Shown: piece by piece, positions 1-64,000 of the stretch
Layout: each line of letters starts with the position of its first letter
How positions within the stretch are numbered: the stretch's first letter is position 1
Sequence record: LC680884.1
Strand: one strand, 5' to 3'
Length of the DNA: 64,000 nt
Notes under the pieces: model-generated
What the model was told of the DNA's origin: nothing
Database searches by the model: none
Seen by the model: the letters and a program-made list of their open reading frames with translations, nothing else
Made by a program: the position numbers and the translations under genes

Positions 1-55
1 CAGGATTTTCTTTAATAGTGTTATGAACGAATTCTAAGAAATATTGTTTTTCCAT
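1..55 (-). CDS. hypothetical protein, 5' part only (runs off window)
   Basis: ATG at 55 (MEKQYFLEFVHNTIKENP...) preceded by a GGGGA RBS; frame open to window edge. Confidence 0.5.
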   Translation of the reverse strand, partial: MEKQYFLEFVHNTIKENP

Positions 56-100
56 TTTTAATTATCCCCCTAATTATGTAATAAGAGATCTTGATATCAA

Positions 101-337
101 TTAGATATCAAGATCATCTTTACAATCTTCTAAAATGTCAAATAATAATTGAACATCATCATAATTCAATGTAATTCCTTTACCCATCTTGCTTCGGTCT
201 TCATTCCAATCCCGAATATCTAATTTAGGTTTTCCATTATTCCATTTAACAATATTAACCTGCTTTGTCCAACCATTTTTACCTTCTGAAAGTACTCCTA
301 ATTCTTTTACTATCTCAAATGTTACTTCTTTTCCCAT
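101..337 (-). CDS. PC4/YdbC-family ssDNA-binding / transcriptional coactivator-like protein
   Basis: FEIVKELGVLSE..GWTKQVNIVKWNNGKPKLDIRDW...KMGKGITL is the YdbC/PC4 signature. Confidence 0.85.
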   Translation of the reverse strand: MGKEVTFEIVKELGVLSEGKNGWTKQVNIVKWNNGKPKLDIRDWNEDRSKMGKGITLNYDDVQLLFDILEDCKDDLDI

Positions 338-339
338 AG

Positions 340-504
340 TTAATTCCCCTCTAATTTCTTAATTTTTAATTTTAACTCTTTAATAGTGTTATCTCGTCTT
401 TCAATTATTTCTTCATAATGAAATAATCTCTGTACAGCATATAAAGGATTCTTCTTTACCCACCTAAATGTTTTAATCCATTCTCTTAGATTATCTTTTT
501 CCAT
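340..504 (-). CDS. small hypothetical protein (54 aa, coiled-coil C-terminus), not in ORF track
   Basis: Manual translation MEKDNLREWIKTFRWVKKNPLYAVQRLFHYEEIIERRDNTIKELKLKIKKLEGN; fills the gap between neighbours with short overlaps. Confidence 0.55.
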   Translation of the reverse strand: MEKDNLREWIKTFRWVKKNPLYAVQRLFHYEEIIERRDNTIKELKLKIKKLEGN

Positions 505-1018
505 ATTGAGACTCTAACTTTCTTTCATCAAATTTATATAATGTCACATCATAATCATCAAAAACATCATTAATTATTTTTCTAACTTTTATCCAATCTC
601 CTCCACCTCTTCCACAACCAATTTTATATGGAAGTGCTATAGATAAATTATGAGGTTTTGCAAATTCCTTTAGCGTTATTAAGCATTCTTTTAAATAAGA
701 ATATCGTGTATATCTCCCCTTATTACCATATCCAAATTGTGAAAATAGATTTACAAAATATTTTGTACTATTATAAGTAAATAAATCATCTTCTTCACTA
801 AAAGGAGACTTACGAGATACAAGAATAATTTGACATTCACCAAGTAGATTTTCCGGCTTTGTTGACTTACAAATTTCTTTATATTTTTTAAGAATAAGAG
901 GATGTTTTTTAGCAATCTGTAACGCAATACCAGATCTCATAACTCCCTGACAATTTACTTGGTGCGCAATTATATTTTTCTCAGCTTCAAGCAAGTTACC
1001 TTCTTTCTCAATTATCAT
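491..1018 (-). CDS. macrodomain protein (Appr-1''-p processing / ADP-ribosylhydrolase family)
   Basis: GNLLEA..IIAHQVNCQGVM.SGIA.QI, NLFSQ, SIALPYKIGCGRGGGDW motifs. Confidence 0.88.
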   Translation of the reverse strand: MIIEKEGNLLEAEKNIIAHQVNCQGVMRSGIALQIAKKHPLILKKYKEICKSTKPENLLGECQIILVSRKSPFSEEDDLFTYNSTKYFVNLFSQFGYGNKGRYTRYSYLKECLITLKEFAKPHNLSIALPYKIGCGRGGGDWIKVRKIINDVFDDYDVTLYKFDERKLESQYGKR

Positions 1019-1100
1019 TTTTCTTCCTCCTATTTTAAAGAATATAAGTGTAATGATTTCTAATAAATATTAATGTGAACCCTTCCTAGTTCATGTAATA

Positions 1101-1508
1101 TTATAAAATTTCATTGATATTTCTATAGTGAATAGATGGAACAAATTTATCTTCTGATGGAAAGATATACTTTTTATTAGAATTCTTCATTACAGGTTCT
1201 AGTTCATAAAACATTGAAAGTCGTGAAATATTAGGAGTAACTTTAAAATGTGAAATATCTTTAAATTCTGGATGATTAATTACAATATTAGCAAATGATA
1301 AAGCATCTTCACTACTTGAGAAGACCATTACCTCTCCTTTTTCTAGATGATCTAAATATACTTTAACCATCTCATCAACTTCCATAATATCTTTTTCTTC
1401 TAATTCATATGTATCTAAAATTTTCTTTTTAACATATTCTAACTGAATTTCTTCTACGGTTACTTCTTCATTTTCTGTTTTTCTTTTAAATTCTACTACA
1501 TTCCCCAT
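1101..1508 (-). CDS. hypothetical protein
   Basis: 135-aa ORF with RBS, co-oriented; no motif recognised. Confidence 0.7.
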   Translation of the reverse strand: MGNVVEFKRKTENEEVTVEEIQLEYVKKKILDTYELEEKDIMEVDEMVKVYLDHLEKGEVMVFSSSEDALSFANIVINHPEFKDISHFKVTPNISRLSMFYELEPVMKNSNKKYIFPSEDKFVPSIHYRNINEIL

Positions 1509-1591
1509 AAAATATCTCTTCCTCTCAAAATTATGTCTTTTTTATTACAGGAAATAAACATATTAATAATGTCCTCCTGTAATTTTAATAG

Positions 1592-1630
1592 CGTATAATA
1601 GATGTGAAACTGGCACACATCTATTATACG
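1592..1630. other. 15-bp perfect hairpin without a clear U-tract
   Basis: CGTATAATAGATGTG (1592-1606) / CACATCTATTATACG (1616-1630), 9-nt loop. Confidence 0.7.
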
Positions 1631-1644
1631 TCTCTTATTATGAT

Positions 1645-1830
1645 TTATATTTGTTCATTATAAATTTCTCTAGTTATATCTTGAACTAATTTTGTGTCAT
1701 ATTGACCATCTAACTTAATTAAAACAGCTTCTAGAATCTTCTTAAAATTACGAATACCAAAAGTAAAATGGGTAAAGATAGTATTATCAGCAACCCATCT
1801 AATTTCTTTTTCTATTTCATTCACTCCCAT
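1645..1830 (-). CDS. hypothetical protein
   Basis: 61-aa ORF whose start overlaps the RNAP gene stop. Confidence 0.6.
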   Translation of the reverse strand: MGVNEIEKEIRWVADNTIFTHFTFGIRNFKKILEAVLIKLDGQYDTKLVQDITREIYNEQI

Positions 1831-3827
1831 TATTTTTCATCCTCTACTTTTCCATTTAGTTTATTTTCCCATTCTTCTTCTACATCATCAATAGAAAGAC
1901 CGAGACATGTAAATAAAGATTTAAGAATCTTACTTGTACCTGACTCTACATCTGAAAGATCAATATTGGTATCAAATGGATTTCCAGTTAATAATTGCAT
2001 AATAAGTTCTCTTCTATTAGTCTCATTATTAGAGTATGAATTTAGCATATCCATAATAGAACCCATTTCATTAGTAAGACTTAAGTTAGAAATCTCCATA
2101 TTACCAATACGTACAGGTGTTTTTGAATATAAGTCTTTATGCTCTTTAAAGTTCTTAGATTTAGCTGGTAGACCTCTTAGGTTCATAAATGATGTACTAC
2201 GAGCGCTAAATTTAGAATGCGGCTCATGTTTTAATCTAACCATATAAATTTCTCCAATAATTAAAGGAGTACTAATTCCCTCACATTTAAAGTAATCAAT
2301 ATGATCATAATGATCGTATAATTCCCAAAGTTCATCTAAACCAATATTACCAAAGAATGGCTTTTGACAGATAGGAATTCCATTTTCAATAATATCATTT
2401 AGAAACTCTTCTAATTCTGTTTTATTTAGACTATTAATGAATTCTTCCATTAATTCAGTTTCTTCTTTATTCACTCTATTTAAGAAATCAAGTAAGATGC
2501 TAACTTTTTCTTCATTACTTCCTGCTTCTTCCATATCTTTTCTAATGAATTTAGCAATCCAGTTTAATTCTTGTTCGATCAACTGACTTGGATTAAGGCG
2601 GTTAAATACACCAAGAGGATTAAGACAAATGTCTGCCTTGAGTCCTTTAAAACGTCCTTCAGCCACAGTAGGCATTTGATCATCAGGGAGTATTTTACTA
2701 ATTACACCTTTATTACCATATCTACCTGTAATCTTACTTCCTTTATTTAATGGTTCTTCTTCTAAAATTGTGAATTCCATAATAAAACCACTAAACTTAC
2801 TATTCTGATAAGTGTAAGAAATATTTTCATCAATTCTCATTTTACAATTATTATAGAAATGCAATAGCTTGTCTGAAACATTACTATCTTTACCTTCTAC
2901 AATATTTTTAAGTTTTTGATAAACATTATTAGAAAATTCTTTTTGCTTATTAATATAGTATAGAACTTGTTCATTATACTTCTGTACCTTTAATTCTTCT
3001 TCAGGTACATTAGAGAAAATCTCAATATCTACAATCTTACCATCAGCAAAGAATGGAGTATCTGAATCTCTCATTTCATTTAGATTCTTTAATTCATATA
3101 ATGCAGTGTTATAATCAAATCTTCTACGGCTAGCAATAATCTGATTTTTAATATGTTCTCCAATATCTGGGAATCCTTTATAGTTCTCATTATCACCATA
3201 TAGGTTAAGCAAGATATCATTTGTATTGACAGATACTTTTACTTTGTTAACACTATATGTTCCTAGCTTTTTAGCGGCACTTTCAGAGATTACAATAGCA
3301 TCCTCTAATGTTTCATTCTTATAACTAAAATATGCAGCATTTAAATTAACACCATAACCAAAATTCATATTTTCATCATAACAGGTATTCTTATATAATA
3401 CAGTATCTTTTTCAATTGTATCATCTTTCTTTAATGAATCAATTTTATCATTATCCCATTGAAAACCATAATGTTCAGTTAGAAACTCACATTCAGCTCT
3501 TTCAAATAATGTATATTCCCCAGTTTCCTGATCTTGTACAATAAGTACATAATTATAATCATTCTTATAAATTTTTTCAATAACCTTATAATTACTATTA
3601 GCCTTTCTATAACCTGCAGTTGAATACTTTCCAACTTGATTCTCAAAGTTAGTATAGACTAATGGCGGTTCAGCCTTTTGTAGAGTTACTGCCTGTGCTA
3701 AGTGAGAGCAGAACATTGTAGATCTATTACCGTCTGTTTTATTTGCATTAGGCATTAACAATTCCTCTGCTAAAAATCTATGTGAACCTTCATAATCTTC
3801 ATTCTTAATTACACTGATGTCATCCAT
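1830..3827 (-). CDS. phage multisubunit RNA polymerase beta subunit, C-terminal half (non-virion RNAP, AR9 gp089-like)
   Basis: Beta motifs R..MFCSH..QAV, EDAIVISES, GSKITGRYGNKGVISKI, DICLNPLGVFNRLNPSQ, GEIYMVRLKH, RIGNME; length and N-terminus match my recollection of AR9 gp089. Confidence 0.95.
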   Translation of the reverse strand: MDDISVIKNEDYEGSHRFLAEELLMPNANKTDGNRSTMFCSHLAQAVTLQKAEPPLVYTNFENQVGKYSTAGYRKANSNYKVIEKIYKNDYNYVLIVQDQETGEYTLFERAECEFLTEHYGFQWDNDKIDSLKKDDTIEKDTVLYKNTCYDENMNFGYGVNLNAAYFSYKNETLEDAIVISESAAKKLGTYSVNKVKVSVNTNDILLNLYGDNENYKGFPDIGEHIKNQIIASRRRFDYNTALYELKNLNEMRDSDTPFFADGKIVDIEIFSNVPEEELKVQKYNEQVLYYINKQKEFSNNVYQKLKNIVEGKDSNVSDKLLHFYNNCKMRIDENISYTYQNSKFSGFIMEFTILEEEPLNKGSKITGRYGNKGVISKILPDDQMPTVAEGRFKGLKADICLNPLGVFNRLNPSQLIEQELNWIAKFIRKDMEEAGSNEEKVSILLDFLNRVNKEETELMEEFINSLNKTELEEFLNDIIENGIPICQKPFFGNIGLDELWELYDHYDHIDYFKCEGISTPLIIGEIYMVRLKHEPHSKFSARSTSFMNLRGLPAKSKNFKEHKDLYSKTPVRIGNMEISNLSLTNEMGSIMDMLNSYSNNETNRRELIMQLLTGNPFDTNIDLSDVESGTSKILKSLFTCLGLSIDDVEEEWENKLNGKVEDEK

Positions 3828-3856
3828 TTATATTCCTCCTAGTTGTATGTATCTTT

Positions 3857-4309
3857 TTAATAATCTTCTGAACGATCTACTATATTAGCGTCACCTATCC
3901 ATTGATAATTATCTGTAGAAAGTGGATACGCATATCCTCCTATAATAAGTACTTTATAATATTTAACAAAAATAAATTCATTTCTCAAATTGTTTATTGC
4001 AATAACTTCACTAGATCCTTTTCCAAATTCTCTAATATAGTTAACTGTATTCTCATCATATTTGAATATATCTTTAAATATAGAAAAGTCAGTATCAGGT
4101 CTTAAAGAAATTGCAATTTCAGAAATATAATAACGATCTTCGAAACCCAATTCTTCAAAAGGTATATCTTTTAAAATTTCATTATCTGATTCATACAAAT
4201 CATTGACTAATTTTATTTTACTATACTTCTTATTGTTATTATTTCTATCAAATCTTGTATATTCATATAACATTCCAACTCTTGGTACTTCGAATCCCTC
4301 TATTTCCAT
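3857..4309 (-). CDS. hypothetical protein
   Basis: 150-aa ORF, GAGGAG RBS. Confidence 0.7.
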   Translation of the reverse strand: MEIEGFEVPRVGMLYEYTRFDRNNNNKKYSKIKLVNDLYESDNEILKDIPFEELGFEDRYYISEIAISLRPDTDFSIFKDIFKYDENTVNYIREFGKGSSEVIAINNLRNEFIFVKYYKVLIIGGYAYPLSTDNYQWIGDANIVDRSEDY

Positions 4310-4475
4310 ATTAACACTCCTCTTTTATATACTTCTCTAAAATATCTTTAAATATTAAATCATTCTTTTGTTTTTCATTCTTTTTATTTTTTAAAAATTT
4401 ATTCCTTAATTTATTATTATAAATAGGTATAATTGGACTGACTGGTTGTATTAACATGATAAATAACTCCTATGT

Positions 4476-4868
4476 CTATATTTTTTCCACCAATAATTCT
4501 ATATAATTTGGACGTAACATATGGCTACCATCAAAAGATATCATAGTACTAAGATCTTTGAAATAAGAAATACTCTTAATTTTACTATCATTTGTTTTAA
4601 TAACATCTCTTAATCGATTATCCCTATAAACTATTTTCTTTTCTGGATCATAGATATCTACTGTAAACCTCAATGCATCAATAAAACCATATAATTTTCC
4701 ATCTTCACCATATGTATCTTCCTTTGGATACATATGAATAACTGGATTGTTAATAGTTAAATGATATGGAATATCATTTTCTTCTGTATAACAAGAAAAT
4801 AGATTATTCATATAATCTACACTTTCTGGTTGAATTGCTACATTCACTATACTTTTTACAACTTTCAT
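4476..4868 (-). CDS. hypothetical protein
   Basis: 130-aa ORF, AGGAGG RBS, early-type motif upstream. Confidence 0.75.
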   Translation of the reverse strand: MKVVKSIVNVAIQPESVDYMNNLFSCYTEENDIPYHLTINNPVIHMYPKEDTYGEDGKLYGFIDALRFTVDIYDPEKKIVYRDNRLRDVIKTNDSKIKSISYFKDLSTMISFDGSHMLRPNYIELLVEKI

Positions 4869-5010
4869 TTAAATTTTCCTCCTTTTATTATAACATATTT
4901 TTTAACAAAAAGCAAATTTTTATTTGTCTGATATAGACTTTTCATTCCCTTTAGATAATGGGAATTCTTTTTTATAATATATATCTAAAAAATAAATTGG
5001 AAAAAAGATA

Positions 5011-5041
5011 ATGAGAATAGTGTAATTTACACTATTCTCAT
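5011..5041 (-). terminator. intrinsic terminator after recA-like gene
   Basis: 14-bp stem ATGAGAATAGTGTA/TACACTATTCTCAT followed by a T-tract on the minus strand. Confidence 0.75.
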
Positions 5042-5048
5042 CTTAAGA

Positions 5049-6314
5049 TTATTTTCCGTAATTTTCAATTAATTCAACTTCCTCAGTTTCTTCATCAAAT
5101 TTATAATATTGACCGTCACTAGCTCTCCAAATGTTACCTTCAATGTTTTCTTCCAATGTAAGATTATCATTATCTTCTGAGAGATCAATACCGGATAGGA
5201 ATTCTTCCATAATCTCTTCAACTAAACGATCAAATTCAGCTTTAAATTCTGGAACAGTTTCATACTTTTCTTTAACTGTTTTTTGAGAGAATTTTACATC
5301 TGGAAGGGTATTAAGATAGAAACCTCTACTTGCTCCACCAATAGCACCACTAGATTTAAGTAGAAGATAGTTAGTAAGAACATTATCAAAACCTTTTTCT
5401 TGGTCAAATACCATCTCAAATTTATTACCAGCACTATTAGAACGTGATTTGATTAACTCACCATTTACTTTAAATCCTTTAATTCCAAACTCTTTATCTG
5501 GCTCTAGTTTACTTGAAGAAACAAGCTTCAAAAGAGTATTAGCAAGATAAATACAAGAAGTTCCTCCAGGAATAGATTCATCTTGTTTAAAGTAGTTAAC
5601 TTGAGCCTGAGTTTTAACCATTGGGTTAATTTCAATTTTTTGAGTAATATGGTTAATAATAATCAGGATAATATTTGCTTGTTCAAGATCACCCATAATA
5701 CGTTTAATAATAGCATTATTTGTCTTAGCAATAGATGTTGCTGACATAGAACCTGATAGTTTTTCTTCCTCAGAGATACTTTTAGGCATTTGAGTAGCCC
5801 AAGAATCAAGTAAGATAACTGTTGGAGGAAGAACTCTTACATCATTTCCATGTAAATCAACTTCATTTGTATCTAAAGCCAATTCTTCAAATTTTTCAAG
5901 CTTAATTTTAGCTAGTGATTTAACCAATTGATATAAACTTTCACTGTAGATTCCACGATTCAATAGAATCCATTTTTCTTTAACTTTTTCATCTGACCAA
6001 CCAGTAATAGTTTGAATACGTGATAAAGTTGACGCACGTTCAAAATCCAAATGATAAACTTGTCCTTCTTTATATGGTTCAACAATACTACTGGCAAACT
6101 CAATAGCAAGAGTTGATTTACCTGTACCTGATTTACCTACAACTGTAAGAACCTTTCCGCCATCAATACCAATCTTCTTAGTACCACTTTCTCTACGACC
6201 GTTACGATAATCAAAAAGATCAATTCCAGTTCTATATGCAGGAGTATAAGTATTTTCTTCTCCAATTTTTTCTTTACTAATAATTTTACGCATTTCTTCG
6301 GTTAAGATTGACAT
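5049..6314 (-). CDS. recA: RecA/UvsX-like recombinase
   Basis: Walker A GKSGTGKST, YHLDFE, Walker B ILLDSW, ILIIINHI, PGGTSCIY, IKSR; acidic C-tail. Confidence 0.85.
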   Translation of the reverse strand: MSILTEEMRKIISKEKIGEENTYTPAYRTGIDLFDYRNGRRESGTKKIGIDGGKVLTVVGKSGTGKSTLAIEFASSIVEPYKEGQVYHLDFERASTLSRIQTITGWSDEKVKEKWILLNRGIYSESLYQLVKSLAKIKLEKFEELALDTNEVDLHGNDVRVLPPTVILLDSWATQMPKSISEEEKLSGSMSATSIAKTNNAIIKRIMGDLEQANIILIIINHITQKIEINPMVKTQAQVNYFKQDESIPGGTSCIYLANTLLKLVSSSKLEPDKEFGIKGFKVNGELIKSRSNSAGNKFEMVFDQEKGFDNVLTNYLLLKSSGAIGGASRGFYLNTLPDVKFSQKTVKEKYETVPEFKAEFDRLVEEIMEEFLSGIDLSEDNDNLTLEENIEGNIWRASDGQYYKFDEETEEVELIENYGK

Positions 6315-6422
6315 TATGAATTTCCCCTCTCATGTATAACAAGATTTTCAATTACTTGTTAGGAATTCTCTAAATTTTTTCTATTAAAAAGAGAATACAT
6401 AAGAGAAGGGAAATCTATTTTA

Positions 6423-6734
6423 TTATATTTCCCTTATTCTACCAAATTTTAATTTTCTCTTTTCACCACTCCATTTTTTAATATTTTTGATTTTTCCACA
6501 CTTTTCACAATAATAAACGCTATAATCTGTTGGATAGAAACCTGCTTCTACCCATCTATCTCTTGTAATTACATCATGTTTACATCTTAATCTTTTAAAT
6601 ACATTTTTTCTATTATATTTTTTATTTGAATATAGTAACAAACCAAGTTCACTTGTGTAACCTGTATAGTTATTTGCCATTTTACTTATCCCCTTTATTT
6701 TTGATTTTTCCATGATACATAGGAAAAGGTACAT
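6423..6734 (-). CDS. small protein with probable Zn ribbon (C.H ... CxxC); true start probably internal (MANN)
   Basis: RCKHD...YYCEKCGK; upstream Met overlaps the next gene. Confidence 0.55.
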   Translation of the reverse strand: MYLFLCIMEKSKIKGISKMANNYTGYTSELGLLLYSNKKYNRKNVFKRLRCKHDVITRDRWVEAGFYPTDYSVYYCEKCGKIKNIKKWSGEKRKLKFGRIREI

Positions 6735-7140
6735 TTTCTAATGGGTATAATTCAAGTTCCCCAATAATTGAAATTCTCTTAGAATCAATCTTTTTATCAT
6801 AAGTTACAGCTTTAATTGGGTGGGGTTTACCATTAATGTCTAAACCTACATCATACTCATAATCTGGTTCTAAATTATCTTTAATTCCATTAATAATTAC
6901 TTTTAATAATACTAAATCATTCCTCCAAAATTCATCATCATTTTCGATTATAAAATTATAGTCTGATGTAAGATAAATTAGATTCTGTTCATTTATTGTT
7001 ACTTTTTTAGATGTTGGATCAAGTCCATCTTTCATTATTTTTTCTAAATTGTTTTTATCAGTAATATGATAGAGATATTCATTATTATCTGAATCTTTTA
7101 AAGTTTCTATTTCATCATTCATTTCCCATAAATTTTCCAT
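6682..7140 (-). CDS. ADP-ribosyltransferase-fold protein (Tpt1/DUF952-like)
   Basis: YLYHITxxxNLEKIMKDGL and IYLTSD motifs typical of ART-fold proteins. Confidence 0.6.
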   Translation of the reverse strand: MENLWEMNDEIETLKDSDNNEYLYHITDKNNLEKIMKDGLDPTSKKVTINEQNLIYLTSDYNFIIENDDEFWRNDLVLLKVIINGIKDNLEPDYEYDVGLDINGKPHPIKAVTYDKKIDSKRISIIGELELYPLENVPFPMYHGKIKNKGDK

Positions 7141-7164
7141 TATGTTACTCCTTTAAAGTTATTT

Positions 7165-7201
7165 AAAGAATGAAATAGCTAATAATGCTATTTCATTCTT
7201 T
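7165..7201. terminator. intrinsic terminator
   Basis: 15-bp stem AAAGAATGAAATAGC/GCTATTTCATTCTTT. Confidence 0.7.
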
Positions 7202-7208
7202 ATTTATA

Positions 7209-7547
7209 TTATAAAATTTCACTTGTTTGTGGAACTTCTTCAGGAATTAATTTTTCAACCATAATCATATTATTAACTACATCTTTAACATTTATTCTAA
7301 TTGATAAAATTTTGTAATTATCACCATTAAAGATAACCCCAAAAGGAGAAGTATTTACATACGTATCAGATACAAAAAAGCACACTAGCTCCTGACCATT
7401 ATCTTTAATTTCGGAAATTATCGCATTCCTATTATTAACACCTAATTTAGAGAAAATTTCAGGTGAAATAATTTTAATAGCATCACCTTTTTGTATATAA
7501 TTAGTATCAAATGCTTTTATTTCAGTAAGAATATTACCCATTATCAT
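7209..7547 (-). CDS. hypothetical protein
   Basis: 112-aa ORF with RBS. Confidence 0.7.
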   Translation of the reverse strand: MIMGNILTEIKAFDTNYIQKGDAIKIISPEIFSKLGVNNRNAIISEIKDNGQELVCFFVSDTYVNTSPFGVIFNGDNYKILSIRINVKDVVNNMIMVEKLIPEEVPQTSEIL

Positions 7548-7555
7548 AACTCCTT

Positions 7556-9202
7556 CTATTTGATTTTAATATCTCTAAACTGAGCACACTGTCTAAACAG
7601 TTCTAATGAGATTTCTTCATTTTTTCCTTTGGCAAATCTTGATGTAAGTTTTAATAGTTCTTTAATATCACGTCCTGATGCTTCTGGGAATTTAAGAACT
7701 AACTGATCAATTAATTCATCGCTAAGGTTTACTTCTAATTGAGTAGATAATACTTTCCATATTTTTTTAGCATCTTCTTCAGAAGGTGTTTCATATCTAA
7801 TAACAGCAATACATCTTGATTTAATAGCATCATCTACATCAAATTCCCTATTAGTTGTCATAAATAAAATACCATCAAAGTATTCTAGTGTTCTTAAGAA
7901 GCTTGCAACAACAGCATTTTGTTGCAAATCATTTCCTCTTTCTCTAATAAAAACATCAGCTTCATCTAATAATACAATTGCTCCCCAACGTGAAGCTCTC
8001 TTTAATATTACTTCTAGATTTTCTTGAACATCTTTTGAGCTCAATCCTAATTGTCCTGAATGAACTTTATAAAGTGGTTTTTCAATTGCTTCAGAATAAA
8101 TTTCTGCTGAAAGAGTCTTACCAAGTCCCGGTTTACCTGTAGCTAATATAGTAGTTCCACCAGATTTACCTTCAATTATATCTTCTTTAAGAATATCAAG
8201 ATCACTTACTAGAATGTCAATTAAATCCTTATGTCGTTGAGGGAGTATTAGCTTATCTCTTAGACCAGTGTCATATTCATATGGTTTCATATTAGTAGCA
8301 TGTACCCATGTATATTTATGTGTATCTAAGTTAAAACCAAAAATATAGCAATGTTGTGGAATTCTATCAAATTTTTCTTCCACTCCTGCTTCGTTTCTCC
8401 AATAATAAGGATCATGTTCTTCATTAAAAACTCGTTTAATTATTCCTTCATCATTGATAAATCTATTTTTAGTTGCTATATCTATATAACCATTAGAATT
8501 AAAATAATAGTCTGATGAATAACTTCCTCCTGATGTTTCATAGCTTTTTCCTGAAATTAAAAATTGCTTTGTTTTTTGAGGTTGATATTTATTAAACAGT
8601 TCTAATTGCTCTAGATAGATATTCTTTAATTCCTCAGTTTCATGGAATAGATTTTCTTTTGCCAATATTTGAGGAATTGTTTTCCCTCTGATATCACTAC
8701 TGTCAAAATAGATACTACGTGTATAACGTTTATCACGGCTACTTTGACGAGGTGAATTAGCAACTAATCTCATAGAGACTGTCGCTGGTTCATCCTTCTT
8801 AGGAGGATAGTAACGAATATCTGTAATTAAATATGGATCAACTGTAATTGGATTATTTTTTCTATCTAAAGAATAAATCCATCCATCAATTAAATTATCA
8901 CTAAAGTATGAAGGTAGTGCAATTGCAAGTGCTCTTAAATTAGCTATCTTAGCTCCTTCAAAGTCAGAGATTAAATTCTTGATCGCTGAAACTTGCATCA
9001 TAATAGACCTATTGCCTTTATTCTGAGCAATATCATATATTTTTTCTAAGTCATCCCATTCTAGTGAATTTGGATTTAATTCTAACATTGATGCGCCATA
9101 TCTAAGTTTAGATCTACCCTGAATATTGATTTCTGAATCAGTTTTAAACTCTGGCTGAATGTTATTAATAAAAAATTCTTTATCAATTTCAATATATGAC
9201 AT
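7556..9202 (-). CDS. AAA+ ATPase with uncharacterised N-terminal domain
   Basis: Walker A GKPGLGKT, Walker B VLLDEAD, sensor MTTNR, Arg finger SR, SGRDIK. Confidence 0.9.
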   Translation of the reverse strand: MSYIEIDKEFFINNIQPEFKTDSEINIQGRSKLRYGASMLELNPNSLEWDDLEKIYDIAQNKGNRSIMMQVSAIKNLISDFEGAKIANLRALAIALPSYFSDNLIDGWIYSLDRKNNPITVDPYLITDIRYYPPKKDEPATVSMRLVANSPRQSSRDKRYTRSIYFDSSDIRGKTIPQILAKENLFHETEELKNIYLEQLELFNKYQPQKTKQFLISGKSYETSGGSYSSDYYFNSNGYIDIATKNRFINDEGIIKRVFNEEHDPYYWRNEAGVEEKFDRIPQHCYIFGFNLDTHKYTWVHATNMKPYEYDTGLRDKLILPQRHKDLIDILVSDLDILKEDIIEGKSGGTTILATGKPGLGKTLSAEIYSEAIEKPLYKVHSGQLGLSSKDVQENLEVILKRASRWGAIVLLDEADVFIRERGNDLQQNAVVASFLRTLEYFDGILFMTTNREFDVDDAIKSRCIAVIRYETPSEEDAKKIWKVLSTQLEVNLSDELIDQLVLKFPEASGRDIKELLKLTSRFAKGKNEEISLELFRQCAQFRDIKIK

Positions 9203-9434
9203 TTAATGTCCTCCTTAATAAAATATACAAATTAATAATATATTCTTATATTTCATTTAAGGTAATGACAATTAAATGCAATTGAAAAATTATACTGTAC
9301 AGTATAATTTTATTCTTATATTAAAATAATAACTCAAAAGTAATAAAATTAAAACATAAAAGAAGCATTATAACTCATGCCATGATAATTCAAAGAAGAA
9401 CAGTGAGTTATTAGACTATTCTTCTTTAATTATC

Positions 9435-9845
9435 TTAGGATTCCCTTTTTTCTTCTGTAGTGTTCTCTTTCTTTTCTTCTTCGCTAGGCTTTTCATCATC
9501 TAAATTAATTTTACTAAGATCATCTACGTTTATATTTCTCAATGCCGCAACATAAACAATGCCAAGCTTAGTAATGTATTTGATGAGGTTCATTCCCATT
9601 AATCCTCCGATTGCGGAAATAGCAGATATTGTATAGATATTATCCGTGAGGTTAAATGCTAGAACTCCAGTGATCGCACCACAAACACCGTTTAGAAGAA
9701 CCTCACTCAGAAATAAGAGAAACGTTTCTTTAGGGTTTTTGGCACGATCATTAAGTTCCTTGGCGAATGCGGAAAAGAAGCTAATCACTACCACCCATAA
9801 AATTCTGACAATTGTGTCATCAGTATGGTTAGGCATGGTTATCAA
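9435..9845 (-). CDS. putative holin (LydA / superfamily III-like, 3 TM segments)
   Basis: Three hydrophobic segments, GxxG-rich helices, charged C-tail; possible dual start MITM. Confidence 0.7.
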   Translation of the reverse strand: MITMPNHTDDTIVRILWVVVISFFSAFAKELNDRAKNPKETFLLFLSEVLLNGVCGAITGVLAFNLTDNIYTISAISAIGGLMGMNLIKYITKLGIVYVAALRNINVDDLSKINLDDEKPSEEEKKENTTEEKRES

Positions 9846-9858
9846 TGCTCCTTTTCTT

Positions 9859-10809
9859 TTATTTTTTGTGGTTATTATTGTAGCAAATCAGCCAAGTAAA
9901 ATAGAGAATTAAACCAATAGAGAGAAATACAAACAAACTAACTCCTATTAAAACGCACTCTTTAAAGTGTTCTAGATCTGTTATTTGTTTCTTAAATGGT
10001 TGGTTAACATAATCTTTATCAACTGAACATGCTATAATAATTCTTTTATAATTAGGATTTATTAATCCACGTTTATTTTTTGGTTCATCATTCAGTCCAA
10101 TAGTTGATTCTAAAGGAACTGTTGTCCATTCAATAAAGCTTTCTTTACCATTATTATATTTCCAAGTGTAATTATCATTGTTACCACTTACTGATCCTTC
10201 ATACATAGCATTTAAGGTATCTTGGACTTCATCTGGATTTTTATATCTAATGATTTCTTCTTTAATTAAGTCGCTGATCTTTCCTTTATAGGAATTCTTA
10301 ATTAAATTGTAAGAAATAAACGGATATTTCCCGCCAATATCTTTATTATTGGAAAAGAAGACTCTGGCTTTCTCTTGATTAACAATGATATCATAGGTAG
10401 TCATATATCCTAGACCATTATCAATATTCTGTGGAGATGCACGCCAAATATAATTACCAATATACTCCTTACTTGCTTTGCTATATTCAACTTCAATTAC
10501 AGCAAAATTATTAAATGTTGAATCTGATTTTACTGTTCTTAAATTATCAGTAGCCCATTTCTCTAGTTGTTTTGGATTGGTAACATCTAATTTACCGTTC
10601 TCGTAATCCCTTGTTAATTTATCGTTAAAATATAAGAGATTACTCCTAGCATGCTGTCGGTTCTGATTTTCTATAGCAGAGCTTATTTTCTCAGAACTAG
10701 TATTAGCTAGATTGATGACATAATTACTTCCCATTAGGAGTAATAATAAAAATGCAAATACTAGAACAGAGAACACATTTAGAGTTCTTTTTGCTCTCTT
10801 GTTCTTCAT
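9859..10809 (-). CDS. membrane protein with N- and C-terminal TM helices and a large extracytoplasmic domain
   Basis: TM at residues ~9-30 and ~285-308; basic N-terminus; late-type motif upstream; 13 nt before holin. Confidence 0.7.
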   Translation of the reverse strand: MKNKRAKRTLNVFSVLVFAFLLLLLMGSNYVINLANTSSEKISSAIENQNRQHARSNLLYFNDKLTRDYENGKLDVTNPKQLEKWATDNLRTVKSDSTFNNFAVIEVEYSKASKEYIGNYIWRASPQNIDNGLGYMTTYDIIVNQEKARVFFSNNKDIGGKYPFISYNLIKNSYKGKISDLIKEEIIRYKNPDEVQDTLNAMYEGSVSGNNDNYTWKYNNGKESFIEWTTVPLESTIGLNDEPKNKRGLINPNYKRIIIACSVDKDYVNQPFKKQITDLEHFKECVLIGVSLFVFLSIGLILYFTWLICYNNNHKK

Positions 10810-10865
10810 TTCTCATGTTCTACCCCTTTCATAATAATAGTTTAGTGGAAATTAATTATTTGTTT

Positions 10866-10917
10866 AATAAATGGAATATCATATTTGGCTGTTAAACCGT
10901 ATGATATTCCATTTATT
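10866..10917. terminator. long hairpin / terminator
   Basis: 18-bp stem AATAAATGGAATATCATA/TATGATATTCCATTTATT. Confidence 0.7.
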
Positions 10918-10923
10918 ATTTAT

Positions 10924-11928
10924 TTATCCAAAATATGAACACTTAAGAACTTTACGTACTTTTAATATATCACTTGCTAATGAATCAACTGGTGAGTGGT
11001 ATAATTCAGCTTTTCCTATCTGATAAACACCCTCATTTTCAGTATCTGGACTTAATAAGAAACAGTAAACTCCAATCACCCTATTAATATTATTATTAAT
11101 AGAAATTAACAATGGGTACATCTGTCCCTTATATAACAGTCCTGAGAAAGCAAAACTAATATGCTTTGGTAGTGCTTTGTTGTTTACTAATTTATTATAT
11201 TCTCCTACAAAATGTCTTAATAAAAGATCCTTTTCATAAGATTTTTTGTAAGTAGTGTAATATTCTTTATTTCCATTTAAAGAAGTTCCAAATCTTCTTT
11301 CTAACATGCTAACTAATTTACTATCAAAAACATTTAATAAGTTAACAGTAGAGATACTATTAATTCGCATTATTCGATCCATATTCTCTAATTCATTATT
11401 ATATTTATTTCTTTTAAATACTGATTCCATTAACAAATCTTCTTCTAAAATATTAGTTTTTGTGATTCCCAAATGTGTAGTTTCAGTAATAACAGGATTA
11501 CTAAATACTAGGCTTATATTAATACTCTCAATAATTTTATCATATCTCGTATTATCCTTAATCATGTTTATAGATAAGATAACATTTTTATTTTCCTTTA
11601 AATTGTAATGGTGGCTAATATACTTTATATTATTTGATTTATCCTCATCTATATTTAGATCATAATTAGTAAATTGATAATTTTCTTTTAGTCTAGATTC
11701 TATTTGTTTAAATTTACTTTCAACTAATTTATTATTGGATTCTACAATTTTGATTGAGGGGAATGAATATTCTTTCTCAAAATTTGAATCATATTCTAAT
11801 AGCATATTATCTTTATCAATAATAATATTTTCCTTTAATTCTTTAGAAAAAAATGATTTTAAATTTTCTGCTAATGAAACAAAATCCCCTTTTATCTCAA
11901 GGGGATTGTTTTTACTTTTATTCTCCAT
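10924..11928 (-). CDS. hypothetical protein, possibly virion-internal
   Basis: 334-aa ORF right after the RNAP beta-C gene; acidic N-half rich in (I/L)xE motifs. Confidence 0.7.
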   Translation of the reverse strand: MENKSKNNPLEIKGDFVSLAENLKSFFSKELKENIIIDKDNMLLEYDSNFEKEYSFPSIKIVESNNKLVESKFKQIESRLKENYQFTNYDLNIDEDKSNNIKYISHHYNLKENKNVILSINMIKDNTRYDKIIESINISLVFSNPVITETTHLGITKTNILEEDLLMESVFKRNKYNNELENMDRIMRINSISTVNLLNVFDSKLVSMLERRFGTSLNGNKEYYTTYKKSYEKDLLLRHFVGEYNKLVNNKALPKHISFAFSGLLYKGQMYPLLISINNNINRVIGVYCFLLSPDTENEGVYQIGKAELYHSPVDSLASDILKVRKVLKCSYFG

Positions 11929-11932
11929 AATA

Positions 11933-12133
11933 TCACTTTCCTTTTTTATCTAATAGTTCTTCTAAATTAGTATCCTCTTTTAATAAATCATTCCCTAATC
12001 CAGCACCCATTAGATATACATACATGGTATTAAGAGTTTGATTTTCAGTAATATCATGACCTAAATCTTTTAGATAAGTATATCCATATAAATTAATATT
12101 TTTATACATATCTGTCTTTGCTACAGAGTTATC
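11933..12133 (-). CDS. second RNAP beta-C subunit (probable virion RNAP), exon 3
   Basis: DNSVAKTDMYKNINLYG aligns with bacterial beta SDDxxGRxKxYxxIxxG; preceded by intron terminal G at 12134. Confidence 0.85.
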   Translation of the reverse strand, partial: DNSVAKTDMYKNINLYGYTYLKDLGHDITENQTLNTMYVYLMGAGLGNDLLKEDTNLEELLDKKGK

Positions 12134-13564
12134 CAAGTTATCTTCCAATGAGCTCGCTACACTCATTGCGTTCTCATAATACTATTTAAAATAGTATTAA
12201 TGAACTGCTCTATGTTTCCATAGAAGTTGAGACTATATCTTCTAAGTTTCCTGTTTCCCAATATAGAAAATTTTCTATACTATACTTCATCCCAGAAGTA
12301 TACTACCAATAGCTTGTAGGGTACTCTACTTAATATAATCAAAATAATTAATATTAGCATTCTTGTAATATTTGTTAAAATTTACTACATTATTTTTATT
12401 AATTAATAATAGATTATATTTTTCGATAGTCGTTGAACTTTCTTTTATTAATTCTTTAATTATTATGTCTAGGTTTTTATTGATTTTGTAACTTATTCTA
12501 ATCAAAGTGTATTCACTATTTTTTATAAAATCATTCTTTTCTTGGTCTCTTTTTATCTGTGACAAGAAACCATTTTTATCATTAAATTTTTGGTGGAAAT
12601 GTTGGCTACCATCATACTCTATTAATAGGTTTAAACTAGGTATATAAAAATCAAATTTTTTACCTTTACCCAACTCTCTAATAGAATATTCTTGAATAAA
12701 ATAAATATTTAATTCATTTAATGTCTTTTTTATAACTTTAGAAAAGAAAGATTCATTATTAAGAAAATTACACTTTGGACAACGAGAATTTCTATGAATA
12801 AACTCTTTAGGGGAAGTTTTATATTTATGACCACAAATATTATGAATAATTTTTATAGGCGTATCAGTATTTATATACTCATCTAAAAAAGTATATTCTT
12901 CTCCTACTAATTTGCTAATTTCATTAACGAATTCCTTATTTGTTCTTTTAATATTATTAGCACATTTAGGACATCTTTTTCCACCATTTAGGAAATTATT
13001 AGGTGATACACAATATTTATATCCACAAATATTATGAATTACTTTTAAATTGTTATTAGTACCATTATATTTTTCTAGAAAGGTATAATCATTTTTAGTT
13101 ACTTTTTTTACTCTATTAATGAATTCCTCATTTGTCATTCTTGACCGATCAGCCATTTTTTGAACAGTACATTTAGGACATCTTTTTCCACCATTTAGGA
13201 AATCATTAGGAGTAACCATGTATATATTATTACAAATATTATGCTTTACCTTTATTTTAGTCAGTGATCGTACATACTTCTCTAAAAATGTATATTCTTC
13301 CCCTACTAACTCTATAACTTCATTCATAAATTCCTCATTGCTTTTTCTTCTAGGCATAAAATTTAATTACCTCCAACACTAAATTTAAATATATTTTTGT
13401 TTTAGCATTGTCAGCTCTTTTAAAGAATTATATAAAAGCTTAGCTGCTGATTGTCCAATCTTATTAGTTCTTATAACCTTCACGCTCACTGTTACCAGTC
13501 ACGTTGTGGTCTAATAAGCTCTAAGGAGTTTCCAGCAATTAAGGAAATTACGAGCCAATAATCT
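12134..13564 (-). mobile_element. group I intron (IA-like, 1431 nt) with endonuclease ORF
   Basis: 5' exon ends in T (GCT), intron ends in G; P TTGCTGGAAA, Q AATCAGCAG, R TTCAACGACTA, S AAGATATAGTC. Confidence 0.9.
12326..13357 (-). CDS. intron-encoded homing endonuclease (3x H..C..RCPxC Zn repeats plus Vsr/DUF559-like nuclease)
   Basis: Repeats EEF..V...EYTFLEKY...KHNIC..Y..PN.FLNGGKRCPKC; C-terminal FDFYIP..LLIEYDGSQHF..RD..KN..LIRI. Confidence 0.85.
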   Translation of the reverse strand: MPRRKSNEEFMNEVIELVGEEYTFLEKYVRSLTKIKVKHNICNNIYMVTPNDFLNGGKRCPKCTVQKMADRSRMTNEEFINRVKKVTKNDYTFLEKYNGTNNNLKVIHNICGYKYCVSPNNFLNGGKRCPKCANNIKRTNKEFVNEISKLVGEEYTFLDEYINTDTPIKIIHNICGHKYKTSPKEFIHRNSRCPKCNFLNNESFFSKVIKKTLNELNIYFIQEYSIRELGKGKKFDFYIPSLNLLIEYDGSQHFHQKFNDKNGFLSQIKRDQEKNDFIKNSEYTLIRISYKINKNLDIIIKELIKESSTTIEKYNLLLINKNNVVNFNKYYKNANINYFDYIK

Positions 13565-13672
13565 AGCTCGTGGTCCAAGGAATTCTTTTAAAGCATTATC
13601 AGCTCCTATAGCAACAAGACTATATGATTCAATATCAGATATTCTGGCAATTTTGTCATTACCTGTAACTTG
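13565..13672 (-). CDS. second RNAP beta-C subunit, exon 2 (108 nt, 36 aa; not in ORF track)
   Basis: QVTGNDKIARISDIESYSLVAIGADNALKEFLGPRA aligns with [39 protein letters not shown]. Confidence 0.9.
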
Positions 13673-14924
13673 CGTATCTTCCAGTAGACTCGCTACATCT
13701 ACTGCGTTCTCTTATGAACTGCTCTATGTTACCATAGAGACGAGACTATATCTTTATCCGTTAAGGATACCTCCTGTTTCCATTTAAGGGATTCTCACCC
13801 ACTCCAATAGCTTGAGCCGTACTCCTATTGCGGAATTTCACCGCTACTCACAATCGTATGATTGCTTTCGGATAGTCGTTGAACGTTTTGAATAAAATTC
13901 TCTAGAATATCATTGATTTCATTAAATTCTGTATAACGAATTCTTAATAGTGGTATATTATTTTTATTACAGAAATCATTTTTTATTTTATCTCTTTTTC
14001 TTACTCCTTCTATATAACTCTCATTAATAAATCCACCAGTTTTAAAATGTTGTTTTCCATCAAATTCAATTAAACAAAAAGTCTCATTATTCAAAGATAC
14101 CTTAAAATCAAATCTTAAAGGTCTTTTATCTCTGCATTTTTTCATTGAAAATTCAGTCTCATAAGAAAGATTCTTGTTCTCCAACCATTCTCTTATTTTA
14201 GATTCCCCATCAGATATATTTCTACAATTAGGACATCTATTATAGCATGTAGTGAAATTAATTGGTCTAATTAACCATTCATAACCACATTTTTCATGTC
14301 TCATTAAAATTTTAGTTTCACTATTCTTATATTCTGAGAGAACTGAATATTCGTCACCAACTATTTCAAAGACTTTTTCCTTAAATTCTTCAGTTGTAAG
14401 TTTCTTACTTCCTCCACAGATATTACAACCATATCCATTGAGAAGATTATCAGGTCTTACTTCCCATTTATTTCCACATTTATTATGTTTAACTGGTAAA
14501 TGTGTCCGGTTATTTATATAATTACCTAATATGGTGTATTCATCATTATATTTATCTTTTACTTTTTTAATAAAAGAACTATGAGTTAATTTTGAGTTTT
14601 TTAAAGGAGAACAATAATGACATCTTTGGTTTCGTCTAAAATTTCTATAATTTGTATTGAATTTTTTCCCACATACTTTGTGTTTAACCTCAATCATAGT
14701 GTTCTTATAACCATTAAATATACCACTTATAAAAATAAAATCTTTATTTAATTCGTTTACAGTCTTTTTTAAATCCATGATTTCCACCAACCTAACCTCA
14801 TTTTTAGTTAATTAAATGTTAGGTTTTTATTCAAATTCGCTTCTGATTGTCCTAAAAATTAGGATATCCCAGAAATTAAGGAGAGTGTTTGCCATTATAT
14901 TGCTATAATGGAGAGCCAATTATA
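13673..14924 (-). mobile_element. group I intron (IA-like, 1252 nt) with endonuclease ORF
   Basis: 5' exon ends GGT, intron ends ...GAAGATACG; Q AATCAGAAG, R TTCAACGACTA, S AAGATATAGTC; 3' part resembles the neighbouring intron. Confidence 0.9.
13825..14790 (-). CDS. intron-encoded homing endonuclease (Zn repeats plus Vsr/DUF559-like nuclease)
   Basis: Three H(K/E).CG...CxxC repeats; PLRFDFKV..LIEFDGKQHF..RDKIKN..LLRIRY. Confidence 0.85.
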   Translation of the reverse strand: MVEIMDLKKTVNELNKDFIFISGIFNGYKNTMIEVKHKVCGKKFNTNYRNFRRNQRCHYCSPLKNSKLTHSSFIKKVKDKYNDEYTILGNYINNRTHLPVKHNKCGNKWEVRPDNLLNGYGCNICGGSKKLTTEEFKEKVFEIVGDEYSVLSEYKNSETKILMRHEKCGYEWLIRPINFTTCYNRCPNCRNISDGESKIREWLENKNLSYETEFSMKKCRDKRPLRFDFKVSLNNETFCLIEFDGKQHFKTGGFINESYIEGVRKRDKIKNDFCNKNNIPLLRIRYTEFNEINDILENFIQNVQRLSESNHTIVSSGEIPQ

Positions 14925-16166
14925 ACCCGATTTCATGTTTCTTTGTGCAATATCAAGAGAATAAGTATTCTTTTTACTTAGAATTTGTTGTACTCGCTTA
15001 ATTGTAATATAACCAACAGGTACTTTATATGCAGTTCTAATAGGATCATTTTTATGACCATCATGTCGAAGATATACATACTCATCAGTTGGTACTTTTA
15101 AGATATCTAGTGCTTTTTTAATTTGCTTTAATGAAGGTTCACTTTTATTAGGTAAAATTTCAAGATAAAAATTTTCATCTTCATCTTTTAGGAATTTTTT
15201 CATATATCTATCAAATTGTTCATCATTCATTTTACCAAAGAACTCTTTATATTTTCTCAAGTTAGCTCCAGTATCATCTAAAATTGAAAGTACCTTATAT
15301 ATTAAATCTTCTACCTTTTGTCTCTTTGATAGATTCTTTGGTGCGGCTTCTAGTAGTTGTTCATCTACTGATTCTTTTATATTTTTTTCAAATAATTCAA
15401 AAGGATCTGATTCACTGATTGGCTCTTTAGTTATTTTTTCTACGGTAAGCGTTCCATCATTATTTATTTGAATTTCCCCATAAGTAGCTAAATGTAGAAC
15501 CATTCTTTTTGTATCTTCTTCAGAGCTTAATACTTTATTAGAATTCTCTATTTCATCTTTCATCATTTCTCTTGATGCTTCTAATAATAATTTATTTTTT
15601 GATACAATTGTACCATACTCTTTTTTTAGAAAACTATACATCTTATCAAAAATTTCTTTATCTGTTAGTTTATTAGGACGCTCATCTGTATTAGAGAATG
15701 CCTTTTGATTAGAATAGAATTTCCAATAATGACGAATCATAGCTTCAATTCTCAATATTGACATCCTATCTGCATCTGCAATAACCTTTGAATATAAAGA
15801 TGTAAATATTCCTGTTTCTCTACTTGTACCATCGTGTTCTTTACAAGCAGATTCAATAATCTCCATTTGACTTCCATCAAAATATCTTAACAAAAATTGA
15901 TCTGCTTTTATGCTCATTAATGTATTAAAATTATTTTCATCTTCTTCAATATAACCAAAATCATGCATTACTGCAATTGTAAAACACATATTGTAATCTA
16001 AATGTAATTTTTCAGCTAACTGTAAACTAAAATCAATAGTATCGTATAATTTATCTTCATCAATATTTTGACTTGCTATAAATTTTGGAACAAATTCCTT
16101 GTCACAATATTGTACTAGATCATATTGAACTCTTTCTATGTTCCGAATACCTTTAAAAAATGACAT
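14925..16166 (-). CDS. second RNAP beta-C subunit, exon 1, with N-terminal HD-hydrolase domain (spliced product about 516 aa)
   Basis: MHDFG, EHD, IADADR (HD motifs), then VPVGYITIKRVQQILSKK (beta GYMYMLKLxH region); ends ...NMKSG at the splice site. Confidence 0.85.
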
Positions 16167-16192
16167 AATAATCCTCCTACTTATCTAGTCTA

Positions 16193-16229
16193 TAATTAAT
16201 TGTTGTCTTCTTCAATAAACAATATATTA
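16193..16229. promoter_or_regulatory. divergent pair of late-type promoters (AACA-N6-TA)
   Basis: Minus strand AACA-ATTAAT-TA (16204-16193); plus strand AACA-ATATAT-TA (16218-16229); matches the published AR9 late consensus as I recall it. Confidence 0.7.
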
Positions 16230-16252
16230 TATCACATATTGGAGGTTTTCAT

Positions 16253-16675
16253 ATGAATGAAAAACAGTTAAAATTAGTTGAGTCTTCATTTATGTTTAAT
16301 GAAGCAATTCGTGTAAGTAAAGGAGCGCCTGATCTTAAAAAAGCTATTGAAATTGCTCTTAAAGAAACAAACGCTAAGGCTCAAAAGAAAGGATTAACGC
16401 CAGTAAAAAGTGTTAATGAATTAAAAGACTCAGAAGAACTAAAAGCATTATTCTCAAGTAGTATGAAAAGTACATTTTCTATAGGAAAACTCACCAAGAT
16501 CTCTACTCAAAACTTCAAAACCTTTAATGGTCAAGTAGTTATTACAGAAGAAGGTCCAACAGCTAAAGGTTCTATGAGAACTGTATACGCTTTGTATAGA
16601 TCTAAAGATGGTAAAATTAAAACAGTTAAAGTTAATTTTAAACCACTTCTAAATATGAAGGGTAAAATGAAATAA
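16253..16675 (+). CDS. small basic protein, candidate head-internal protein
   Basis: GGAGG RBS, late motif; N-terminal LVES..FNEA then Lys-rich body. Confidence 0.7.
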   Translation: MNEKQLKLVESSFMFNEAIRVSKGAPDLKKAIEIALKETNAKAQKKGLTPVKSVNELKDSEELKALFSSSMKSTFSIGKLTKISTQNFKTFNGQVVITEEGPTAKGSMRTVYALYRSKDGKIKTVKVNFKPLLNMKGKMK

Positions 16676-16680
16676 TTATA

Positions 16681-16719
16681 AATAACAGTTAAGTGTTTAA
16701 AATCACTTAACTGTTATTT
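16681..16719. terminator. bidirectional terminator
   Basis: 15-bp stem AATAACAGTTAAGTG/CACTTAACTGTTATT between convergent genes. Confidence 0.8.
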
Positions 16720-16722
16720 CAT

Positions 16723-17157
16723 TTACATTATCATTTTCTCCCACTTTTCTGTCTCAAGATTGTAAACACGTCTATTATCATGAAATGAAAAATAGAACTC
16801 AGTATTATTTTTCTTTTTTCTTAAAGTTGCCTTTTTAAATATAGGTTTAAACTCATTTGCAAGTTTAAAAGATGCCTCAATATCACTTAGAGTATTTTCA
16901 ATTGAATCAGTTGTAAAAACATTTTGAATGCTCATTAGTGTTTTCTCTTTTCCATATCTTTGCGGTTCAACAACTTCTATATCTATTAAGTTATCTTGTT
17001 TATCTTTTACTGCTCTAAAAATAACCTTTTTAGGTGGCGGGTTCATACTATTTACCATTTTTTCGATTTTTAATAAAACATTTTCTCTTGATATTACTTT
17101 TGCTTCTAATAATGAATTAAGAAGCAATGTCTCCTTTAAAATTTTCTCTCTGCTCAA
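16723..17157 (-). CDS. small basic protein, candidate head-internal protein
   Basis: N-terminal ILKE..SLLEA then Lys-rich body. Confidence 0.7.
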   Translation of the reverse strand: MSREKILKETLLLNSLLEAKVISRENVLLKIEKMVNSMNPPPKKVIFRAVKDKQDNLIDIEVVEPQRYGKEKTLMSIQNVFTTDSIENTLSDIEASFKLANEFKPIFKKATLRKKKNNTEFYFSFHDNRRVYNLETEKWEKMIM

Positions 17158-17226
17158 GTTTAATCCCCCTTATATCAACATTCTATTTGTAGATTCCTAT
17201 AATGCATTGTTTTGTTAAAAAATAGG

Positions 17227-17273
17227 AAAAACAAGGATTCAGCGGTATAATTAACCACCAAATCCTTGTTTTT
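17227..17273. terminator. intrinsic terminator after phoH
   Basis: AAAAACAAGGATT / AATCCTTGTTTTT stem. Confidence 0.7.
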
Positions 17274-17274
17274 C

Positions 17275-18603
17275 TTATAATCGTTCTGTTACTTCTTGAG
17301 CTAAAGGAGATCTTTGATTTTCTTCAGTTTTAAAAGTGATTTGTCTGCAAAGTGAACTACCTTTCATTTTATCAGAAGCATATGCTAAACCATTAACAGC
17401 TTTAGTTAAATAAGGATGATCAATCTGATCAGTATCTCCACAAATAACAATTTTTGTACCATAACCAACACGAGAAAGAATACCTTTCATTGCTTTAGGT
17501 GTAACATTTTGTGCTTCATCTATAATAATAAAAGTATTAGGAATAGATCTTCCTCGTAAGTATCCAACTGCTTGGGTAACGATAGTTTCTGTTTCAAATA
17601 GATTATTTATTACTGATTGTTCATCAATTAATACTTCTAAATTATCCATAATAGGGCGCATTAATGGTGCTATTTTTTCATTTTCATCTCCCGGAAGGAA
17701 TCCAAGTGTTTCTTCCATTAAAACATTTGGTCTACAAACTAAAATCCGTCTATATTCTTGTCTATCAACTACTGTATCTAGTGCTGAAGCAATTGATAGA
17801 AAAGTTTTAGCTGTTCCTGCTGGACCTTTTAGTATTACCAATGGTGTTTCTTTTGGAGTTTGCATTAATGCATCAATAGCAAATCTTTGAGCCGCATTTT
17901 TAGGTTGGACTTGATAAGGATTATATTCTCCAAAAATTAACTTTTTAATATAACCATTTGTATAGTAACCTAAACCCGTTTGATTTAAATCTGTATTTGA
18001 CATTAGGGTAATATATTCATTCTCTGTTAAGATACTAGGATCAATAATATTACCGTCCATATCATACATTTCAGTTGTTAATGTATCGATAGTGCCTTCA
18101 GAGAAGAATAAATTTAGATCATCTTCTGTTAATAAGATATCTCGTCTACCTGAATATTCATCTTCAACTCTATCAGTAATAAAATCTTCATTTTGAATCT
18201 CAAGAATAGTTGCCTTAAGACTTCTTAAAGGACTTTTTGTTACAAAATGTACATCTTCACCTTGATTTATTAAATATTGACAGACTTGAAGCATTTTATT
18301 ATCATTATCATTTTTATTCCAGCCATCTGGCATTTCAATATCAGCATAATTAGTTTCAATGACAATAATACCCTCATTATCCATCTCTATACCTTCAGTA
18401 ATATTGCCTTGCTTACTCAGTTCATTAATATATCTAATAGCATCACGAGCATTTTTTCCTGATTCATCACTTGATTTTCTACGCTTACTTAATTCTTCAA
18501 TAACTGTTTCTGTTATTACAATCTTATTATCCTCAAAAGAAAATAATGATTCAGGGTAATGACATAGTACTGATGTATCTAAGACAAAAGTTTTATTGCT
18601 CAT
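17275..18603 (-). CDS. phoH: PIN domain-PhoH ATPase (PhoH2/YlaK-like)
   Basis: FVLDTSVL..VIEEL (PIN); GPAGTAKT, YLRGRS, IIDEAQN, GDTDQID (PhoH). Confidence 0.92.
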   Translation of the reverse strand: MSNKTFVLDTSVLCHYPESLFSFEDNKIVITETVIEELSKRRKSSDESGKNARDAIRYINELSKQGNITEGIEMDNEGIIVIETNYADIEMPDGWNKNDNDNKMLQVCQYLINQGEDVHFVTKSPLRSLKATILEIQNEDFITDRVEDEYSGRRDILLTEDDLNLFFSEGTIDTLTTEMYDMDGNIIDPSILTENEYITLMSNTDLNQTGLGYYTNGYIKKLIFGEYNPYQVQPKNAAQRFAIDALMQTPKETPLVILKGPAGTAKTFLSIASALDTVVDRQEYRRILVCRPNVLMEETLGFLPGDENEKIAPLMRPIMDNLEVLIDEQSVINNLFETETIVTQAVGYLRGRSIPNTFIIIDEAQNVTPKAMKGILSRVGYGTKIVICGDTDQIDHPYLTKAVNGLAYASDKMKGSSLCRQITFKTEENQRSPLAQEVTERL

Positions 18604-18743
18604 GATCTAATCTCAATCCTTCCCATCAAATTTAATATAATGTTCCATTCTCTAATTTTTTTAAGCAAATAAAAAAATAAACAAAATTAATAATAGGGGT
18701 TTTTAGGGAAGGATTAATAAAAAAAAATATTATTTAATAAAAT

Positions 18744-18804
18744 AATAATAAAGGATATTCAAATATATAACATGTTGTTATATAAAATGATATCTTTTAT
18801 TATT
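18744..18804. promoter_or_regulatory. imperfect 61-bp inverted repeat containing overlapping divergent late-type promoters
   Basis: Outer arms 18744-58/18790-804 (1 mismatch), inner arms TATATAACA/TGTTATATA; AACA-N6-TA on both strands. Confidence 0.6.
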
Positions 18805-18909
18805 TATAAAAAATACATAACCAATTAATGTATGTAAGAAAGAATTATTTAAATTAGTCATTAAATATATATTATTAAAAAGAATAATTTAAAAAGGAGA
18901 AATATAATT

Positions 18910-19470
18910 ATGATTCCAAAAAGAAAAGATAGTGATATCTCAATCTTTGAGAAAGTAAAAGATATCACAGTTAACAAGAAGGTCAATAGTAGTTTTAGAG
19001 ATATTGGTTGTGGTATTATTTTACTAGATGATAAAGATAGAATTATTTTGGGAACAAGAACAGACTTACCAGATTTTGTACATGAGAAAATTGCAAATGG
19101 TGAAGAAGAATATAAATGGACAATTCCCGGAGGTGGTCTTGAAAAAGGAGAATCACCAATGAGATGTGCTTTAAGAGAGTTAGAAGAAGAATTTGGAATT
19201 AAGGCAGGTATACAAACTTATACAGTTGAACTTGTTGATTATACTGATAAGTTTTATTTAAAGAGAGGTCAGATTAAATATAAAAGGGATTTTACTTTTA
19301 TTACTAGGTTAAAGAGATCAACTATTGATGATATTATTCCACAAAAAGGTGAAATTGGAGAAGTAAAAGCATTTACAAAAGAGGAAGCTCTTAATTTAAT
19401 AGTGGATAATAAAATCTATAAAGCTAGTAAATCTTCAATATTAATGGCACTCAAATATAATCGTCTCTAG
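18910..19470 (+). CDS. Nudix hydrolase
   Basis: Nudix box GGLEKGESPMRCALRELEEEFG, preceded by WTIPG. Confidence 0.92.
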   Translation: MIPKRKDSDISIFEKVKDITVNKKVNSSFRDIGCGIILLDDKDRIILGTRTDLPDFVHEKIANGEEEYKWTIPGGGLEKGESPMRCALRELEEEFGIKAGIQTYTVELVDYTDKFYLKRGQIKYKRDFTFITRLKRSTIDDIIPQKGEIGEVKAFTKEEALNLIVDNKIYKASKSSILMALKYNRL

Positions 19471-19478
19471 GAGGAAAT

Positions 19479-19679
19479 ATGAATACAGCATTTTATATTA
19501 ATAGTATTAAGAATCTAGATAATGAATCTCTCTTAGCTTGTCAAGAGGATGCTAAGAGAAGAATTCTTGATCATTCAATTGGTGGTAATATTGTAGAAGA
19601 ATATATCAAACGTCAAAATTCAATCTTGGATTTAACAAGTAAAGAGATCAGAAGGAGAGGTTTGAATAATGAGCGTTAA
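19479..19679 (+). CDS. hypothetical protein
   Basis: 66 aa, GGAGG RBS. Confidence 0.7.
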   Translation: MNTAFYINSIKNLDNESLLACQEDAKRRILDHSIGGNIVEEYIKRQNSILDLTSKEIRRRGLNNER

Positions 19680-19884
19680 TACTATTGAAAAAATTAGCTT
19701 TATTGAAGAAAATAATATCGTCTTAGAAGAAATGAAAAAGAATAACCTTCTTAATTTATTTCAAGTACTAATTCAGTATAATGAAAAATCTAGAGTTACT
19801 CCTAATGCATTCTTAAATGCATATGGGTTTGAAAGTGATATTGAAAAAGTTGTGGAAGAGCTAAATAAAAGAATGAAACATTAA
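19669..19884 (+). CDS. hypothetical protein
   Basis: 71 aa, overlapping start, RBS. Confidence 0.65.
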   Translation: MSVNTIEKISFIEENNIVLEEMKKNNLLNLFQVLIQYNEKSRVTPNAFLNAYGFESDIEKVVEELNKRMKH

Positions 19885-20129
19885 GTATAGAAAATATTTA
19901 AGAAATAATTATATTTAAAGTACTCATGTTCCTAATGGACTAATATCATTAATTGGTCTTATAAATGATAAGCCATTACCATGGAATGGTATCCCAGTTA
20001 AGAAAACAAGTATATGTAATTGTAAAGATGGTAACTTAGGAATATCAGATTTAATTGGATTTGAATTTGAAAAATCAGAATAAAAAAAAAGAAGGGCAGT
20101 GGGGTACGGTATGTACTCACTCCCTCCTT

Positions 20130-20933
20130 TTATTTTTTTATAAAATTTTCATAATTTCCATCCCATAGTTCATTACTAAATATAGCCATTGTTGTTATCC
20201 AATCCTCCTTAGAATCTCTAGGGTCTATTGGATCTGAGTGGCAATTCATAAATATTGGTAGATCAAATAAATAATCATCTCTATTATCTTTAAAGTTCCT
20301 ATGTGTATGTAGAGACATTTCTATTTCTATTAGCTCTTTATTTTCAATACCAGAATTAACTAAATTAATCAATTTATCTAAATCAATATATTTATTAGCA
20401 AATTCAAAATCAATACTAATAGAATCATTAAATCTACCATAACTATAATGAATCTCATCAAAATTCACCATTCTTGAAGGAATGTCAATACTCATGAAAT
20501 TAACTGTATCAACTAAGTTAATTTCAAGGTTATCTGGGATTTTGTAACCGTCAAATGTTTGAGTTTCCTTTATTCTCTCCCATATCATTTCTCTAATAAC
20601 ATTATAGAAGAATATTTTGTAAAGTTTAAAATCTTTATTAATAGTTCTTACATCTTTAATAAAGAATTCATATTCCACTTGATTAGACAATTTATATTCT
20701 TTATCTAATCTACTATAATCTATAACATTAATGATGCCTTCTTTATCTTGTGAAAGGGATCCGATGTTCATCTTATTGTTGCCATAGGGATTTCTAATTG
20801 ACTCAGTGAAGCTAAAACCTTTAATATTTCTAGAAACGCTAAATCTATAGTTTCTATCAAAAATACTTAGAATGCTTTCACTATTACATAATCCTCTATA
20901 TTCCTCCATTGGTGGTGTCATTTCTTCACTCAT
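20130..20933 (-). CDS. hypothetical protein (paralog of 20952-21701)
   Basis: Shared pattern, e.g. DKL.N..N and T...F...LW near the C-terminus. Confidence 0.7.
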   Translation of the reverse strand: MSEEMTPPMEEYRGLCNSESILSIFDRNYRFSVSRNIKGFSFTESIRNPYGNNKMNIGSLSQDKEGIINVIDYSRLDKEYKLSNQVEYEFFIKDVRTINKDFKLYKIFFYNVIREMIWERIKETQTFDGYKIPDNLEINLVDTVNFMSIDIPSRMVNFDEIHYSYGRFNDSISIDFEFANKYIDLDKLINLVNSGIENKELIEIEMSLHTHRNFKDNRDDYLFDLPIFMNCHSDPIDPRDSKEDWITTMAIFSNELWDGNYENFIKK

Positions 20934-20951
20934 CTCCCATATTTAAATAAT

Positions 20952-21701
20952 TTATATATTTCTTCCTAGCTCTTTATCTATCATAAATGGCTCCTTCCAA
21001 AGATTTATGTCAAATACTGTGATGGTACATAGATAATTTTCAGTTTGTGTAGTGCTAGTTTTATAGCCAATAAGTAGAGGTAACATATTTACATTAAATA
21101 ATCGTCTATTGTTAAGTGTGTTATAACTACAGTTTAGATTAATAGTACGAACATCTTCACCGATAATATTATTCATAATATTGAATAATTTATCAACATG
21201 AAATTCATTTTTCATTTTATGTAAATCAACATCTAGGCTGTTAATTTTCCCATCTAATACACTTGAGAAGACAAAATTTGCTTTATTTTCATCTTTAAAA
21301 ATTTGAACTTTATCAATATGTGATACAAAATGTTCATTTCCCATATTTCCAAAGAATGAATATGTTGCACCTTTAATTTCATTATTAGTTAATTTTTCAA
21401 CTAACATCTCTGTTAGGAATACTTTTAATCTTTTGTGGAAAAATAATTCTATATCACTATCTTTTCTATTAAGAACATCACTGTTTCCAATTAAAAATTG
21501 TAATTCAAAATTAGTAATAACACTATCTGATACTAAATTAAAATCCATAGACTTCACTAATTCATCTCTTTCCATAAAATGTGTTTTCTTAAGTTTCACT
21601 GATCTACCTTTTTCCTTCATGATTTCAGTTAATTCATAAATATTTCCTTTTTCTTCCACTTCCACAATCCCTTGTTCACTCTCCATAAAAATTCTCCCCA
21701 T
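20952..21701 (-). CDS. hypothetical protein (paralog of 20130-20933)
   Basis: 249 aa; early-type motif at 21748-21760. Confidence 0.7.
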   Translation of the reverse strand: MGRIFMESEQGIVEVEEKGNIYELTEIMKEKGRSVKLKKTHFMERDELVKSMDFNLVSDSVITNFELQFLIGNSDVLNRKDSDIELFFHKRLKVFLTEMLVEKLTNNEIKGATYSFFGNMGNEHFVSHIDKVQIFKDENKANFVFSSVLDGKINSLDVDLHKMKNEFHVDKLFNIMNNIIGEDVRTINLNCSYNTLNNRRLFNVNMLPLLIGYKTSTTQTENYLCTITVFDINLWKEPFMIDKELGRNI

Positions 21702-21747
21702 AATTTTTTCTCTCCTTTTCGAATAAATTGCACCATTTATCCCAATT

Positions 21748-21760
21748 ATAATATATATTT
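21748..21760 (-). promoter_or_regulatory. recurrent early-type motif AAATATATATTAT (also 26991, 39167, 51299; variants 4974, 9235, 43366, 46414)
   Basis: Four exact 13-mer copies, all intergenic and on the minus strand upstream of minus-strand genes. Confidence 0.6.
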
Positions 21761-21835
21761 ATAAAAAAATTTTGATACGGTTTTCTCCTAACTTTTTATG
21801 AGAAGTTCAAACACTCAATTGTAAAACTGAAAATC

Positions 21836-24100
21836 TTGAGGAGGAACATGATGAAAACATATAAAAGTCAAATTAAATTGGGAAATACTGAAAAAACTGT
21901 CATTGCTATCAATTACTCTAAAGAAGAAGTAAAAGAAAGTAGTATTGAAGTTGATAGATTACATCATATCCATGTATTAGATCGGTCTTGGTCAATGAAT
22001 ACTGATTTACCACAATTAATTGAAAATGTTAAAGGTACATTACGATTAATGAGTGATAATGATCTAATTTCAGTTATCTGGTTCTCTAGTGAAGGTCAAT
22101 GTAAAACAGTGTTTAAAGGTAAATCAAAACGTGATTCTGAAGATATTAATATTTTACTCGATACTCTTAAATCACCTGTTGGTGCTACTTGTTTTTCTGA
22201 ATCACTATTGCATGTTAAAGAAATTATTGATGACTTAAAAGCCCTCTGTCCTAATTTTAATGTGACTTTCTTTACTGACGGTGTTCCTGTAGTAAGCAAT
22301 GAGAAAAAAGAATATGAGTTAATTTGGGAAAGAATTGATTCCATTAAAGATGATATTATGGCTTTAAATACAATTGGTTATGGTAATTATTATAATAGAG
22401 CTTTATTAGAAGAAATGTCAGCTCAGACTATGTTTGGACGATTAATTCACTCTAGTAAGATTAATGATTATGATGATATTTTTAGTCATAACTATCAAAT
22501 TTTAAGCGATATGGTATCTGAGAAGGTTACTATTGATGCTGATGAAAATTCAAGAATTTTGTATCTAAGTAATAAAAACACTAAGTATTCTGAAGGAAGT
22601 ATGCATCTAGATTTCCTCAATAAAATTAAAAATCAATTCTTTATTATTACTGATGCAAAAGAAATTAAAGTAAATGATGAAATTATTGATGTTGATTCAA
22701 TTAATTCTAAAATCCCAGTTACTACTGAGACTAACTTTAAATATGCATTAGCTTATGAGTTATATTATGCTGGAAAAGCAGATGAATCGCTTGATATTAT
22801 GCATATGAGTATTGGTGACAAGTATTTCATTGACAAACATATGGAATCATTTACTGCTGATGCAAGACAAGAATATATGAAAGAGCTTAATAAAGCTATT
22901 TTTGTTAATAAAACACGTTTTAAAGATGGAAGAGCTGAAGAGGAATATCTTCCTAAAGAAGATGCTTTCTGTGTTATGGATCTGCTTAAAGTTTTAACAA
23001 CTGGAAATAACTATTATATTCCTTTAGATAGTAGTGAATATAATCGTATTGGTAAGAAGGTAACTGATACTTTTAATGTATTCAGGAAAAGTGATGAAAA
23101 ACCATTAGCTCCTATGAATGAACTAATTTTTAACGCTAAACATCTGAATATTAGTATTCGTTATAAAATTAATGGTAAGGTTTCTATTAACCCAATAGAA
23201 GCTAAACGTGTGGATCTTCCTAAAGAAGTTGACTCATGTATTTACCGCACTCAAACTATCATTAAAGATGGAAATCTCAATGTAAATAAAATTACTGTAC
23301 GTATTGATAAAGACACATATGATAAGTTATTGGCATTACATCAAGAAGGAGTTATTGATTTTGATAAATTATTCATGCATCTAGATGCTAATTGGAATGA
23401 AGAAGATGGGCAAAAAACTGTAAATAGCATTGACGTTACCTTTAATTTAGAATCTCTTCCAATTATCAATAGATTATATGCTAAAAATAATGATCCAGAG
23501 AATATTTTAAATATTGTTCATGACATTAATGTTCTTAAAGCAAAACAAAAAGTGGTTAAATATTATATCAATGAATTGAAAAATAAATCATATAACATGA
23601 AAAAGACAGAACATTTTGCACAATTTAATGCTGATCAAATTCGAGTATTAGAAGCACATGGTCTAAATTCTAGACTAGAATATCAAGGTATTGGACGAGA
23701 AGTTGCTGAATCTCACCCTGATGATTTCTATATGAGTCGTTTACTAGAATTTACTTTAAAAGGATGGTCTTCTCTTCCAAAAGTTGAAGATGTTTTAAAT
23801 GATAAAAAGAAAAATGCTCCTGCTGAAGCAATGAAAAATACTATTAGATTCTGTGAAGCAATTGTGAATAATGATAGTATTACTGATAAAGATAAATTGG
23901 AATCTCTAAATAATGTTCTTGACGTTACTAAGAGATCTATTATTTCTCAAACAATTGACTTAAATACACAAAAGATCTCTAAAGTTCTTACTGGTAGTTG
24001 GTGGGAAAAGTTAGAATTGGATAAGAAGAATAATTATATTTTTACTAAAGATAACTTAACATTAATCATTAAAAATGATATGGTTAAAGTACATTATTAA
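21836..24100 (+). CDS. vWA-domain protein with long uncharacterised C-terminal region
   Basis: IHVLDRSWSM (DxSxS), GATCF, FFTDG, LNTIGYG. Confidence 0.85.
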   Translation: MRRNMMKTYKSQIKLGNTEKTVIAINYSKEEVKESSIEVDRLHHIHVLDRSWSMNTDLPQLIENVKGTLRLMSDNDLISVIWFSSEGQCKTVFKGKSKRDSEDINILLDTLKSPVGATCFSESLLHVKEIIDDLKALCPNFNVTFFTDGVPVVSNEKKEYELIWERIDSIKDDIMALNTIGYGNYYNRALLEEMSAQTMFGRLIHSSKINDYDDIFSHNYQILSDMVSEKVTIDADENSRILYLSNKNTKYSEGSMHLDFLNKIKNQFFIITDAKEIKVNDEIIDVDSINSKIPVTTETNFKYALAYELYYAGKADESLDIMHMSIGDKYFIDKHMESFTADARQEYMKELNKAIFVNKTRFKDGRAEEEYLPKEDAFCVMDLLKVLTTGNNYYIPLDSSEYNRIGKKVTDTFNVFRKSDEKPLAPMNELIFNAKHLNISIRYKINGKVSINPIEAKRVDLPKEVDSCIYRTQTIIKDGNLNVNKITVRIDKDTYDKLLALHQEGVIDFDKLFMHLDANWNEEDGQKTVNSIDVTFNLESLPIINRLYAKNNDPENILNIVHDINVLKAKQKVVKYYINELKNKSYNMKKTEHFAQFNADQIRVLEAHGLNSRLEYQGIGREVAESHPDDFYMSRLLEFTLKGWSSLPKVEDVLNDKKKNAPAEAMKNTIRFCEAIVNNDSITDKDKLESLNNVLDVTKRSIISQTIDLNTQKISKVLTGSWWEKLELDKKNNYIFTKDNLTLIIKNDMVKVHY

Positions 24101-24103
24101 AAA

Positions 24104-24141
24104 AAAATAAGACTATACCAATTATGGTATAGTCTTATTTT
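24104..24141. terminator. bidirectional terminator
   Basis: 17-bp stem AAAATAAGACTATACCA/TGGTATAGTCTTATTTT between convergent genes. Confidence 0.8.
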
Positions 24142-24146
24142 ATTAA

Positions 24147-24779
24147 TTATGCAACATTTTGATTTTCATTATATTTTAGAAAATCTCTTACAATTGCTAC
24201 GTAAAGTCTAAATTCATCAGTGAAATTCATACGATTATTTTTACTCCAATCATTATTTAGGAAGAATGCTTTTCTCTGAGTGGTACTTAGTTCGAGTTGA
24301 ACTCCAATTCCTGTTGTTGTTCTATTAACAATATTGTTTGGATCAGCACCTGCAAAGCGGTCAGTAGCTAGAACAGCATTAAAGCCTCCATTTTGTAGCC
24401 TTTTAACTAAATTTTTATTTAGTTCTTCATTAGAGCCACCAACAATCGTATATTTTTCATCAGATTTAAATCCATGATATGATAATGCAAACTCACTTTT
24501 ACTCATTATTTCTAATGCTGTTGGCTCATCAAATTTTGCACTAGTAATATGAAGATCTTTATTATCAGTTGGTTTTAACCCTTCAAATAGATAAATATTG
24601 AAATCAGTTAAAGCCGTATTTCTAGCTAATTCACTAGTCCCAACTTCAATCCCTCCAGCATGAGGACAAACAATTGTAGTCCTAAGTCCACTGAATCTAG
24701 TAAAGATATCATAATCAATACCTCTTTTTTCATTCTCTGCTAATACTTCGAAACTTGGATATTTGTCTGCCATTATCAA
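24147..24779 (-). CDS. poly-gamma-glutamate hydrolase (PghP / Gamma_PGA_hydro family)
   Basis: PHAGGIE.GTSE, LHITSAKFDEP, SYHG, NIVN, GVQLELS. Confidence 0.9.
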   Translation of the reverse strand: MIMADKYPSFEVLAENEKRGIDYDIFTRFSGLRTTIVCPHAGGIEVGTSELARNTALTDFNIYLFEGLKPTDNKDLHITSAKFDEPTALEIMSKSEFALSYHGFKSDEKYTIVGGSNEELNKNLVKRLQNGGFNAVLATDRFAGADPNNIVNRTTTGIGVQLELSTTQRKAFFLNNDWSKNNRMNFTDEFRLYVAIVRDFLKYNENQNVA

Positions 24780-24792
24780 TCACTTCCCTTTA

Positions 24793-25002
24793 TTATCTCA
24801 ATATGATATAATAAAAGATTGTATTAGATGCTCCGACTGAACAAAATACACCTAACCAATCAATAAGAAGGGTAGATACAAATGAATAACTATCTTCACT
24901 AATAAAGTTAGTGATAAAGAGTGCTATTGCTAACACCCCTCCAATCACTGATAATATAATCATAATATTATTAAGAAATTTGACAATATTTTTAGCACTC
25001 AT
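24793..25002 (-). CDS. small two-TM membrane protein
   Basis: Two hydrophobic helices in 69 aa. Confidence 0.65.
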   Translation of the reverse strand: MSAKNIVKFLNNIMIILSVIGGVLAIALFITNFISEDSYSFVSTLLIDWLGVFCSVGASNTIFYYIILR

Positions 25003-25695
25003 TTATCTCTTTCCTTTTTTAGAAACAAATTCTTCATCAATGTACTTCCCTTCTTTATCGTATGTTAAGAATGTATACTCACTTTCTTTCTTACCGATAG
25101 TATAAGTGAAAATAAAGTTTCTTGACTTTTTAGTTTTATTAAATTTAGCATCAATTCTATGTGGTTTATTTCCCTTTATACTTTTAGTTCCTCTATATTT
25201 TCTTTTACCATTTTTCTCAAGAGTATACATTTTAATTTTTACATTTTTATTTGATACCTTTTTATTGAATCCAACATGAAAGTTACCTTTTCTATCAGTA
25301 ATAACGTGTAGAGGCGAATAGACTCTTCTTGTATCAAATACTTCTCCACTTAATTTTACCTTTTCTTTAGATTTAGTAACCTTAAATTTTTTCAAACTAC
25401 TCTCTTTACCATTCTTTCTAATAGAAATAGCGTACTGACCATTTCTTCTAACATTAATAAAATTATAAGATTCCCCATTATAAGTCTCAATTGATTCATA
25501 TTCTTCATATTTACCTTTATTTTTTACATATAAAACAAATTCAGTACCTTGACTAGATTTTCCCTTTGGATCAGCAAATACTAGTGTTGTATCCATAACA
25601 GTTGCATAAGGAGTACTAATTTTAGATTTTGCTTCAATAGTATTAAATGGAATTAATAATGTAGCTAGAATTGTTAGAATAAGAAGTTTTTTCAT
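25003..25695 (-). CDS. secreted basic beta-rich protein
   Basis: Sec signal MKKLLILTILATLLIPFNTIEA; Lys-rich mature part. Confidence 0.7.
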   Translation of the reverse strand: MKKLLILTILATLLIPFNTIEAKSKISTPYATVMDTTLVFADPKGKSSQGTEFVLYVKNKGKYEEYESIETYNGESYNFINVRRNGQYAISIRKNGKESSLKKFKVTKSKEKVKLSGEVFDTRRVYSPLHVITDRKGNFHVGFNKKVSNKNVKIKMYTLEKNGKRKYRGTKSIKGNKPHRIDAKFNKTKKSRNFIFTYTIGKKESEYTFLTYDKEGKYIDEEFVSKKGKR

Positions 25696-25726
25696 AGTTG
25701 TTCATCTCCTAATTTTTATCTTTCTT

Positions 25727-26077
25727 TTAAAGATTCTCTACATAAATAAAATGAGGATATTCAGAAAGTATTAATTTTTTATCCTCAAAGTATTCCCATG
25801 TAACATAGCATCCTGCATTAAAGCTTTCTTCAATAGTTTCTAAATTAATATTAAGGATACTATCTGTATCCTTTTCATTATAAATATAAACAAATACATA
25901 GTAACATTCAGATTTTTCTATACATTCATCCACCATACAGATGCGATATCTCGTTTGTTCTTGATTGTTTATATATTCAAAGCGGAGGGCAAACAATTTT
26001 TGAACTTCACTATCTGTTTCTGAGGCTAGATTCTTAATATGTTCAGATGCTTTCTCAATTTGTTCTTTAGTCCACAT
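25727..26077 (-). CDS. hypothetical protein
   Basis: 116 aa, GGAG RBS. Confidence 0.7.
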   Translation of the reverse strand: MWTKEQIEKASEHIKNLASETDSEVQKLFALRFEYINNQEQTRYRICMVDECIEKSECYYVFVYIYNEKDTDSILNINLETIEESFNAGCYVTWEYFEDKKLILSEYPHFIYVENL

Positions 26078-26089
26078 GATAAAATACTC

Positions 26090-26722
26090 CTATTTTCCTC
26101 TATATTTTAAGATTCCCATTTTAAAATCTAAGTGTTCCAATACTTTATTGATTTCTGGATGTATTGATAGTTCATCTTCAACACCAAGAATCATTTTATC
26201 TTTACTATTATAAACTTTACAATATTCTTCGTTCCAGTCACTTGTCTTAATTGTTAGACTATCTCCAATACTACAATAGTCAACTTTATATCTTTTTCTT
26301 GTCTTAGTATTATTATCATAGTATCCTCTAATAATACCAATATCATATGTATTAGTATTAAAAGCAATTTTCCCATAATTATATCTATTGATTCTTTTAA
26401 AACTTAAATCATCTGAAACAAGATGACCATATTTTTCAAGAATGGTAATATCTTGAGTCATACCTTTCTTTTTATTTAAGATATCATCTGCTCTCATTAT
26501 TTGACCTTTATTAGAACCCTTATTAGGAATATAATAATCAATATAAAAATTACTCTTTAATATTAAATCCTCAATATGAATTGCAAATTTAAGTGATTCT
26601 AAGTTTTCAGGGTCTTTCTTAAATCCACTTTCAAATAAACTATTTAGATGACTTCTAAATGATCGTCTAACACTCTCATTATATTTTTCTTTTTTAATTG
26701 CTCTTACTCCCAAATGAAACAT
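26090..26722 (-). CDS. hypothetical protein
   Basis: 210 aa, AAGGAG RBS. Confidence 0.7.
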   Translation of the reverse strand: MFHLGVRAIKKEKYNESVRRSFRSHLNSLFESGFKKDPENLESLKFAIHIEDLILKSNFYIDYYIPNKGSNKGQIMRADDILNKKKGMTQDITILEKYGHLVSDDLSFKRINRYNYGKIAFNTNTYDIGIIRGYYDNNTKTRKRYKVDYCSIGDSLTIKTSDWNEEYCKVYNSKDKMILGVEDELSIHPEINKVLEHLDFKMGILKYRGK

Positions 26723-26755
26723 CTCCTTTTATCCCCTAAGTGAATAATAAATCTC

Positions 26756-26929
26756 TCATTGTCCTTCCCAATACTCTTCAGTTAATACAAAACATTTATT
26801 GCATTCTACAACAAAGTTTTTATCATCATCCATATAATTTGTATTAGTTCTCCTCCTTTTAGCTCCTAGATTTCCACATCTCTGACATCGAATTTCTAAC
26901 TTTTCCTTTAAAATGTTATCTTTTTTCAT
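26756..26929 (-). CDS. 57-aa Zn-finger microprotein, not in ORF track
   Basis: MKKDNILKEKLEIRCQRCGNLGAKRRRTNTNYMDDDKNFVVECNKCFVLTEEYWEGQ; two CxxC. Confidence 0.6.
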   Translation of the reverse strand: MKKDNILKEKLEIRCQRCGNLGAKRRRTNTNYMDDDKNFVVECNKCFVLTEEYWEGQ

Positions 26930-27025
26930 AACTTTTTTAAAAAATACCTCCTAAAAGACTAATATGTTTTTATTATATTATAACAAGTATATAATATATA
27001 TTTTAAAAACATATTAGTCGTATTA

Positions 27026-28045
27026 TTAAATAACTTTAAATAAAAACTCTCTATATGAAAATGTTGGTGTTTTCTTTCCTCGATTTATATTAATATAAAT
27101 ATCTACTTCTTCATTTGGAAGTATATCAGGTATAGTAATTGATTCACTAAAATTAATATTATCTAAACTTAATTCAATCAAATCATCACTAAGTGTTTCG
27201 GTTGTTAGAGTTAAATTATTATATGTCTGGTTATCTGAAATATTCTTTAATGTAACTAATTGAGGAGAGCCGTAAGTATCAATTTCAGTCACTTCTTCAT
27301 TTGGAAGTACTTGATCTTTGTAAATCATTTCTAACTTATAGTCACAAGCTACAAATGTATTTCCATATGAAAAATTCATTTGATCAGTTCTTATTACTTC
27401 ATTACCCTCTAAGTCATATATTGCTAGATACCCATTGATATTGTAATCTAAAAATATTCTAGCTTCATTATTTAGATCAAACAATCTTTCCTTAATTAAA
27501 GTATTAGTTTCATCAAACAATTTAGCACTGTATCCTTCAGGAAAATTTTGAATAGTTAAAAATGGATCAGTATAGACTGCATAATGTATTAATTTTGCGC
27601 TTTTTGTACTTATTTTTTGAAACCCCTGTTTAATAATATTTTCACCTAAAGTACTGACACCTCCTAGATTCTGCCATGATTTACCATCATCTGATACATA
27701 ACATTGAACATAACCCTCAGAATAAATGATCTTCTGAAATTGTTTTTGAATGGGTTCATCCTTGTCTTCACTTATTCCATATTCATTTACTGAATCACCG
27801 ACATAAAATGTAAATTTCTCATCATCATTTAATTCTTCCCAATTTTCTTTTTTAATTTCAATAAGAAAATTATTATAATTTAGGGTTCTTTCAATTCTTT
27901 CATTAGTATCAATATACAGAGAATTATCATCAAAATCCTTATGAGTGCCACCCTTATTTAAAAAATCAGCAAAGTCACTGTTAGTATAGAAATTATCTAA
28001 TTCCAATCTACCATCTCTTACCTTTAAAAGATTCATAAATAACAA
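27026..28045 (-). CDS. beta-rich protein, possible lectin/adhesin-like structural protein
   Basis: YVSDDGKSW motif; Ig-like C-terminus; follows the structural module. Confidence 0.6.
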   Translation of the reverse strand: MLFMNLLKVRDGRLELDNFYTNSDFADFLNKGGTHKDFDDNSLYIDTNERIERTLNYNNFLIEIKKENWEELNDDEKFTFYVGDSVNEYGISEDKDEPIQKQFQKIIYSEGYVQCYVSDDGKSWQNLGGVSTLGENIIKQGFQKISTKSAKLIHYAVYTDPFLTIQNFPEGYSAKLFDETNTLIKERLFDLNNEARIFLDYNINGYLAIYDLEGNEVIRTDQMNFSYGNTFVACDYKLEMIYKDQVLPNEEVTEIDTYGSPQLVTLKNISDNQTYNNLTLTTETLSDDLIELSLDNINFSESITIPDILPNEEVDIYININRGKKTPTFSYREFLFKVI

Positions 28046-28062
28046 TACTCCTTTCTTTAATT

Positions 28063-28100
28063 AAATGAATGTAATGGGAAATACCCCATTACATTCATTT
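28063..28100 (-). terminator. intrinsic terminator
   Basis: 16-bp stem AAATGAATGTAATGGG/CCCATTACATTCATTT. Confidence 0.7.
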
Positions 28101-28370
28101 TTAGTTTCTCGTAGAGCTATTAGCAGGAAGAACTTCTGTCATAATAATATTGTCCATACCCGCAAGTTTCGGATCTTTTGGATTTTGCAACCAATCATTA
28201 AAGATTTCTTTTGCACCATCAAAATCATTATTTAAATAAATTAGTTTCCATTTATTAATATTACCATTCTTACTGACTGCAACAAAAACTCCCCACATTT
28301 TTTGTCTAGGTTGTTTAAAAATACTATTACTTGTTGAAACAGCATTATATTCAACTGTAGAATATTCCAT
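28101..28370 (-). CDS. paralog triplet A, member 3 (89 aa)
   Basis: RQKMWGVF..W.L..AKE.FNDWL.P..AG..NI..EV.P motif. Confidence 0.75.
   Translation of the reverse strand: MEYSTVEYNAVSTSNSIFKQPRQKMWGVFVAVSKNGNINKWKLIYLNNDFDGAKEIFNDWLQNPKDPKLAGMDNIIMTEVLPANSSTRN
28284..28320. repeat. 37-bp exact direct repeat, copy 1 (copy 2 at 29192-29228)
   Basis: AAAAACTCCCCACATTTTTTGTCTAGGTTGTTTAAAA, encoding FKQPRQKMWGVF. Confidence 0.9.
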
Positions 28371-28384
28371 TTATATATCCCTCC

Positions 28385-28984
28385 CTATAATTCAATTATA
28401 CTATCAGAAGGTACTATTTCTGTAATCATTATGCTGTTTATACCAGCTAATGGATAATTGCTACCAATCTCAGGTAAACGCAACCAATCATTCACTTTAT
28501 CTTTGGCTTCTTGAAGACTTTTTGTTAGTAATACGAGATTCCATGAATAATCTTTTACCTTTGAATAGTAGTAATAGATTTTAACATTATCATACAATAG
28601 ATCACTATCAGCATAATAAGGTTGATTATCTCTAAAAATTGAACCATCAAGAATTCTTTTAGTTCCTAGTTTGGTTGCTCCATCTTTAAGAATAGAAACA
28701 TTAAGAATTGTTTTAATTTCTTCACCTTCTGGACCAGTTTTTGGAATAATCGCATTTGGATCATAATCCTTAATAGAATAATCTTTTTTTGCCAAATTTG
28801 AACTCTCAATTCCAAATAATGTATAGTCTTCTTTCATTGAAGATGCATTAACTGGAACAGGTTCTCCATCTGTTTCTTTATATTCACTAACAATAAAGAC
28901 TCCCCATGTCTTTTGACGTAATTTATTAAATGTATTATCTTCATTAGCTAGTGATTTATATGCAACTGGATCAAATCTACCCAT
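28385..28984 (-). CDS. paralog triplet A, member 2 (199 aa; about 110-aa insertion)
   Basis: RQKTWGVF ... insertion ... WNLVLLTKSLQEAKDKVNDWL.P..AGINSI..EIVP. Confidence 0.75.
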   Translation of the reverse strand: MGRFDPVAYKSLANEDNTFNKLRQKTWGVFIVSEYKETDGEPVPVNASSMKEDYTLFGIESSNLAKKDYSIKDYDPNAIIPKTGPEGEEIKTILNVSILKDGATKLGTKRILDGSIFRDNQPYYADSDLLYDNVKIYYYYSKVKDYSWNLVLLTKSLQEAKDKVNDWLRLPEIGSNYPLAGINSIMITEIVPSDSIIEL

Positions 28985-29005
28985 ACTAAATTCCTCCTAT
29001 TAAAG

Positions 29006-29281
29006 TTAAATTACTTCCATATCAACAGGAACAACTTCACAAAGAATGATGTTATTCAATCCAGCTTGAGCATATTGACCAGTTGGCGGATTTTTTAACC
29101 AATCATTAACTTTTTCTTTAGCTTCTTGAAGACTGTTGGTCAGCAAAGTCAATTCCCAATATTTTGCTCCGTCCTGTGAATTTGGACGACTAAAAACTCC
29201 CCACATTTTTTGTCTAGGTTGTTTAAAAGAAGAACTAGTACTTCCTACAGAATTATAAGTTGGACCAGTAGTTGTTGCCAT
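29006..29281 (-). CDS. paralog triplet A, member 1 (91 aa)
   Basis: RQKMWGVF..WELTLLTNSLQEAKEKVNDWL..AGLNNI..EVVP. Confidence 0.75.
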   Translation of the reverse strand: MATTTGPTYNSVGSTSSSFKQPRQKMWGVFSRPNSQDGAKYWELTLLTNSLQEAKEKVNDWLKNPPTGQYAQAGLNNIILCEVVPVDMEVI

Positions 29282-29298
29282 ATTTTTTCCTCCTTAAT

Positions 29299-31878
29299 TT
29301 ATAAGAGATAATTATTATCTTCAGAGTCGATGATATAATCTCTTTCACCTTTATTTTTGTCAGGGAGTTCTATCATGATATCTCCCTGTGGATCATCATC
29401 CATAATTGCTCTCATAATATCCATTCGGTCTAAAGATTTATAGAGAGGTACAATCATATAGTGGTGAAATTCAATATATTCTAAAAGATTTTTGGTAAAT
29501 ATCTCCATATAATGATTACCGTTATATATTAAATTGTTTTGGTAGTCTTTCTTGAAATCAAAGTATATTTTCTCAGCTTCCCATCTAATCCATCTAAAAA
29601 CTCGTTCGTATTCTTTATTAGTTTTATCATCATTAACTTGATTTTGGGAAGATTCTAAATTCCACCACTCATTTAATACATTCATAATGCCAATAATAGA
29701 TTCGTCACCTAGTCCTCTATAGAGTTCATTGTAAGAATGATGCCACCAATGCATAACAATATTAACCAATTCAAGTAAAATCTCAATACTGACATCAATA
29801 TCATTAGTACCTAAATCTTTAAATGCTTGAATAGGATGTTCCTTCATATCCATTACTGGTTTATTTTCATAAGGATAGTCAATAGATGGAATATTGATTC
29901 TTGTTTTTGGATTAGTTGGCTTTATAAACCACCAGCGTTTATTTAATGTAAGAAAATTTACTGAATCAATATACTTAAACTTATCTAATCTCTTACCTTC
30001 GACTAGTTTTAGTTGTTTTTTGACAATATTTATATCAATATTGGGATTTAAAATATCTTTGACTGATATAAATTTTCTTTTATCTATCTTAATATAGTTT
30101 AATTTATCTAATGAATAATTATAATTATTTGTAATATTTGGTAATTCACTTTTAAATAAATTATAATTATTATAATTTACACTAATAATTTTATTTTCAA
30201 AATTACTCAGGAACTCACTATTAGGAATAAAAATAAAATTATCTCCATTATCAATATTCAAATAATAATTAGATAGTGTTTCAAATAAACCCTCTGGTTG
30301 TTTTATATTCAAATTAAAATCTTTATGGATAGGATTACTCATGTATTTATAATGCTTATCCAAATCAAAAGTTTTATTAATTTTATTTATATCCTTTACT
30401 GTATTAGGGCTATAGTACTTGGATAAATTTGAGTCATTAATAATATTCTTAAGATTTGATTTAAATAAATATTGATTATTACTTGTCGCTGTAACTGATT
30501 TGGAACTATTATTTATTAAGAAGTTATCATTTACATCAATAAATAAATTTTGTTTATTTATTTTTTCAAGATAATCAATGAAAGTGAAATTAAAAATATC
30601 TTTTTCATTAATTGGATGTAAGTAATAATCATTCCTAACTAATGATAAATCCTTTCTTGAGATTGACTGTAAAAAAGAAATCTTAGTATTATAATCAATA
30701 TTCACTTTTGAAATATCTAACAATGAATAGACTAGAAACTTAAAAGATGTATCCATCATAGTTGTCTTTTTAAAATATACTTTTTCATTATTTGAAGTTA
30801 TATCTTTAATTGTATCTTTATTTATATTAAAACTATTACTAGGTTTACTTATTTCCCAAGTAGGTTCCTTTCTAATAAACTTCCACCCACTAAGTAATTT
30901 AGAGATATTTTTATCCCCATCTTTACTAAGAGTGTTAACAGTATTAATATTATTTCCACTTCTAATAACTCTCTTAACTAATCCAAGAGTATCAGAATTC
31001 TTATTAATATCCTTTATAACAATTGTATCTAAATGATGAACTTTTTGAGTATCTTTTTTGATCTGATGCAATGAATTTTTATAAATATCATATATAATAT
31101 TATTTATATTAATAGATCTAACATTTTCATTTCCTAATTTAATAGATAAAGTTGCTAAATCTAATTTATAGTTATTCTTTACAAAAGTATTAATAGTATT
31201 ATATACATTAATATGACTTTTGTTATTTCTATTTAATTCAATTAAATCACTCTCAAGATTTAATTCCTTCATGGATTCATTGCTAATCTGAAAGTAATTT
31301 CCCTCTTTGCCAACAAATCTATACTTAGTCTCTAATAAAGTACTAATTGTATTATAAGTTATTTCTCTTTTATCAGAAGAAACTGTTAAATTATTATTTG
31401 GAATATATATCTCATATGTAATACCATTAATGTTTATACTATTAATGGTACTAATGTTATGAGATGTTTTTCTTAATTTATTTTTATCCATCTCTATATA
31501 GTCCAGTAAAGAATTCGTTTTATATACATTTAAGTTATTTTTTTCTACAGTATAAATCCTTTTATTAAGAATTTCTACTGTATATTTATCAATTTTTTTG
31601 TCTATTAATTTATTAGGTACGGTTAATTTTTTAGTAGACTTTGCTGTTTTATCTAATTCTTTAACAAAAAAATCTAATAAAACCTCTTTTTTATTTAAAT
31701 AGAGATTATGAATTGACTTAAGAATAGATAAATTTTTATTTTTAACTATTTTTTTAGGAGACTCATCAATTTTTAAAAAAACTGATGAGCCATTAATTAA
31801 ATAAGCTTTAAATGTATAACGAAATCTATGGGCAAATAGAGGTAGACCAGTTTTAAATGAAAATCTTTGCAAAAACAT
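29299..31878 (-). CDS. large N/K/I-rich protein with globular C-terminal domain
   Basis: 859 aa; about 640 aa low-complexity, then a Trp/His-rich domain (RWWFIKP, HWWHH, WIRWEAEKIY). Confidence 0.7.
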   Translation of the reverse strand: MFLQRFSFKTGLPLFAHRFRYTFKAYLINGSSVFLKIDESPKKIVKNKNLSILKSIHNLYLNKKEVLLDFFVKELDKTAKSTKKLTVPNKLIDKKIDKYTVEILNKRIYTVEKNNLNVYKTNSLLDYIEMDKNKLRKTSHNISTINSININGITYEIYIPNNNLTVSSDKREITYNTISTLLETKYRFVGKEGNYFQISNESMKELNLESDLIELNRNNKSHINVYNTINTFVKNNYKLDLATLSIKLGNENVRSININNIIYDIYKNSLHQIKKDTQKVHHLDTIVIKDINKNSDTLGLVKRVIRSGNNINTVNTLSKDGDKNISKLLSGWKFIRKEPTWEISKPSNSFNINKDTIKDITSNNEKVYFKKTTMMDTSFKFLVYSLLDISKVNIDYNTKISFLQSISRKDLSLVRNDYYLHPINEKDIFNFTFIDYLEKINKQNLFIDVNDNFLINNSSKSVTATSNNQYLFKSNLKNIINDSNLSKYYSPNTVKDINKINKTFDLDKHYKYMSNPIHKDFNLNIKQPEGLFETLSNYYLNIDNGDNFIFIPNSEFLSNFENKIISVNYNNYNLFKSELPNITNNYNYSLDKLNYIKIDKRKFISVKDILNPNIDINIVKKQLKLVEGKRLDKFKYIDSVNFLTLNKRWWFIKPTNPKTRINIPSIDYPYENKPVMDMKEHPIQAFKDLGTNDIDVSIEILLELVNIVMHWWHHSYNELYRGLGDESIIGIMNVLNEWWNLESSQNQVNDDKTNKEYERVFRWIRWEAEKIYFDFKKDYQNNLIYNGNHYMEIFTKNLLEYIEFHHYMIVPLYKSLDRMDIMRAIMDDDPQGDIMIELPDKNKGERDYIIDSEDNNYLL

Positions 31879-31902
31879 AGTCTACATCCTCTCCCTTGTT
31901 AA

Positions 31903-32994
31903 TTAGCTAGCAGTAGTACCATCTTCAACTTTTGAAATACCATCTGGATTATAGCATCTAATCGCAATACAATATTGTGTATTAGAACTATTGTTTAGGA
32001 AACTATAAGGTGCGGAAATCTGGAATTTCTTATAAGTTAATTGTTCTGTAGTACCTTCTTTGTATACAAGTTTATCATTATCATAAAGAGCTGAATTATC
32101 ACCAACTAGGATATTCTGCATTTTACCACGTTCCATATCAATAGAGTGAGTAACAGTAATATCTGAAAATTGATGTTTTTGGTTGTTCCAACGTGAACCC
32201 TCAATATTCATCTTATCCATAAACTGATTAGAACCATAGAATGATGGATAGTGCGGCTGATATGGCATACCAATTTTGTTTGCTACCATCAAGATATCAG
32301 TGATTCCTGTACCAGTTCTTGGTCCATAAGCATTGCTCATTACTGGTTCGCTTGCAGAAGAAGTAGTAATACCAAAGTTATATTCTACATCTGGTGATTG
32401 ACCATCTTCTAATGGTGTAACTGCACCAATATATGCATAGCCTACCAAGAATTTTTTATATGGATAATTATCAGCAGATGGATCTCCACGGAATACAAGG
32501 TTAACTGCATCTTTTGTAATATTCATCCAATATGAAACTGGTAGCCATGATTTGATACTTGGATCAATATCATCTTTATACCAAGATAATTTAGTTACTG
32601 GTGATACCTTACCTTCTACTAAATCCTCAGTTTCAGCATTAAATTCTGTGCCGATTGCCATATTTACATAAGTAAGTGGAACTGAAACTACATTATTTGC
32701 ATCTGTAGTCTCTGGTCTAAAGATTTTTAAATAGAAAGTTTTTCCAAATGAAGTTGTTGTAGATAGGATTACCTTATTTGTGACATTAGAAATAGCTGAT
32801 GGTGATTCTAATGTCCATGCATACTCAGTTCCAGCTTTTGTAACAAATTCATTGGCTACATTTTTAATAAGATCACCGACAGAAGTAGAACCCTCTGTGT
32901 AGTAGAACTTATCATTGCTTCTAAGATTGTAATCTACTAAAGCCATATTATTTTTGCTACTACTATTATAATAGTAGTAACTTCCTCCTTCCAT
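31903..32994 (-). CDS. putative structural (fibre/tail) protein
   Basis: 363 aa, G/S/T/Y-rich beta composition, within a late module. Confidence 0.55.
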   Translation of the reverse strand: MEGGSYYYYNSSSKNNMALVDYNLRSNDKFYYTEGSTSVGDLIKNVANEFVTKAGTEYAWTLESPSAISNVTNKVILSTTTSFGKTFYLKIFRPETTDANNVVSVPLTYVNMAIGTEFNAETEDLVEGKVSPVTKLSWYKDDIDPSIKSWLPVSYWMNITKDAVNLVFRGDPSADNYPYKKFLVGYAYIGAVTPLEDGQSPDVEYNFGITTSSASEPVMSNAYGPRTGTGITDILMVANKIGMPYQPHYPSFYGSNQFMDKMNIEGSRWNNQKHQFSDITVTHSIDMERGKMQNILVGDNSALYDNDKLVYKEGTTEQLTYKKFQISAPYSFLNNSSNTQYCIAIRCYNPDGISKVEDGTTAS

Positions 32995-33020
32995 TAATGG
33001 GGTATTATTTAGCTAGGAAA

Positions 33021-33707
33021 TTAGCTAATAGTGAGAAAATCAATATCATAATATATAGTTTTTTGTTTTCCACTATTATTATAAAATAAAAATTCAACTC
33101 TATCAGTAGGAATAACTTTTAAAGGTGAAGAAAAATATTTTCTTTGTTCAATTCCCTTAGAAAAAACATTTTCAAACACAGTTACTCCATTAACTCTTAA
33201 ATCCCAACAGTCTGAAAAATCATATTGATTTTGAAAACTTGTAATTTTAGTAATATTTGATTCTTCAGAAACTTTACAATTCAAATAGTAGGTTCCATTA
33301 ACACTTGGAATATCTTTACGGATACTAACTGACTTATCAATTCCTTTTAGAGATAAATAATCTTTTATTTTATTTAATAATTCATTTATCTCTAATTCTT
33401 CAGCAATTAATCTTGAAACTAGTAATGACAAATCATATAATCTGTCAATATATAAGTCCTCAACTATGGTAGTATTTGCTAATAAGTTACTGACAGACAT
33501 AAATAAGTCTTGAGCATTCTGAGACTGTGTATTCAATACATCTAATATTGATTTCATTCCGGTTTCAATACCTTCTGTATTTCCTGAAATAACTGTCTCT
33601 GGAAGTTTTAAACCTGTTAAATTGACTTTTAAACTGTTAGAATTAAGAGCCTGAATAATTATTTGTTCTAGATCTTCACGATTAATAATATGAGAAGGCA
33701 TTCCCAT
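33021..33707 (-). CDS. paralog triplet B, member 3
   Basis: MGMPSHIIN start; coiled-coil middle; C-terminal WDL.V...F.NV..K..F.NNSG..K..Y.D. Confidence 0.75.
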   Translation of the reverse strand: MGMPSHIINREDLEQIIIQALNSNSLKVNLTGLKLPETVISGNTEGIETGMKSILDVLNTQSQNAQDLFMSVSNLLANTTIVEDLYIDRLYDLSLLVSRLIAEELEINELLNKIKDYLSLKGIDKSVSIRKDIPSVNGTYYLNCKVSEESNITKITSFQNQYDFSDCWDLRVNGVTVFENVFSKGIEQRKYFSSPLKVIPTDRVEFLFYNNSGKQKTIYYDIDFLTIS

Positions 33708-33724
33708 TTAATGAATAAACCTCC

Positions 33725-34417
33725 TTACTGTGGTTTTATTAAATACTCTATATCTAACCACATCTGTCTACTATTACCACTATTATTATGAAGAATAAAT
33801 TTTATAGAAGTATTAGCAGGTACTTTTAGTCCTTTATTAAATTTCTTTTTTTGGGCAACTTCTTTTGTAGAGATATTACTAAATATAATATCTTCACCAA
33901 CCATTAAATCATAGGTATCTTCATATTTCCAACCTATTTGGGACATAGAAATTGCTGTTAGTTCAATATCCCTATTCTGTATAAACTCTAATATAAAATC
34001 CTCTCTTATAGGAGGAACATATTCATAAAAACCTTTAATTCTTTGTTCTCCTTGGGGACTTAGCTTATCAGCTATACCAGATACTGTATCTTTAATACTT
34101 TTTGTAACATCTAACTGAGATTTTAATTTAGTTTCAATTTGATTTATTATTTCTTTATTTTCTTCACTTGTTGTAATAATGAAGTTAGATATATTTTCAA
34201 TATCGGATGATAAATTAGAAATAGTCTGATTAATAACATCATTTATATCAACTATCGAGCTTAATTTGCCTTCAACTACTGAAGTATTTAATATAGCTTC
34301 AGTGACTTTATCCATATTAACGTCACTTATGGATAAAGATAATCTAGCATCTCTAATAGCCTCCTGAATATATTTTGCAGAGTCATTATAGTTTATTATA
34401 TAAGAAGGAAGCCCCAT
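33725..34417 (-). CDS. paralog triplet B, member 2
   Basis: MGLPSYIIN; GEQR.KG; SQ..W...D.YDL; NNSGNSR..W.DI. Confidence 0.75.
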   Translation of the reverse strand: MGLPSYIINYNDSAKYIQEAIRDARLSLSISDVNMDKVTEAILNTSVVEGKLSSIVDINDVINQTISNLSSDIENISNFIITTSEENKEIINQIETKLKSQLDVTKSIKDTVSGIADKLSPQGEQRIKGFYEYVPPIREDFILEFIQNRDIELTAISMSQIGWKYEDTYDLMVGEDIIFSNISTKEVAQKKKFNKGLKVPANTSIKFILHNNSGNSRQMWLDIEYLIKPQ

Positions 34418-34433
34418 TTAAGTTACCTCCTAA

Positions 34434-35135
34434 TCAAACTGTAGGTTTATCAATTTCAATATAGTCAATATCAAACCATACATACTTACTATTGGCACTA
34501 CTAGTATTATCAAATTGAAATGTTATTGGTGTATTAGCTGGTACTGGAAAGAATTTCTTTAATTCTTTATGTTCTCCACGATTTTTAGTATAAATTCTAT
34601 CAAACATAATAAAATCACCAATTTTTAGAGACCATTTATCATTGTTATTCCATGCTGATTGAGAGATAGTTATCCCAGTTAAAATAGTATCTTTATCACT
34701 AGTAAAAACTTTTGTGTAACTACCAGCTACACTTGGAACTGCAAGTGAGTATCCAATGGCTCTTTGATTTCCTTCAGTTGCCAATTGTTTCTTAATTTCT
34801 TCCAATATATTAAACATACTTGTAGTTGTACTTAATATATTGTCAAGTTTAGTTCCTAATTGATCCATTGAATTTTTAAGATTATTATCATGAGCAATTA
34901 AACTATTAAGAATATTTTTACTAGCATCCTGAACTAATTTAATATTACTATCAACAGTTCCTAATTTAGATAGAATATCATCTAAAGATTTTTCAATTTC
35001 AGTTGTATCAATTGTAATAGAGGAAGAATCTAAAGTTACATCACCAACTGATACTGAAATTGCTGCTTCATTAATAGCCCTAATAATTGGATCCTTAATC
35101 TCTTCAAAGTTTATAATTAGACTTGGTAAACCCAA
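34434..35135 (-). CDS. paralog triplet B, member 1
   Basis: MGLPSLIIN; GNQR.IG; SQ..W..NDKWSL; NTS..NSK..W.DI. Confidence 0.75.
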   Translation of the reverse strand: MGLPSLIINFEEIKDPIIRAINEAAISVSVGDVTLDSSSITIDTTEIEKSLDDILSKLGTVDSNIKLVQDASKNILNSLIAHDNNLKNSMDQLGTKLDNILSTTTSMFNILEEIKKQLATEGNQRAIGYSLAVPSVAGSYTKVFTSDKDTILTGITISQSAWNNNDKWSLKIGDFIMFDRIYTKNRGEHKELKKFFPVPANTPITFQFDNTSSANSKYVWFDIDYIEIDKPTV

Positions 35136-35147
35136 CTTATATCACCT

Positions 35148-35498
35148 CTATTCATATTTCAATTCTGTACCAAGAAACATGCCATTTTCATCACGAAGAA
35201 TAGTTTCAACTGTAGAGGTTCCATTAGGTCTAACAGTTCTAATACCAATTACTTGACCAGTTTCCTCATCACGAAGAATTTCTTCTGACCACATGACAAC
35301 AGGTTCTCCTTCCATCATCCGAGACATGTTTCCATAAACTACCTTAGTAACTTGATTTGTTTCTGGATCTCTGATAAGTTGTACTGGTTCTTCAGGTGCA
35401 ATTGTAATAGAGGAAGAACCACCATCTGTACTTGTTGAATCATCCCATGATAATTGGTCTTCCCATCCCTTAGCTGTATTACTTGGCATATTCCTCAA
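35148..35498 (-). CDS. small acidic protein with three (I/L)RDxxxGx(V/F) beta-hairpin repeats
   Basis: LIRDPETNQV, ILRDEETGQV, ILRDENGMF; late motif at 35525-35514. Confidence 0.7.
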   Translation of the reverse strand: MRNMPSNTAKGWEDQLSWDDSTSTDGGSSSITIAPEEPVQLIRDPETNQVTKVVYGNMSRMMEGEPVVMWSEEILRDEETGQVIGIRTVRPNGTSTVETILRDENGMFLGTELKYE

Positions 35499-35539
35499 CT
35501 CCTTTATTAATTATATAGTAATGTTCAAGAGAAATAAAT

Positions 35540-35569
35540 AATTACTGTCAAATTAGATTGACAGTAATT
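35540..35569 (-). terminator. hairpin/terminator
   Basis: AATTACTGTCAA/TTGACAGTAATT. Confidence 0.6.
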
Positions 35570-35574
35570 ACCTT

Positions 35575-36738
35575 TTAGTGTTTTAATTGATTTTGCTGGA
35601 TAAATAATACAATATACATATAAAATGCTTTTCTATAACTGATTCTAGTAGCTTCTCTCTCAGTTTCACTGTATTTATTACTATTATTCTTAAGAAAATA
35701 ATCAAGAAGTTTTTTAATTCTCAGAATATTCACATCTTTTGTATTACTCTTAGAATATATGGAAATACAATATGCAATAAATCTCTGAGAAGCTATACTT
35801 TCATAACTATTCTTTCCATCAATCAAATATACTTGTAGAATAGATTGAATAAGACTTTCAACTTTTTCTCGCTCATTCTTTTTAATACTTTCTAAAGCAT
35901 ATTTAAGTGTGATAGGGCTTACATCACTAAATTTAGATGAAACTCTAATTAACTTATCATTTAAATCTCCTGAATAAAACTTATTAGTCGTTTGACTAGT
36001 TAAACGAGATATCATTAATGAAACATTATCAGTTTCAAAATAATTATCTGCATCATTACTATCTTTTTCAGTATTTAAAAAATTTTTATTCTTATAATTT
36101 TTCATATACTCGTTGGTAAAATTTTTCATGAGATTATTTAAACGAGTTTGTAGAAACATTAAGAAATTAACAATATCCATGTCATTTCCTCGCTCTAATT
36201 CTTTTTTATATTTCTCTAACGTTTTATTAGCTGTATGAAAAAGAGCCTTAATTACTACACCATATTGTTTAAATAAAAATTTATTATTTAAATTATTAAT
36301 AGTATAACTCATTACATTTTCATTTGGAGTAAATAAGCGAAAATATTTATAGTGTAGTGAGCTATAGAGAGCAAGAGTTAAATATAATAATGCATTATTT
36401 AATGATTCTTCTTTTTTATCTATTGAGTATTGCCGAATAATCATTGTCATTGCTATATTGAAAGGATTTTTAACAATTTTCCATGAACTTTTAATCATAT
36501 CTACTTTTTTAATTATTTCATTTACATATTCTTTTTTAATATTGATAATATTAAAAACATGTTCTCTATCAACATCTGAAAAGTAAAGTCTCTCTATAGG
36601 AGCATTTGCATATAATATTTGGTTATTATGATCTATATATTTCTTAACTATATGATTTAATTTGTCAGTATTATGTTTATCAGATAAAGCAACATGAATA
36701 GCTTTTTCTAAGTTATCTTTTATCACAGTGTGATTCAT
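35575..36738 (-). CDS. hypothetical alpha-helical protein
   Basis: 387 aa; late motif at 36777-36766. Confidence 0.75.
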   Translation of the reverse strand: MNHTVIKDNLEKAIHVALSDKHNTDKLNHIVKKYIDHNNQILYANAPIERLYFSDVDREHVFNIINIKKEYVNEIIKKVDMIKSSWKIVKNPFNIAMTMIIRQYSIDKKEESLNNALLYLTLALYSSLHYKYFRLFTPNENVMSYTINNLNNKFLFKQYGVVIKALFHTANKTLEKYKKELERGNDMDIVNFLMFLQTRLNNLMKNFTNEYMKNYKNKNFLNTEKDSNDADNYFETDNVSLMISRLTSQTTNKFYSGDLNDKLIRVSSKFSDVSPITLKYALESIKKNEREKVESLIQSILQVYLIDGKNSYESIASQRFIAYCISIYSKSNTKDVNILRIKKLLDYFLKNNSNKYSETEREATRISYRKAFYMYIVLFIQQNQLKH

Positions 36739-36834
36739 AAAACTTCTTCCTCTCCTGTCAGTTTATAATAAAATGTTTACTATGTATATTAGGAAACATT
36801 TTAATAAGATATTAAACGTTAAGGAGGTTTTTAA

Positions 36835-38100
36835 ATGGTTAAGACTTTAATATTGGAATCATATTTTGGGAAAAATGATAAGCTTATTAAATGTGAAGAA
36901 TATCTAACTGATTTAAAGAATATGATGAAGAAAGGAAAAAATCCAAATAAAAGCAATAAACTAAGAGAAATAGAAAAATTATTTGAAGAATTATTTAATA
37001 TAAAAAATGTAAATATTCTTATTACACCAGATGAAAAAAATTTATATGCTGGAGTTATGTCTTTTATTGATTTTAACAGTTTTAAGGATATGGACTTAGA
37101 ATATTATGAAGTTATAAAGACAAAAGAGGGATATAAATTTAAGGATAAAGTAAAAAAAGAATTAGTTCTTCATTTATCATCAAGATTAATAAAAGAAAGT
37201 TCAGAGGAGAAAATTATTTCTGCAATTCTACATGAATTTGGACATCAATTTTTTTATCTAAGAAGGATGTTAGATCTAAAAAATTATTTTAGAGCCTCAA
37301 TTTATCCACTTTCAGGACTATATAGATTATTAAATTATACAAAACAACTCTTTAAAATTGTCAAAATAAAAAAAGATGGTGGTGATATTAAATATAAAAT
37401 ATTAAAAAATATTATCACTGCTATAATTAGGGATTTTTATAGAGTCTTATTCTTTACAATATCACTTATTTCTCCTAAAAAAGCTGTAACATTAGAAAAA
37501 AAGATAAAAGTAAATGATCTAACATATAAAAGTTTATCAAAAATAACTATGATTAATAAAAAAATATCCGACTTCTTTCCTCATATTAAAAAAATAAATG
37601 ATATTAAGAATAATATATTCAATAGTAGTATCGGAGATAATGTTATTAATTTGGCATTTAATTTTCTTGATAAAGATTATGATCAAGAAAGATTTTCAGA
37701 CAGCTTTGCCACTATGTATGGATATGGATTTTCATTAGGATCATTATTAACTGATTTTAAAAAGAATAAAAATGCAAATAATAAAGTATTCCTTAACTAT
37801 TTATCATTATATGAAATGCAATTGGATCTATTTTTTTATTTTTTCGAACCGCACCCAACAACCTACAAGAGAATTTTATTAATTAAGAAAAAGCTGGAAC
37901 ATGAGTTAACTAGTAATAAAGAGATCTCAATTGAACAGAAAAAAGATATAAAAAAGCAACTTGAATTAATTAATAAAATGATAAATAGTGGAAGTCTTGA
38001 AATAGAAAATTTAAAGAAAGTACATCAATTTTTAAAATTGGGTGATCTTAAAAATAAAATCATGTCAAATGCAAGTGATGAACAAATTATTAATTTATAA
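36835..38100 (+). CDS. zinc metallopeptidase-like protein (HExxH, M48-like)
   Basis: ILHEFGH, QERFSDSFATMYGYG, HPTTYKRI; late motif at 36795; N-terminal LILES. Confidence 0.75.
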   Translation: MVKTLILESYFGKNDKLIKCEEYLTDLKNMMKKGKNPNKSNKLREIEKLFEELFNIKNVNILITPDEKNLYAGVMSFIDFNSFKDMDLEYYEVIKTKEGYKFKDKVKKELVLHLSSRLIKESSEEKIISAILHEFGHQFFYLRRMLDLKNYFRASIYPLSGLYRLLNYTKQLFKIVKIKKDGGDIKYKILKNIITAIIRDFYRVLFFTISLISPKKAVTLEKKIKVNDLTYKSLSKITMINKKISDFFPHIKKINDIKNNIFNSSIGDNVINLAFNFLDKDYDQERFSDSFATMYGYGFSLGSLLTDFKKNKNANNKVFLNYLSLYEMQLDLFFYFFEPHPTTYKRILLIKKKLEHELTSNKEISIEQKKDIKKQLELINKMINSGSLEIENLKKVHQFLKLGDLKNKIMSNASDEQIINL

Positions 38101-38107
38101 AAAAAAA

Positions 38108-38135
38108 AATAATGAGAGCTTATGCTCTCATTATT
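38108..38135. terminator. bidirectional terminator
   Basis: AATAATGAGAGC/GCTCTCATTATT between convergent genes. Confidence 0.75.
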
Positions 38136-38141
38136 AACTAA

Positions 38142-38516
38142 TCAACCTGTTATCACTTCTTCTAGCTCTAAACCATATGACTTACCATTTAAACCAATTG
38201 AATAATAAATTCTTCCACCTACTAAAGAAACTTCAAATCTAATCTCATTACCCTTCCAAGGAAATACTAAAGATTTAATATCATTCACATTTGAGTTAAA
38301 GAATTTACTAATTTCAGTATCCTCTGAAAAATGTTCAATGTACTCTAGATATTGTGTAAAATTATAATCTTTATTTAATATAATATTGAGAGCTGTACCA
38401 AATAATTGAAGTTCAAAATCCTTACCTCCAAAATCTCCATCAAAAGAGAGAGGAATATTAATTCCATTCTCTATATAATTTGAAGTTCCTTGAATACTAA
38501 ATATTGTTTTCCTCAT
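38142..38516 (-). CDS. hypothetical protein
   Basis: 124 aa, GGAG RBS. Confidence 0.7.
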   Translation of the reverse strand: MRKTIFSIQGTSNYIENGINIPLSFDGDFGGKDFELQLFGTALNIILNKDYNFTQYLEYIEHFSEDTEISKFFNSNVNDIKSLVFPWKGNEIRFEVSLVGGRIYYSIGLNGKSYGLELEEVITG

Positions 38517-38542
38517 AGTACAACACTCCCATATTTTATTTA

Positions 38543-38923
38543 TTATTTAACTGGAATAACTAAAGTTTCTCCAGCAACAATATCACTAGTAGACATATTA
38601 TTTATTTCCCTAATTTTTCTAATAATAGTTTCTTTATCTAAATCATCTTGGAAATTAGTTTTATCAACAATTGTCCATAATGTTTCCCCATTTTGAACTA
38701 TAATCTCTTCTTTCTTTGCATCATTAAATTGCACATTGATATTATGGTTATCAATCATCTTCCAAGAACAAATAATAACTGTAATTACAATTAATGATAA
38801 GAATGTATAATTATATAAGTTACTCAAGAAATTTTCAATTTTTGTCTTTCTCTCTTCAATCAAAATCTCTTCTTTTTCTAAATCTCTTACTACTGCATAA
38901 TTACTTGAGTTCATTTTATTCAT
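38543..38923 (-). CDS. membrane-anchored LysM protein, YneA-like
   Basis: One TM helix, then IIVQNGETLWTI...IREINNM....IVAGETLVIP. Confidence 0.75.
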   Translation of the reverse strand: MNKMNSSNYAVVRDLEKEEILIEERKTKIENFLSNLYNYTFLSLIVITVIICSWKMIDNHNINVQFNDAKKEEIIVQNGETLWTIVDKTNFQDDLDKETIIRKIREINNMSTSDIVAGETLVIPVK

Positions 38924-38940
38924 TCTCCTTTATATAACTT

Positions 38941-39129
38941 TTATTTTTTACTTTTAGTAATCACATATACTAAGAATCCAATAATCAAAGCCAACCAAAA
39001 TAATTTAGAAAATAATATTGCCAATACAAATCTAAATAGAATTCCCAATACTATAAATAGTCCAATAATGGTACTAATAGTCATTATTATTTTGAACCAT
39101 TTAAATTTTCTCTGTAAACTTTCAATCAT
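38941..39129 (-). CDS. small membrane protein
   Basis: 62 aa, two hydrophobic helices. Confidence 0.65.
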   Translation of the reverse strand: MIESLQRKFKWFKIIMTISTIIGLFIVLGILFRFVLAILFSKLFWLALIIGFLVYVITKSKK

Positions 39130-39190
39130 TATATATCTCTCCCTTTATTTTAACTATATCAAGATTATAATATATATTTGCTTAGGTAGT

Positions 39191-39382
39191 TTAATACGGT
39201 TTTTTATTTTTATAGTAATTTACTATTTCAGACCATAAAACTGCAAAAGAAAATGGGAGATATATAAGTAATACTGTAATAAGCTCTTTTCCAGAATCCA
39301 TATAATAATATGCAAAAATAGACAAAAAGAATGTTGAAACTAATAGTAATATCTTTACAAAGAAACTCTCAAAATTTTTCAT
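39191..39382 (-). CDS. small membrane protein
   Basis: 63 aa, two hydrophobic helices, GGAGG RBS. Confidence 0.65.
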   Translation of the reverse strand: MKNFESFFVKILLLVSTFFLSIFAYYYMDSGKELITVLLIYLPFSFAVLWSEIVNYYKNKKPY

Positions 39383-39451
39383 ATATTACCCTCCTAATAT
39401 TTCGTTAATATCAGGAAGATAATATATGTTTAGTTAATTATTTTAATACGT

Positions 39452-39928
39452 TTAATTAGCAACAAGCAAATTTTTATCTCTTTCTATAAAGTAAGAACCA
39501 TCCTTAGTAATTTCCCAATTTAAAATACCATCATCAATTCCCACATAAACCTCTAATTTATCTTCAAAAATAAGAATAAATTCCTGTTCCCCAATTTGTC
39601 TAAATGTCTTAATTTTCTTACCAATTAGTGAATTAATACTGATATCATTTTCGTTATAGTCAGTTACACTATAATCCATTTTTGGATCATCACTTGAAAA
39701 GGCAAATACGTTTAAGCATACATCATTCTCAAATTTAAATGTAACACTCTCTTTTACAGTAAAACCAATTTCACCTTTATTTCTTACCACAGGATAATCG
39801 TCATAAATGCTCTCTCTATCAAGATATTCATTAAGAACATTATACGGTTGAATATTTGAGATAGATACCAATTTTTTATTTAAGAAATCTCCACTAATTA
39901 ATTTTTGAATCATTTTAGTTTCCCCCAT
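39452..39928 (-). CDS. hypothetical protein
   Basis: 158 aa. Confidence 0.65.
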   Translation of the reverse strand: MGETKMIQKLISGDFLNKKLVSISNIQPYNVLNEYLDRESIYDDYPVVRNKGEIGFTVKESVTFKFENDVCLNVFAFSSDDPKMDYSVTDYNENDISINSLIGKKIKTFRQIGEQEFILIFEDKLEVYVGIDDGILNWEITKDGSYFIERDKNLLVAN

Positions 39929-40112
39929 TTATCTTTTATTATTCAATTTCATGAGTTGCTAGAGAAATCATATGTTCTTTATTATAAGAGTCATATTCAT
40001 TTTCTATAATAAATTTTACTGAGAATATGTTTGACCTTTTTTAAGCGTACTTATATACATATATTAATTTCCCTCCAATATAATAAAAGAGAAGACTAAT
40101 AGTCTTCCCTAA

Positions 40113-42227
40113 TTAAATAGCGGTTGCTCCCAAAATAATCTCATCTTTATTTAATTTCTTAATAGTGTTACCAAATGCTGGACGGAGTAATACACTTACT
40201 TCATCAATGTCCATTCCAATAATACTAGTATTACTAATAATGGTTAAATCAGAATCTGGTTTAACAGAAACAATTCTCACAATTTCATCATTTTCTTTTG
40301 CTCTAATTCCAATTCGACCTTTACCACCACGGATTTGTTCAGGGAACTCAGAGATTTCAACTCGTTTTCCCAATCCTTTTTTACTGATAAAGAAAGCATG
40401 TGATACTTCTTCTGTTACTAGATCAATACCAGCAATATAATCTCCTTTATTGATAATAGAATTGTCAAAAATGTTAGAACCAAATGTAGGGCGAAGAACT
40501 ACTGGGATAGAGTCAAGTGACATATTAATTGTTGCTCCTGTATTAGTGCAAGCAATAATAGAATTCTTTCCTTTCATATCTACTTTTTGAGCAAAGATAA
40601 CACTATCACCATCATTTAATTTAGTTGCAATAATACCAGATTGATAAATATTCTTAAATTCTGCTACATCTACTAGTTTAATTTTATTCAATCTAGTACC
40701 AATTGCAATTTTGATATTTTCATTATTCATCTCATCATCTGTCATTGCAAGGACATTTGTTAGAGTTTCATCTTTAATAATACCATTTAGATTATAGCCA
40801 TATGATTGGATTTCACAACCTTCAATCTCATAAGCTTTTCTTGAATAAACTTTTCCTGCATTTGTAAAAATAAGAATATTATCCTTATTATTTGCATTAA
40901 AAATAGTAATTGGATTATCATCAGATTTAATCTTACCAATACTATTTCCTTTACCACCACGTTTTTGAACTTTGATAGTATTATTTAATTTCTTAATATA
41001 ACGATTAGTACAAATGAAAGTATGGTTGCTGTCAATAATAAGATTTTCTTTATTATTAATATCTTCTATATTTAAATCTAGAACAGTTGTTTTTCGTTCA
41101 CAACCAAACTTTTTCTTAGCATTTTCAAGTTCAGAGATAATATACTCATTAATCTTATTATCATCTTTAAAGTATAATACCGTATCGTTATATTTCTTTT
41201 CTAAGTCTTTTCTTTCTTTTTTCAATTGATCAATTTCAATATTGTTAATACGATATAATTTCATATTTACAATATATTCAGCTTGATCTTCTTCAATTTT
41301 AAATTCTTTTACAATAGTTTCAACCATTTGTGATCTACTTTTACTAGTTCTGATAATATCTAACAAACGATCTAGATTAGTACCTAACGCAGTAAGTAAC
41401 CCATCAATAATATGAATTCTCTTCTTAGCATCTTTAAGATCATTTGTAAATAAACGTCTAAGAGTAACAATACGGAAATTTAACCATTCTGCAACAATTT
41501 GGTTGACGTTAGTAAAGTTAATAAACTTCTTGTCTATTACTCCATTAAAGTCCATTGGTAGGGTAAATTGACAATTAGTATATTTATATAATTGGTTTTC
41601 AATTAAATCTAGATCATAACCTTTCTTTACTTCAATAATAATATTAATTTTACCTTTTTCTGAAAGGTTCTTAATATTTTTAATTCCTTCAATCTTCTTA
41701 GGAATTTTATTACCTTTCTCAATTCTATCATTAGCTACATTTTGAATAGATTCAATTAGTTTATCAGATGTTTTTAGATATGGGATCTCGCTAATAACTA
41801 ATTCATGTTTCTTTTCATTTTTGGTAATTCTTGCTCTAATAATAGCTTTTGATTTACCAGTAGTATATGCTTCTTCTACTTGCCTTTTATTAATAATTAC
41901 TCCACCAGTTGGGTAATCTGGTAGTAACTTGATCTGATAATTATTATCTTTAATATACTTAATAGTCTCATCAATAACTTCATTAATATTATGTGGATGT
42001 TGGTTGGTTGCATAACCAGCAGCAATACCGAGACTACCATTAACTAATATCATTGGAAGAATAGAAGGTAATACTTTTGGCTCTTCTAAAGTATTATCAA
42101 AGTTTGGAACAAAATCAACAATGTTTTTATTAATATTTGAAAGTAAAACCTCTTCTGCAAATTTATGGATTCTAGCTTCACTATAACGTTCAGCGGCGGC
42201 TGGATCCCCATACACACTTCCAAAGTT
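40113..42227 (-). CDS. gyrA: DNA gyrase subunit A, exon 3
   Basis: Starts NFGSVYGDPAAAERYSEAR (catalytic Tyr); GIAAGYATN..PH, PDYPTGG; CTD with GyrA-box QKRGGKG. Confidence 0.93.
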   Translation of the reverse strand, partial: NFGSVYGDPAAAERYSEARIHKFAEEVLLSNINKNIVDFVPNFDNTLEEPKVLPSILPMILVNGSLGIAAGYATNQHPHNINEVIDETIKYIKDNNYQIKLLPDYPTGGVIINKRQVEEAYTTGKSKAIIRARITKNEKKHELVISEIPYLKTSDKLIESIQNVANDRIEKGNKIPKKIEGIKNIKNLSEKGKINIIIEVKKGYDLDLIENQLYKYTNCQFTLPMDFNGVIDKKFINFTNVNQIVAEWLNFRIVTLRRLFTNDLKDAKKRIHIIDGLLTALGTNLDRLLDIIRTSKSRSQMVETIVKEFKIEEDQAEYIVNMKLYRINNIEIDQLKKERKDLEKKYNDTVLYFKDDNKINEYIISELENAKKKFGCERKTTVLDLNIEDINNKENLIIDSNHTFICTNRYIKKLNNTIKVQKRGGKGNSIGKIKSDDNPITIFNANNKDNILIFTNAGKVYSRKAYEIEGCEIQSYGYNLNGIIKDETLTNVLAMTDDEMNNENIKIAIGTRLNKIKLVDVAEFKNIYQSGIIATKLNDGDSVIFAQKVDMKGKNSIIACTNTGATINMSLDSIPVVLRPTFGSNIFDNSIINKGDYIAGIDLVTEEVSHAFFISKKGLGKRVEISEFPEQIRGGKGRIGIRAKENDEIVRIVSVKPDSDLTIISNTSIIGMDIDEVSVLLRPAFGNTIKKLNKDEIILGATAI

Positions 42228-42585
42228 CTAATAGTTATTAACCATAGGCTTTTTATCCTATGCTCTGGAGGTTTCCCTCATTTTCATCGATTGGTCATTT
42301 CCAATCCAGTATAGCATATCTTTTTATCCATGTATTTCACAATAGATGGATACTGGGGTCTCTTGGATACATTATATTCTTCATCTTGTGAAGTTTCAGC
42401 AATCTATGCGTTGCGCCTGAATGGACTATTACATCCATCCTTCGGACTCTGATCAGGATAGGCTATACCCTTCCAGCTTAATCCCCCAGTAATAATGATG
42501 TATGTTACCATACAAAACGGCATATCCTTTAACGAGCCTAATCTATTATATGACGGTATTCATATAATATTAAAGGATTTTACTT
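42228..42585 (-). mobile_element. ORF-less group I intron B in gyrA (358 nt)
   Basis: Exon ends GGT, intron ends ...TATTAG; P3 GGGG/CCCC, P AAGCTGG, Q ATCAGAG, R CAACGCATAG, S AAGATATGC. Confidence 0.88.
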
Positions 42586-42681
42586 ACCATGAGCATCAAT
42601 AAGGCTTTTATTGACATACCAAGGTTGATACATTTTTACTAGTGCTTCATATACGCTTGCATTTCCGTGGGGATGATATTC
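42586..42681 (-). CDS. gyrA: DNA gyrase subunit A, exon 2 (96 nt; not in ORF track)
   Basis: EYHPHGNASVYEALVKMYQPWYVNKSLIDAHG corresponds to YHPHGD..VY..LVRMAQ...LVDG.G. Confidence 0.93.
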
Positions 42682-43035
42682 CTGTTAGTTATTAACCATA
42701 GGCTTTTTATCCTATGCTCTGGAGGTTTCCCTCATTTTCATCAGTTGGTCATTTCCAACTCAGCATAGCATATCTTTTTAACCATGTATTTCACAATAGA
42801 CGGTTAATGGGGTCTCGTGGATACATTATATTCTTCATCTTGTGAAGTTTCAGTAATCTATGCGTTGCGCCTGAATAAATTATTACATTTATCCTTCGGA
42901 CTCTGATCAGGATAACTAAACCCTCCCAGCTTAATCCCCCATTAATAATCTTAAATGTTACCACTTAAGACGGCAAGAATTTCATTGCTAAGTTATATAC
43001 TCTATCATAATTGATAGGCAATGAAACTACTGTTT
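42682..43035 (-). mobile_element. ORF-less group I intron A in gyrA (354 nt)
   Basis: Exon ends GGT, intron ends ...TAACAG; same core as intron B; 57-bp exact shared block (42686-42742 = 42232-42288). Confidence 0.88.
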
Positions 43036-43254
43036 ACCAATAATGCTCCCCGTAATTTTTGCTGACTTAACATGCGGTTTATTTGATTCCCATTTATGTA
43101 CATGCATACCCCATAGAATTCTACGGTGAATAGGTTTTAATCCATCACGAGGATCTGGAATAGCACGTTCCTTTAAAACCTCATCATAATATTCTGTAGC
43201 ATTTTCAGTTTGAATAGTTTCATAATCTTTCTTAATAATTGCCATTTTCATCAT
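43036..43254 (-). CDS. gyrA: DNA gyrase subunit A, exon 1 (spliced product about 806-809 aa)
   Basis: RAIPDPRDGLKPIHRRIL..KSAKITGSIIG. Confidence 0.93.
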
Positions 43255-43290
43255 CCTTTACATGTATTTTTAAATATGATTATTCTCACT

Positions 43291-43324
43291 AATCATTAGT
43301 TGTGTAATATCATAACTAATGATT
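43291..43324 (-). terminator. hairpin/terminator
   Basis: AATCATTAGTT(G)TG / CATAACTAATGATT. Confidence 0.6.
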
Positions 43325-43392
43325 AATTTATCATCATCTATTCGTTTTAAGATATTATATTTCATTATAACTATATATTTTTCTAACTGATC

Positions 43393-43839
43393 TTAAATCT
43401 CCTCCAATCCTGATAGTTTATAATTTGTATATACTTTCATCCTTTCTGAGTTATATGATAATAATATAACTTTATTTTTTAAATTATTCATAAGTTCTAA
43501 TCTATATTTATCATATTCATCTTTGATCAATATTTTAGTATTAGGAACAGTATAAAAAGGATGAGTACATGCTAACATTCTATCATAGAAATCCTCTGTA
43601 TATTTTATTTTATTATTCTTAATAGGTGGAATAATTTTTGATAATCTAAATTTATCATTGGTTTTATAGATAAACTCAATATACTCTTCTGCTAGAATTA
43701 CTTCATACAGAATTATTAAGTCAGTGACTTGATGATTATATTTAATACTCTTTGGTATTTTTGAATCAAATTTCATAACATCTTCAAAATCCCAATTAAT
43801 TAAATGCCTTAATCTATCTAATGTATTATTGTACTTCAT
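43393..43839 (-). CDS. paralog triplet C, N-domain-only member
   Basis: HLINW ... NKV.L...KVYTNY shared with the next two genes. Confidence 0.7.
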   Translation of the reverse strand: MKYNNTLDRLRHLINWDFEDVMKFDSKIPKSIKYNHQVTDLIILYEVILAEEYIEFIYKTNDKFRLSKIIPPIKNNKIKYTEDFYDRMLACTHPFYTVPNTKILIKDEYDKYRLELMNNLKNKVILLSYNSERMKVYTNYKLSGLEEI

Positions 43840-44728
43840 TATTTACTCCCTTCTTCTTAACCCATCCTTTACCATTGCATTTTTCACAGAATTCTTTTTC
43901 TATATAATAATTTCTTTCGTAACCTTTTCCATTACACTCCTTACATTTACATATTTCTGATCGTTTAACAATATTTTCAACTATTTTATCATTAAACTTT
44001 CTTTTACATTGATCACAATAGTATAAATCTTTATCCAGTGGATCCGTATTATGAAATATAGTGAATATTGGCGATGCGATATTTTCTTTCGCTTCTTTAT
44101 CTTGTTTCGTATAAAGATCAGTTTTTAAAATATCTTCATTACAGCAATGGCATTTTAATTTATTATTTTCCTTAATTAAATCTTCTAAACTATGATATTC
44201 TTTAAATTCAACTTGTATTGAGTGTTTAGTGCATAAATTGTGTCTATTGAATCTAGTTAATGAGTTTCTTGAACCACAGATCTCGCATATATTCTCTTCG
44301 AGAAAATCCTTAATCTTCACTCTTTCTCGCCTAATATCTAGGAATTCTTTTTCAGATATTTCGTAATTAGCATATACTTTTAACTTTTTAGAATCTCTTA
44401 AAATAGCTACTTTGTTATTTTTATTTTGTAGATATTTATTCCTATAATCTAAATATTCATCTCTTTTTAGACAATTAACATACTTATAATAATAAGTAAT
44501 AGTTCTTTCTTGTATTTCTTTTTTTAATTCATTAGAAAGATAAGGTTTCCCATATTTAATTCCGACAGGTATTTTAAATGTAATAAAATTATTTTTTCGT
44601 TTATAAACTAATTCTACATAACCATCAGTAAAAATAATTTCATAAGTTTTATCGAAATGAGGAAGACATGAATCCTCAAATCTAATCATTCCTGCTAATG
44701 ACCATTCAATTAAATGTAAATCCCTCAT
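43826..44728 (-). CDS. paralog triplet C, multi-Zn-finger protein with DnaJ-type CxxCxGxG repeats
   Basis: CEIC..CTKH, CHCC..CDQC, CKECNGKG..CEKCNGKG. Confidence 0.75.
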   Translation of the reverse strand: MRDLHLIEWSLAGMIRFEDSCLPHFDKTYEIIFTDGYVELVYKRKNNFITFKIPVGIKYGKPYLSNELKKEIQERTITYYYKYVNCLKRDEYLDYRNKYLQNKNNKVAILRDSKKLKVYANYEISEKEFLDIRRERVKIKDFLEENICEICGSRNSLTRFNRHNLCTKHSIQVEFKEYHSLEDLIKENNKLKCHCCNEDILKTDLYTKQDKEAKENIASPIFTIFHNTDPLDKDLYYCDQCKRKFNDKIVENIVKRSEICKCKECNGKGYERNYYIEKEFCEKCNGKGWVKKKGVNNEVQ

Positions 44729-45639
44729 TTACTGTTCTCCTTCTTAATCCAACCTGTTCCTTGACAATAAGCACAATCTACTTTATAGAGTTTGTAATCC
44801 CTAATATATCCTTGTCCACGACAGTTTTCACATCTATGTCCATGCTGATTTAATAAATTTTTTTCTATATAGCCATGAATGACGCAATTATTGCATACTT
44901 TTGTATCATCATATAATAAATAAAATTGATCAGTGTATATAGATGTGAATAAACTTCCTTTACATACATCACAGGTAGGTTTAGATCCAAGATTAATTTT
45001 ATTTTTTCCATTATATGATAAAATTTGGTTATTTATTATACTTTTATTCCTATATAATTCTTTAACTCTATGATCATCACAATAATAATAACTTTTACCT
45101 ATACCGAATCTATTTTTATCAGATATATTATTAGATCTTTTACCACACACATCACATAATTTTTTAGATTCATAAAAATCATGATTAGAAATTAGATGTT
45201 TTTTAGCACGATCTATTTCTTCATCAGAAATGTGATTTGTCTGTAACACAATATTAGATGTATCTATAACAACTGTAACTTCATTATTCCCATTATTTAA
45301 AAGTATTTCTTTATATTTATTATATTCATCTTGAGTTTTTAAATTATAACTATTCATAAAATTATTTACTATCATATCCATTGCATCTTTACTAAACTTG
45401 GCTTCTCTATCAGATAAAAGAGGGAGACTGTTTTTGGATATATTATATGTATCATTAGTTAATTTTTGTACTACTTGGATTCCAGATTCAGTATAAATTG
45501 TTTCAATGTGTACTTTCTGATTATTTACTCTATTTGATAGTATATCTAATATTTTATCATGTGTTTTAAGAACTGTATGGATATCCCATTTAATTAGGTG
45601 TATATTTTTAAAAGATTTTGTCATTAGCATAATTATCAC
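44725..45639 (-). CDS. paralog triplet C, multi-Zn-finger protein with DnaJ-type CxxCxGxG repeats
   Basis: CDVC..CDDH, CDVC..CNNC, CENCRGQG..CAYCQGTG. Confidence 0.75.
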   Translation of the reverse strand: MIIMLMTKSFKNIHLIKWDIHTVLKTHDKILDILSNRVNNQKVHIETIYTESGIQVVQKLTNDTYNISKNSLPLLSDREAKFSKDAMDMIVNNFMNSYNLKTQDEYNKYKEILLNNGNNEVTVVIDTSNIVLQTNHISDEEIDRAKKHLISNHDFYESKKLCDVCGKRSNNISDKNRFGIGKSYYYCDDHRVKELYRNKSIINNQILSYNGKNKINLGSKPTCDVCKGSLFTSIYTDQFYLLYDDTKVCNNCVIHGYIEKNLLNQHGHRCENCRGQGYIRDYKLYKVDCAYCQGTGWIKKENSK

Positions 45640-45671
45640 CCTATAAAAAATTTTAGTTTTTATTGTTGGTA

Positions 45672-45703
45672 TAAGTAGTAGAAGACTAGTCTTCTACTAC
45701 TTA
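45672..45703. repeat. perfect 32-bp palindrome
   Basis: TAAGTAGTAGAAGACTAGTCTTCTACTACTTA equals its own reverse complement. Confidence 0.85.
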
Positions 45704-45860
45704 CATAGTTTGCATCATTGCATTTTCAGCTATTAACTCCCTTTTTTGACGTTCAATTTTATCTAAACATGTTTTTAACAAATCTTTATCCATTTTAATC
45801 AACCATTATTGAATCTAATAATGGTTGATTGATTTTTATTCCCAAATAATTAATCTCTTA

Positions 45861-46376
45861 TTAAAATTTTCTAATTAATTGATACATACCACGACAAGGT
45901 GAATCTAAAATACCTGAATCTGTAATGAACTTACGTGCAGATTGTACTTTATTCCATTCATAACCATGGTTAGCTAATTCTTCAATAATATCACTTAGCT
46001 TCATAGGGCGACCATATTGTTCCATAATCTCTTTTAATGTATCAATAGCTTTCATTTTCTCAGATTGAGACATTCTAGTACGTTTTTCTTTCTTTTCTTC
46101 TTTAATCTCAACTGATTGAATTTTCTCATCTCTATCAAATGTAACTCTAGTTGTAGTGGTAGTTTCAGTATCCACACTAACAAAGTCTAAATCTTCTTTT
46201 TCCCCTAATCCTTGAAGGATATCTCTCTCATTTAAAATCTCTTCTTTACGTGCTTCAATCTCTTTAAGTCTTTCATATAATGCATGTTGCTCTTTAGTAA
46301 GTTCAAATTCTTCATTGAAAAGTTTTCCTAGCATATTACTTAGTGTTTTCTCTTTAAGTGGTTTTGTCATTGTCAT
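45861..46376 (-). CDS. coiled-coil protein with C-terminal winged-helix-like domain
   Basis: Heptad N-terminus; GRPMKLSDIIEEL...GMYQL; early motif upstream (46414-46426). Confidence 0.6.
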   Translation of the reverse strand: MTMTKPLKEKTLSNMLGKLFNEEFELTKEQHALYERLKEIEARKEEILNERDILQGLGEKEDLDFVSVDTETTTTTRVTFDRDEKIQSVEIKEEKKEKRTRMSQSEKMKAIDTLKEIMEQYGRPMKLSDIIEELANHGYEWNKVQSARKFITDSGILDSPCRGMYQLIRKF

Positions 46377-46436
46377 TGTTTCTCTCTCCCTTAATATCTA
46401 TTTTCTCATTATTATAATATCTATTTATTTTTCTTT

Positions 46437-46847
46437 TTAAACCTTATATAAGGGAGACATTTTAAATATTTCTTGTACATGTTCAATTGCAATATCAAAT
46501 GATTCCTTCTCTGCATCTGTTTCACAGTCTACTTTTTCCTGTTTAAGCTTCTCAATTAATCTTTCTTCAGGAGAATAAGAAACTTCATATCCATTAATAA
46601 GGCAACTGATATAATCATGTACTGGTAAATCTAATAAAGGTGTAAAATGATTATTGAATGCTTCGTCTACATTACTCATAGTCATTATATTTAGTCTGAT
46701 ATTAATTAGACGAGATATTTGCATTTCTGTACCGCCATTATACTTACTAAACGCATATCTTAATTGTTCTTGAAGAATATCTGACATTGTTTTTGTTAAT
46801 ACTACTTTTCTCTTTACTGTTCCTTCATATGATTCTTTAATACTCAT
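46437..46847 (-). CDS. hypothetical protein
   Basis: 136 aa; resembles DUF1642-type phage proteins weakly. Confidence 0.65.
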   Translation of the reverse strand: MSIKESYEGTVKRKVVLTKTMSDILQEQLRYAFSKYNGGTEMQISRLINIRLNIMTMSNVDEAFNNHFTPLLDLPVHDYISCLINGYEVSYSPEERLIEKLKQEKVDCETDAEKESFDIAIEHVQEIFKMSPLYKV

Positions 46848-46864
46848 TCAAATATATCTCCTTT

Positions 46865-47383
46865 TTACTTAATAAAATTATTTACATCCTTTAATGTTTC
46901 TAAATTTAATTCATCTAACCTTTTTTTAATTTTAACCAATAATTCATCTCTTTCTTTTTGGTAATCCATTTCCTTATTAAATTGATCTACTGTTAAATAA
47001 GCAATTAACATACTTCCTACATGAATACCTTTTCCTGTAAAAGTTTTTCGATTAAATCTATATTCATAATCTTTATTTTTTTCTTTAGCATAAAATGCAG
47101 ATTTATTAATCTTAGTAATTTCACATTCGATTAAATTGCCCTCTGATACCCCTAAGAAATGATTCTGCTCGTTAACATAAATTTTCTGACCAATATCTAG
47201 ATCAATAGGTTTACCAACTATAGTTAGATCAGAATTACAATACCAACATTTTTGTAAATCAGTTTCTGTAATACTATTATCAATACAATGAATATTATTA
47301 CATCTTTTCTTCATGATAAATTCCTCCTTAAGTGATGTCATCTTCATGTTGTTAATTCTTAGATTTTGTAATGACAATGCCAT
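46865..47383 (-). CDS. hypothetical protein with Zn ribbon and SH3-like region
   Basis: CNNIHC...CWYC; true start may be internal. Confidence 0.6.
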   Translation of the reverse strand: MALSLQNLRINNMKMTSLKEEFIMKKRCNNIHCIDNSITETDLQKCWYCNSDLTIVGKPIDLDIGQKIYVNEQNHFLGVSEGNLIECEITKINKSAFYAKEKNKDYEYRFNRKTFTGKGIHVGSMLIAYLTVDQFNKEMDYQKERDELLVKIKKRLDELNLETLKDVNNFIK

Positions 47384-47424
47384 GGCATAGTAAACTATAG
47401 TATTGTCAGATTTAGAGGAATTTA

Positions 47425-48570
47425 TTATAGGGATTCTAATATATCAACAGCTGAATGTTCTTTAACACGCTTTAAGCTTTCTTCAAAGATAGGATTATTC
47501 TCATAATCAGACTTAAACAAATCATAACCAACATATTCTTTTATTTCGTCTTTAGATAAAGCTTTTTCAATATTGTTAAGAAATTCAGAATGTTTAGTTG
47601 CCATTGGATTTTCCTTGAAACTATTCTCAAAGAATTCAATTAATACAAGCATTGTTCTAAAAATATACTCTCTGTATTTTCCTTCAAAATACTCTGAATG
47701 GAGTGGTTCAAGCTCACTTCTTAATAAAGGATGTTTACTATTTCTATTAATTGATAGGCTTCTTTTAATATTCTTAAATACTAATTCTTCTCCTTTCATA
47801 ATTTTAACAAGATTAATATACTTATTATTTTTTGGATTAGGATCAATTAATGTGATATCATTTTTAGTTTTTAATAACGTTTTTACATCATCAATTAATT
47901 CATTAAAATACTTATCAACTTTATTTTTATCCTCAATATACTTGTCTTCATAATACTCACTAAAATTTCTTAATATTGCAATACTACCAATTGTTCCTAA
48001 GAAATCTTTTACCAATGGGGCTAGAAGAATATTTACCTCTTTATTATTAATCTTATCATTAGTTTCAATATTTTCTTTTTTCATTTCTTCATTCTCCTTT
48101 TCATATTTTTCATAATTTCTCGAAAAGTAATATGGTAAATTATATTCTATATATGCTCTCATAATCTTTCCAATATCTTCTCCCGAATCTTGGAGTCTCT
48201 TTGTTAGGTTATTAAATTTTCTATCTGAGAAAAAACCAGATTTAAGATTTACTAAACTTAAATATTCAATAGTATTTTCTTTATTAACTAATGTTATATG
48301 TAGCTGATTATCATTATTAAAAGGATATTCGACTGTAGTTATCTCCCAATAAAATTGAATATTTGTGTTAAGTACAGCAATTTTATCATAGCCTATTGCT
48401 TTCATTCGTTTTATAATTGTATCAAGATGATTCTTTTGAGCTGGTACAATTTCTTGCCTTAATATTTTATCAAAACCAGATTCTCTCTTTCTTGGGAATA
48501 AACCAGATTTACTACCACTTGGAACCTCTATTACTTCAATCACATTTTCCATTAAATTAAATTCAGACAT
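47425..48570 (-). CDS. paralog array D, member (381 aa)
   Basis: DKYFNEL..D, YFEGKYRE..F, Y.GY, YENNP.F..SLKR, ends VDILESL. Confidence 0.8.
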   Translation of the reverse strand: MSEFNLMENVIEVIEVPSGSKSGLFPRKRESGFDKILRQEIVPAQKNHLDTIIKRMKAIGYDKIAVLNTNIQFYWEITTVEYPFNNDNQLHITLVNKENTIEYLSLVNLKSGFFSDRKFNNLTKRLQDSGEDIGKIMRAYIEYNLPYYFSRNYEKYEKENEEMKKENIETNDKINNKEVNILLAPLVKDFLGTIGSIAILRNFSEYYEDKYIEDKNKVDKYFNELIDDVKTLLKTKNDITLIDPNPKNNKYINLVKIMKGEELVFKNIKRSLSINRNSKHPLLRSELEPLHSEYFEGKYREYIFRTMLVLIEFFENSFKENPMATKHSEFLNNIEKALSKDEIKEYVGYDLFKSDYENNPIFEESLKRVKEHSAVDILESL

Positions 48571-48584
48571 TTAAAATCCCCCAG

Positions 48585-49835
48585 TTATAGATTCTCTAAT
48601 AATTCAATAGCTTCTAAGTCTTTTATCCTCTTAAAACTATCTTTAAATTTTGGATTATCTTCATATAAATGCTTATAGTGTTCATAACCAAGATAATTTT
48701 GGACTTCTTTAAGTGATAATATTTTTTCAGCTCTAGCTAAATCATTTTGATTGCAATGTTTTTCAAAATATTCTATCATTAATAATAGCGCTTTAAATTG
48801 TGATTCTCTCAATTTTGCACTAAAATATTGAGAACCTTTTAAGGTTTTATATTTTGATAATGGATGTTTGTTCCTAGAAGTTACTTTATATTTTGATTTT
48901 ATTCTTTTAATAATTGTAACTTGTCTTATATCTTTAATATCAATTAGCTGAAAATATACACTTGCTGTAGATTTAGTTTTAATTTCAATATTAGATATTA
49001 TCGGTAATCTTGTTTTTGCATCTTGTAATAGTTCATCAAAATATTTATCTATATTATCAAAATTTTCAAGCTCTCTATCATTATTTAAAAGAACATAGTC
49101 TTTCATTAATGCAATACCAAATTGATTATTAACAATATCTTTAATAAAAGGCATATAGTATAAGTCAAGATCTAATCTATTCAATTTAGAATCTAGCTCC
49201 AAATCATGAGAGCAGATATTAAATAATGTATATGGTGGTTTAAAAGCTTTAGCAGGTCTTGCATTAATTACATATTCCCTAGTATAACTATTCCTAAGAA
49301 TTCTATCACTTAACACTCTAGTTGAAATGTGTAAATACTCAGATATGTCTTTAAATACTTCTCTAGCATTTAAAGAATTATCAATACCAGGTAATTTATG
49401 CATTTTATTATATTGACTTTGCATCCACCTAAATAATTCAAGATTTCTTTCCTTTGATGTATTATTACCTAAAAATACTTCATAACCTTCATCCATCAAT
49501 TTATTTATTAATTCACTTATAATGAGTACTTTAATTATTGTATTAATTTCAGGTGGATTTGTCCAACCCCAATGTTTCTGATATACCATGAGATTAGGTT
49601 CAACAATTATTTTATTATTATTATTATCAATTCTTATTCCACGGGCAGTAAGACTATATTTAAATAAATATTCACTTTTATTAGATTCATTTAATATATA
49701 ATTATAATAATCTAATAATTTTCTATCTAAAATATATTTAGCACTATCTTCACTCAAATAAAGTTGATTATTTCTAATGTTAATTTTATACTGTTTTAAT
49801 CTTTCTTCAATTTTAATCATATTTATCCCCCTCAA
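48585..49835 (-). CDS. paralog array D, member (416 aa)
   Basis: LNRLDLDLYYMPF, DKYFDEL, YFSAKLRE, YEDNPKFKDSFKR, ends IELLENL. Confidence 0.8.
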   Translation of the reverse strand: MRGINMIKIEERLKQYKINIRNNQLYLSEDSAKYILDRKLLDYYNYILNESNKSEYLFKYSLTARGIRIDNNNNKIIVEPNLMVYQKHWGWTNPPEINTIIKVLIISELINKLMDEGYEVFLGNNTSKERNLELFRWMQSQYNKMHKLPGIDNSLNAREVFKDISEYLHISTRVLSDRILRNSYTREYVINARPAKAFKPPYTLFNICSHDLELDSKLNRLDLDLYYMPFIKDIVNNQFGIALMKDYVLLNNDRELENFDNIDKYFDELLQDAKTRLPIISNIEIKTKSTASVYFQLIDIKDIRQVTIIKRIKSKYKVTSRNKHPLSKYKTLKGSQYFSAKLRESQFKALLLMIEYFEKHCNQNDLARAEKILSLKEVQNYLGYEHYKHLYEDNPKFKDSFKRIKDLEAIELLENL

Positions 49836-51064
49836 ATAGAATCTAATATTCTTAATGCTTCATATTGTCTAACTCTTTTTAAACTATTTTTGAATTGTGG
49901 ATTATTAAGATATAATTCTGGATAAACATTATAACCAATATAATTTTGTATTTCATTAGTAGCTAATGTCTTTTCCATTTTCTCTAAAAATGAGTTTTGA
50001 TTTAAAGTTTCAAAATGTTTTATTAAGATTGTAATAACTTTAAATAAAGATTCCCTCAGTTTACTATCAAAATAATCAATACCATAAACGCCTTTTTTAT
50101 TTCTTTTTTTGTTTAAAGGATGTTGATTAGAGGGAGAAAAATTTAATTTTGTTTTAATAAAATTAGCTTCATAAGTAAGACTAAATGCTATATTATAATA
50201 TGGACCACGACTACGAGTTGACAAATTCTCAAATAATTTTGATGGATCTGATTCTAATCTTTTTAAAAAATCATTTACTAACTCATCAAAATACTTATCA
50301 ATCTTATCTTTAGATTCAAATTTTTGATCCTTATTTAAAATAATATAATCTAATAATAAACCTGAAATATTAGAATTTCCAAAGTTAACATTAGTGAATG
50401 GAACATAAAAAAGATTTAAATCAGGACGATATAAATTTATTTTTTCATTATTTATATCGCTAAAATATCTATAAACTGGATTTGAAATAAATCTATTATT
50501 AGTACAATAATCTAGGTTATAACATCTTTTAACAACTTTAGATCTAATTATAGATACACGCATGTCAATATAGTATTCTAGTGTTGCGTCATCATTATCA
50601 TTAAATAAATCATTACTTTGATACTTAATGATATTATTTAAATTTTCTTCAATTAGATTCTCACTCATACAATATGAGTTTAAGACATAATTACGAAATA
50701 AATTATTACCAAATGACAAAGGAAAATTATAGTCTAATAATTTTTCTGTTACAGAGAGAAATATAAGAATCTCCATATATTCTAAATTAGAATATTCTGT
50801 TTGTATAGATAATTTTTCAATATCTATTATTATTATTTTATTATCAATTAACTTAAATAAGTGTAGCTTAAATATATGTTGCCCTGAATCAGTTTGATAA
50901 AGAGTGAAAGGAGTATTTAATCTCTCTATAATAAGTCTTTCATGATATGGGATAAGTTTTTCTTCTGCATCCTTAGTCATATATAAATTATAACTATTTT
51001 TTGAAGAAGTTTCATCCTTTTTTAATACAATTCCTAATTTTTCTAATTCTTTTTTTATATCCAT
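49832..51064 (-). CDS. paralog array D, member (410 aa)
   Basis: LYRPDLNLFYVPF, DKYFDEL, YFDSKLRE, YLNNPQFKNSLKR, ends LRILDSI. Confidence 0.8.
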   Translation of the reverse strand: MDIKKELEKLGIVLKKDETSSKNSYNLYMTKDAEEKLIPYHERLIIERLNTPFTLYQTDSGQHIFKLHLFKLIDNKIIIIDIEKLSIQTEYSNLEYMEILIFLSVTEKLLDYNFPLSFGNNLFRNYVLNSYCMSENLIEENLNNIIKYQSNDLFNDNDDATLEYYIDMRVSIIRSKVVKRCYNLDYCTNNRFISNPVYRYFSDINNEKINLYRPDLNLFYVPFTNVNFGNSNISGLLLDYIILNKDQKFESKDKIDKYFDELVNDFLKRLESDPSKLFENLSTRSRGPYYNIAFSLTYEANFIKTKLNFSPSNQHPLNKKRNKKGVYGIDYFDSKLRESLFKVITILIKHFETLNQNSFLEKMEKTLATNEIQNYIGYNVYPELYLNNPQFKNSLKRVRQYEALRILDSI

Positions 51065-51356
51065 TTCTCATCCTCCATATTTATAATGATTCCATTATAT
51101 TAATTGCCTCATATTCTTTAATTTTCTTCATACTTCTAGAAAACTCATTACTATTAATTATATCTTTGACCTCTTTAGATTCATCAAAAATAAATATTCC
51201 TTGTGAATCAAAGTCAAAACCTAATTCAATTAATTTTTGAGTATCTGTCATAAATAGTCCGCCTAGTATTATTTCTCAAATTATTTAGTATCAAAAGTAT
51301 AATATATATTTTTAAATTTTTTTAAACATAATAATATAGCTAGAAGGGGTGGTAAT

Positions 51357-51803
51357 ATGGGTAAAATAATCGCAGAACATATTGATAGAACTACATTAAA
51401 AGAAAGTGTTTTAATTCCTGAACATGAAGAAAGAAAAGAATCATCTACGTTTAGAAAATCTAAAAAAAGATTAAAAGAAGATGGTCATTATAAGTGTTGG
51501 ATATGTGAAAACACTGAACATTTAGAAGTTCATCATTTCCTATGTAGTTGGTCTATGCAAAATGTCTGTGACTATGATAAATTAAAAGAACTCGTAGAGT
51601 TGTTTGATATTTACGGATATGGAAAAAAATTAAATGAAGTACCTATTACAACTGTAGATGATATTAGAAATTTAATTGTATTATGTTTAAAACATCATAG
51701 ACAAACTTTTACTGGTATTCATGAACTTACTTTTCCTACTTGGATATTACAAAAAGTGACTAAGACTGACAGAGAAGTAGTTATTGACGAAGATGCAGTA
51801 TAA
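51357..51803 (+). CDS. HNH-type nuclease-like protein, opposite orientation inside array D
   Basis: CWIC...LEVHH ... NLIVLCLKHH...GIH; late motif at 51325. Confidence 0.7.
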   Translation: MGKIIAEHIDRTTLKESVLIPEHEERKESSTFRKSKKRLKEDGHYKCWICENTEHLEVHHFLCSWSMQNVCDYDKLKELVELFDIYGYGKKLNEVPITTVDDIRNLIVLCLKHHRQTFTGIHELTFPTWILQKVTKTDREVVIDEDAV

Positions 51804-51810
51804 AAATTAT

Positions 51811-51844
51811 TAGAATGATATCCTATAAAAAGGATATCATTCTA
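51811..51844. terminator. bidirectional terminator
   Basis: TAGAATGATATCCT/AGGATATCATTCTA between convergent genes. Confidence 0.75.
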
Positions 51845-51846
51845 AA

Positions 51847-53010
51847 TTAAAGTTGTTCTAAGAGTTCTTCTGCTTCATATCTAGATATTCTTTCTCTGCT
51901 TTTAGCAAATTTATCATCATTCAAATAACTTATTCGAATATCATCATATTCATAATAACCAATATAATTCTTAAATATTTTTAAAGAAAATGCTTTTTCA
52001 ATTGATTCTAATTGTTTCTCCAAATTTTCTTTTTCAAAATATTCAATCATAAAGAGTATTATTTTAAAAATTGTTTCCCTAAATTTTCCCTCAAAATAAT
52101 TCTCTTTTTTCCCAAAGAATCTTGCTCTAGAAGTTGATAATTGTTTATTTATTTTATTTTTTCTAGTTTTAGTAACTTTTCCTCTAATTAATTGAATCAA
52201 ATGAATATAAAATGAATTTAGATTATGTTTATATACTCTTTGTTCTTTAACAACCGTTAATCTCTTTTTAGTGTCTTCTAGAATATCATTAAAATATTCA
52301 TTAATTAATTCTTCTTTTTCTAATTTTGGATCATTAAATAATAATCTATAATCTTGCATTAAAGTTATAGATGCTGAGTTTGTCTTAAAATCCTTAATTA
52401 AAGGAAAATAAAGAATATCTAAATCCGGTCTAGTTAAGTTTAACTTAGATTCATGTATTGTGGGTTTACTAAATACTGATTGATCAGCCGATCTATAACC
52501 ATCATCTATAGGTGATTTATCAAGAGATCTCTTGATAAATTCATGATCATAAATATAACTTGCTAACTCATATTCAACACTATTAATAACACTACCCATT
52601 GTTAATAATGTTGAATAATCTTCATCATCTGGAAATACTCTTAATCCTGATTTTAATAAGATCATTTGATCTAATTTATCTGAAATGATATCTAAAGTAA
52701 TATGATCACTATCTATTAATCTCTTAACAATACTACTAACAACATAATTAGCAAATTCAGTATGATTAAAATGAAAATAACTATTAATTGCTTGATTTTT
52801 CTTATAAGACCAAACATTAAATATTATGAATGATGCATCAAAGTATACAGTATCATTTTCTACAAAAAGAAATTTTCTTTCTTTATTTATATCATTTAGC
52901 ATACTAACTATACATTCATTGCTAACTAGATCATTATCCTCCATTATAATTATATTATTATCTTCATCAACGTCTAATAATAATTCCTTTAAAGATTCAA
53001 TAATACTCAA
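51847..53010 (-). CDS. paralog array D, member (387 aa)
   Basis: LTRPDLDILYFPL, YFEGKFRE, YIGY, KF.KS.ERI, ends EELLEQL. Confidence 0.8.
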   Translation of the reverse strand: MSIIESLKELLLDVDEDNNIIIMEDNDLVSNECIVSMLNDINKERKFLFVENDTVYFDASFIIFNVWSYKKNQAINSYFHFNHTEFANYVVSSIVKRLIDSDHITLDIISDKLDQMILLKSGLRVFPDDEDYSTLLTMGSVINSVEYELASYIYDHEFIKRSLDKSPIDDGYRSADQSVFSKPTIHESKLNLTRPDLDILYFPLIKDFKTNSASITLMQDYRLLFNDPKLEKEELINEYFNDILEDTKKRLTVVKEQRVYKHNLNSFYIHLIQLIRGKVTKTRKNKINKQLSTSRARFFGKKENYFEGKFRETIFKIILFMIEYFEKENLEKQLESIEKAFSLKIFKNYIGYYEYDDIRISYLNDDKFAKSRERISRYEAEELLEQL

Positions 53011-53022
53011 TATAATAACCTC

Positions 53023-53157
53023 CTACAATGATTCTAATTTATCAATTGCATTATATTCTATTATTCTTCTTTCACTTTCTTCATTCTGCCAGTCTAATTT
53101 TCCTTTAAAGTGTAAATAATTCTTAAATTCATCATTTGCTAAGAATTTTTCAATCAT
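53023..53157 (-). CDS. 44-aa mini-member of array D (C-terminal tag only), not in ORF track
   Basis: MIEKFLANDEFKNYLHFKGKLDWQNEESERRIIEYNAIDKLESL; AAGGAG RBS. Confidence 0.65.
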   Translation of the reverse strand: MIEKFLANDEFKNYLHFKGKLDWQNEESERRIIEYNAIDKLESL

Positions 53158-53174
53158 ATTAGCTTTTCTCCTTA

Positions 53175-53371
53175 TTATAAAGAATCAATTAAAGATATTG
53201 CTCTATACTCTTTTATTCGTTCTATACTGTCTTTATGATCTTTTTCATAATACTCACTAAAAATATCATAAATTGAGTTTTATTAATATCTATATGATAT
53301 CTATTATTTCTTAAAATTAAATGTACGTTCTTATATGATTTTTGATAGTACTCTTTAAAATCCTTTATCAA
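53175..53371 (-). pseudogene. frameshifted mini-member of array D
   Basis: GGAGG then TTG start at 53371; one extra A near 53280 would give ...INKNSIYDIFSEYYEKDHKDSIERIKEYRAISLIDSL. Confidence 0.55.
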
Positions 53372-53383
53372 AAAAATTACCTC

Positions 53384-54082
53384 CTATAATTTATTTAATA
53401 TATTCATAGCTTCATAATTTTTTACTCTTTTTAGACTATTTTTAAACTTAGGATCATTTTCGTATAAATACCAATTTTCTTCATAGTTAATATAAGTTCT
53501 TAAATTTTCTAATAGAAAATATCTTTCTACTGATTCGAGATATGTAAATAACTTATTATTCTCTAAATACTCAATCATATATAGAATTGCTTTAAACATT
53601 AATTTTCTAAAATTCTCTTTAAATAGATCTGTAGAGTAATAAATAGCATTCTCCCTAGCAAAAGCATAACAATAAGTTAAACTATTAAATGTATTTTTAC
53701 AATCATCACTGTATTCAGTCAATAAATAACTCAATCTAAAGTTTCCATAATCTCTATATGAATTAAAACCACCTTCTAATTCTTCAATGAATTTAGGAAA
53801 TTTTCTTTTAAATGTTTCTAATAAACTTTCAAAGTATCCTTCTAGTAGTTCTTCTTCTGAATAGATGTCATTAAGTCTTCGATAAGAATCACCTATTTCT
53901 ATTTTTTTATAATTATCTTGATCAATTAGAGTTATTATATTACAATATTCAGAATAAAGTGATCTAACAGCTAAATGTCCGTGGTGTATATCAAAATTCT
54001 TAACAAAAGGAAAATCAATAATATTTGTATTCTTTTTTAATATATTTTTATCCATCCAGTTAATTTTTATTTCCTTACTCAT
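53384..54082 (-). CDS. paralog array D, core-domain-only member (232 aa)
   Basis: FPFVK.F, YFESL, FRKLMF, YENDPKFKNSLKR, ends MNILNKL. Confidence 0.8.
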   Translation of the reverse strand: MSKEIKINWMDKNILKKNTNIIDFPFVKNFDIHHGHLAVRSLYSEYCNIITLIDQDNYKKIEIGDSYRRLNDIYSEEELLEGYFESLLETFKRKFPKFIEELEGGFNSYRDYGNFRLSYLLTEYSDDCKNTFNSLTYCYAFARENAIYYSTDLFKENFRKLMFKAILYMIEYLENNKLFTYLESVERYFLLENLRTYINYEENWYLYENDPKFKNSLKRVKNYEAMNILNKL

Positions 54083-54181
54083 TTTTATCCTCCTTATAAT
54101 GCAAAACCACTACTAAGCTCTTTTAAAAAAGGATAAGTGATAATAGTGTCATTATCACTTACCATTCCATTAGTTAGCCAA

Positions 54182-55597
54182 TTATTCATTCTTATCCTCC
54201 TTATAATTATTACGTCTTACTTTACCATATGGTTTTCGAACGGATAAGTTATTTCCTCTTGTAATAATCCATAACATTTGACAATTTGGTTTTTCTAGTA
54301 ATTCATATTCACCAAAGCCATCAGTAAAGACTACTAGTACATCTGTTTTTGGTAAATTCTTATTTACATAGCTAATAACAGGTGAAAATTCTGTACCACC
54401 ATTTTTGTCTCTTTTAAATTTAATATCATTCTTTTTTCTAACATCATAGACAGTTCCAACCTCTGAATCAAAATGAATGATAGTAACAGTTGATTTCTTC
54501 CCTTTTAATAAACCAATTACTTCATTAAGTGACCATGCTAATTCCTCATTTGACATTGATCCTGACATATCTAATGCAACTGCAACCTTACATTCTCTGT
54601 CCGAGATCCTTCCTAGAACATCAGGTCTATCAGGTTGTCTTCTACTTCTACGCATAGGAGTTCTCTTAAATGGAACTTTTAAACCACCAATCATATTCTT
54701 AAAAATTTTCTGCCATGCAATTTCTTGCTTACCTAATAATGATTGTAAGATACCTTCCATATTATTAGGAAGATTACCTCTATTTCTATTTTTAATATCT
54801 TGAAGAATATCTTTTAATTTCTCTGACATCTCTTTCTCTACTGTTTTACTAGATTCAATTTCATCCCATTTATCATGAGCATGATTTCTTGATTGTGATA
54901 ATCTTTTTTCTTTACCACTTTCGGTTAGATTTCCATCAGAATCAACATCATTATCATTTAATTCATTAGGATCTTTTGAACTTTGACCATTAGATTTATT
55001 ATTTTTATTGGCTTTCTTACTCTTTAATAATAATTCTAGATAATATTCAAAATTTGCCTTAGATCTAATATTCTTTACTCCGGTCATTTCTTTAACTGAT
55101 TTAAGTGTAATTGCACCATTAGGTAAATTTTTAATAAACTGATTAATTGCACAATCCATTGCAATATTAACTTTTTGCATGTCAAGTTTATTATATTTAG
55201 TGGATAAAACTTTGTGTCTATAGATATGGCTATTTGCAACATGAAGTAATTCATGCATTAGTACAGCAACGATCTCATCTTGTTCAAATAAGAATAATTT
55301 ATATGGATTTAATAATAACACGAATGTCATTCTATTATCATCATAATATACTGCGGCAGGAGCAAAATACTGATCGTGAATAATAGTTCTTTTAACAGAA
55401 GACAAAAAATAAGCATAGAATCTACTATCTCCATCCCGATCATTTAAGATCAGGGAAGTAGTTAATAGAGAGAAATATCTCTCTATTAACTTTTGATTAT
55501 TTTCTGAGACTTGAACTGAAGGAGCATCTGCTTTAATATATACTGATTTTAGATACTCATAAATTTCATTTTTATTATCACTATTAAGAATAGACAT
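54182..55597 (-). CDS. metallopeptidase-vWA protein (DUF2201-like)
   Basis: VLMHELLH, NIAMDCAIN; polar linker; VALDMSGSM, GGTEF, VFTDG. Confidence 0.88.
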   Translation of the reverse strand: MSILNSDNKNEIYEYLKSVYIKADAPSVQVSENNQKLIERYFSLLTTSLILNDRDGDSRFYAYFLSSVKRTIIHDQYFAPAAVYYDDNRMTFVLLLNPYKLFLFEQDEIVAVLMHELLHVANSHIYRHKVLSTKYNKLDMQKVNIAMDCAINQFIKNLPNGAITLKSVKEMTGVKNIRSKANFEYYLELLLKSKKANKNNKSNGQSSKDPNELNDNDVDSDGNLTESGKEKRLSQSRNHAHDKWDEIESSKTVEKEMSEKLKDILQDIKNRNRGNLPNNMEGILQSLLGKQEIAWQKIFKNMIGGLKVPFKRTPMRRSRRQPDRPDVLGRISDRECKVAVALDMSGSMSNEELAWSLNEVIGLLKGKKSTVTIIHFDSEVGTVYDVRKKNDIKFKRDKNGGTEFSPVISYVNKNLPKTDVLVVFTDGFGEYELLEKPNCQMLWIITRGNNLSVRKPYGKVRRNNYKEDKNE

Positions 55598-55622
55598 TTT
55601 TACTTCCCCTTTTACATCTCTA

Positions 55623-56852
55623 TTATTTTAAATTTTGAATGATATTAACAAACTTTTGAATAAAAGTTTGATTAGTTTTTAAAATTTCAAAAATAGAACT
55701 AATGTTATCATTAGGATTTCTCTTAATCTCACTAATTGCCATCATTAGCAGTTCTTCAGGAATAATATCAAGATAAGTAATAAAGTTATTTAACTCTTTT
55801 TCTTTAAATTTATCGATATTATTACCAATATGAATATATACATAGCGAGTTAATAGATTTTGTCTTGCCATAGTTTCATTTTTAATTTTTTCGATTAGCT
55901 TTGTATCTTTAGATAAATCTTTATTATTAATAATAGTCTTTGGATTAATCATTGGTTTAGAATTTTCTTCAATAAAGCTTCTAAATGCAATAGCAGTATT
56001 TTTCCCAAGATTTCCTTCTACTACTCCCCAGAAAGCTCTTTTATTATCACTGTCTTCCATATCATAATTCTCTTCAAAATATCTATACGCATCAGAAGTT
56101 CTTTCCCAAGCACGAGGAGTTGGATTTTTACCTTCATTTTCAGCATTAATGATATGTAACTGAAGAGGATCATTTGTGATAAATTCAATAATATTCTTGT
56201 GGATCATAGAATCTGTCTTAATTAGATTGTCATCATTATCATAAAATGATACTTGTTGTAATGCCCATTTAATCCATTCATCAGAGTCTACTTCTAAATG
56301 AAGATCAGTAAAACGATCTCTTAAAGCATAGTTCATAGTATTTACTTGATAGTCAATTCCATCATCATCTTCAGAATCTGGATTTCCTGCCGCAATCATA
56401 ATAGTATTTTCTGGTAATGGATTTCCATTAATTTGCTTCGTAAGAATTAATTGCATTAACTCTTGTTGTACTGCAATATCAGAACGGTTTAATTCATCTA
56501 AGAATAATAGTGGGATTTTACCTGCCTCATTTGCTTCCCATAGTTTTCTAATTGCAGTATGAATAGTATATGTTGTTACATTTAATTCTTCTCCGCTATA
56601 GTTTTTAGTGACATTAATTGGCATACCAGTTAATTCACCTTCTTTAAGGACAGAACCAAATAACTCAACATATACTACATCTTTATTTTCTCTTTCTTGA
56701 ATTAAATCTGCATAGATTTTTGCAATACTTGATTTTCCAATACCACTGTGACCCATAACCATAGGCACTGAACCTGATTGAACTGTAATATCGATTGCTT
56801 TGATTAGATTTGACATTTTCATAATAATTTCTCTCTCCATTTCTATTCCCAA
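55623..56852 (-). CDS. MoxR-like AAA+ ATPase
   Basis: GHSGIGKS, LFLDELNR, AAGNP, ALRDRF, TPRAWE. Confidence 0.88.
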   Translation of the reverse strand: MGIEMEREIIMKMSNLIKAIDITVQSGSVPMVMGHSGIGKSSIAKIYADLIQERENKDVVYVELFGSVLKEGELTGMPINVTKNYSGEELNVTTYTIHTAIRKLWEANEAGKIPLLFLDELNRSDIAVQQELMQLILTKQINGNPLPENTIMIAAGNPDSEDDDGIDYQVNTMNYALRDRFTDLHLEVDSDEWIKWALQQVSFYDNDDNLIKTDSMIHKNIIEFITNDPLQLHIINAENEGKNPTPRAWERTSDAYRYFEENYDMEDSDNKRAFWGVVEGNLGKNTAIAFRSFIEENSKPMINPKTIINNKDLSKDTKLIEKIKNETMARQNLLTRYVYIHIGNNIDKFKEKELNNFITYLDIIPEELLMMAISEIKRNPNDNISSIFEILKTNQTFIQKFVNIIQNLK

Positions 56853-56896
56853 TTATTTATCTAGTTTATTACATTTTTATAATATAAACTTTAAAG

Positions 56897-57691
56897 TTAT
56901 TTTAATTTCTTCTTATTATATTCTAATTTATATTTAATAATTAAATTCCTTATATATGTTTTTGTAATTCCTAATGGTTCAGCTAATTGAGCTTGAGTCC
57001 AGTCAGGATGCTCTTTAATTAATTCTCTTAATTTTTCAACCATATATTCTTCTCTAATTTCTTTTTGATTGATGTTATTTCTTACTAGTATAGAATTAAT
57101 TGTATTTGGAAGAGCTAGGAAATGATCAGCTATTTGTTTTTGTGTCCAGTCAGGATGTTCTTTAATTACATCCAATAAATCATCTTTAGTTATAGTTTTT
57201 AATTTATAATTTAGATTATATTCATTAATTAATCTTTTTACTAATAGATCAGCTATTTCTTTTTGATTTAATTTATTATTATTCTTAATTACTGAAAATA
57301 ATAAATCTGCCATAATTTCTTCATTCATAAAATATTGTGAAATTAAATTTTTTTCCATAAATTTATTCCTGCTTTGATTTCCTTTTTTAACATATATTAT
57401 ATCATACTTTTTTATTAACCTACCGATATAGGATTCTACAACTCCTAAATGATCAGCTATTTGTTTTTGTGTCCAATCAGGGTGTTCATTAATAATTTCA
57501 ATTAATTTTTCTTTTGAAATAATTATTTTTTTATTCTTCTTTTTTATAGTATAATCAATATTATATTTTTTTATTAATTGTCCAATATAAGATATAGATA
57601 AATTTAAATGATCAGCTATTTGTTTTTGCGACCAATCAGGATTTTCTTTAATTATTTTTTCTAATATTTCTTTATTAATCTTTTTACCCAT
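56897..57691 (-). CDS. tandem helix-turn-helix repeat protein (5 units)
   Basis: IxEHPDWTQKQIADHL repeats; 23-bp DNA repeat AAATGATCAGCTATTTGTTTTTG at 57120, 57447, 57606. Confidence 0.8.
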   Translation of the reverse strand: MGKKINKEILEKIIKENPDWSQKQIADHLNLSISYIGQLIKKYNIDYTIKKKNKKIIISKEKLIEIINEHPDWTQKQIADHLGVVESYIGRLIKKYDIIYVKKGNQSRNKFMEKNLISQYFMNEEIMADLLFSVIKNNNKLNQKEIADLLVKRLINEYNLNYKLKTITKDDLLDVIKEHPDWTQKQIADHFLALPNTINSILVRNNINQKEIREEYMVEKLRELIKEHPDWTQAQLAEPLGITKTYIRNLIIKYKLEYNKKKLK

Positions 57692-57708
57692 TATTATTCT
57701 TTCTCCTT

Positions 57709-58071
57709 TTATAAATCATAGGCAGTTATATTCCATGCATTTCCAAATTCAAAATAGTAACCATATTTTTTAAAAATACTTTTAATTGTATTATAAGTAG
57801 TAAAGTCATTATCATTATCACCGAAGTTCATAGGATAATATAGATTTCCTTCAAAACTCATTGAAACAGTTTTATTATTTGCAGTCGGAAAATATTCTGT
57901 TGGTCTAATATTATTAATTAAAATTGGTTCTTTACTAGAACTATACCAGTCATATGCTTTATTATTAAAGTAGATTCGAACATTCGTAAATTCATTTTTA
58001 ATAATAAAGTCTCTTAACTCATTTGCAAGTTGTTCATTTTTATTATATCTCTTATTATATCTTTTATTCAT
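57709..58071 (-). CDS. hypothetical protein
   Basis: 120 aa. Confidence 0.7.
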   Translation of the reverse strand: MNKRYNKRYNKNEQLANELRDFIIKNEFTNVRIYFNNKAYDWYSSSKEPILINNIRPTEYFPTANNKTVSMSFEGNLYYPMNFGDNDNDFTTYNTIKSIFKKYGYYFEFGNAWNITAYDL

Positions 58072-58084
58072 AATTAAAATCCCC

Positions 58085-58882
58085 TTAAATTTTTTGTCCT
58101 TTAATATATTGGTTAACGTCTGCTTTTTTAACTAATTTATTAGCAATTCTAATTATATTATTCGCCCAATCATGACCATTTACGGGTGTATATTTATCAT
58201 TTATTGAATAAATGTCTTTTCTTCCTTCTTTTACATAATTTTCCTTTAATAATTTTGCTGTACTCATAATACTATCATGTTTACTAGCAAATGACTTTCC
58301 TTTACTTGAATCACTATAAACTGCATAACCAGAAAGATTATTATCTCTCTTTGCTCTATCTGAAGTTCCCCAACCACTCTCTTGTGCTACTAATGATGTT
58401 AAAAAGATAGCATTAATACCATACTTATTTTCAGCTTCAATAAATGATTCTTCAAGACCATCTAACCCAGTATCTTTTAGAGCAATTTTCAATCCAATCT
58501 TACTAGTATTAGATGTTTGAGTTACATCTTGTTCAGTCCATTGAGGCAATTTTTGTACATGTTCAATAAACTTCTTTAATTCTTTATTTTCTTCTGAAAT
58601 CTCAGTATTCTTTTTATCTAGTTCTTCTTTTGATTTCTTTAGTTCTTTAACTTTATTATCAAGATTTTTATTATTACTTGAAAAATCTTTATTTTCTTTT
58701 TCTAAATTAATTTTTTCTTTTTTCAGATTTTTAAAACTATCTCTTAATTCAGTAACTTCGCTCTCTTTGGTTTCAATCTTCTTATTCATATAATTATATG
58801 TAACTGTTGTTGTAGTAAGACTAATAGCAATAAGAATTGATGAACCTGCGGCAATTACTTTAGCTTTATTAATATTATTCAT
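58085..58882 (-). CDS. membrane-anchored coiled-coil N-acetylglucosaminidase (GH73)
   Basis: N-terminal TM, heptad stalk, AENKYGINAIFL....QESGWG, NNLSGY, YT...W. Confidence 0.85.
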   Translation of the reverse strand: MNNINKAKVIAAGSSILIAISLTTTTVTYNYMNKKIETKESEVTELRDSFKNLKKEKINLEKENKDFSSNNKNLDNKVKELKKSKEELDKKNTEISEENKELKKFIEHVQKLPQWTEQDVTQTSNTSKIGLKIALKDTGLDGLEESFIEAENKYGINAIFLTSLVAQESGWGTSDRAKRDNNLSGYAVYSDSSKGKSFASKHDSIMSTAKLLKENYVKEGRKDIYSINDKYTPVNGHDWANNIIRIANKLVKKADVNQYIKGQKI

Positions 58883-58903
58883 AATAACCTCCTGTTAATA
58901 AAA

Positions 58904-58938
58904 ATAACAACCTTACCTATTATTGGTAAGGTTGTTAT
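58904..58938 (-). terminator. intrinsic terminator after gyrB
   Basis: ATAACAACCTTACC/GGTAAGGTTGTTAT. Confidence 0.7.
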
Positions 58939-58942
58939 CATT

Positions 58943-61267
58943 TTACAAATATTTATCAATAAACATTTTACGTAAATCAGCATTATTCCCAAATAGAATC
59001 TTATTGATCTCATCTGTAGATTCAAAATCATTAATATTGACTTGAACTAAATCTCTTTTCTTTGGATCAAGAGTAGTCTCAAATAACTCATTAGCATCTG
59101 CTTCTCCTAATCCTTTAAAACGGTTTCTGACAAAAGTAATTGAATTATTTAAAAAGTTTAATGCATTATAAATATATTCATCTTCTTTTACAATATGACC
59201 GTCTTTTGCATCTTCAATTGTTACTACGTCTAAATCATTAAATACCGCTGAAAGTTCTTCAATATGTTTAACAAATTCATCATTAATAATGAGTTTATGC
59301 CAAGTATCTCTGTATAAACCTTCTACTTTAAGATCTTTTCCTTCTTTTGTAACTGCTAGATCAATATCTTTTAGATCTGAGACAATATCTTTAGTGCGAA
59401 TATCATTATTTACACTCATATGATTTTCAATAATATTTAATACATCAATGTCAATATTATATCTATGTCTAATACTATCAAATAAACTTGTATATTTCTT
59501 TCCGTTTGTAATGAATTTACTAAGAGAAATTGGATCAAGTTTATATTTCTTTCCAATCTCTTTAATTACAAATTTATCATACTCTTTATCATTCTTGAAA
59601 TAAAGATATTTATCGGATTTATTTTTTCTAACACGATATAATGGGGAGAGTGCAATATATACTCTTCCATCCTCAATTAATTTAGGAAAATGCTCATATA
59701 GAAATGCAAGAAGCAACATAGTAATATGGTATCCATCATCATCGGCATCTGCCAAAATAATAATTTTACCATATCTAATATTATCATAACTAATATTCTT
59801 AATATCAGTTGTTCCAAAAATTACTTTAATTAGTTCTTTAAATTCTTTATTTGCTAGAATTCTAGCATGAGTTAACCCATATGCATTTAATGGTTTACCA
59901 CGTAATGGGAATACAGCTTGAATTTCTGAAATTCTAGCATTACGTACACTACCTCCAGCTGAATTTCCCTCAATAACAATAATTTCGTTTTTTGTAATAT
60001 CTCTACTATCACAATCAGGGAAATCAGATTTAAATGATAAACCAGAAGAATTACCATTTACTTTTACAATTTTGTCTTTAATTGCATTAGCTTCTTTTCT
60101 ACCCTTTGCAAATGCAATAATACGATTTGCAATCTTTTTACCAATATCAATATTTTTTGATAGCCAATCTTTTGTCTTTTCATGAGTAGCCTTTTTCAAT
60201 TCCCCAAGTACTTCACTATTACTTAATTCATCTTTTACTTGTCCTCGGAATTCTGGTTCTAAGAGTTTAAGACTAATAATAGAATATAATCCTTCTCGAA
60301 TATCATCACCCTTAATTTCTAGTTTTTCTAACTTTTTAGGTAATAGATTATTTTCTTTAATAAATTCAAGTAGTGCCACTGTTAGTCCTGTTTTAAAGCC
60401 TTGTTCATGAGTACCTTTGCTTGTTGAGATACCATTAACAAATGATTTAATATTTTCTCCTGATTCATTAGCATAATTAAATACTACTTCATAAATATTT
60501 CCCTTTTTATCAGTAAATTCAAAATTGATTGGTTCATTAATTTGATCTGTATTAATATCATTAAGATAGTCAATAATTCCGTTATCATGTTTAAAAGTAG
60601 TTTTCTCTTTACCAATTTTTAAGTTAATTTCAAGACCAGCATTGATATATGCTCTCTTATTTAATTCCTCTTTTAACAGAGATTGATCAATTTTGGCAAA
60701 TTGTTTTAAAATTTCATCATCAGGTATAAATGTAATTTTTGTACCACGTTTTGTAGTATTTCCAAGTTTATTTAATGATTTGACGATTTTTCCTTTAGAA
60801 AATTCCATTGAATAGTGTTCGCCATTATGAAATGATTCAACCAATAGGAAGCTTGAAAGAGCATTAACTGCTTTTAAACCAATACCATTCTTACCGCCTG
60901 ATACTTTAAAGCTATCCTTATTAAATTTTCCACCTGCATGCATATAAGTAAAAAGTACTTCAATTGTAGGTTTTTTAGTCTTCTTATTAATACCAGTAGG
61001 AAGACCACGACCATTATCTTCAATTGAAATTTGATTGAGTTTTTCATCATATGTAATATTAATATTAGTACAATATCCATTGATCGCTTCATCAATAGAG
61101 TTGTCCACTACTTCTTTTACAAGATGAAATGCCGCTGAATCTTTTCCACCCACATACATATCAAAACGTGTTCTGATACCTTCTAAACCTTCCAAAAGAT
61201 CAATTGATTCATCACTATATTGATTTTTTACTTTTGTCGTTACCATCAAATATTCCCCCATTTTCAT
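58943..61267 (-). CDS. gyrB: DNA gyrase / type IIA topoisomerase subunit B
   Basis: EVVDNSIDE, DNGRGLP, HAGGKF, GTHEQGF, IEGNSAGG, PLRGK, ADADDDG, RFKGLGE. Confidence 0.95.
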   Translation of the reverse strand: MKMGEYLMVTTKVKNQYSDESIDLLEGLEGIRTRFDMYVGGKDSAAFHLVKEVVDNSIDEAINGYCTNINITYDEKLNQISIEDNGRGLPTGINKKTKKPTIEVLFTYMHAGGKFNKDSFKVSGGKNGIGLKAVNALSSFLLVESFHNGEHYSMEFSKGKIVKSLNKLGNTTKRGTKITFIPDDEILKQFAKIDQSLLKEELNKRAYINAGLEINLKIGKEKTTFKHDNGIIDYLNDINTDQINEPINFEFTDKKGNIYEVVFNYANESGENIKSFVNGISTSKGTHEQGFKTGLTVALLEFIKENNLLPKKLEKLEIKGDDIREGLYSIISLKLLEPEFRGQVKDELSNSEVLGELKKATHEKTKDWLSKNIDIGKKIANRIIAFAKGRKEANAIKDKIVKVNGNSSGLSFKSDFPDCDSRDITKNEIIVIEGNSAGGSVRNARISEIQAVFPLRGKPLNAYGLTHARILANKEFKELIKVIFGTTDIKNISYDNIRYGKIIILADADDDGYHITMLLLAFLYEHFPKLIEDGRVYIALSPLYRVRKNKSDKYLYFKNDKEYDKFVIKEIGKKYKLDPISLSKFITNGKKYTSLFDSIRHRYNIDIDVLNIIENHMSVNNDIRTKDIVSDLKDIDLAVTKEGKDLKVEGLYRDTWHKLIINDEFVKHIEELSAVFNDLDVVTIEDAKDGHIVKEDEYIYNALNFLNNSITFVRNRFKGLGEADANELFETTLDPKKRDLVQVNINDFESTDEINKILFGNNADLRKMFIDKYL

Positions 61268-61434
61268 CTAATTAATTAATATAAGTTTATTTATTTTCAA
61301 CTATTGGAACAAAAATTTTAACCATTTTTCATCTCCTATTTTAAATATTTTAATCTATATAATAATATAAATTTATAAAATAGGTCAAATTTCAATCATA
61401 TTTTTGTTATTCATTTTCAATTTTAGTTAAATAA

Positions 61435-61466
61435 ATAATACCATAAGGTTTCCCTTATGGTATTAT
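61435..61466 (-). terminator. intrinsic terminator
   Basis: ATAATACCATAAGG/CCTTATGGTATTAT. Confidence 0.65.
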
Positions 61467-61468
61467 AA

Positions 61469-61732
61469 TTATGAATAAATTGCTAAGTTAAAATCATTTG
61501 CTTTATCTTTTCTAGCAACAATATTAATATCACTATAATCTATGTGAAAAAGCACTCGACTATCAACATCTCTAAATGACATAATTTCAGTTGTATCATC
61601 AAATTGAATATCTTCCATTCGTGATGTATAAAAATAGTTTACACTAGTCGTTTGAATATGGAATACTGCATCCTTTTCAATATTTTCTGCAAGATATGGT
61701 TTAATATATTTATTAATTGCATCTACCGTCAT
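61469..61732 (-). CDS. hypothetical protein (Sm/Hfq-like beta pattern possible)
   Basis: 87 aa, GGAGG RBS. Confidence 0.65.
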   Translation of the reverse strand: MTVDAINKYIKPYLAENIEKDAVFHIQTTSVNYFYTSRMEDIQFDDTTEIMSFRDVDSRVLFHIDYSDINIVARKDKANDFNLAIYS

Positions 61733-61744
61733 AATATATTCCTC

Positions 61745-62467
61745 CTAATTAATTATCGATTCAACTACCTTAAAACCTAAATCCCATGCTTCTTCTTCAA
61801 TAAAATCGTTATCAAGATGCATACAATACACTTTATCTCTATATTCTGGTTTAATAAGTGATTCTAATTTCTTTAATGATAGGTGAACATTTCCAGAATA
61901 ATCTACTTTACATGTATCTTGATAGAATATATCAATCTTACCATTCTCTAGCATTTTAATGATCTGATTAGGAATTTCATTTGAATCTCCACTATAATAT
62001 ATTGTTTTATCATCATAGTTGATAATATAACTAAAGCAATTCAATTCTAAAACATGTTCAACTTCTAATGCAATTAAACCTATTTCTTGAGCACCGAATC
62101 TTATAAAACGTTTATCAAAAAATTGAACTAAATTATATGTTTTTGTTGAAACTCCCTGTGACCAAAGTAGATTTTCAATTCTTAAGAGATTAGGGGTATA
62201 AACAGTAACATTTGGTTCTCCTAATTTTCCCATTGAATAGTAACCATATAAGATTAAGTCACCCAGAGAACCTACATGATCAGGATGCGTATGAGTTAAG
62301 AGTACAGCTATCTTTTCAACATCATCTAATAATTTAGCTTCTTGCATTCGACTAAATGTTGTACTACCGCAATCAATTAGAAATAAGGTTTTGTCCTTTT
62401 TAATAAAAGCAGAATTATTTCCAAGTTTAGTATTAAATGCACTTCCAGTACCAATAAAATTAAGCAT
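61745..62467 (-). CDS. metallo-beta-lactamase-fold hydrolase (RNase Z-like)
   Basis: GTGSAF, LIDCG, THTHPDH, EH, YSGDS, HL, MH. Confidence 0.88.
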   Translation of the reverse strand: MLNFIGTGSAFNTKLGNNSAFIKKDKTLFLIDCGSTTFSRMQEAKLLDDVEKIAVLLTHTHPDHVGSLGDLILYGYYSMGKLGEPNVTVYTPNLLRIENLLWSQGVSTKTYNLVQFFDKRFIRFGAQEIGLIALEVEHVLELNCFSYIINYDDKTIYYSGDSNEIPNQIIKMLENGKIDIFYQDTCKVDYSGNVHLSLKKLESLIKPEYRDKVYCMHLDNDFIEEEAWDLGFKVVESIIN

Positions 62468-62505
62468 AATGTCTTCTCCTTATAATTTTATATCTTAATT
62501 TACTG

Positions 62506-62676
62506 TTAACCTTTTCTTTTTTTCTTCTTAATTTTTCTATAATTAATTTTTACAGGATTTTTCCCTGCTTTCATTAATATCTTTTCTTTATCACTTAAAA
62601 ATATTTTTTTACTTGTGTTGCTTTCATTTATAATATCATCAATATTTCTATTTGAAAAGTAATTCAATTTCTTCAT
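62506..62676 (-). CDS. 56-aa basic microprotein, not in ORF track
   Basis: MKKLNYFSNRNIDDIINESNTSKKIFLSDKEKILMKAGKNPVKINYRKIKKKKRKG; AAGGGA RBS. Confidence 0.55.
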   Translation of the reverse strand: MKKLNYFSNRNIDDIINESNTSKKIFLSDKEKILMKAGKNPVKINYRKIKKKKRKG

Positions 62677-62756
62677 ATCCCTTCTTAAAAATTTCCTTAA
62701 AAAATGAGCAGTTTTTATAACATTGAATTAAACAAAATATCATAATAATTAAGGAG

Positions 62757-63410
62757 ATGATATACATGAAGAAGGCTCTAATAGTTTTAGCATTCTTATT
62801 AGCCATCCCCGTATTATTGGCAAATAAAGCATATGCGGCTACAAACCATACAGTTCAAAAAGGAGAAACGCTTTGGGGAATAAGTCAAACAAATGGTATC
62901 ACACTTTATGAACTAAGAAAAGCAAATAATAAATGGGATGATTTAATTTTGATTGGTCAAAATATTATTATCCCAGCTAAAGGTGAATCTGTTTCTAAAC
63001 CTACAGTTAAAAATACTAAACAGTCAAAGCAAACTACTTCATCGGAAGTTAAAGCACCATCTAGTGATAGAGATTTATTAGCTAGATTAGTTAGAGCAGA
63101 AGCTGAAAGTGAACCTTATGCTGGTAAAGTAGAAGTTGCTAAAGTCGTTTTAAATCGTGTAAATAATGATCAATTCCCGAATTCTATTCAAGGAGTTATT
63201 TATGAAAGTGGTCAATTTTCTCCAGTTTCAAATGGCTCTATTTACAAATCAGCTGATTCTGAGTCTGTAAGAGCAGTAAATGAAGCATTTAATATTGGAG
63301 GAAACGGACAAGGTTCACTTTATTTTTATAATCCTTCAACAGCAACAAGTAGATGGTTGGATAGTAGACCAACCGTTAAAGTTATTGGAAATCATGTATT
63401 TAAACGATAA
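62757..63410 (+). CDS. secreted LysM plus SleB/CwlJ-type cell wall hydrolase (Hydrolase_2)
   Basis: Signal peptide; HTVQKGETLWGI (LysM); LARLVRAEAESE, VVLNRV..FPNSI..VIY..GQFSPV, IGNHVF. Confidence 0.92.
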   Translation: MIYMKKALIVLAFLLAIPVLLANKAYAATNHTVQKGETLWGISQTNGITLYELRKANNKWDDLILIGQNIIIPAKGESVSKPTVKNTKQSKQTTSSEVKAPSSDRDLLARLVRAEAESEPYAGKVEVAKVVLNRVNNDQFPNSIQGVIYESGQFSPVSNGSIYKSADSESVRAVNEAFNIGGNGQGSLYFYNPSTATSRWLDSRPTVKVIGNHVFKR

Positions 63411-63443
63411 AAAAAATAACTCTCTTTTAGAGAGTTATTTTTT
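63411..63443. terminator. bidirectional terminator
   Basis: AAAAAATAACTCTC/GAGAGTTATTTTTT. Confidence 0.8.
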
Positions 63444-63447
63444 AAAA

Positions 63448-63675
63448 TTATTTATTAAGAATTATTAAATTTTTTTCAATAAATACTTCAGGAAAAGCAA
63501 AATGGATAACATTTTTATTTTTCTCTTTATCTTTAAATAAAAGATTATATTGTATACTATTATCATTAACATAGGAATCAATCTCGACTATTGTTGATTC
63601 TGAAAATTTTTCTTTCCCTATTTGAATTTCTTCTTTTAACTTAAATTGTGTACCTATATTATACATATTAATCAT
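63448..63675 (-). CDS. hypothetical protein (DUF4926-like SH3 pattern possible)
   Basis: 75 aa, AAGGA RBS. Confidence 0.6.
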   Translation of the reverse strand: MINMYNIGTQFKLKEEIQIGKEKFSESTIVEIDSYVNDNSIQYNLLFKDKEKNKNVIHFAFPEVFIEKNLIILNK

Positions 63676-63756
63676 CCTTTATTATTTTATAGTGTCATAG
63701 TAGACTTTTTTTTGTAATCATTAATAGCATAATTAATTTGAAGATAGTTATTTAAC

Positions 63757-64000
63757 CTATCTTAAGACAATATATCTTTCAGGATTATCATACATTGAGA
63801 GAAATCTAACTGCTATAACAGTATTCTTATTGTTATCAATATATAATTCTCTATCTATTGATACTGGTCGCATTCGATAATCTTTATTCATTAAATAACT
63901 GTTAAATTCTTCTTTACTTACCTTATCGAATTCATTTTCATTAGGGCAATAAAATTCATTATTTTCTCTTTCTTTAAGAGATTTTTCAGCTTCATTTGCA
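63757..64000 (-). CDS. hypothetical protein, 3' part only
   Basis: Open frame from window edge ...ANEAEKSLKERE...ERYIVLR stop. Confidence 0.55.
   Translation of the reverse strand, partial: ANEAEKSLKERENNEFYCPNENEFDKVSKEEFNSYLMNKDYRMRPVSIDRELYIDNNKNTVIAVRFLSMYDNPERYIVLR

Follow-up and report, generated by a model that had tools for sequence, protein, structure and literature searches.

The minus strand of the window, by which we mean the whole 64,000-nucleotide stretch of record LC680884.1 that was analysed, carries a gene in three exons whose predicted 516-aa product joins an HD-fold domain, a disordered acidic linker and the C-terminal fragment of an RNA polymerase β subunit (Table 1). The 4.5 kb around the gene are 100% identical to Bacillus phage PBS1 (MF360957, NC_043027, LC680884), and AR9 shares 96% DNA identity with this stretch across 77% of its length; AR9 and PBS1 are one species, Takahashivirus PBS1. 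By sequence comparison, the gene is the PBS1 ortholog of AR9 gp078. The G+C content of the window is approximately 27%, and no tRNA genes were found in it. The exons were mapped by alignment with Goe21_00920, the uninterrupted gene of phage Goe21, whose intronless product is, like the spliced PBS1 protein, 516 aa long. The open reading frame at 14895..16166 (minus strand) has 423 codons, the first 414 of which (16166..14925) constitute exon 1, the last nine being intron sequence. The exon 1 protein has no residue differences from Goe21 and two in 414 aa from AR9 (A275T and I295V), and its first ATG is preceded by a perfect Shine-Dalgarno match. A sigma-70 promoter scan gave nothing above shuffled sequences. 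Just past the exon 3 stop codon, at 11883..11907, there is a G+C-rich hairpin of 9 bp with a T-run behind it, terminator-like on both strands, which falls inside the beginning of the following ORF (10924..11928).

Table 1. Features of the three-exon gene and its predicted product, in window coordinates
Feature	Position	Strand	Basis
5' leader with Shine-Dalgarno AGGAGG, 7 nt upstream of the ATG at 16166	16167..16196	-	
Exon 1, 414 codons, ending ...NMKSG, final base U	14925..16166	-	Goe21_00920 alignment
HD-fold domain (modelled), aa 1-240 (H55, H68-D69, H111-D112, D131, D133)	15447..16166	-	AlphaFold, Foldseek, relatives, residue table
Disordered acidic linker (predicted), aa 241-281, four [IL]xE triplets	15324..15446	-	pLDDT, motif counts
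Predicted prohead-protease site L271-L272-E273/A274 (slash, cut)	15345..15356	-	Conservation in homologs
Start of RNAP β C-terminal fragment, aa 282-414	14925..15323	-	PHROG 3233; RpoB profile match
Group I intron 1, 1252 nt, final base G	13673..14924	-	AR9 copy matches RF00028; core identical
Homing-endonuclease ORF in intron 1, 321 aa	13825..14790	-	PHROG 559/9084/7140, E 4e-74; weak Pfam zinc-finger, DUF2726
Exon 2, 36 codons (QVTG...GPRA), final base U	13565..13672	-	Junction alignment
Intron 2, 1431 nt, final base G	12134..13564	-	Junctions, P1-like helix, core similarity
Homing-endonuclease ORF in intron 2, 343 aa	12326..13357	-	PHROG 559, E 6e-84; weak Pfam PvuRts1I-like, DUF559
Exon 3, 66 codons and stop, C-terminal end of β fragment	11933..12133	-	Alignment, PHROG 3233

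Both introns are located within the most conserved stretch of the β fragment, and both satisfy the group I junction rule, the base ahead of the 5' splice site being U and the final base of the intron G. The AR9 copy of intron 1, which is 328 nt long and has no endonuclease ORF, matches Rfam RF00028 over its full length (85.4 bits, E 1.5e-22, the gathering score being 50), and the PBS1 intron consists of this same core, 100% identical, together with a 924-nt insert carrying the endonuclease ORF. Rfam scans of the whole window and of 11700-15200 gave zero matches at gathering level, owing to the endonuclease ORF inserts: the shorter AR9 intron scores 85 bits. Intron 2 may be assigned to group I from its junctions, a P1-like helix across the 5' splice site (13571..13550), and its similarity to the core of intron 1, with one core stretch 90% identical. 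Within intron 2, at 12198..12243, a stretch of 44 nt is 95-100% identical to Enterococcus, Staphylococcus, Vibrio and Pseudaeromonas phage genomes; the group I core motif AAGATATAGTC, which is also present in intron 1, lies inside it. Intron content differs among near-identical phages. There are two introns in PBS1, each with an endonuclease ORF, two in AR9, where intron 1 is ORF-less, and none in Goe21, which has synonymous differences directly beside both insertion sites. The homologs P0007 and P0013 are truncated after residue 385, suggesting a third intron site in other phages.

The splicing of this gene is overlooked by the PBS1 GenBank record. In GenBank and RefSeq the exons are entered as separate genes, 269 ('hydrolase', exon 1) and 272 ('hypothetical protein', exon 3), exon 2 is omitted, and intron sequence makes up the last nine codons of gene 269 as well as the opening codons of gene 272. 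The PhoH product name in the same record sits on the small neighbouring gene 267, apparently through a one-gene shift; a PIN-PhoH fusion is encoded at 17275..18603 on the minus strand (Pfam PhoH, E 3e-54; PIN_4, E 2e-21). Elsewhere on the minus strand, at 1830..3827, is the gene for the 665-aa β C-terminal subunit of the non-virion RNA polymerase, the ortholog of AR9 g089. An intron-free copy of the three-exon gene (P0001) is found in a contig of a B. subtilis assembly (DA469_21530, partial), where it is 100% identical over exon 1 and carries on into exons 2 and 3, so the sequenced bacterial sample must have contained a PBS1-like phage.

By profile comparison, residues 282-516 are the C-terminal fragment of RNA polymerase β. 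The profile PHROG 3233, 'RNA polymerase beta subunit', matches aa 280-405 with an E-value of 5e-19, and exon 3 matches its positions 174-223, which are the end of the profile. A profile of the family matches E. coli RpoB at 1249-1306 (E 0.004), a match that also spans exons 2 and 3, and nearly all of the remaining profile matches are to the same region of RpoB. A profile comparison with the non-virion β C-terminal subunit gave no match; the profile used was too shallow for that result to be evidence against homology.

What kind of protein precedes the polymerase fragment? HD-family motifs are found at aa 67-71 (MHDFG), 110-112 (EHD) and 129-134 (IADADR). The domain does not reach the Pfam HD (PF01966) threshold, scoring 18.8 bits against a gathering value of 22, and NCBIfam gave it no meaningful name. 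In an AlphaFold model built on 14 homologs, aa 1-240 form a confident, all-helical domain with pLDDT mostly 70-95, and in a Foldseek search of the PDB all 14 best matches are HD hydrolases (probability 1.00, target TM 0.55-0.66), the best being B. subtilis YpgQ, with E. coli YedJ among the others. An exhaustive phmmer search with the domain recovered 168 relatives; eight of the top ten that were scanned pass the Pfam HD threshold at 27-57 bits, the phmmer E-values of the scanned HD relatives being 1e-13 to 1e-17, and four of the eight are stand-alone proteins of about 210-240 aa. The model and these relatives place aa 1-240 in the HD fold, in a YpgQ/YedJ-like form with the full H/HD/H/D set in PBS1, and uphold the earlier note, made from the sequence alone, in its expectation that the N-terminal region would fold as HD. 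Counting PBS1, nine of the 14 aligned HD-type sequences have a complete metal-binding set; in the other five it is eroded, HD having become HE, HQ, FK or VS and the first His Tyr, Gln or Ser. YpgQ is reported to be a Mn-dependent (d)NTP pyrophosphohydrolase, and the PBS1 domain is, according to the model, built like a nucleotide (pyro)phosphohydrolase of the YpgQ/YedJ type, with all metal-binding residues retained. The possibility that the HD domain is the PBS dTMP phosphatase of uracil-DNA synthesis was considered and rejected: that enzyme is a different PBS1 protein, of family PF06941.

The linker between the two parts is predicted to be disordered, with pLDDT below 50 for aa 243-278, and is acidic, with ten D/E in 41 residues. 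The four (I/L)xE triplets to which the earlier note had drawn attention are present at 250, 258, 263 and 271, within the acidic stretch aa 249-277, and are four of the nine in the 414 aa of exon 1. The enrichment is modest: in shuffled sequences P was ~0.0004 when the 29-aa window was fixed, 0.027 when it could lie anywhere, and 0.006 when the composition of the linker was kept. The last triplet (271) is the only one conserved widely, the second (LFE) being partly conserved. We surveyed the site in 51 homologs of the β fragment, 39 of which are extended at the N-terminus by 15 aa or more. In 38 of these 39, [LIF]xE is found 6-13 aa ahead of the conserved R282, and the residue that follows is Ala in 29 of the extended homologs. 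The strict form [ILVFM]xE[AS] occurs at the site in 33 of the 39, compared with 30 of the 590 windows taken as background from other parts of the extensions. Homologs without an extension begin 3-7 aa ahead of the same Arg, and two others have a leader of only 17-18 aa with the cut site inside it; the predicted 243-aa mature product therefore equals the stand-alone subunit. Conservation thus points to a cut between E273 and A274, and the neo-N-terminus that had been proposed (A-APKNLSK, starting at A274) coincides with this predicted site. In relatives with several modules there are, in a few cases, possible inter-module cut sites. Codons 241-300 contain no in-frame ATG, GTG or TTG, and synthesis of two proteins through an internal start, which the earlier note had named as an alternative, is therefore excluded. 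Its overall reading of the gene, an HD domain, an acidic linker and an RNAP β C-terminal part spread across three exons, is borne out by the AlphaFold model, Foldseek, PHROG 3233 and the Goe21 alignment.

How does this gene product relate to what is already on record? The GenBank note of AR9_g078 (AMS01162.1) reads 'proteolysed protein, contained only RNAP domain is found in virions, virion RNAP subunit; HD family phosphohydrolase ...', and it is on this annotation note that the virion presence of the RNAP part rests. In AR9, gp078 has been grouped with gp125, gp145, gp189 and gp264 as late-expressed virion RNAP subunits (PMC5312081). A review counts the HD domain as part of the virion RNAP in Bacillus jumbo phages (PMC7598289), and a comparative study describes the HD fusion in 'group 1 Bacillus phages' (PMC7824862). 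The HD-RNAP fusion is already published for AR9, PBS1 and BpSp (PMC7598289, PMC7824862), and the idea that it was unrecorded has to be given up. What this analysis adds is the cut site shared by homologs, the finding that no internal start exists near the domain boundary, the loss of catalytic residues in some relatives, a gp21-type protease together with sites of the same type in the capsid precursor, and the modular slot described below. In other phages, the homolog is absent from the list of 23 proteins in the BpSp virion proteome, and the Staphylococcus phage homolog UFVDC4_00134, which has a 447-aa extension, was found in virions by a single peptide of unlocated position.

To judge from its profile matches, PBS1 encodes a prohead protease of the T4 gp21 type (Peptidase_S77). 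In AR9, g114 carries the annotation of a T4-type prohead core protease; its two exons match successive parts of Pfam Peptidase_S77 with 17.6 and 26.4 bits, both just under the 27-bit cutoff, and the PBS1 copy of the gene is 100% identical. The motif of T4 gp21 has the form L/I-x-E. The motif of phiKZ-type proteases is A/S/G-x-E, with AXE in SPN3US (PMC7411985). The earlier note had invoked both systems: the T4 half of the analogy is apt, the L-x-E form being relevant and a gp21-type protease present, whereas the phiKZ-type motif differs. In T4, gp21 strips N-terminal targeting peptides from ejected proteins, and the propeptides of SPN3US head proteins are 111-130 aa long (PMC7411985). The gp23-like capsid precursor family of these phages (AR9 locus L006:40992-42587, alignment A5), which serves as an independent check, has two invariant Glu residues, in the contexts [LF]xE23/[SAT] and [LIFM]xE84/[SA], both ahead of the conserved body; these are probably maturation cuts, in which case the mature capsid protein would start at residue 85.

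The locus, in our view, probably encodes a precursor of the β C-terminal subunit of the PBS1 virion RNA polymerase (vRNAP), the linker of which is cut by the head protease and the HD domain of which is a removable pro-region absent from the mature virion. The late transcript would be spliced twice by what are, by homology, self-splicing group I introns, and translation from the ATG at 16166 would give a single 516-aa protein that presumably enters the prohead alongside the remaining subunits of the virion RNAP. There the linker would be cut after L271-L272-E273 by the head maturation protease of T4 gp21 type, proteolysis being indicated by the note in the AR9 record and the position by conservation. 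The 243-aa product A274-K516, comparable to the stand-alone subunits of 236-255 aa in other jumbo phages, would remain in the head and be injected within the polymerase that reads the early genes, and the 273-aa N-terminal HD-fold piece would be lost. A pro-region that is not retained in the mature virion could act only before or during head maturation, and any catalysis would therefore not take place in the next host. In our reading the N-terminal part is thus an accessory, interchangeable piece that, if active, is active before or during maturation. That the HD domain is cut off during head maturation is very probable. The earlier note had it that the polyprotein either delivers a phosphohydrolase or is cut from one. 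The cutting agrees with the word 'proteolysed' in the AR9 annotation, with the conserved site and with the protease; an injected HD domain is not supported, as the same annotation places only the RNAP domain in virions and catalytic residues are eroded in five of 14 sequences. Three considerations count against a discarded pro-region. The AR9 annotation reports what amounts to non-detection of HD peptides in one virion proteome, which is not proof of absence; a folded 31-kDa domain is far above the known size of T4 propeptides; and the intact catalytic set of PBS1 together with the variety of modules in relatives fits functional cargo better.

[quoted passage not shown] The contents of the slot (P0010, P0017, P0029, P0038, P0209 and others; corresponding to 15345..16166 in the window) include an HD domain, an HD domain with a P-loop kinase-like domain, a common N-terminal domain with GNAT or NTPase, zinc-ribbon proteins of 440-590 aa, a triple of HD, P-loop and GNAT, a leader of 17 aa, or nothing at all. 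The combination of HD and P-loop kinase in P0010 might speculatively be read as an 'end-healing' pair. In P0209 the HD catalytic residues are eroded. An 836-aa relative has a degenerate HD domain, a P-loop domain and a Naa30/RimI-like GNAT domain, followed by SILDE/A and the β fragment, the latter 76% identical to that of the Goe21 protein, whose exon-1 part is the same as in PBS1. The slot is accessory, as there are relatives with an eroded HD domain, with other enzyme modules, or with none. Conservation of the fusion in relatives, which the earlier note had suggested checking, is found at the cut site (38 of 39) and not in the HD domain, which is variable and gives way to other modules or to an empty slot. 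The N-terminus of this subunit could be viewed, in Gram-positive jumbo phages at large, as a general slot for exchangeable modules released by protease (HD, P-loop kinase-like, GNAT, zinc-ribbon, sometimes three in a row) that are carried into the capsid by the polymerase and freed at the conserved L-x-E/A, at least some of them being injected, as effectors that act early against the metabolism or defence of the host; in this full form the proposal is doubtful.

Could the PBS1 domain itself be cargo of this sort? The HD domain would then, as in the 'delivers' option of the earlier note, ride the polymerase subunit into the head, be freed by the protease, stay in the capsid, be injected with the DNA, and act early on nucleotides or signalling nucleotides. 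The exchangeable enzyme-like modules of the slot (HD, P-loop kinase-like, GNAT and zinc-ribbon) form a pattern typical of effectors, the catalytic residues of PBS1 are intact, and, as the subunit is packaged in many phages where it lacks the extension, packaging does not require it. T4 Alt, an injected enzyme processed by gp21, provides a precedent (PMC7411985). However, it is the RNAP domain alone that the AR9 annotation places in virions, catalytic residues are eroded in five of 14 HD-type sequences and in P0209, and the gene is late, with a putative activity; delivery of the HD domain into the host therefore seems rather unlikely. The opposite possibility is a pro-domain to which catalysis is irrelevant, which, late in infection, holds the subunit in an inactive or unassembled state, or aids its incorporation, until it is removed by the protease. 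The vRNAP, made late, must be barred from the early genes (PMC5312081), several relatives have lost catalytic residues, and the long targeting propeptides of SPN3US are a precedent (PMC7411985). Yet in many relatives the extension is absent or consists of a leader of just 17-18 aa, so that such a role cannot be essential, the slot is occupied by unrelated domains, and the full metal-binding set is present in PBS1 and in eight of 13 HD-type relatives. A domain of purely structural or inhibitory purpose is, on these grounds, quite improbable.

The remaining alternatives dispense with cleavage of the linker. The HD domain might stay attached and work with the polymerase, for example on RNA 5' ends or active-site nucleotides, as the placement of the HD domain within the virion RNAP of Bacillus jumbo phages by a review would allow (PMC7598289), or two proteins might arise through an internal start. 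The AR9 note describes the protein as 'proteolysed', the disordered linker contains a conserved cut site, and codons 241-300 are without a start codon; both are highly improbable. A removable pro-region, cut off by the head protease, thus remains the reading that we prefer.

Since the fusion and its proteolysis were already on record, no new category of protein is proposed here. The analysis makes the role of the HD domain easier to test: a single bond, E273-A274, is named as the predicted cut, an internal start is ruled out, and the slot is seen to be accessory and modular. If the modules are indeed effectors that are released, the virion RNA polymerase would serve to deliver phage enzymes, which would be of interest for phage takeover of the host and for anti-defence.

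The closest known counterpart, AR9 gp078, likewise has two intron sites (annotated as a three-part join), the same domain order, and as neighbours PhoH, the virion protein g077, and g080. Unlike in AR9, intron 1 of PBS1 holds the additional 924-nt insert, with a second homing-endonuclease ORF, and the PBS1 record annotates the exons as separate genes. The stand-alone vRNAP β C-terminal subunits of jumbo phages (PHROG 3233, about 225-255 aa) are homologous to PBS1 aa 280-516, and the predicted mature product has their length and start; they are without the N-terminal domain, some having a 17-18-aa leader that bears the L-x-E/A site. YpgQ of B. subtilis (PDB 5ihy and 5dqv) and YedJ of E. coli (3gw7) have in common with the phage domain the helical HD core and the H...HD...H...D pattern, whereas the phage domain is only 13-15% identical to them, falls below the Pfam threshold, and is fused. 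The proposed processing is reminiscent of that of the T4 gp21 substrates (IPI-III and Alt) and of the SPN3US and phiKZ head proteins, from which an N-terminal piece is likewise cut after Glu by a protease of the gp21 family. The pieces removed in T4 are 10-20 aa long and those in SPN3US 111-130 aa, with A-x-E as the motif, whereas the PBS1 piece would be a folded, enzyme-type domain of 273 aa.

Follow-up and report, generated by a model that had tools for sequence, protein, structure and literature searches.

A late gene cassette of Bacillus phage PBS1 as a candidate module for helical tail fibres

What kind of virion structure, if any, is built from a block of ten late genes that lack the familiar signatures of phage fibres? 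The window, by which we mean the whole analysed stretch of 64,000 nucleotides from record LC680884.1, is Bacillus phage PBS1 at 100% identity and matches phage AR9 at 97.9%. At positions 27026-35498 it contains ten ORFs, all in one orientation on the minus strand (as are all features located below), which correspond to gp243–gp252 of PBS1 and g053–g062 of AR9. The original prediction saw here ten co-oriented genes expressed late. The genes are real and their sizes agree with those given, and in the published AR9 data all ten orthologues are late.

The module is bordered at its 5' side by the terminator hairpin of gp242 (35536..35573), whose 16-bp stem leads into a T-rich tail. Immediately downstream of the hairpin and 5' of gp243 lies a late promoter motif, AACA-N6-TA (35514..35525, with a predicted start site at 35514), whose consensus has been derived from AR9 dRNA-seq (PMC5312081). 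The abundance of the AR9 g053 transcript, in the expression units of the supplementary table, rises from 3 at 5 min to 1971 at 40 min, versus 210 for the upstream g052; the portion of the AR9 supplementary start-site data available to us lists no mapped start for g053. The motif at 35525 had been supposed to head all ten genes. It does stand at their head but is not the sole promoter, because further late start sites from the AR9 dRNA-seq project onto positions 33656, 33049 and 29527, and two of these three internal sites match consensus motifs in PBS1 exactly. An additional late motif precedes gp251 and ends 57 nt before it, at 28427. Between gp251 and gp252 there is another 16-bp hairpin (28063..28100). 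AR9 g061 (gp251) has the highest transcript of the module, 4637 at 40 min, and the abundance falls to 156 for g062. We infer that this drop is caused by the hairpin, which is probably an attenuator.

Mass spectrometry of AR9 virions identified g057–g061, in a list that reports presence. AR9 g057, g059 and g061 are strongly transcribed, transcript level not being equivalent to virion copy number. The structural nature proposed for the module is supported for gp247–gp251 by these AR9 orthologues, but half of the products (gp243, gp244-246, and gp252) are absent from the reported AR9 virion proteins. A lack of likeness to T4 or lambda fibres had also been stated, and neither Pfam nor PDB sequence searches returned a classical match: Pfam gave no family above the cut-off for any of the ten proteins and nothing at E <= 0.1, and gp247 and gp248 had no match in the PDB by sequence.

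Proteins of the cassette

The protein that we propose as the polymerising subunit of a helical fibre is gp247 (g057; 31903..32994), based on its listing among the AR9 virion proteins, its fold, and its homology. Described beforehand as a beta-rich protein of 363 aa, it is beta-rich in the structure model (pLDDT 74, pTM 0.78), and it may start at M17, which would result in 347 aa as in the AR9 annotation. The sole solved fold matched by the model is that of gp47 and gp48 of Pseudomonas phage JBD30, which are tail-fibre-forming proteins (PDB 8rk3; Valentova et al. 2024, PMC11445458). VIA-align superimposed 252 of 317 residues on gp47 (8rk3_c) with Z 17.6 and rmsd 3.9, the next match having Z 4.2, and Foldseek returned 8rk3 chains K and G with E-values of 4e-6 and 1e-5. 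By sequence, the JBD30 proteins differ from gp247 beyond detectable similarity (hhalign probability below 1% for a 34-sequence gp247 alignment against gp47 and gp48, a comparison of low power as each template was a single sequence). The top BFVD fold match is ORF129 of phage 0305phi8-36, to which gp247 can also be aligned: residues 219-345 correspond to ORF129 856-981 at 39% identity (2e-20 in tblastn, 2e-25 in blastp), and a second segment, 130-199, to ORF129 518-610. Identity reaches 63% with Gp133 of phage BpSp and 44% with the protein ct54. The monomer model shows no structure for the most conserved segment of gp247, residues 224-273. Three further 0305phi8-36 proteins, phage G Gp371, and Atu_ph07 proteins share the gp47-like fold, and none of these tail proteins is known to form long fibres. 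One relative of gp247 bears a CBM_X2 domain.

Next to gp247 is encoded the large virion protein gp248 (g058; 29299..31878), which is in the AR9 virion list and whose gene contains the late start site of gp249 at 29527. It is the 859-aa protein described as of low complexity, and it is indeed rich in N, K, I, and L and encoded within a stretch of 21.6% GC. The N-terminal ~60 and the C-terminal ~215 residues are conserved, and the centre is fast-evolving yet constrained in length. Comparison with the copy in phage Internexus showed 73% identity overall and 50-60% in the centre, with gaps only 1+1. A disordered linker was considered for gp248 and rejected; the centre aligns with the Internexus copy almost without gaps. 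The C-terminus matches the proteins ct55, lj147, and L012/L013, and searches of Pfam, the PDB, and the Atlas gave no lead for gp248.

The following three genes (91, 199, and 89 aa), termed triplet A, encode true paralogs, which match phrog_8907/phrog_26711 and have the motif FKQPRQKxWG in common. They comprise the small virion protein gp249 (g059; 29006..29281; listed in the AR9 expression table, phrog_8907), with relatives in ct56 and lj87, gp250 (g060; 28385..28984), which is in the AR9 virion list and carries an insert of ~100 aa, and gp251 (g061; 28101..28370), a virion protein according to the AR9 data. The last gene encodes the multi-beta-domain protein gp252 (g062; 27026..28045). The lectin-like character attributed to this 339-aa product is seen in an N-terminal ConA-like lectin fold, and its structure neighbours in the Atlas are ConA-like or GH43_C2. 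Its true start is probably the annotated ATG at 28036, giving 336 aa. ORF132 of 0305phi8-36, which matches the Pfam family GH43_C2, groups with gp252 in phrog_7317 (6.5e-110), and gp252 is 37% identical to ct57. It is a candidate for a low-copy binding or tip protein.

At the other end, gp243 (g053; 35148..35498) is a small protein with three beta-hairpin-like repeats that matches phrog_27078. The 116-aa ORF, recognised before as a repeat protein, holds three repeats of the type (I/L)RD(P/E)E(T/N)G, and the annotated ATG at 35489 is probably its true start (113 aa). Relatives occupy the equivalent position in Clostridium prophages (ct51, 1e-8; lj114). The members of triplet B (233, 230, and 228 aa) are true paralogs as well, all three matching phrog_6376 at mutual identities of 25-33%. 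The structure model of gp244 (g054; 34434..35135; pLDDT 80) consists of a conserved N-terminal peptide, a single long helix (45-118), and a C-terminal jelly-roll head of eight strands, for which fold searches returned generic jelly-rolls only (Z 8-10), including the lambda gpJ C-terminus and the 7-7-1 tail fibre. gp245 (g055; 33725..34417) is 33% identical to gp244, and its head domain matches ct53 (1e-26) and ORF128 of 0305phi8-36 (7e-9; phrog_5955/phrog_6376). The gene of gp246 (g056; 33021..33707) contains the late start sites 33656 and 33049 mapped in AR9.

Gene order and distribution

The PBS1 late operon is a portable gene cassette of seven families. Its order is fixed, running from the small repeat protein through the coiled-coil/jelly-roll paralogs, gp247, the large protein, and the small paralogs to the ConA-like protein. 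This order is kept in all examined Takahashivirus-like phages and in many siphovirus-type Clostridium prophages, and partly in ORF128–132 of 0305phi8-36. Each cassette of PBS1, BpSp, the metagenomic relatives, and the Clostridium prophages has a single gp247-type gene. Of 50,697 phage records, only those of PBS1, AR9, Goe21, Internexus, BpSp, 0305phi8-36, and two predicted C. tetani prophages contained a relative of gp247. The sequenced phages for which helical or curly tail fibres have been documented are PBS1, AR9, BpSp, and 0305phi8-36.

Similar chromosomal clusters, to which the original prediction had pointed as a check, do exist as tail-end modules of Clostridium prophages. There the cassette lies downstream of the tape measure and a tail-hub-like protein and upstream of the lysis genes, in the position of the adsorption apparatus. 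Genes for discoidin or Laminin_G proteins come after the cassette in these prophages. Of the Clostridiaceae species genomes, all 28 in which gp247 has a relative encode flagellin, compared to 323 of 390 overall, an association with a naive p of ~0.005 that ignores kinship and is set against a high background rate.

A helical fibre and the alternatives

We consider it fairly probable that the stretch is a module for helical fibres in which gp247 is the subunit that polymerises. The earlier proposal of a flagellum-binding fibre or tail appendage gains from the late expression, the presence of g057-g061 in virions, the homology to ORF128, ORF129, ORF132, and Gp133, and the JBD30 fold, but no similarity to PBS1 proteins was detected for ORF119 and ORF131 of 0305phi8-36, and five products are unreported in virions. 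The corkscrew tail fibres with which PBS1 and AR9 attach to the Bacillus flagellum would be the product of this cassette. The non-virion RNA polymerase of the phage would carry out late transcription, using the promoter at 35525 together with three or more internal late promoters, the internal ones having been shown for AR9. Subunit on subunit, gp247 would polymerise into a thick helical filament, unlike the thin trimeric classical fibre, and residues 224-273 probably form the inter-subunit contact. Curly fibres are 8-10 nm thick, a dimension that would suit a chain of globular subunits more than a trimeric beta-helix. gp248 and gp249-251 may be co-assembled parts, possibly a cement, a baseplate attachment, a length-setting component or a surface element, and the fast-evolving but length-constrained centre of gp248 would be the most plausible place for a host-specific surface. 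gp244-246 and the ConA-like gp252 might be low-copy stalk-and-head or tip adhesins or connectors. The helical filament would wrap the flagellar filament, akin to the JBD30 arms embracing the type IV pilus. As a portable unit the same cassette would form the distal tail appendage in many siphovirus-type Clostridium prophages and, in part, in 0305phi8-36.

The cassette could also specify another peripheral structure of the tail or baseplate, with the helical fibres encoded elsewhere in the genome. Short sheath fibres, contraction fibres or an outer baseplate ring come into question, and the first two are indeed present in PBS1. AR9 proteomics records presence and not location, the JBD30 arms are short with three dimers each, and baseplate-region proteins with the gp47-like fold occur in phages not known to have helical fibres, the three extra 0305phi8-36 paralogs being counted among such proteins. 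However, the whole cassette is carried by siphovirus-type Clostridium prophages, which should have no sheath. In addition, the isolated phages with gp247 relatives are confined to the PBS1-like group and 0305phi8-36, and those members that have been examined have helical or curly fibres, the relatives in 0305phi8-36 are located inside the block that sets it apart from the fibre-less BtI1, and ORF129 is a high-copy protein. We thus regard such a different appendage as unlikely. Quite improbable, in our view, is a general cell-wall adsorption device, which would contact a secondary receptor (wall polysaccharide or teichoic acid) via the lectin-type and jelly-roll heads, so that any fibre would not be the flagellum binder. 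It would leave unexplained both the exclusive link with helical- or curly-fibre phages and the finding that the main virion component has the fold of fibre-forming proteins, and flagellin is encoded in all cassette-bearing Clostridiaceae genomes. It does agree with the ConA-like fold of gp252, the GH43_C2 match of ORF132, and the CBM_X2 domain in the gp247 relative, with the gp244 head, a jelly roll of a type often seen in carbohydrate-binding modules and in receptor-binding proteins, and with the receptor-binding position in the Clostridium prophages ahead of the discoidin or Laminin_G genes. Binding of flagellum and wall could be accomplished by parts of one appendage, and the two readings are compatible in this respect.

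The role of the five products unlisted among the AR9 virion proteins is a separate matter. If gp243, gp244-246, and gp252 were assembly factors or chaperones, the functional structure would consist of gp247-gp251 only, which would modify and not replace the helical-fibre module. This is possible but rather doubtful: the virion detection of the triplet B relative ORF128 in 0305phi8-36 rests on a single peptide, but ORF132, the relative of gp252, was identified in 0305phi8-36 virions by mass spectrometry. Moreover, the stalk-plus-head architecture of the gp244 model is typical of structural adhesins, and gel-based mass spectrometry often misses proteins of low copy number.

Comparison with known fibre systems

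Phage 0305phi8-36 has three corkscrew fibres, and its ORF126-134 have been described as the curly-fibre candidate genes (Thomas et al. 2007; Hardies et al. 2007, PMC2147016). This block, which the fibre-less relative BtI1 lacks, has been attributed to the curly fibre, and ORF129 is labelled 'major virion structural protein; candidate for curly fiber protein', the assignment being a candidate one derived from copy number. ORF128 resembles the head of triplet B, the C-terminus of ORF129 gp247, and ORF132 gp252, in the same order, while ORF130 and ORF131 take the places of gp248 and triplet A. These ORFs encode virion proteins, high-copy ones in the case of ORF129 and ORF131. The anticipated kinship with the fibre genes is found for ORF128, ORF129, and ORF132 but not for ORF119, the third candidate, which has no match in PBS1 or AR9, and not for ORF131, which showed no detectable similarity to the triplet A profile (probability 0.4%). 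Neither was similarity detectable between ORF130 and gp248. 0305phi8-36 further differs in that ORF129 (989 aa) carries a long extension as well as insertions, that a relative of gp243 is missing, and that triplet B is represented by a single short relative.

The Bacillus pumilus phage vB_BpuM-BpSp (BpSp) contains the complete ten-gene cassette, gp129-gp138. Its Gp133, found in virions, resembles ORF129, and on this basis Yuan and Gao (2016, PMC4870245) put it forward as a candidate protein of the curly tail fibre. The part of the fibre link that concerns ORF129 and Gp133 is thus already published. That study dealt only with Gp133 and the unrelated Gp25 and covered neither the cassette nor the fold nor the prophages of Clostridium; the fixed cassette order and its recurrence, the distribution of gp247, and the fold match to JBD30 are new.

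The sole link to the classical trimeric fibres (T4 gp34-37, lambda Stf/gpJ) is the generic jelly-roll resemblance of the gp244 head to the gpJ C-terminus. Precedents for fibres of polymerised globular subunits come from two other systems. In the Chimallivirus Goslar, gp22/gp23 (DUF7941) are head-to-tail globular subunits that form fibres on the peripheral baseplate, and a linker disordered in the monomer docks onto the next subunit (PMC13742148). The analogy is one of principle only: DUF7941 had no Pfam match in any of the ten PBS1 proteins (E <= 0.1), and the Goslar proteins are without a known structural match, whereas gp247 matches JBD30 gp47. In JBD30, dimers of gp47/gp48 chain into three arms per baseplate, which bind the type IV pilus (PMC11445458). 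The host is Gram-negative and the target a pilus, the dimers are formed by two adjacent paralogs in contrast to the one gp247-type gene of PBS1, an arm contains only three dimers compared with PBS1 fibres of about 125 nm length, and counterparts of triplets A and B, gp248, and gp252 are missing. However, gp47 and gp247 are both globular virion proteins of the distal tail module, the placement of gp247 being taken from the gene order in Clostridium prophages, and PBS1 too typically has three fibres that grip a filament of the host, the flagellum instead of the pilus. If the proposed assembly is correct, the thick corkscrew fibres would be built as chains of globular proteins, according to a principle whose structural solution exists to date only for the pilus-binding JBD30.

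Gene content and transcription of the cassette

The 8.5-kb region at 27026-35498 (-) matches Bacillus phage PBS1, where it comprises gp243-gp252, with 100% identity, and AR9 (g053-g062) with 97.9%. The ten co-oriented genes of the original prediction are all present on the minus strand and separated by very short spacers, and the start codons of gp243 and gp252 are annotated a few codons downstream of those predicted. The cassette is AT-rich throughout, with the GC minimum of 21.6% in the large gene gp248. Both sets of paralogs had been recognised correctly. Triplet B (gp244-gp246; 233, 230, and 228 aa) belongs to a single PHROG with mutual identities of 25-33%, and the members of triplet A (gp249-gp251; 91, 199, and 89 aa) have the invariant motif FKQPRQKxWG in common, the 199-aa gp250 containing an insert. 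The repeat protein is the product of the first gene, gp243, which contains three short repeats, and the lectin-like protein of 339 aa is gp252, which has a ConA-like domain at its N-terminus followed by further beta domains. The Pfam search with all ten proteins yielded no family above the cut-off, which agrees with the claim that none of them resembles classical T4 or lambda fibres. A sequence search of the PDB with gp247 and gp248 did not yield a match either.

A late motif (AACA-N6-TA) was predicted to head the ten genes and is found at 35525-35514, immediately past the terminator hairpin of gp242, but it is not the sole promoter. AR9 dRNA-seq (PMC5312081) revealed three late starts inside the cassette, within g056, before g057, and before g059, which correspond to 33656, 33049, and 29527 (-) in the window. 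Two of these fall exactly on PBS1 consensus motifs, and an additional late motif is located 57 nt upstream of gp251. The supplement text of the AR9 dRNA-seq study lists no start site for g053. All ten genes are late in AR9, their transcripts rising from about 0 at 5 min to 156-4637 at 40 min (expression units of the supplement). At the position of the hairpin between gp251 and gp252 (28063-28100; perfect 16-bp stem, no T-run on the coding strand) the AR9 transcript level drops 30-fold from 4637 to 156. An early-promoter consensus, AAATATATATTAT, is present at 26990-27003 (-) and begins about 20 nt past the gp252 stop. Late structural and early genes thus abut with no recognisable terminator. 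A scan for sigma-70 promoters returned fewer sites than in shuffled sequence, which is irrelevant because the phage uses its own polymerases. The gene directly upstream of the cassette, gp242 (AR9 g052; 35575-36738 (-)), encodes a 387-aa late protein of phrog_2921. It occupies this place in PBS1, BpSp (vB_BpuM-BpSp), and each of the three metagenomic contigs of Takahashivirus-like phages, is not found there in the Clostridium prophages, and may serve the module as a lineage-specific adaptor. In AR9, g052 is transcribed from a late start of its own, which is arranged back to back with the start of a zincin protease gene.

Relation to curly fibres and distribution of the cassette

The proposal of a fibre or tail-appendage module akin to that of 0305phi8-36 is supported by homology and gene order, but not in all parts. 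Residues 219-345 of gp247 are 39% identical to the C-terminus of ORF129 (E 2e-20 in tblastn, 2e-25 in blastp), and a second segment of gp247 also aligns to ORF129. ORF132, which matches GH43_C2, shares one PHROG with gp252 over its full length, and ORF128 matches the head domain of triplet B. The gene order ORF128-129-130-131-132 parallels that of PBS1. ORF130 and ORF131 are equivalents of gp248 and triplet A by position only, and hhalign of triplet A against ORF131 gave no signal. For ORF119, tblastn found nothing in PBS1 or AR9 and a relative only in a Moorella phage. The cassette-like ORFs are part of the ORF126-134 block. This block is missing from the fibre-less related element BtI1, and copy number was the ground for its assignment to the curly fibres (PMC2147016). 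BpSp also bears curly fibres, and its virion protein Gp133, already proposed as fibre candidate (PMC4870245), is 63% identical to gp247.

By tblastn against 50,697 phage records, relatives of gp247, gp248, and gp252 were found in three groups only: the PBS1-like phages (PBS1, AR9, Goe21, Internexus, BpSp), two 47-kb Clostridium tetani phage records, and 0305phi8-36, which was reached by gp247 alone. According to an all-against-all comparison the entire cassette order is kept in BpSp and three metagenomic jumbo-phage contigs: a gp243-like gene, two to three triplet B-like genes, a gp247-like and a gp248-like gene, one to three triplet A-like genes, and a gp252-like gene. Genes of the Acb2/Tad1-hairpin family (anti-CBASS/anti-Thoeris sponge type) are located a few kb 3' of the cassette in two metagenomic contigs of jumbo phages (L009 15776-16162, L010 16921-17026). 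Similar chromosomal clusters, a search for which had been suggested along with the original prediction, do exist, as several different Clostridium prophage backbones show the same order. There, the genes for the tape measure and for a tail-hub-type protein (phrog_1887 or Prophage_tail/YOMG_N) come before the cassette, and one further conserved gene, lectin-type genes, and lysis genes come after it. This is the position where adsorption organelles are encoded. The gene always found after the gp252-like gene in the Clostridium cassettes belongs to phrog_15809 (loci L003 16422-17504, L006 14478-15563, L012 14458-15888, L013 13804-14868) and has no counterpart in PBS1. It is followed by discoidin, Laminin_G, or similar lectin-type genes. 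At two loci (L011 4793-7944, L014 1702-4723) the triplet B paralogs are enlarged to 459-544 aa by added domains at the C-terminus, a pattern suggestive of modular head swapping.

A word-seeded search identified 178 gp247 relatives, mainly from Clostridium, and a pattern scan of species genomes revealed 20 loci, every one in Clostridium or Hathewaya. The UniRef label "Capsid protein" of one gp247 homologue (P0085, Clostridium sp. WILCCON 0269) conflicts with the position of the gene in tail modules and is likely a mis-annotation. Among 390 Clostridiaceae species genomes, 28 (about 7%) contain a gp247 relative. All of these 28 encode flagellin compared to 323 of the 390 overall. The naive p of about 0.005 has no phylogenetic control behind it, and the association therefore fits a flagellar target without being evidence for one.

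Structure and possible functions of the cassette proteins

The gp247 model (34-sequence alignment; pLDDT 74, pTM 0.78) matched one solved fold, chains of the baseplate of the pilus-binding Pseudomonas phage JBD30 (8rk3). VIA-align superposed 252 residues with Z 17.6, the next match having Z 4.2, and Foldseek gave E 4e-6 and 1e-5. Based on gene lengths and sequence look-up the matching chains are gp47 and gp48, against which the gp247 alignment gave no signal in hhalign. In JBD30, gp47 and gp48 are similar globular proteins forming heterodimers, three per arm, and three bent arms surround the type IV pilus (PMC11445458). The most conserved block of gp247, approximately residues 224-273, is the one with the lowest confidence in the monomer model, which hints that it might be an inter-subunit contact. 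Among predicted structures, the gp47-like fold is also present in ORF129 and three more 0305phi8-36 proteins (BFVD A7KUT2, A7KUT3, and A7KUT4; 267-293 aa; probably encoded in the baseplate region as judged from accession order), in Gp371 of phage G (G3MAB2), in Atu_ph07 proteins, and in "virion structural proteins" of JBD30-like siphophages. Being used so widely as a building block of tails, the fold does not prove a long fibre.

For triplet B, the word-seeded search with gp245 gave three matches only, and the alignment for the fold was drawn instead from neighbours of gp247 homologues. In the gp244 model (pLDDT 80), a conserved peptide at the N-terminus is followed by a single helix of 74 residues and a head formed by an eight-stranded jelly roll, a predicted layout that corresponds to the stalk-and-head design of many adhesins. 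A fold search with the head returned generic jelly-roll matches only, and no specific family is claimed. For gp248, a search of the ESM Atlas gave neither a usable match nor a model. Both of its ends are conserved. Over its centre (residues ~150-650), the PBS1 and Internexus copies have only 50-60% identity and 1+1 gaps, compared to 97-99% identity for gp243-gp247. This suggests a folded, length-constrained, and fast-evolving centre, which is possibly host-facing. The pattern in the gp248 gene (29299-31878) resembles a hot spot of recombination or diversification.

PBS1 typically has three thick corkscrew fibres of about 125 nm length that wrap the flagellum, and the literature searched up to 2026, including the 2022 review of flagellotropic phages, does not name genes for them. 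We consider it probable that the cassette encodes these helical fibres. gp247 would polymerise to form the fibre, gp248-gp251 would co-assemble as virion parts, and gp244-gp246 and gp252 would act as low-copy adhesin or connector parts. From the cassette, g057-g061 are listed among the AR9 virion proteins. The five products not detected in AR9 virions might instead be assembly factors (gp243, gp244-gp246, and gp252), which would modify the fibre reading. It is unlikely that the cassette builds a different peripheral tail structure, and a function as wall-binding device seems quite improbable.

A possible class of adsorption organelles

It is possible, though somewhat less likely than not, that thick helical and curly fibres are a distinct class of adsorption organelles, made of JBD30-gp47-like globular polymers plus accessory proteins and encoded by a portable seven-family cassette. 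On this tentative reading, the cassette would have passed between Bacillus jumbo myoviruses and small siphovirus-type prophages in flagellated Clostridium, among them lineages of C. tetani, C. botulinum, and C. sporogenes. If true, the cassette-bearing prophages are predicted to be flagellotropic. From the presence of the cassette in about 7% of the Clostridiaceae species genomes, we predict that prophages with unusual tail appendages form a large and so far unrecognised group in flagellated clostridia, and the gp247 family can serve as marker gene for spotting such phages in sequence data.

The fibre idea had been published in part, with ORF129, BpSp Gp133, and the AR9 virion list. New findings are the full cassette and its spread into prophages of Clostridium, the match of gp247 to the JBD30 fold, the domain architectures of the products, and the variability of the gp248 centre. 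A concrete set of ten genes is now named as candidate for the PBS1 corkscrew fibres, and the putative main subunit has a structural model and a solved analogue in the pilus-gripping arms of JBD30, which makes the fibre question directly testable. If the reading is true, pilus-tropic and flagellotropic phages would use one principle, a chain of globular subunits embracing a host filament.

Follow-up and report, generated by a model that had tools for sequence, protein, structure and literature searches.

Two group I introns in the gyrA gene of Bacillus phage PBS1 and their probable origin from mobile LAGLIDADG introns

Group I introns in conserved phage genes of DNA metabolism are textbook knowledge, and the closest described counterparts of the locus studied here are the self-splicing subgroup IA introns that interrupt such genes in T4 (td, nrdB, nrdD), Twort and SPO1. 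A comparable arrangement is found in Twort, where one phage gene holds a number of similar group I introns with short exons between them; the host gene is a different one, and exon skipping has been reported for Twort. Nearer still is phage AR9, whose gene-interrupting sequences were, reportedly by Lavysh in 2016, found to be self-splicing. In the AR9 record (GenBank KU878088), gene g044 (DNA gyrase subunit A), an early gene, is already annotated as a three-piece join. Its product gp044 was described as 'disrupted by two intron sequences', with reference to experimentally determined mature mRNAs (Korn et al.). In related jumbo phages, introns or inteins have been reported in gyrA and gyrB, and MarsHill-like phages have an intein in place of such introns.

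Here, we analysed a window of 64,000 nt from record LC680884, the DNA of Bacillus phage PBS1, in which gyrA (43254-40113) and all features given below are on the minus strand. The locus is 99.7% identical to that of AR9, the AR9 join covers the identical 3142-nt span, and nothing substantive distinguishes the two genes. A search for related loci with a single piece of GyrA gave no match other than AR9. The two introns are thus already known from AR9 and are nothing out of the ordinary among mobile introns of phages; since they are annotated and cited there, they carry little weight as a discovery. The PBS1 records MF360957 and LC680884, on the other hand, leave the join unannotated and mis-annotate gyrA as fragments and spurious 'hypothetical proteins'. 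New in this work are the recognition of intron 1 as an endonuclease-deletion derivative, the absences of intron 2 among relatives, a co-conversion-like substitution cluster and a LAGLIDADG intron at the second site in the metagenomic phage contig L054.

The gene is interrupted by inserts of 354 nt (intron 1, 43035-42682) and 358 nt (intron 2, 42585-42228), which surround an exon of only 96 nt. A first-pass annotation had read the locus in this way, as a pair of ORF-less group I introns, and all of its coordinates proved correct. Exon 1 (43036-43254; 219 nt, 73 codons from the first ATG, ending in ATT GGT) covers positions 1-42 of Pfam domain PF00521 (DNA_topoisoIV; E = 1.4e-13), exon 2 (42586-42681; 32 codons, GAATAT...CATGGT, i.e. 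EYHPHG...DAHG) covers positions 44-75, and exon 3 (40113-42227; 704 codons plus stop) covers positions 76-432 (E = 5e-84), so that the domain is tiled contiguously by the three exons. Exon 3 further contains the active-site tyrosine (motif AAERY) and the C-terminal beta-propeller; this propeller, with its PF03989 repeats, and the DNA_topoisoIV domain identify the product as GyrA. The small middle exon corresponds to residues 76-107 of E. coli GyrA (PDB GyrA chains, e.g. 6rks_A residues 76-107) and covers helix alpha4 and the quinolone-resistance-determining region. Both insertion sites follow conserved glycine GGT codons, G75/K76 at site 1 and G107/N108 at site 2 in E. coli numbering. Both introns are in phase 0, T is the last base of both upstream exons and G the last base of both introns. 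Removal of the inserts yields a coding sequence of 2430 nt (809 codons plus stop) that reads ...SIIG/EYHPHG...DAHG/NFGSVYGDPAAAERY across the junctions (slashes). Of these predicted junctions, the second is confirmed to the base by the intron-2-less allele of phage Goe21, and the first by the uninterrupted IG-x-YHPHG in L054 as well as by the Pfam tiling. Read-through would end 2 codons after exon 1 and 1 codon after exon 2, and the longest open frame in either insert is at most 57 codons. Directly 3' of the gyrA stop codon, a hairpin with a run of T after it resembles a terminator (40088-40110).

Do the inserts have the architecture of group I introns? We examined an alignment of 18 family members with a structure of 15 helices and 66 pairs. 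In this alignment 93.7% of the cells are paired, compensatory changes occur at 52 of the 66 pairs, and the covariation score reaches 0.626; shuffled controls score 0.188, and sliding the partners gives no more than 0.11. The fold that covariation strongly backs comprises P1, whose splice-site pair is U·G, P2 to P9.2 with the canonical core order P3-P9 and the P3/P7 pseudoknot, a P7.1 extension and a terminal G. In both introns the guide U(U)GCCG pairs with UGGU/A(A), with the U·G wobble at the 5' splice site. ORF-less relatives form the same P1 hairpin from GGU/RA, 7-9 nt and UUGCC, and in a variant class of relatives GCU/AA is paired with UUGGCG, an exon-guide covariation. The omega G is found at 42682 and 42228, and likewise in Goe21, BpSp, phiR1-37 and L054. 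P7.1/P7.2 helices between P7 and P3' (helices 8-10, columns 196-247), with covariation at all three outer pairs, mark the introns as subgroup IA-like, an assignment that does not distinguish IA2 from other IA branches. These extra helices, the GNRA loops and a core layout of AACG-P7 plus AGAUA-P7' (compare T4 td) are shared with the phage IA introns. As in the phage IA introns, the endonuclease ORF is optional and lies in a peripheral loop; in the present family, however, it is a LAGLIDADG ORF in the P1 loop instead of GIY-YIG or HNH, and the P9-P9.2 3' domain is highly conserved.

Along intron 1, which starts with AAACAG and ends in AACAG, we assigned the L1 hairpin (about 43026-42977), the guide sequence UUGCCG (42976-42971), P2 with a GUAA loop (42970-42949), J6/7 with the 5' strand of P7 (42868-42858), J8/7 with its 3' strand (42777-42768), P9.1 with a GAAA loop (42733-42722) and the terminal G. 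The corresponding elements of intron 2, which starts with AAGTAA, are the guide sequence AUGCCG (42523-42518), P2 (42514-42499), J6/7 and P7 5' (42414-42404), J8/7 and P7 3' (42323-42314), P9.1 (42279-42268) and the terminal G. Sigma-70-like promoter matches within both introns fall on the conserved ribozyme motif GAAUAUAAU and were rejected as promoters.

Rfam RF00028 did not recognise the introns, with no match at the locus at E up to 10, and at the gathering score Rfam returned no intron match in the whole window. Two weak Rfam matches (PK-repZ, snoZ40) were taken as chance. As a control, RF00028 scores T4 td at 40 bits and nrdB at 36 bits, and thus detects them though they lie under its cut-off of 50. 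Applied to the loci of 19 relatives, Rfam found other introns only and none of the present family. Our own covariance model (R1) gave no match to the proven T4 introns and only a weak one (16 bits, E = 0.19) to an RF00028-recognised intron in L060. Sequence likeness to the phage IA introns is too low for either approach to link them, and this lack of detectable homology to curated or proven group I introns (RF00028; T4 td and nrdB) weakens the claim of homology and leaves the architectural claim in place. The family itself is large: its 26-nt 3' motif occurs exactly in more than 107 IMG/VR contigs, and in isolated phages members also interrupt terL and a major tail protein gene. RF00028 misses a phage intron family of more than 100 members, so that Rfam-based statements of 'no introns' in jumbo phages are unreliable.

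How alike are the two introns? They share the exact 57-nt block noticed at the outset (42742-42686 identical to 42288-42232, offset 454). To call them near-identical is nevertheless an overstatement: from the guide sequence to the 3' end 32 of 295 columns differ (89.5% identity), whereas the first ~60 nt cannot be aligned and the L1 segments are unrelated. The P7.1 segment, in which the Goe21 intron differs, is more alike still (94.7% identity). Such likeness goes far beyond chance, with nhmmer E values of 1e-96 and 3e-94 and covariance-model scores of 159.8 and 158.7 bits; neither method found a further copy in the window. The 32 differences include 8 double compensatory changes, 3 that preserve a pair and 1 that breaks one, and the modelled pairs form almost completely (65/66 in intron 1, 64/66 in intron 2). 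From this we infer that both ribozymes have been held functional by selection.

Members of this intron family also occupy the same part of gyrA in Goe21, BpSp, phiR1-37 and L054, and the single-intron alleles that had been suggested as a comparison exist at both sites. Goe21 and phiR1-37 have the site-1 intron only, with a LAGLIDADG ORF; BpSp has an ORF-less intron at site 1 only; intron 2 is missing from all three. L054, in turn, lacks an intron at site 1 and has, precisely at site 2 (DWHG/NNGN), an intron with a LAGLIDADG ORF. The intron ORFs of Goe21, phiR1-37 and L054 match LAGLIDADG_3, whereas neither PBS1 intron encodes an endonuclease. In L060 and L100, the same family occupies a third site, after HPHG. 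With three gyrA sites occupied in several phages, and with the gyrA and gyrB insertions reported in related jumbo phages, the view of gyrA as an unusual target for group I introns is weak. Intron 1 equals the Goe21 intron minus a 932-nt endonuclease segment; its first 24 nt and the final portion of its L1 are also those of Goe21. The bases around the guide, ATGCCGTT, and the 3' ATTAG are common to intron 2 and the L054 intron, but the core of intron 2 is only 74% identical to that of L054, compared with the 89.5% to intron 1, and the pattern of similarity is mosaic. Beside intron 2, in exon 3 directly 3' of it (42215-42228) and at the last base of exon 2 (42586), 8 substitutions in 14 positions separate PBS1 from Goe21; they include the switch of a serine codon (TCA-to-AGT). 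Exons 2 and 3 have 32 mismatches between PBS1 and Goe21, of which 8 lie at -1 to +12 of site 2, where the intron-2-less BpSp allele resembles Goe21. The cluster looks like a co-conversion tract.

We consider it highly likely that gyrA, an early gene of PBS1, contains two independent self-splicing group I (IA-like) introns of mobile LAGLIDADG-intron origin, whose endonucleases were lost and whose ribozymes were kept by selection. By the established group I mechanism, each intron RNA would fold into a group I core in which P1 arises from pairing between the last exon bases, UGGU, and the guide (UUGCCG or AUGCCG), the splice site being marked by a U·G wobble. The first attack, on the 5' splice site, would come from an external guanosine, and the freed 3'-OH of the exon would then attack after the terminal G and ligate the exons; the 809-aa GyrA would require splicing of both introns. 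Intron 1 would descend from a mobile intron with a double-motif LAGLIDADG homing endonuclease in the P1 loop, a form that appears to persist in Goe21 and phiR1-37, and its endonuclease would have been lost in PBS1/AR9 by a clean deletion of ~0.9 kb. Intron 2 would be a paralogue at a second homing site. Its most likely route into the PBS1/AR9/Internexus lineage is gene conversion driven by an endonuclease, which would have brought along a little of the adjoining donor exon; its own endonuclease was presumably lost thereafter.

The origin of intron 2 can also be read differently. The intron could first have been copied from site 1 in a close relative, with gene conversion as the second step; this is possible because the core of intron 2 is nearer to intron 1 than to L054 and the pattern is mosaic. 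The recent local duplication without an encoded endonuclease proposed in the first-pass annotation is supported only in part. In its favour, the introns are paralogous and ORF-less. Against it stand 32 core differences that include eight compensatory pair changes, the unrelated L1 segments, intron 1 as a derivative by endonuclease-gene (HEG) deletion, the LAGLIDADG-bearing site 2 of L054 and the co-conversion-like exon tract. Such a local duplication could have taken place in the PBS1 lineage at the RNA level: the RNA of intron 1 would have inserted itself by reverse splicing at the UGGU close by in the gyrA transcript, with reverse transcription and recombination thereafter. UGGU indeed ends both sites, GCCG occurs in both guide sequences, the cores are similar, most of all in the P7.1 segment, and neither intron has an ORF. 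Yet the guide and its GGU target are family-wide, and thus the common site motif is not specific; the divergent L1 segments and the LAGLIDADG-encoding intron at site 2 in L054 also speak against this route, and a tract of eight substitutions with a three-base switch of a serine codon would not be expected from it. We therefore regard RNA-level transposition as a possible but rather unlikely competitor of the endonuclease-driven entry.

A different question is whether the inserts are spliced as proposed. That gyrA is decayed or split, or that the gaps are crossed in another way, we hold to be scarcely credible, although no Rfam intron model was found at the locus and the PBS1 GenBank records annotate separate ORFs. 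An intein is ruled out by multiple stops in every frame of the inserts. Group II introns are marked by domains V/VI, a GUGYG 5' end and a length of about 0.6 kb or more; here, Rfam gives no group II match, and the inserts begin with AAACAG and AAGUAA and measure only 354 and 358 nt. Translational bypass, as in T4 gene 60, was considered and rejected. The covariation-supported group I fold of the inserts, a 32-codon middle exon that lacks a start codon and cannot be expressed alone, and the introns described in the AR9 annotation and literature all argue for splicing. Given splicing, the twin introns could form a programmed switch in which exon 1 is joined to exon 3, yielding a GyrA without residues 76-107 that would regulate or poison gyrase. 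Skipping of exon 2 is mechanistically conceivable because both guides bind the same UGGU: the four UGGU/GCCG base pairs are open to exon 1 with one guide as with the other, both introns are in phase 0, and skipping among the three similar group I introns of Twort offers a precedent. However, intron 2 is dispensable for gyrA function, since it is missing in the close relatives Goe21 and BpSp, and the compensatory differences lower the folding of hybrids (57-61 of 66 pairs, compared with 64-65 for cognate introns). We thus find a programmed switch very improbable, and the 'control point' suggested earlier is speculation. If it were true, a fraction of transcripts would lack the 32-codon exon for the DNA-binding, quinolone-target helix, the GyrA variant would modulate or poison gyrase during infection, and the twin introns would be a functional splicing switch instead of two passengers.

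Among Takahashivirus isolates, three natural alleles of gyrA are available: endonuclease-plus at site 1 only, ORF-less at site 1 only, and ORF-less at sites 1 and 2. With them, homing, the loss of endonucleases and co-conversion could readily be studied in the laboratory in jumbo phages with uracil-DNA.

Reading the minus strand and rebuilding the pieces by script confirmed every coordinate proposed for the split gyrA gene in the first-pass annotation: exon 1 (43254-43036, 219 nt, ending in ATTGGT), intron 1 (43035-42682, 354 nt, AAACAG...AACAG), exon 2 (42681-42586, 96 nt, GAATAT...CATGGT), intron 2 (42585-42228, 358 nt, AAGTAA...ATTAG) and exon 3 (42227-40113, 2115 nt, starting with AAC TTT). 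Removal of both inserts restores a full GyrA, expected at about 806-809 amino acids and found to comprise 809 codons without an internal stop, with the junctions IIG/EYHPHG and DAHG/NFGS. Both introns lie in phase 0, read-through into intron 1 or intron 2 ends at a stop after 2 or 1 codons, respectively, and the longest stop-free stretch within either insert is 57 codons, so that both are indeed ORF-less. The exons match positions 1-42, 44-75 and 76-432 of the Pfam DNA_topoisoIV profile; since these adjoin, splicing restores a contiguous domain. Exon 2 aligns with full-length GyrA chains (875 aa, e.g. 6rks_A) over residues 76-107, the helix alpha4 and quinolone-resistance region. By eye, and with the E. 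coli numbering implied by the PDB alignment, exon 2 (EYHPHGNASVYEAL) has Ala at the equivalent of Ser83 and Glu at that of Asp87, the two sites on which the quinolone sensitivity of bacterial gyrases depends. Two adjoining ORFs, 300 and 304 aa long, are found upstream of gyrA at 43826-45639; they are paralogues whose C-termini are rich in CxxC, and the AR9 annotation names them 'Zn finger protein of DnaJ family'.

The two-intron arrangement is already known from AR9. The abstract of the AR9 genome paper is said to describe the interrupting sequences as self-splicing introns of groups I and II. Over the 3.4 kb that surround the introns, the sequence matches Bacillus phage PBS1 (MF360957, LC680884) at 100% identity, AR9 at 99.7%, vB_BspM_Internexus at 99.1% and vB_BsuM-Goe21, split over four pieces, at 97.4%. 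In the AR9 record, the coding sequence of g044, 'DNA gyrase subunit A', is a join of three pieces that together span 3142 nt, equal in length to the span found here. Korn et al., citing the AR9 genome paper, describe GyrA of AR9 as 'disrupted by two intron sequences' and mention mature mRNAs of AR9 that had been determined by experiment. The AR9 record alone has the three-piece join, and the PBS1 records (MF360957, NC_043027, LC680884) carry no spliced gyrA join at 42228-43254 and give the exon fragments as separate entries. In MF360957, two fragments named 'topoisomerase IV subunit A' enclose hypothetical proteins 233 and 234, the latter overlying intron 2; in LC680884, the name gyrA is given to exon 3 alone, and exon 1 is a hypothetical protein. 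What this analysis adds is the comparison of alleles, the structure at the level of the intron family and a blind spot of Rfam.

Are the inserts group I introns? The Rfam group I model RF00028 found no match at either PBS1 intron, even at E up to 10, nor at family members in other contigs, though it detects other introns in those contigs. The T4 td and nrdB introns, proven cases that served as a control, reach only 40.3 and 35.7 bits, under the gathering score of 50. A 2025 survey describes phage 'IA2' introns as heterogeneous and Rfam/GISSD-based detection as limiting, and a jumbo-phage paper reports 'no introns' by Rfam. We wrote out a group I structure on an alignment of 18 diverse family members, comprising P2, P3, P4, P5, P6, P6a, P7 pseudoknotted with P3, a P7.1 extension, P8, P9.0, P9, P9.1 and P9.2, with GNRA loops at L2 (GUAA) and L9.1 (GAAA). 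Across the 18 sequences, 93.7% of cells are paired and 52 of the 66 pairs show compensatory changes; the covariation score of 0.626 compares with 0.188 for shuffles and at most 0.11 with the 3' partners slid. In P1 of both PBS1 introns, U(U)GCCG is the pairing partner of the exon end UGGU and the first intron A(s), and the splice site thereby falls at a U·G wobble. ORF-less relatives have a compact P1 (GGU/RA, 7-9 nt, then UUGCC), and variant relatives pair GCU/AA with UUGGCG, an exon-guide covariation. All family members end in G. On this modelled structure, the inserts are built like group I introns of the subgroup IA type, which supports the earlier proposal of group I introns; the case for membership is made by architecture and covariation, since homology to curated models is not detectable. 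A covariance model built from the P7-P9.1 half gives the PBS1 introns scores of 159.8 and 158.7 bits; it detects no other copy in the window, has no match in the T4 introns and touches an RF00028-recognised intron of contig L060 weakly (16 bits, E = 0.19).

The comparison of alleles revealed single-intron versions of gyrA. Goe21 carries only intron 1, of 1286 nt, with a 335-codon ORF in the P1 loop that has two LAGLIDADG motifs (Pfam LAGLIDADG_3 and Hom_end below cutoff). The first 24 nt and the end of L1 are common to this intron and PBS1 intron 1, which is thus a clean deletion derivative of a Goe21-type intron. Exons 2 and 3 of Goe21 are contiguous (...DAHG NFGSMYGDP...), confirming the second junction to the base. 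Site 1 alone is also occupied in BpSp, by an ORF-less intron, and in phiR1-37, by one with a LAGLIDADG ORF. The metagenomic contig L054 lacks an intron at site 1 and holds a family member exactly at site 2 (DWHG/NNGNITGD) with a LAGLIDADG_3 ORF in L1; two of its features recur in PBS1 intron 2 and are different in all site-1 introns, namely the guide-flanking bases (ATGCCGTT) and ATTAG at the 3' terminus. Contigs L060 and L100 have family introns at a third gyrA site, after HPHG. The endonuclease genes of Goe21 (L003:4087-5094) and phiR1-37 (L004:1551-2486), Bacillus and Yersinia jumbo phages of 251 and 262 kb, are homologous; both lie in the P1 loop of the site-1 intron, and their ORF ends run into the ribozyme guide sequence.

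How did intron 2 arise? Introns 1 and 2 are 89.5% identical from the internal guide sequence to the 3' end, including the 57-nt exact block at offset 454 (42742-42686 and 42288-42232), and unrelated over the first ~60 nt; the core of intron 2 is only 74% identical to L054, which counts against a distant donor. Exons 2 and 3 differ from Goe21 at 32 of 2211 positions, eight of them within -1 to +12 of site 2, including TCA-to-AGT with the serine kept, and the remaining 95 nt of exon 2 show no mismatch. Because the BpSp allele, which lacks intron 2, resembles Goe21 around this site, the PBS1 flank is the derived state. From these sequences, the cluster looks like the trace expected of donor-exon co-conversion in endonuclease-driven homing; reverse splicing would not be expected to leave such a cluster. 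The pattern is also mosaic: in the P7.1 segment the PBS1 introns agree at 94.7%, versus 75-77% with Goe21, and in P3-P6 the closest relative of intron 2 is Goe21 intron 1. Most economically, a site-1 intron would have been duplicated into site 2 in some member of this phage group and spread by homing, with later endonuclease loss and some gene conversion between the copies. The earlier proposal of a recent local duplication without an endonuclease would thus be partly right as to local duplication, the event probably being neither very recent nor endonuclease-free in origin.

Of the 32 core columns that differ between the two introns, 20 lie in helices, where eight pairs changed on both sides and three on one side remain paired and one is broken. 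Intron 1 forms 65 and intron 2 64 of the 66 modelled pairs. The pair-preserving changes and these counts argue that both are maintained as working ribozymes. Hybrid pairings between the copies would form fewer pairs (57-61 of 66). The twin introns had also been proposed as a splicing control point. Exon 1 ends in UGGU, as does exon 2, and the same four exon pairs can form with either guide; skipping of exon 2 is therefore chemically conceivable, and exon skipping has been reported in Twort for three similar introns. Close relatives manage without intron 2. A regulatory role is very improbable in our estimate; the arrangement is what the traffic of mobile introns through phage genes normally produces. 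Sigma-70-like promoter matches (CTGAAA-17-TATAAT) at the same place in both introns (42825-42853, 42371-42399) are probably spurious, since they fall on the ribozyme segment UGAAAC...GAAUAUAAU, which is conserved.

A 26-nt motif of the 3' domain (GATGAAAATGAGGGAAACCTCCAGAG) occurs exactly in >107 IMG/VR viral contigs and marks a phage group I intron family of >100 members (L008-L114, for example L009:2384-2676) with a nearly invariant P9-P9.2 domain. By blastn, relatives of the PBS1 introns are found in phiR1-37, BpSp, a crAss-like phage, a Clostridium phage, where terL is split, and a Staphylococcus-group phage, where a major tail protein gene is split. At the 5' junctions of L009, L090, L040, L066 and L058 and in the window (42971-42976, 42518-42523), the guide is nearly constant (UUGCCG) across different genes and insertion always follows a GGT glycine codon. 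Judged from these junctions, site choice appears to be linked to an invariable need for GGU at the RNA level; this could be a sign that reverse splicing guides the spread of the family. The 240-kb viral contig L009 has three intron signals in about 1 kb (1742-2676), with family-model matches at 1742-1896 and 2495-2641 and an RF00028 match between them (1967-2217), which suggests a further gene invaded several times, its exons very short.

Follow-up and report, generated by a model that had tools for sequence, protein, structure and literature searches.

A tandem family of early genes sharing a helical C-terminal domain beside an AAA ATPase/zincin-vWA cassette in Bacillus phage PBS1

Organization of the Gene Array and Its Neighborhood

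The region analyzed lies in a 64,000-nt stretch of DNA from record LC680884.1 (hereafter the window) and corresponds to genes 215-223 of Bacillus phage PBS1 (100% identity; table 1). The preliminary description of this DNA had placed a paralog array directly downstream of, and co-oriented with, HTH-repeat, MoxR and metallopeptidase-vWA genes, and both the coordinates and the domain matches (AAA_5 ATPase, DUF2201_N/DUF2201 zincin-vWA) confirmed this arrangement. The Walker A and Walker B motifs were readable in g213; however, a search of the PDB by sequence found no relative of this ATPase, and thus the MoxR label rests on the Pfam AAA_5 match together with the gene pairing. In g214, the HExxH motif of the peptidase and the DxSxS motif of the vWA domain were both kept, and homologs of this vWA-zincin protein were observed in 312 phage records from many genera. 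The HNH endonuclease gene within the array occupied the identical position in AR9, Goe21, and Internexus. Two further sets of tandem paralogs were present within the same window.

Table 1. Features of the array and of the adjacent cassette (positions in the window)
Feature	Position	Strand	Remarks
g223, intact	47425..48570	-	381 aa; SPO1 gp41-like N-terminal domain (~48151-48564; PF25749 4e-77) fused to core (~47428-48075; core HMM 5e-75)
g222, intact, two-domain	48585..49835	-	416 aa (411 from annotated start 49820); phrog_13583 4e-185
g221, intact, two-domain	49832..51064	-	410 aa; phrog_13583 full length, 1e-157
g220, mini-ORF	51081..51251	-	56 aa; in-frame remnant of Goe21_00400 ortholog, one internal deletion; phrog_32923
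AR9-type early promoter motif	51299..51311	-	start of transcription unit 2; 13-mer match
g219, free-standing HNH endonuclease	51357..51803	+	inside array, opposite strand; phrog_8048 3e-47
Terminator-like hairpin	51810..51845	-	end of transcription unit 1; 15-pair stem, then T-run
g218, intact, two-domain	51847..53010	-	387 aa; phrog_13583 full length, 1e-145
g217, mini-ORF	53023..53157	-	44 aa; in-frame remnant of Goe21_00370/Internexus_209 ortholog, one internal deletion (DNA comparison)
Remnant of Goe21_00360 ortholog	53175..53371	-	one internal deletion and frame change; mini-ORF g216 (53222-53371) and family tail (53175-53279)
g215, intact, core domain only	53384..54082	-	232 aa; phrog_38865 1e-128
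Remnant of Goe21_00340/AR9 g030 ortholog	54083..54181	-	one large internal deletion; only the two ends of 00340 match (blastn)
Terminator-like hairpin	54132-54163		within the preceding remnant, between vWA gene and g215
g214, zincin-like metallopeptidase fused to vWA domain	54182..55597	-	DUF2201_N 58.6 bits, DUF2201 60.6 bits (each above its cut-off)
g213, AAA+ ATPase, MoxR-like by Pfam AAA_5	55623..56852	-	annotated start 56822; AAA_5 30.1 bits (cut-off 22); phrog_1297 9e-78
AR9-type early promoter motif	56879..56891	-	start of transcription unit 1, upstream of AAA ATPase gene
HTH-repeat gene	56897-57691		upstream of array and co-oriented with it

The five long ORFs were confirmed to share a C-terminal core, which we delimited to ~210 aa: the intact genes were related by pairwise blastp (E 5e-10 to 2e-38) and by cross-matching PHROG profiles, and 17 columns were invariant across six aligned cores. 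The N-terminal extensions had been regarded as unrelated, which holds in that g223 differs from the other members and g215 (94% identity to Goe21_00350 and 41% to AR9 g030) consists of the core only; however, g218, g221, and g222 are paralogs from end to end (PHROG 13583), and phrog_13583 also covers nearly the full length of Goe21_00360, Goe21_00370, BpSp gp079, and BpSp gp091. By these profiles, a two-domain architecture is common to most long members. The typical member was shown to be a soluble protein of ~400 aa in which an alpha/beta part at the N terminus precedes the conserved C-terminal domain, which is ~210 aa long and entirely helical; no transmembrane segments were found in the family proteins. 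The N-terminal domain of g223 matched SPO1 gp41 (37.6% identity, 1e-18 in tblastn; 257 bits to Pfam PF25749 SPO1_gp41). This link concerns one of the nine family members, and the gp41-like domain aligned with the N-terminal domain of the other members at an hhalign probability of only 0.1%. The earlier statement that the proteins belong to no recognized named family stands with respect to function, as the core matched unnamed PHROGs only, and neither the core nor the common N-terminal domain had a match in Pfam, NCBIfam, PADLOC, PDB sequences, or Foldseek.

A promoter 13-mer derived from three annotated AR9 promoters occurred 8 times in the window (0.81 expected), and AR9-type early promoter motifs were located at the starts of two transcription units, the first of which includes the AAA ATPase gene, the zincin-vWA gene, and the first array members. 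In AR9, primary early transcription start sites lie upstream of g028 and of g033, and genes g033-g038 form an early operon. The AR9 family genes reached FPKM values of 25-160 at 5 min and peaked at 20 min, unlike late genes, and the ATPase and vWA genes were also early.

Deletion Remnants and Copy Number Variation

Two mini-ORFs had been described as keeping only the last helix of the core. Comparison with Goe21 contradicted this description, as the first few codons were kept too and the mini-ORFs carried internal deletion scars; at the level of this DNA comparison, the PBS1 mini-ORFs were shown to be leftovers of genes that Goe21 keeps whole and that four large internal deletions have truncated in PBS1. 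The ISLIDSL tail (53175-53279) is without an in-frame start codon and overlaps the annotated g216 in another frame, whereas g217 kept its Shine-Dalgarno sequence and start codon and showed 83% identity to the C-terminal end of Goe21_00370 and Internexus_209 (407-409 aa proteins). The g220 mini-ORF, which had been overlooked and ends in INIMESL, represents a scar also present in AR9 and Internexus, and the Internexus copy is frameshifted by one extra indel. The mini-proteins may have residual activity, since two of the remnants are still read in frame behind a ribosome-binding site and that of g220 showed the highest transcript level within its operon in AR9.

The number of members differed among near-identical phages. 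Goe21, with 96% nucleotide identity to PBS1, carries nine intact members, and PBS1 carries five together with four remnants; PBS1, AR9, and Internexus each have five intact members, with a different subset lost in each, while the orthologs of Goe21 genes 00380, 00410, 00420, and 00430 were retained by all four B. subtilis phages. These comparisons showed that the members are individually dispensable. The 3' ~240 nt of the paralogs kept 69-80% nucleotide identity, and both ends of a three-gene block deletion in AR9 fall in such conserved 3' ends. Purifying selection acts on the intact copies: dN/dS values between orthologs were 0.14-0.32 (g218, 0.16; g221, 0.23; g222, 0.20; g223, 0.14), whereas the cassette genes gave 0.01 (ATPase) and 0.09 (vWA). 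Only 10 family matches were obtained among 1.84 billion representatives, all mapping to Takahashivirus genes; eight phage records contained the family, and a search of IMG/VR recovered AR9 only. By these searches, the family is confined to a single genus, Takahashivirus (the PBS1/AR9 group).

The Terminal Helix

The preliminary description had recorded seven tails with one pattern and proposed the terminal helix as a retained docking tag. A shared amphipathic tail was indeed present, but in eight rather than seven elements. When a tail-only HMM was compared with the complete six-frame set of 3,960 ORFs from the PBS1 genome, only the eight array elements matched (E <= 1e-9), the best non-family match had an E value of 0.03, and thus no tail was found on a non-family protein among these ORFs; chance was thereby excluded. 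Structure models of g215 and g222 were both moderate (mean pLDDT 61), but the last helix region showed block means of 80-93 and was contiguous with other confident helices; within this unbroken, conserved helical block, it was the helix predicted with the most confidence. One face of this helix is fully hydrophobic and conserved, and the helix is probably buried. It is the best-conserved segment of the domain and includes conserved acidic positions; such strong conservation in the tail is also expected of a shared partner-binding helix. Given the deletion scars, the startless remnant, the Internexus frameshift, the restriction of the tail to the family, and the contiguous helical block, the docking-tag proposal was not supported, and we infer that the terminal helix is a component of the fold and not a portable tag.

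A true shared-tag design of the kind envisaged is found in the internal proteins of T4, in which unrelated bodies carry a short shared capsid-targeting sequence that is N-terminal, cleaved off, and portable, and whose genes are late and products packaged. In the PBS1 array, by contrast, the shared part is a predicted folded domain of 210 aa, its last helix is absent from other PBS1 proteins, and the genes are early.

Possible Functions and Evolution of the Family

The position of the array suggests that its products could be clients or adaptors of the adjacent MoxR-like AAA/zincin-vWA machine, with the C-terminal helix docking, for example, through its conserved acidic residues at the metal site of the vWA domain, and the N-terminal domains each bringing a different host target to be remodelled or cleaved. 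Each of the five Takahashivirus genomes examined has the cassette and the array adjacent and co-oriented; the ATPase and vWA genes, themselves early, belong to the same early transcription unit as the first array members; AR9 g030 overlaps the end of the vWA gene; the DxSxS and HExxH motifs are both intact; the tail, with its acidic positions, is the best-conserved segment; and a precedent is known in SPO1 gp53, a phage protein that serves a host AAA+ protease as an adaptor (PMC6873191). However, this synteny comes from one lineage and counts as a single observation: the vWA partner is present in 312 phage records and the family in eight records of one genus, so that the link to MoxR-vWA rests on the synteny of that lineage. 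Moreover, no family member lies beside the cassette in the nearest outgroups, Listeria LPJP1 and Staphylococcus LY01, BpSp gp079 is located upstream of the cassette and adjoins gyrase B, and PBS1 has a terminator-like hairpin between the vWA gene and g215. With the mini-ORFs behind the tag idea being deletion scars and the tail not portable in the genome-wide search of PBS1, we regard this machine-associated role as quite unlikely. Comparison with known MoxR-type AAA+/vWA pairs (RavA-ViaA, CbbQ-CbbO, NorQ-NorD, and that of the Acidianus two-tailed virus) revealed the same order, in which an AAA_5 ATPase precedes a vWA protein whose metal-site motif is intact, the vWA domain in PBS1 being joined to a zincin peptidase; the known pairs, however, each have one dedicated client complex, whereas the PBS1 cassette adjoins a paralog array. 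The same pair has been described in other jumbo phages by Iyer et al. (PMC7824862).

Another explanation is that the helical domain is itself active, for instance as an inhibitor or decoy against one fast-varying host or defence factor, so that the paralogs would be arms-race specificity variants with accessory N-terminal parts. Conserved core-only members do exist (g215/Goe21_00350 and AR9 g030/Goe21_00340), the charge of the core varies widely (pI 4.9-9.3) while its hydrophobic positions are invariant, and the retained subsets differ among phages. Even so, we consider it rather unlikely, since the dN/dS values (0.14-0.32) give no sign of positive selection between orthologs, no resemblance of the family to known defence or anti-defence proteins was found, and the retention of four members in all four B. 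subtilis phages points to fixed roles more than to a fast arms race. The array might instead be functionless duplicated DNA in slow decay, as the four scars among nine members in PBS1 could indicate, or it might act in virion assembly with the AAA-vWA pair, a role that Iyer et al. (PMC7824862) proposed for the MoxR-vWA-peptidase pairs of group 2.2 jumbo phages. These readings are opposed by the clear purifying selection on the intact copies, by the four genes kept in every B. subtilis-infecting relative, and by the early, not late, transcription of both array and cassette; in addition, the main text of the paper on the BpSp virion proteome mentions none of the six gene names searched (gp083, gp084, and gp088-gp091). 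Both readings therefore appear very improbable.

We consider the array to be, with fair probability, a genus-specific tandem family of early accessory proteins acting on the host, in which the remnants derive from deletions and the helix lies within the fold. The effector family with a constant core and variable N-termini that had been proposed is thereby retained in outline, on the indirect evidence of early promoters, early transcription in AR9, the gp41 domain, and copy number variation, but without its terminal tag. The closest functional parallel is the host-takeover module of SPO1, which likewise consists of early genes of a lytic B. subtilis phage and contains the true homolog of the g223 N-terminal domain: gp41 lies beside the gp38-40 "host shutoff" genes and, when expressed alone, reduced the growth of B. 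subtilis by 50% or more (PMC6873191). The two differ in that the SPO1 module genes are small, single-domain, and mutually unrelated, whereas in g223 the gp41-like domain is fused to the 210-aa family domain and the other PBS1 members have a different N-terminal domain. Furthermore, the SPO1 genes are read by the host sigma-A polymerase, according to PMC13401047, whereas the PBS1 array promoters are of the AR9 virion-polymerase type.

Under the explanation of early accessory proteins, the family would act on the host cell in host takeover or counter-defence, with the helical domain serving as a structural scaffold common to the members, through which they might self-associate or bind one shared partner, and with the specificity of each paralog arising from the N-terminal parts and variable surfaces. 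Lineage-specific tandem multigene families with "genomic accordion" behavior are known from large DNA phages and viruses, and the PBS1 array resembles them in its divergent early or accessory tandem paralogs, its differences in copy number between near-identical isolates, and its losses, probably by recombination between conserved gene ends. The conserved 3' ends of the genes may double as recombination substrates, through which the array would expand and contract.

The paralog family and its domain plan

The region corresponds at 100% identity to genes 215-223 (g215-g223) of Bacillus phage PBS1 (MF360957.1) and is 96-97% identical in AR9, vB_BsuM-Goe21, and vB_BspM_Internexus (all Takahashivirus), with all array genes carried on the minus strand. 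The preliminary description had proposed that five long ORFs of this array share a C-terminal core, and this was borne out: the ORFs are paralogs in pairwise blastp comparisons (E 5e-10 to 2e-38), PHROG profiles 13583, 31241, and 38865 each cross-match all five, and 17 columns of a six-core alignment are invariant, most of them occupied by aromatic or aliphatic residues. The HMM of this core (~210 aa) recovered the intact members g215, g218, g221, g222, and g223 at E 1e-71 to 2e-84 and the remnants at 7e-6 to 3e-4. We defined the orphan family as PHROGs 13583, 31241, 38865, and 32923 of Takahashivirus.

The N-terminal extensions had been described as unrelated to each other, which holds for g223 but not for g218, g221, and g222; these three match phrog_13583 end to end (profile positions 1-406 covered), and thus their N-terminal halves are homologous. 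The same profile spans Goe21_00360, Goe21_00370, and gp079 and gp091 of the B. pumilus phage BpSp almost fully. Thus, the usual member is a two-domain protein of ~400 aa, and this architecture is absent in g223, which has a different N-terminal domain, and in g215, which consists of the core only. A shallow HMM of the common N-terminal domain missed Goe21_00360, 00370, and 00400.

The N-terminal domain of g223 matches the Pfam family PF25749 (SPO1_gp41) over profile positions 1-140 of 140, at 4e-77 and with a score of 257.5 bits, where the cut-off is 27. In tblastn it is 37.6% identical to SPO1 gene 41 (1e-18), and an alignment of four sequences contains 43 invariant columns. Because the hhalign probability between the gp41-type and the common N-terminal domains was 0.1%, the two were treated as unrelated. 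SPO1 gp41 is an early gene that adjoins the host-shutoff genes gp38-40 in the host-takeover module. Expressed alone, it cuts the growth of B. subtilis by at least half (PMC6873191).

Scans of the five members with Pfam, NCBIfam, and PADLOC gave no match for the core or the common N-terminal domain, nor did the models of anti-phage defence or toxin families in these collections match any member. The invariant positions of the six-core alignment, mostly hydrophobic, include no catalytic-looking motif. The core profile found nothing below E 0.24 among PDB sequences. With Foldseek, the best PDB matches had E 2.3 for the core model and E 2.0 for the full-length g222 model, and in BFVD the core model found only the family's own members; since both models have a mean pLDDT of 61, little weight can be placed on this lack of a similar fold. 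We found no literature on the family. The core pI ranges from 4.9 to 9.3 across members. A membrane or secreted protein was considered and rejected, as no member has a convincing transmembrane-like hydrophobic segment.

When 1.84 billion representative proteins were searched exhaustively with the profile, ten matched; each maps to a gene of PBS1, AR9, Goe21, Internexus, or BpSp, or to a relative that shares 87% identity with Goe21_00400. The family was present in eight of 50,697 phage records searched by tblastn and, within IMG/VR, in AR9 only, and word-indexed searches with g215 and g222 returned one partial copy and otherwise only proteins of PBS1 and AR9. A partial protein of 168 aa (P0002) on a 1,394-bp contig labelled Bacillus subtilis has been deposited as a B. 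subtilis protein and is 98.6% identical to Goe21_00350; the contig probably represents phage DNA that ended up in a bacterial assembly.

Deletion scars and copy number of the array

In Goe21, the corresponding place is occupied by nine intact members (00340-00380 and 00400-00430), and comparison with them changed the reading of the mini-ORFs. These had been described as retaining only the last helix; they are instead the scars of internal deletions in genes that are intact in Goe21. In particular, g220 matches the end of Goe21_00400 (76% amino acid identity), g217 the end of Goe21_00370 (83%), and g216 the start of Goe21_00360 (79%), and in DNA comparisons the similarity of each PBS1 remnant to its Goe21 gene is limited to the two ends of that gene (87-96% identity). 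Between the vWA gene (g214) and g215 lies a 99-bp gap whose sequence matches both ends of 00340, at 81-100% over short segments. PBS1 has five intact genes and four genes each cut down by one large internal deletion; g217 and g220 are in frame, the 00360 remnant has changed frame, and the 00340 remnant is a short non-coding stretch. ISLIDSL, the last tail listed in the preliminary description, belongs to a stretch at 53175-53279 that has no in-frame start codon and overlaps the annotated g216 in another frame. The g220 scar is common to PBS1, AR9, and Internexus, and one further indel in Internexus has shifted its frame and broken the mini-ORF. A scar without a start codon and another that is frameshifted argue against selection for keeping minimal carriers of the terminal helix.

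Further losses were observed in the other genomes. In AR9, 00350-00370 are missing as one block whose junction falls inside the conserved 3' ends of genes; in Internexus, 00350 and 00360 are missing and nothing but the start of 00340 is left. Over the last ~240 nt, different paralogs show 69-80% nucleotide identity (positions 11500-12300 of the AR9 record, L002, compared with the Goe21 record, L003), whereas their proteins are only 25-40% identical overall. Such conserved 3' ends may offer a substrate for the recombination behind block loss. The copy number of the family changes by deletion and recombination, and the compared sequences show an array that appears to expand and contract by recombination at conserved gene ends.

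Early transcription, selection, and the neighbouring cassette

We scanned the window with a 13-mer taken from the annotated early promoters of AR9 and found eight occurrences against 0.81 expected, which mark early transcription units along the 64 kb (see the table). The site at 51299 lies directly upstream of g220, and that at 56879 directly upstream of the ATPase gene (g213). A strong terminator-like hairpin follows g218. Another terminator-like hairpin lies within the 00340 remnant, and the scan found no early promoter motif between this hairpin and g215-g218.

Features of the window discussed in the text
Feature	Position	Strand	Remark
Early promoter 13-mers	18863, 21748, 26991, 39167, 46414, 51299, 56879, 61362	seven of eight on −	13-mer scan
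g244, g245, g246	33021-35135	−	Tandem paralog trio, ~230 aa each, 26-33% identical, E 1e-20 to 1e-35; all annotated as hypothetical
Gyrase / topoisomerase IV subunit A gene	40113-43254	−	Separate pieces in PBS1 (g232, g235); one CDS joined from three pieces in AR9
g228, g229	43826-45630	−	Tandem paralogs, ~300 aa, 24% identity, E 1e-18
Free-standing HNH endonuclease	51357-51803	+	Inside the array, on the opposite strand
Terminator-like hairpin	54132-54163	−	Inside the 99-bp 00340 remnant, between the vWA gene and g215
AAA / zincin-vWA cassette	54182-56852	−	vWA gene immediately downstream of the AAA gene

In AR9, primary early start sites lie upstream of g028 and g033, g033-g038 form an early operon, and g028-g031 and g033-g036 reach FPKM values of 25-160 at 5 min and peak at 20 min without a late rise, whereas at 5 min the values for the late structural genes are close to zero (Lavysh et al., mBio 2017, PMC5312081). 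The cassette is transcribed early in AR9, at 88-595 FPKM from 5 to 20 min. A role in virion assembly has been proposed for the AAA-vWA-zincin cassettes of other jumbo phages (Iyer et al., PMC7824862), and early transcription of the AR9 cassette does not fit this role. Six BpSp gene names (gp083, gp084, and gp088-gp091) are not mentioned in the main text of the paper on the BpSp virion proteome. All four B. subtilis phages have the HNH endonuclease gene at this position, and its transcript in AR9 rises late (14, 40, and 215 FPKM), unlike those of its neighbours. Among orthologs from the four B. subtilis phages, dN/dS was 0.14-0.32 for intact members, 0.01 for the ATPase, and 0.09 for the vWA protein; thus, the intact members are constrained coding genes, more relaxed than the cassette.

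Elsewhere in the window, AR9 annotates the counterparts of g228 and g229 as DnaJ-type Zn-finger proteins. The annotation of the gyrase / topoisomerase IV subunit A gene, in pieces in PBS1 and as a joined CDS in AR9, suggests intervening sequences in this gene.

The placement of the array, downstream of and co-oriented with an HTH-repeat gene, an AAA_5 ATPase gene, and a DUF2201_N/DUF2201 zincin-vWA gene, was confirmed as first described. The ATPase g213 scored 30.1 bits against the AAA_5 cut-off of 22, and its Walker A and B motifs are readable in the translation; no sequence relative in the PDB at E ≤ 0.01 and no NCBIfam model above cut-off were found for it. The zincin-vWA protein g214 scored above cut-off for both DUF2201_N (58.6 bits) and DUF2201 (60.6 bits), with readable HExxH and DxSxS motifs. 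A co-occurrence of array and MoxR-vWA genes beyond shared ancestry was not supported: the family is confined to one genus, whereas vWA-zincin homologs occur in 312 phage records of many genera, and in Listeria phage LPJP1 and Staphylococcus phage LY01, the closest outgroups, no family member was found beside the vWA-zincin gene. In BpSp, the array (gp088, gp091, and, weakly, gp089) is likewise preceded by AAA and peptidase genes, but a further member, gp079, lies upstream of the cassette and adjoins gyrase B. The association is thus synteny conserved in one lineage, without statistical weight. The LPJP1 homolog of the vWA-zincin gene (positions 8974-10533 of the phage record, L006) was matched in three pieces and is annotated as four short hypothetical proteins; either the gene is broken or the record has frame errors.

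The terminal helix and the role of the family

To explain the shared C-terminal motif, the preliminary description had suggested that the terminal helix is a docking or targeting tag, possibly for the MoxR-vWA chaperone. We consider this unlikely, even though no element of the family is better conserved than the tail and the cassette belongs to the same transcription unit as the first members. The mini-ORFs, on which the idea mainly rested, were recognized as deletion scars, and the tag also fails a test of portability. Among 3,960 six-frame ORFs of at least 25 aa from the whole PBS1 genome, a 28-residue tail HMM matched only eight array elements (E ≤ 1e-9; next E 0.03); it found no unrelated PBS1 carrier, and thus the motif is not portable. 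Eight tails were counted here rather than seven, g220 having been overlooked. Across twelve distinct paralogs, conservation is among the highest in the last 20-25 columns, which continue a conserved block of ~85 columns, with every third or fourth position fully hydrophobic. AlphaFold gave models of moderate quality for g215 and g222 (mean pLDDT 61), each with a confident helical bundle at the C-terminus; the terminal helix is one of the most confident elements (pLDDT block means of 83-95 in g215 and 80-93 in g222) and directly follows other confident helices without a low-confidence linker. From these models, we infer that the terminal helix is probably buried in the bundle.

A broader form of the docking idea, in which the members would be interchangeable adaptors of a phage-encoded early remodelling and proteolysis machine, with the terminal helix of the shared domain docking on the AAA / zincin-vWA proteins and each N-terminal domain, including the gp41-like one, capturing a different host protein, seems to us very unlikely. 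If it were true, the phage would have at its disposal a modular and expandable means of removing host factors. We favor, with moderate confidence, the reading that the members are accessory host-interaction proteins, which would act on the host in takeover or counter-defence; the shared helical C-terminal domain would serve as the common scaffold, and the N-terminal parts would give each member its specificity.

The members are genus-restricted, early-transcribed, and individually dispensable genes that are nevertheless under selection and have a conserved helical C-terminal domain. The family is uncharacterised but of a familiar kind, namely a tandem multigene family that is specific to one lineage and lies in a large phage's early region; the new details are the gp41 fusion and the array dynamics reconstructed from five genomes. 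PBS1 and AR9, classic jumbo phages of B. subtilis, have uracil-containing DNA, two multisubunit RNA polymerases, and a history of use in generalised transduction; to our knowledge, almost nothing has been described of their early host takeover. The results are relevant mainly to those working on the biology of PBS1 and AR9. With the unsupported account of a tag removed, a nine-member, genus-specific early family is defined with its domain plan, and one member is tied to SPO1 gp41, which yields a small, well-defined set of candidate genes for interaction with the host.
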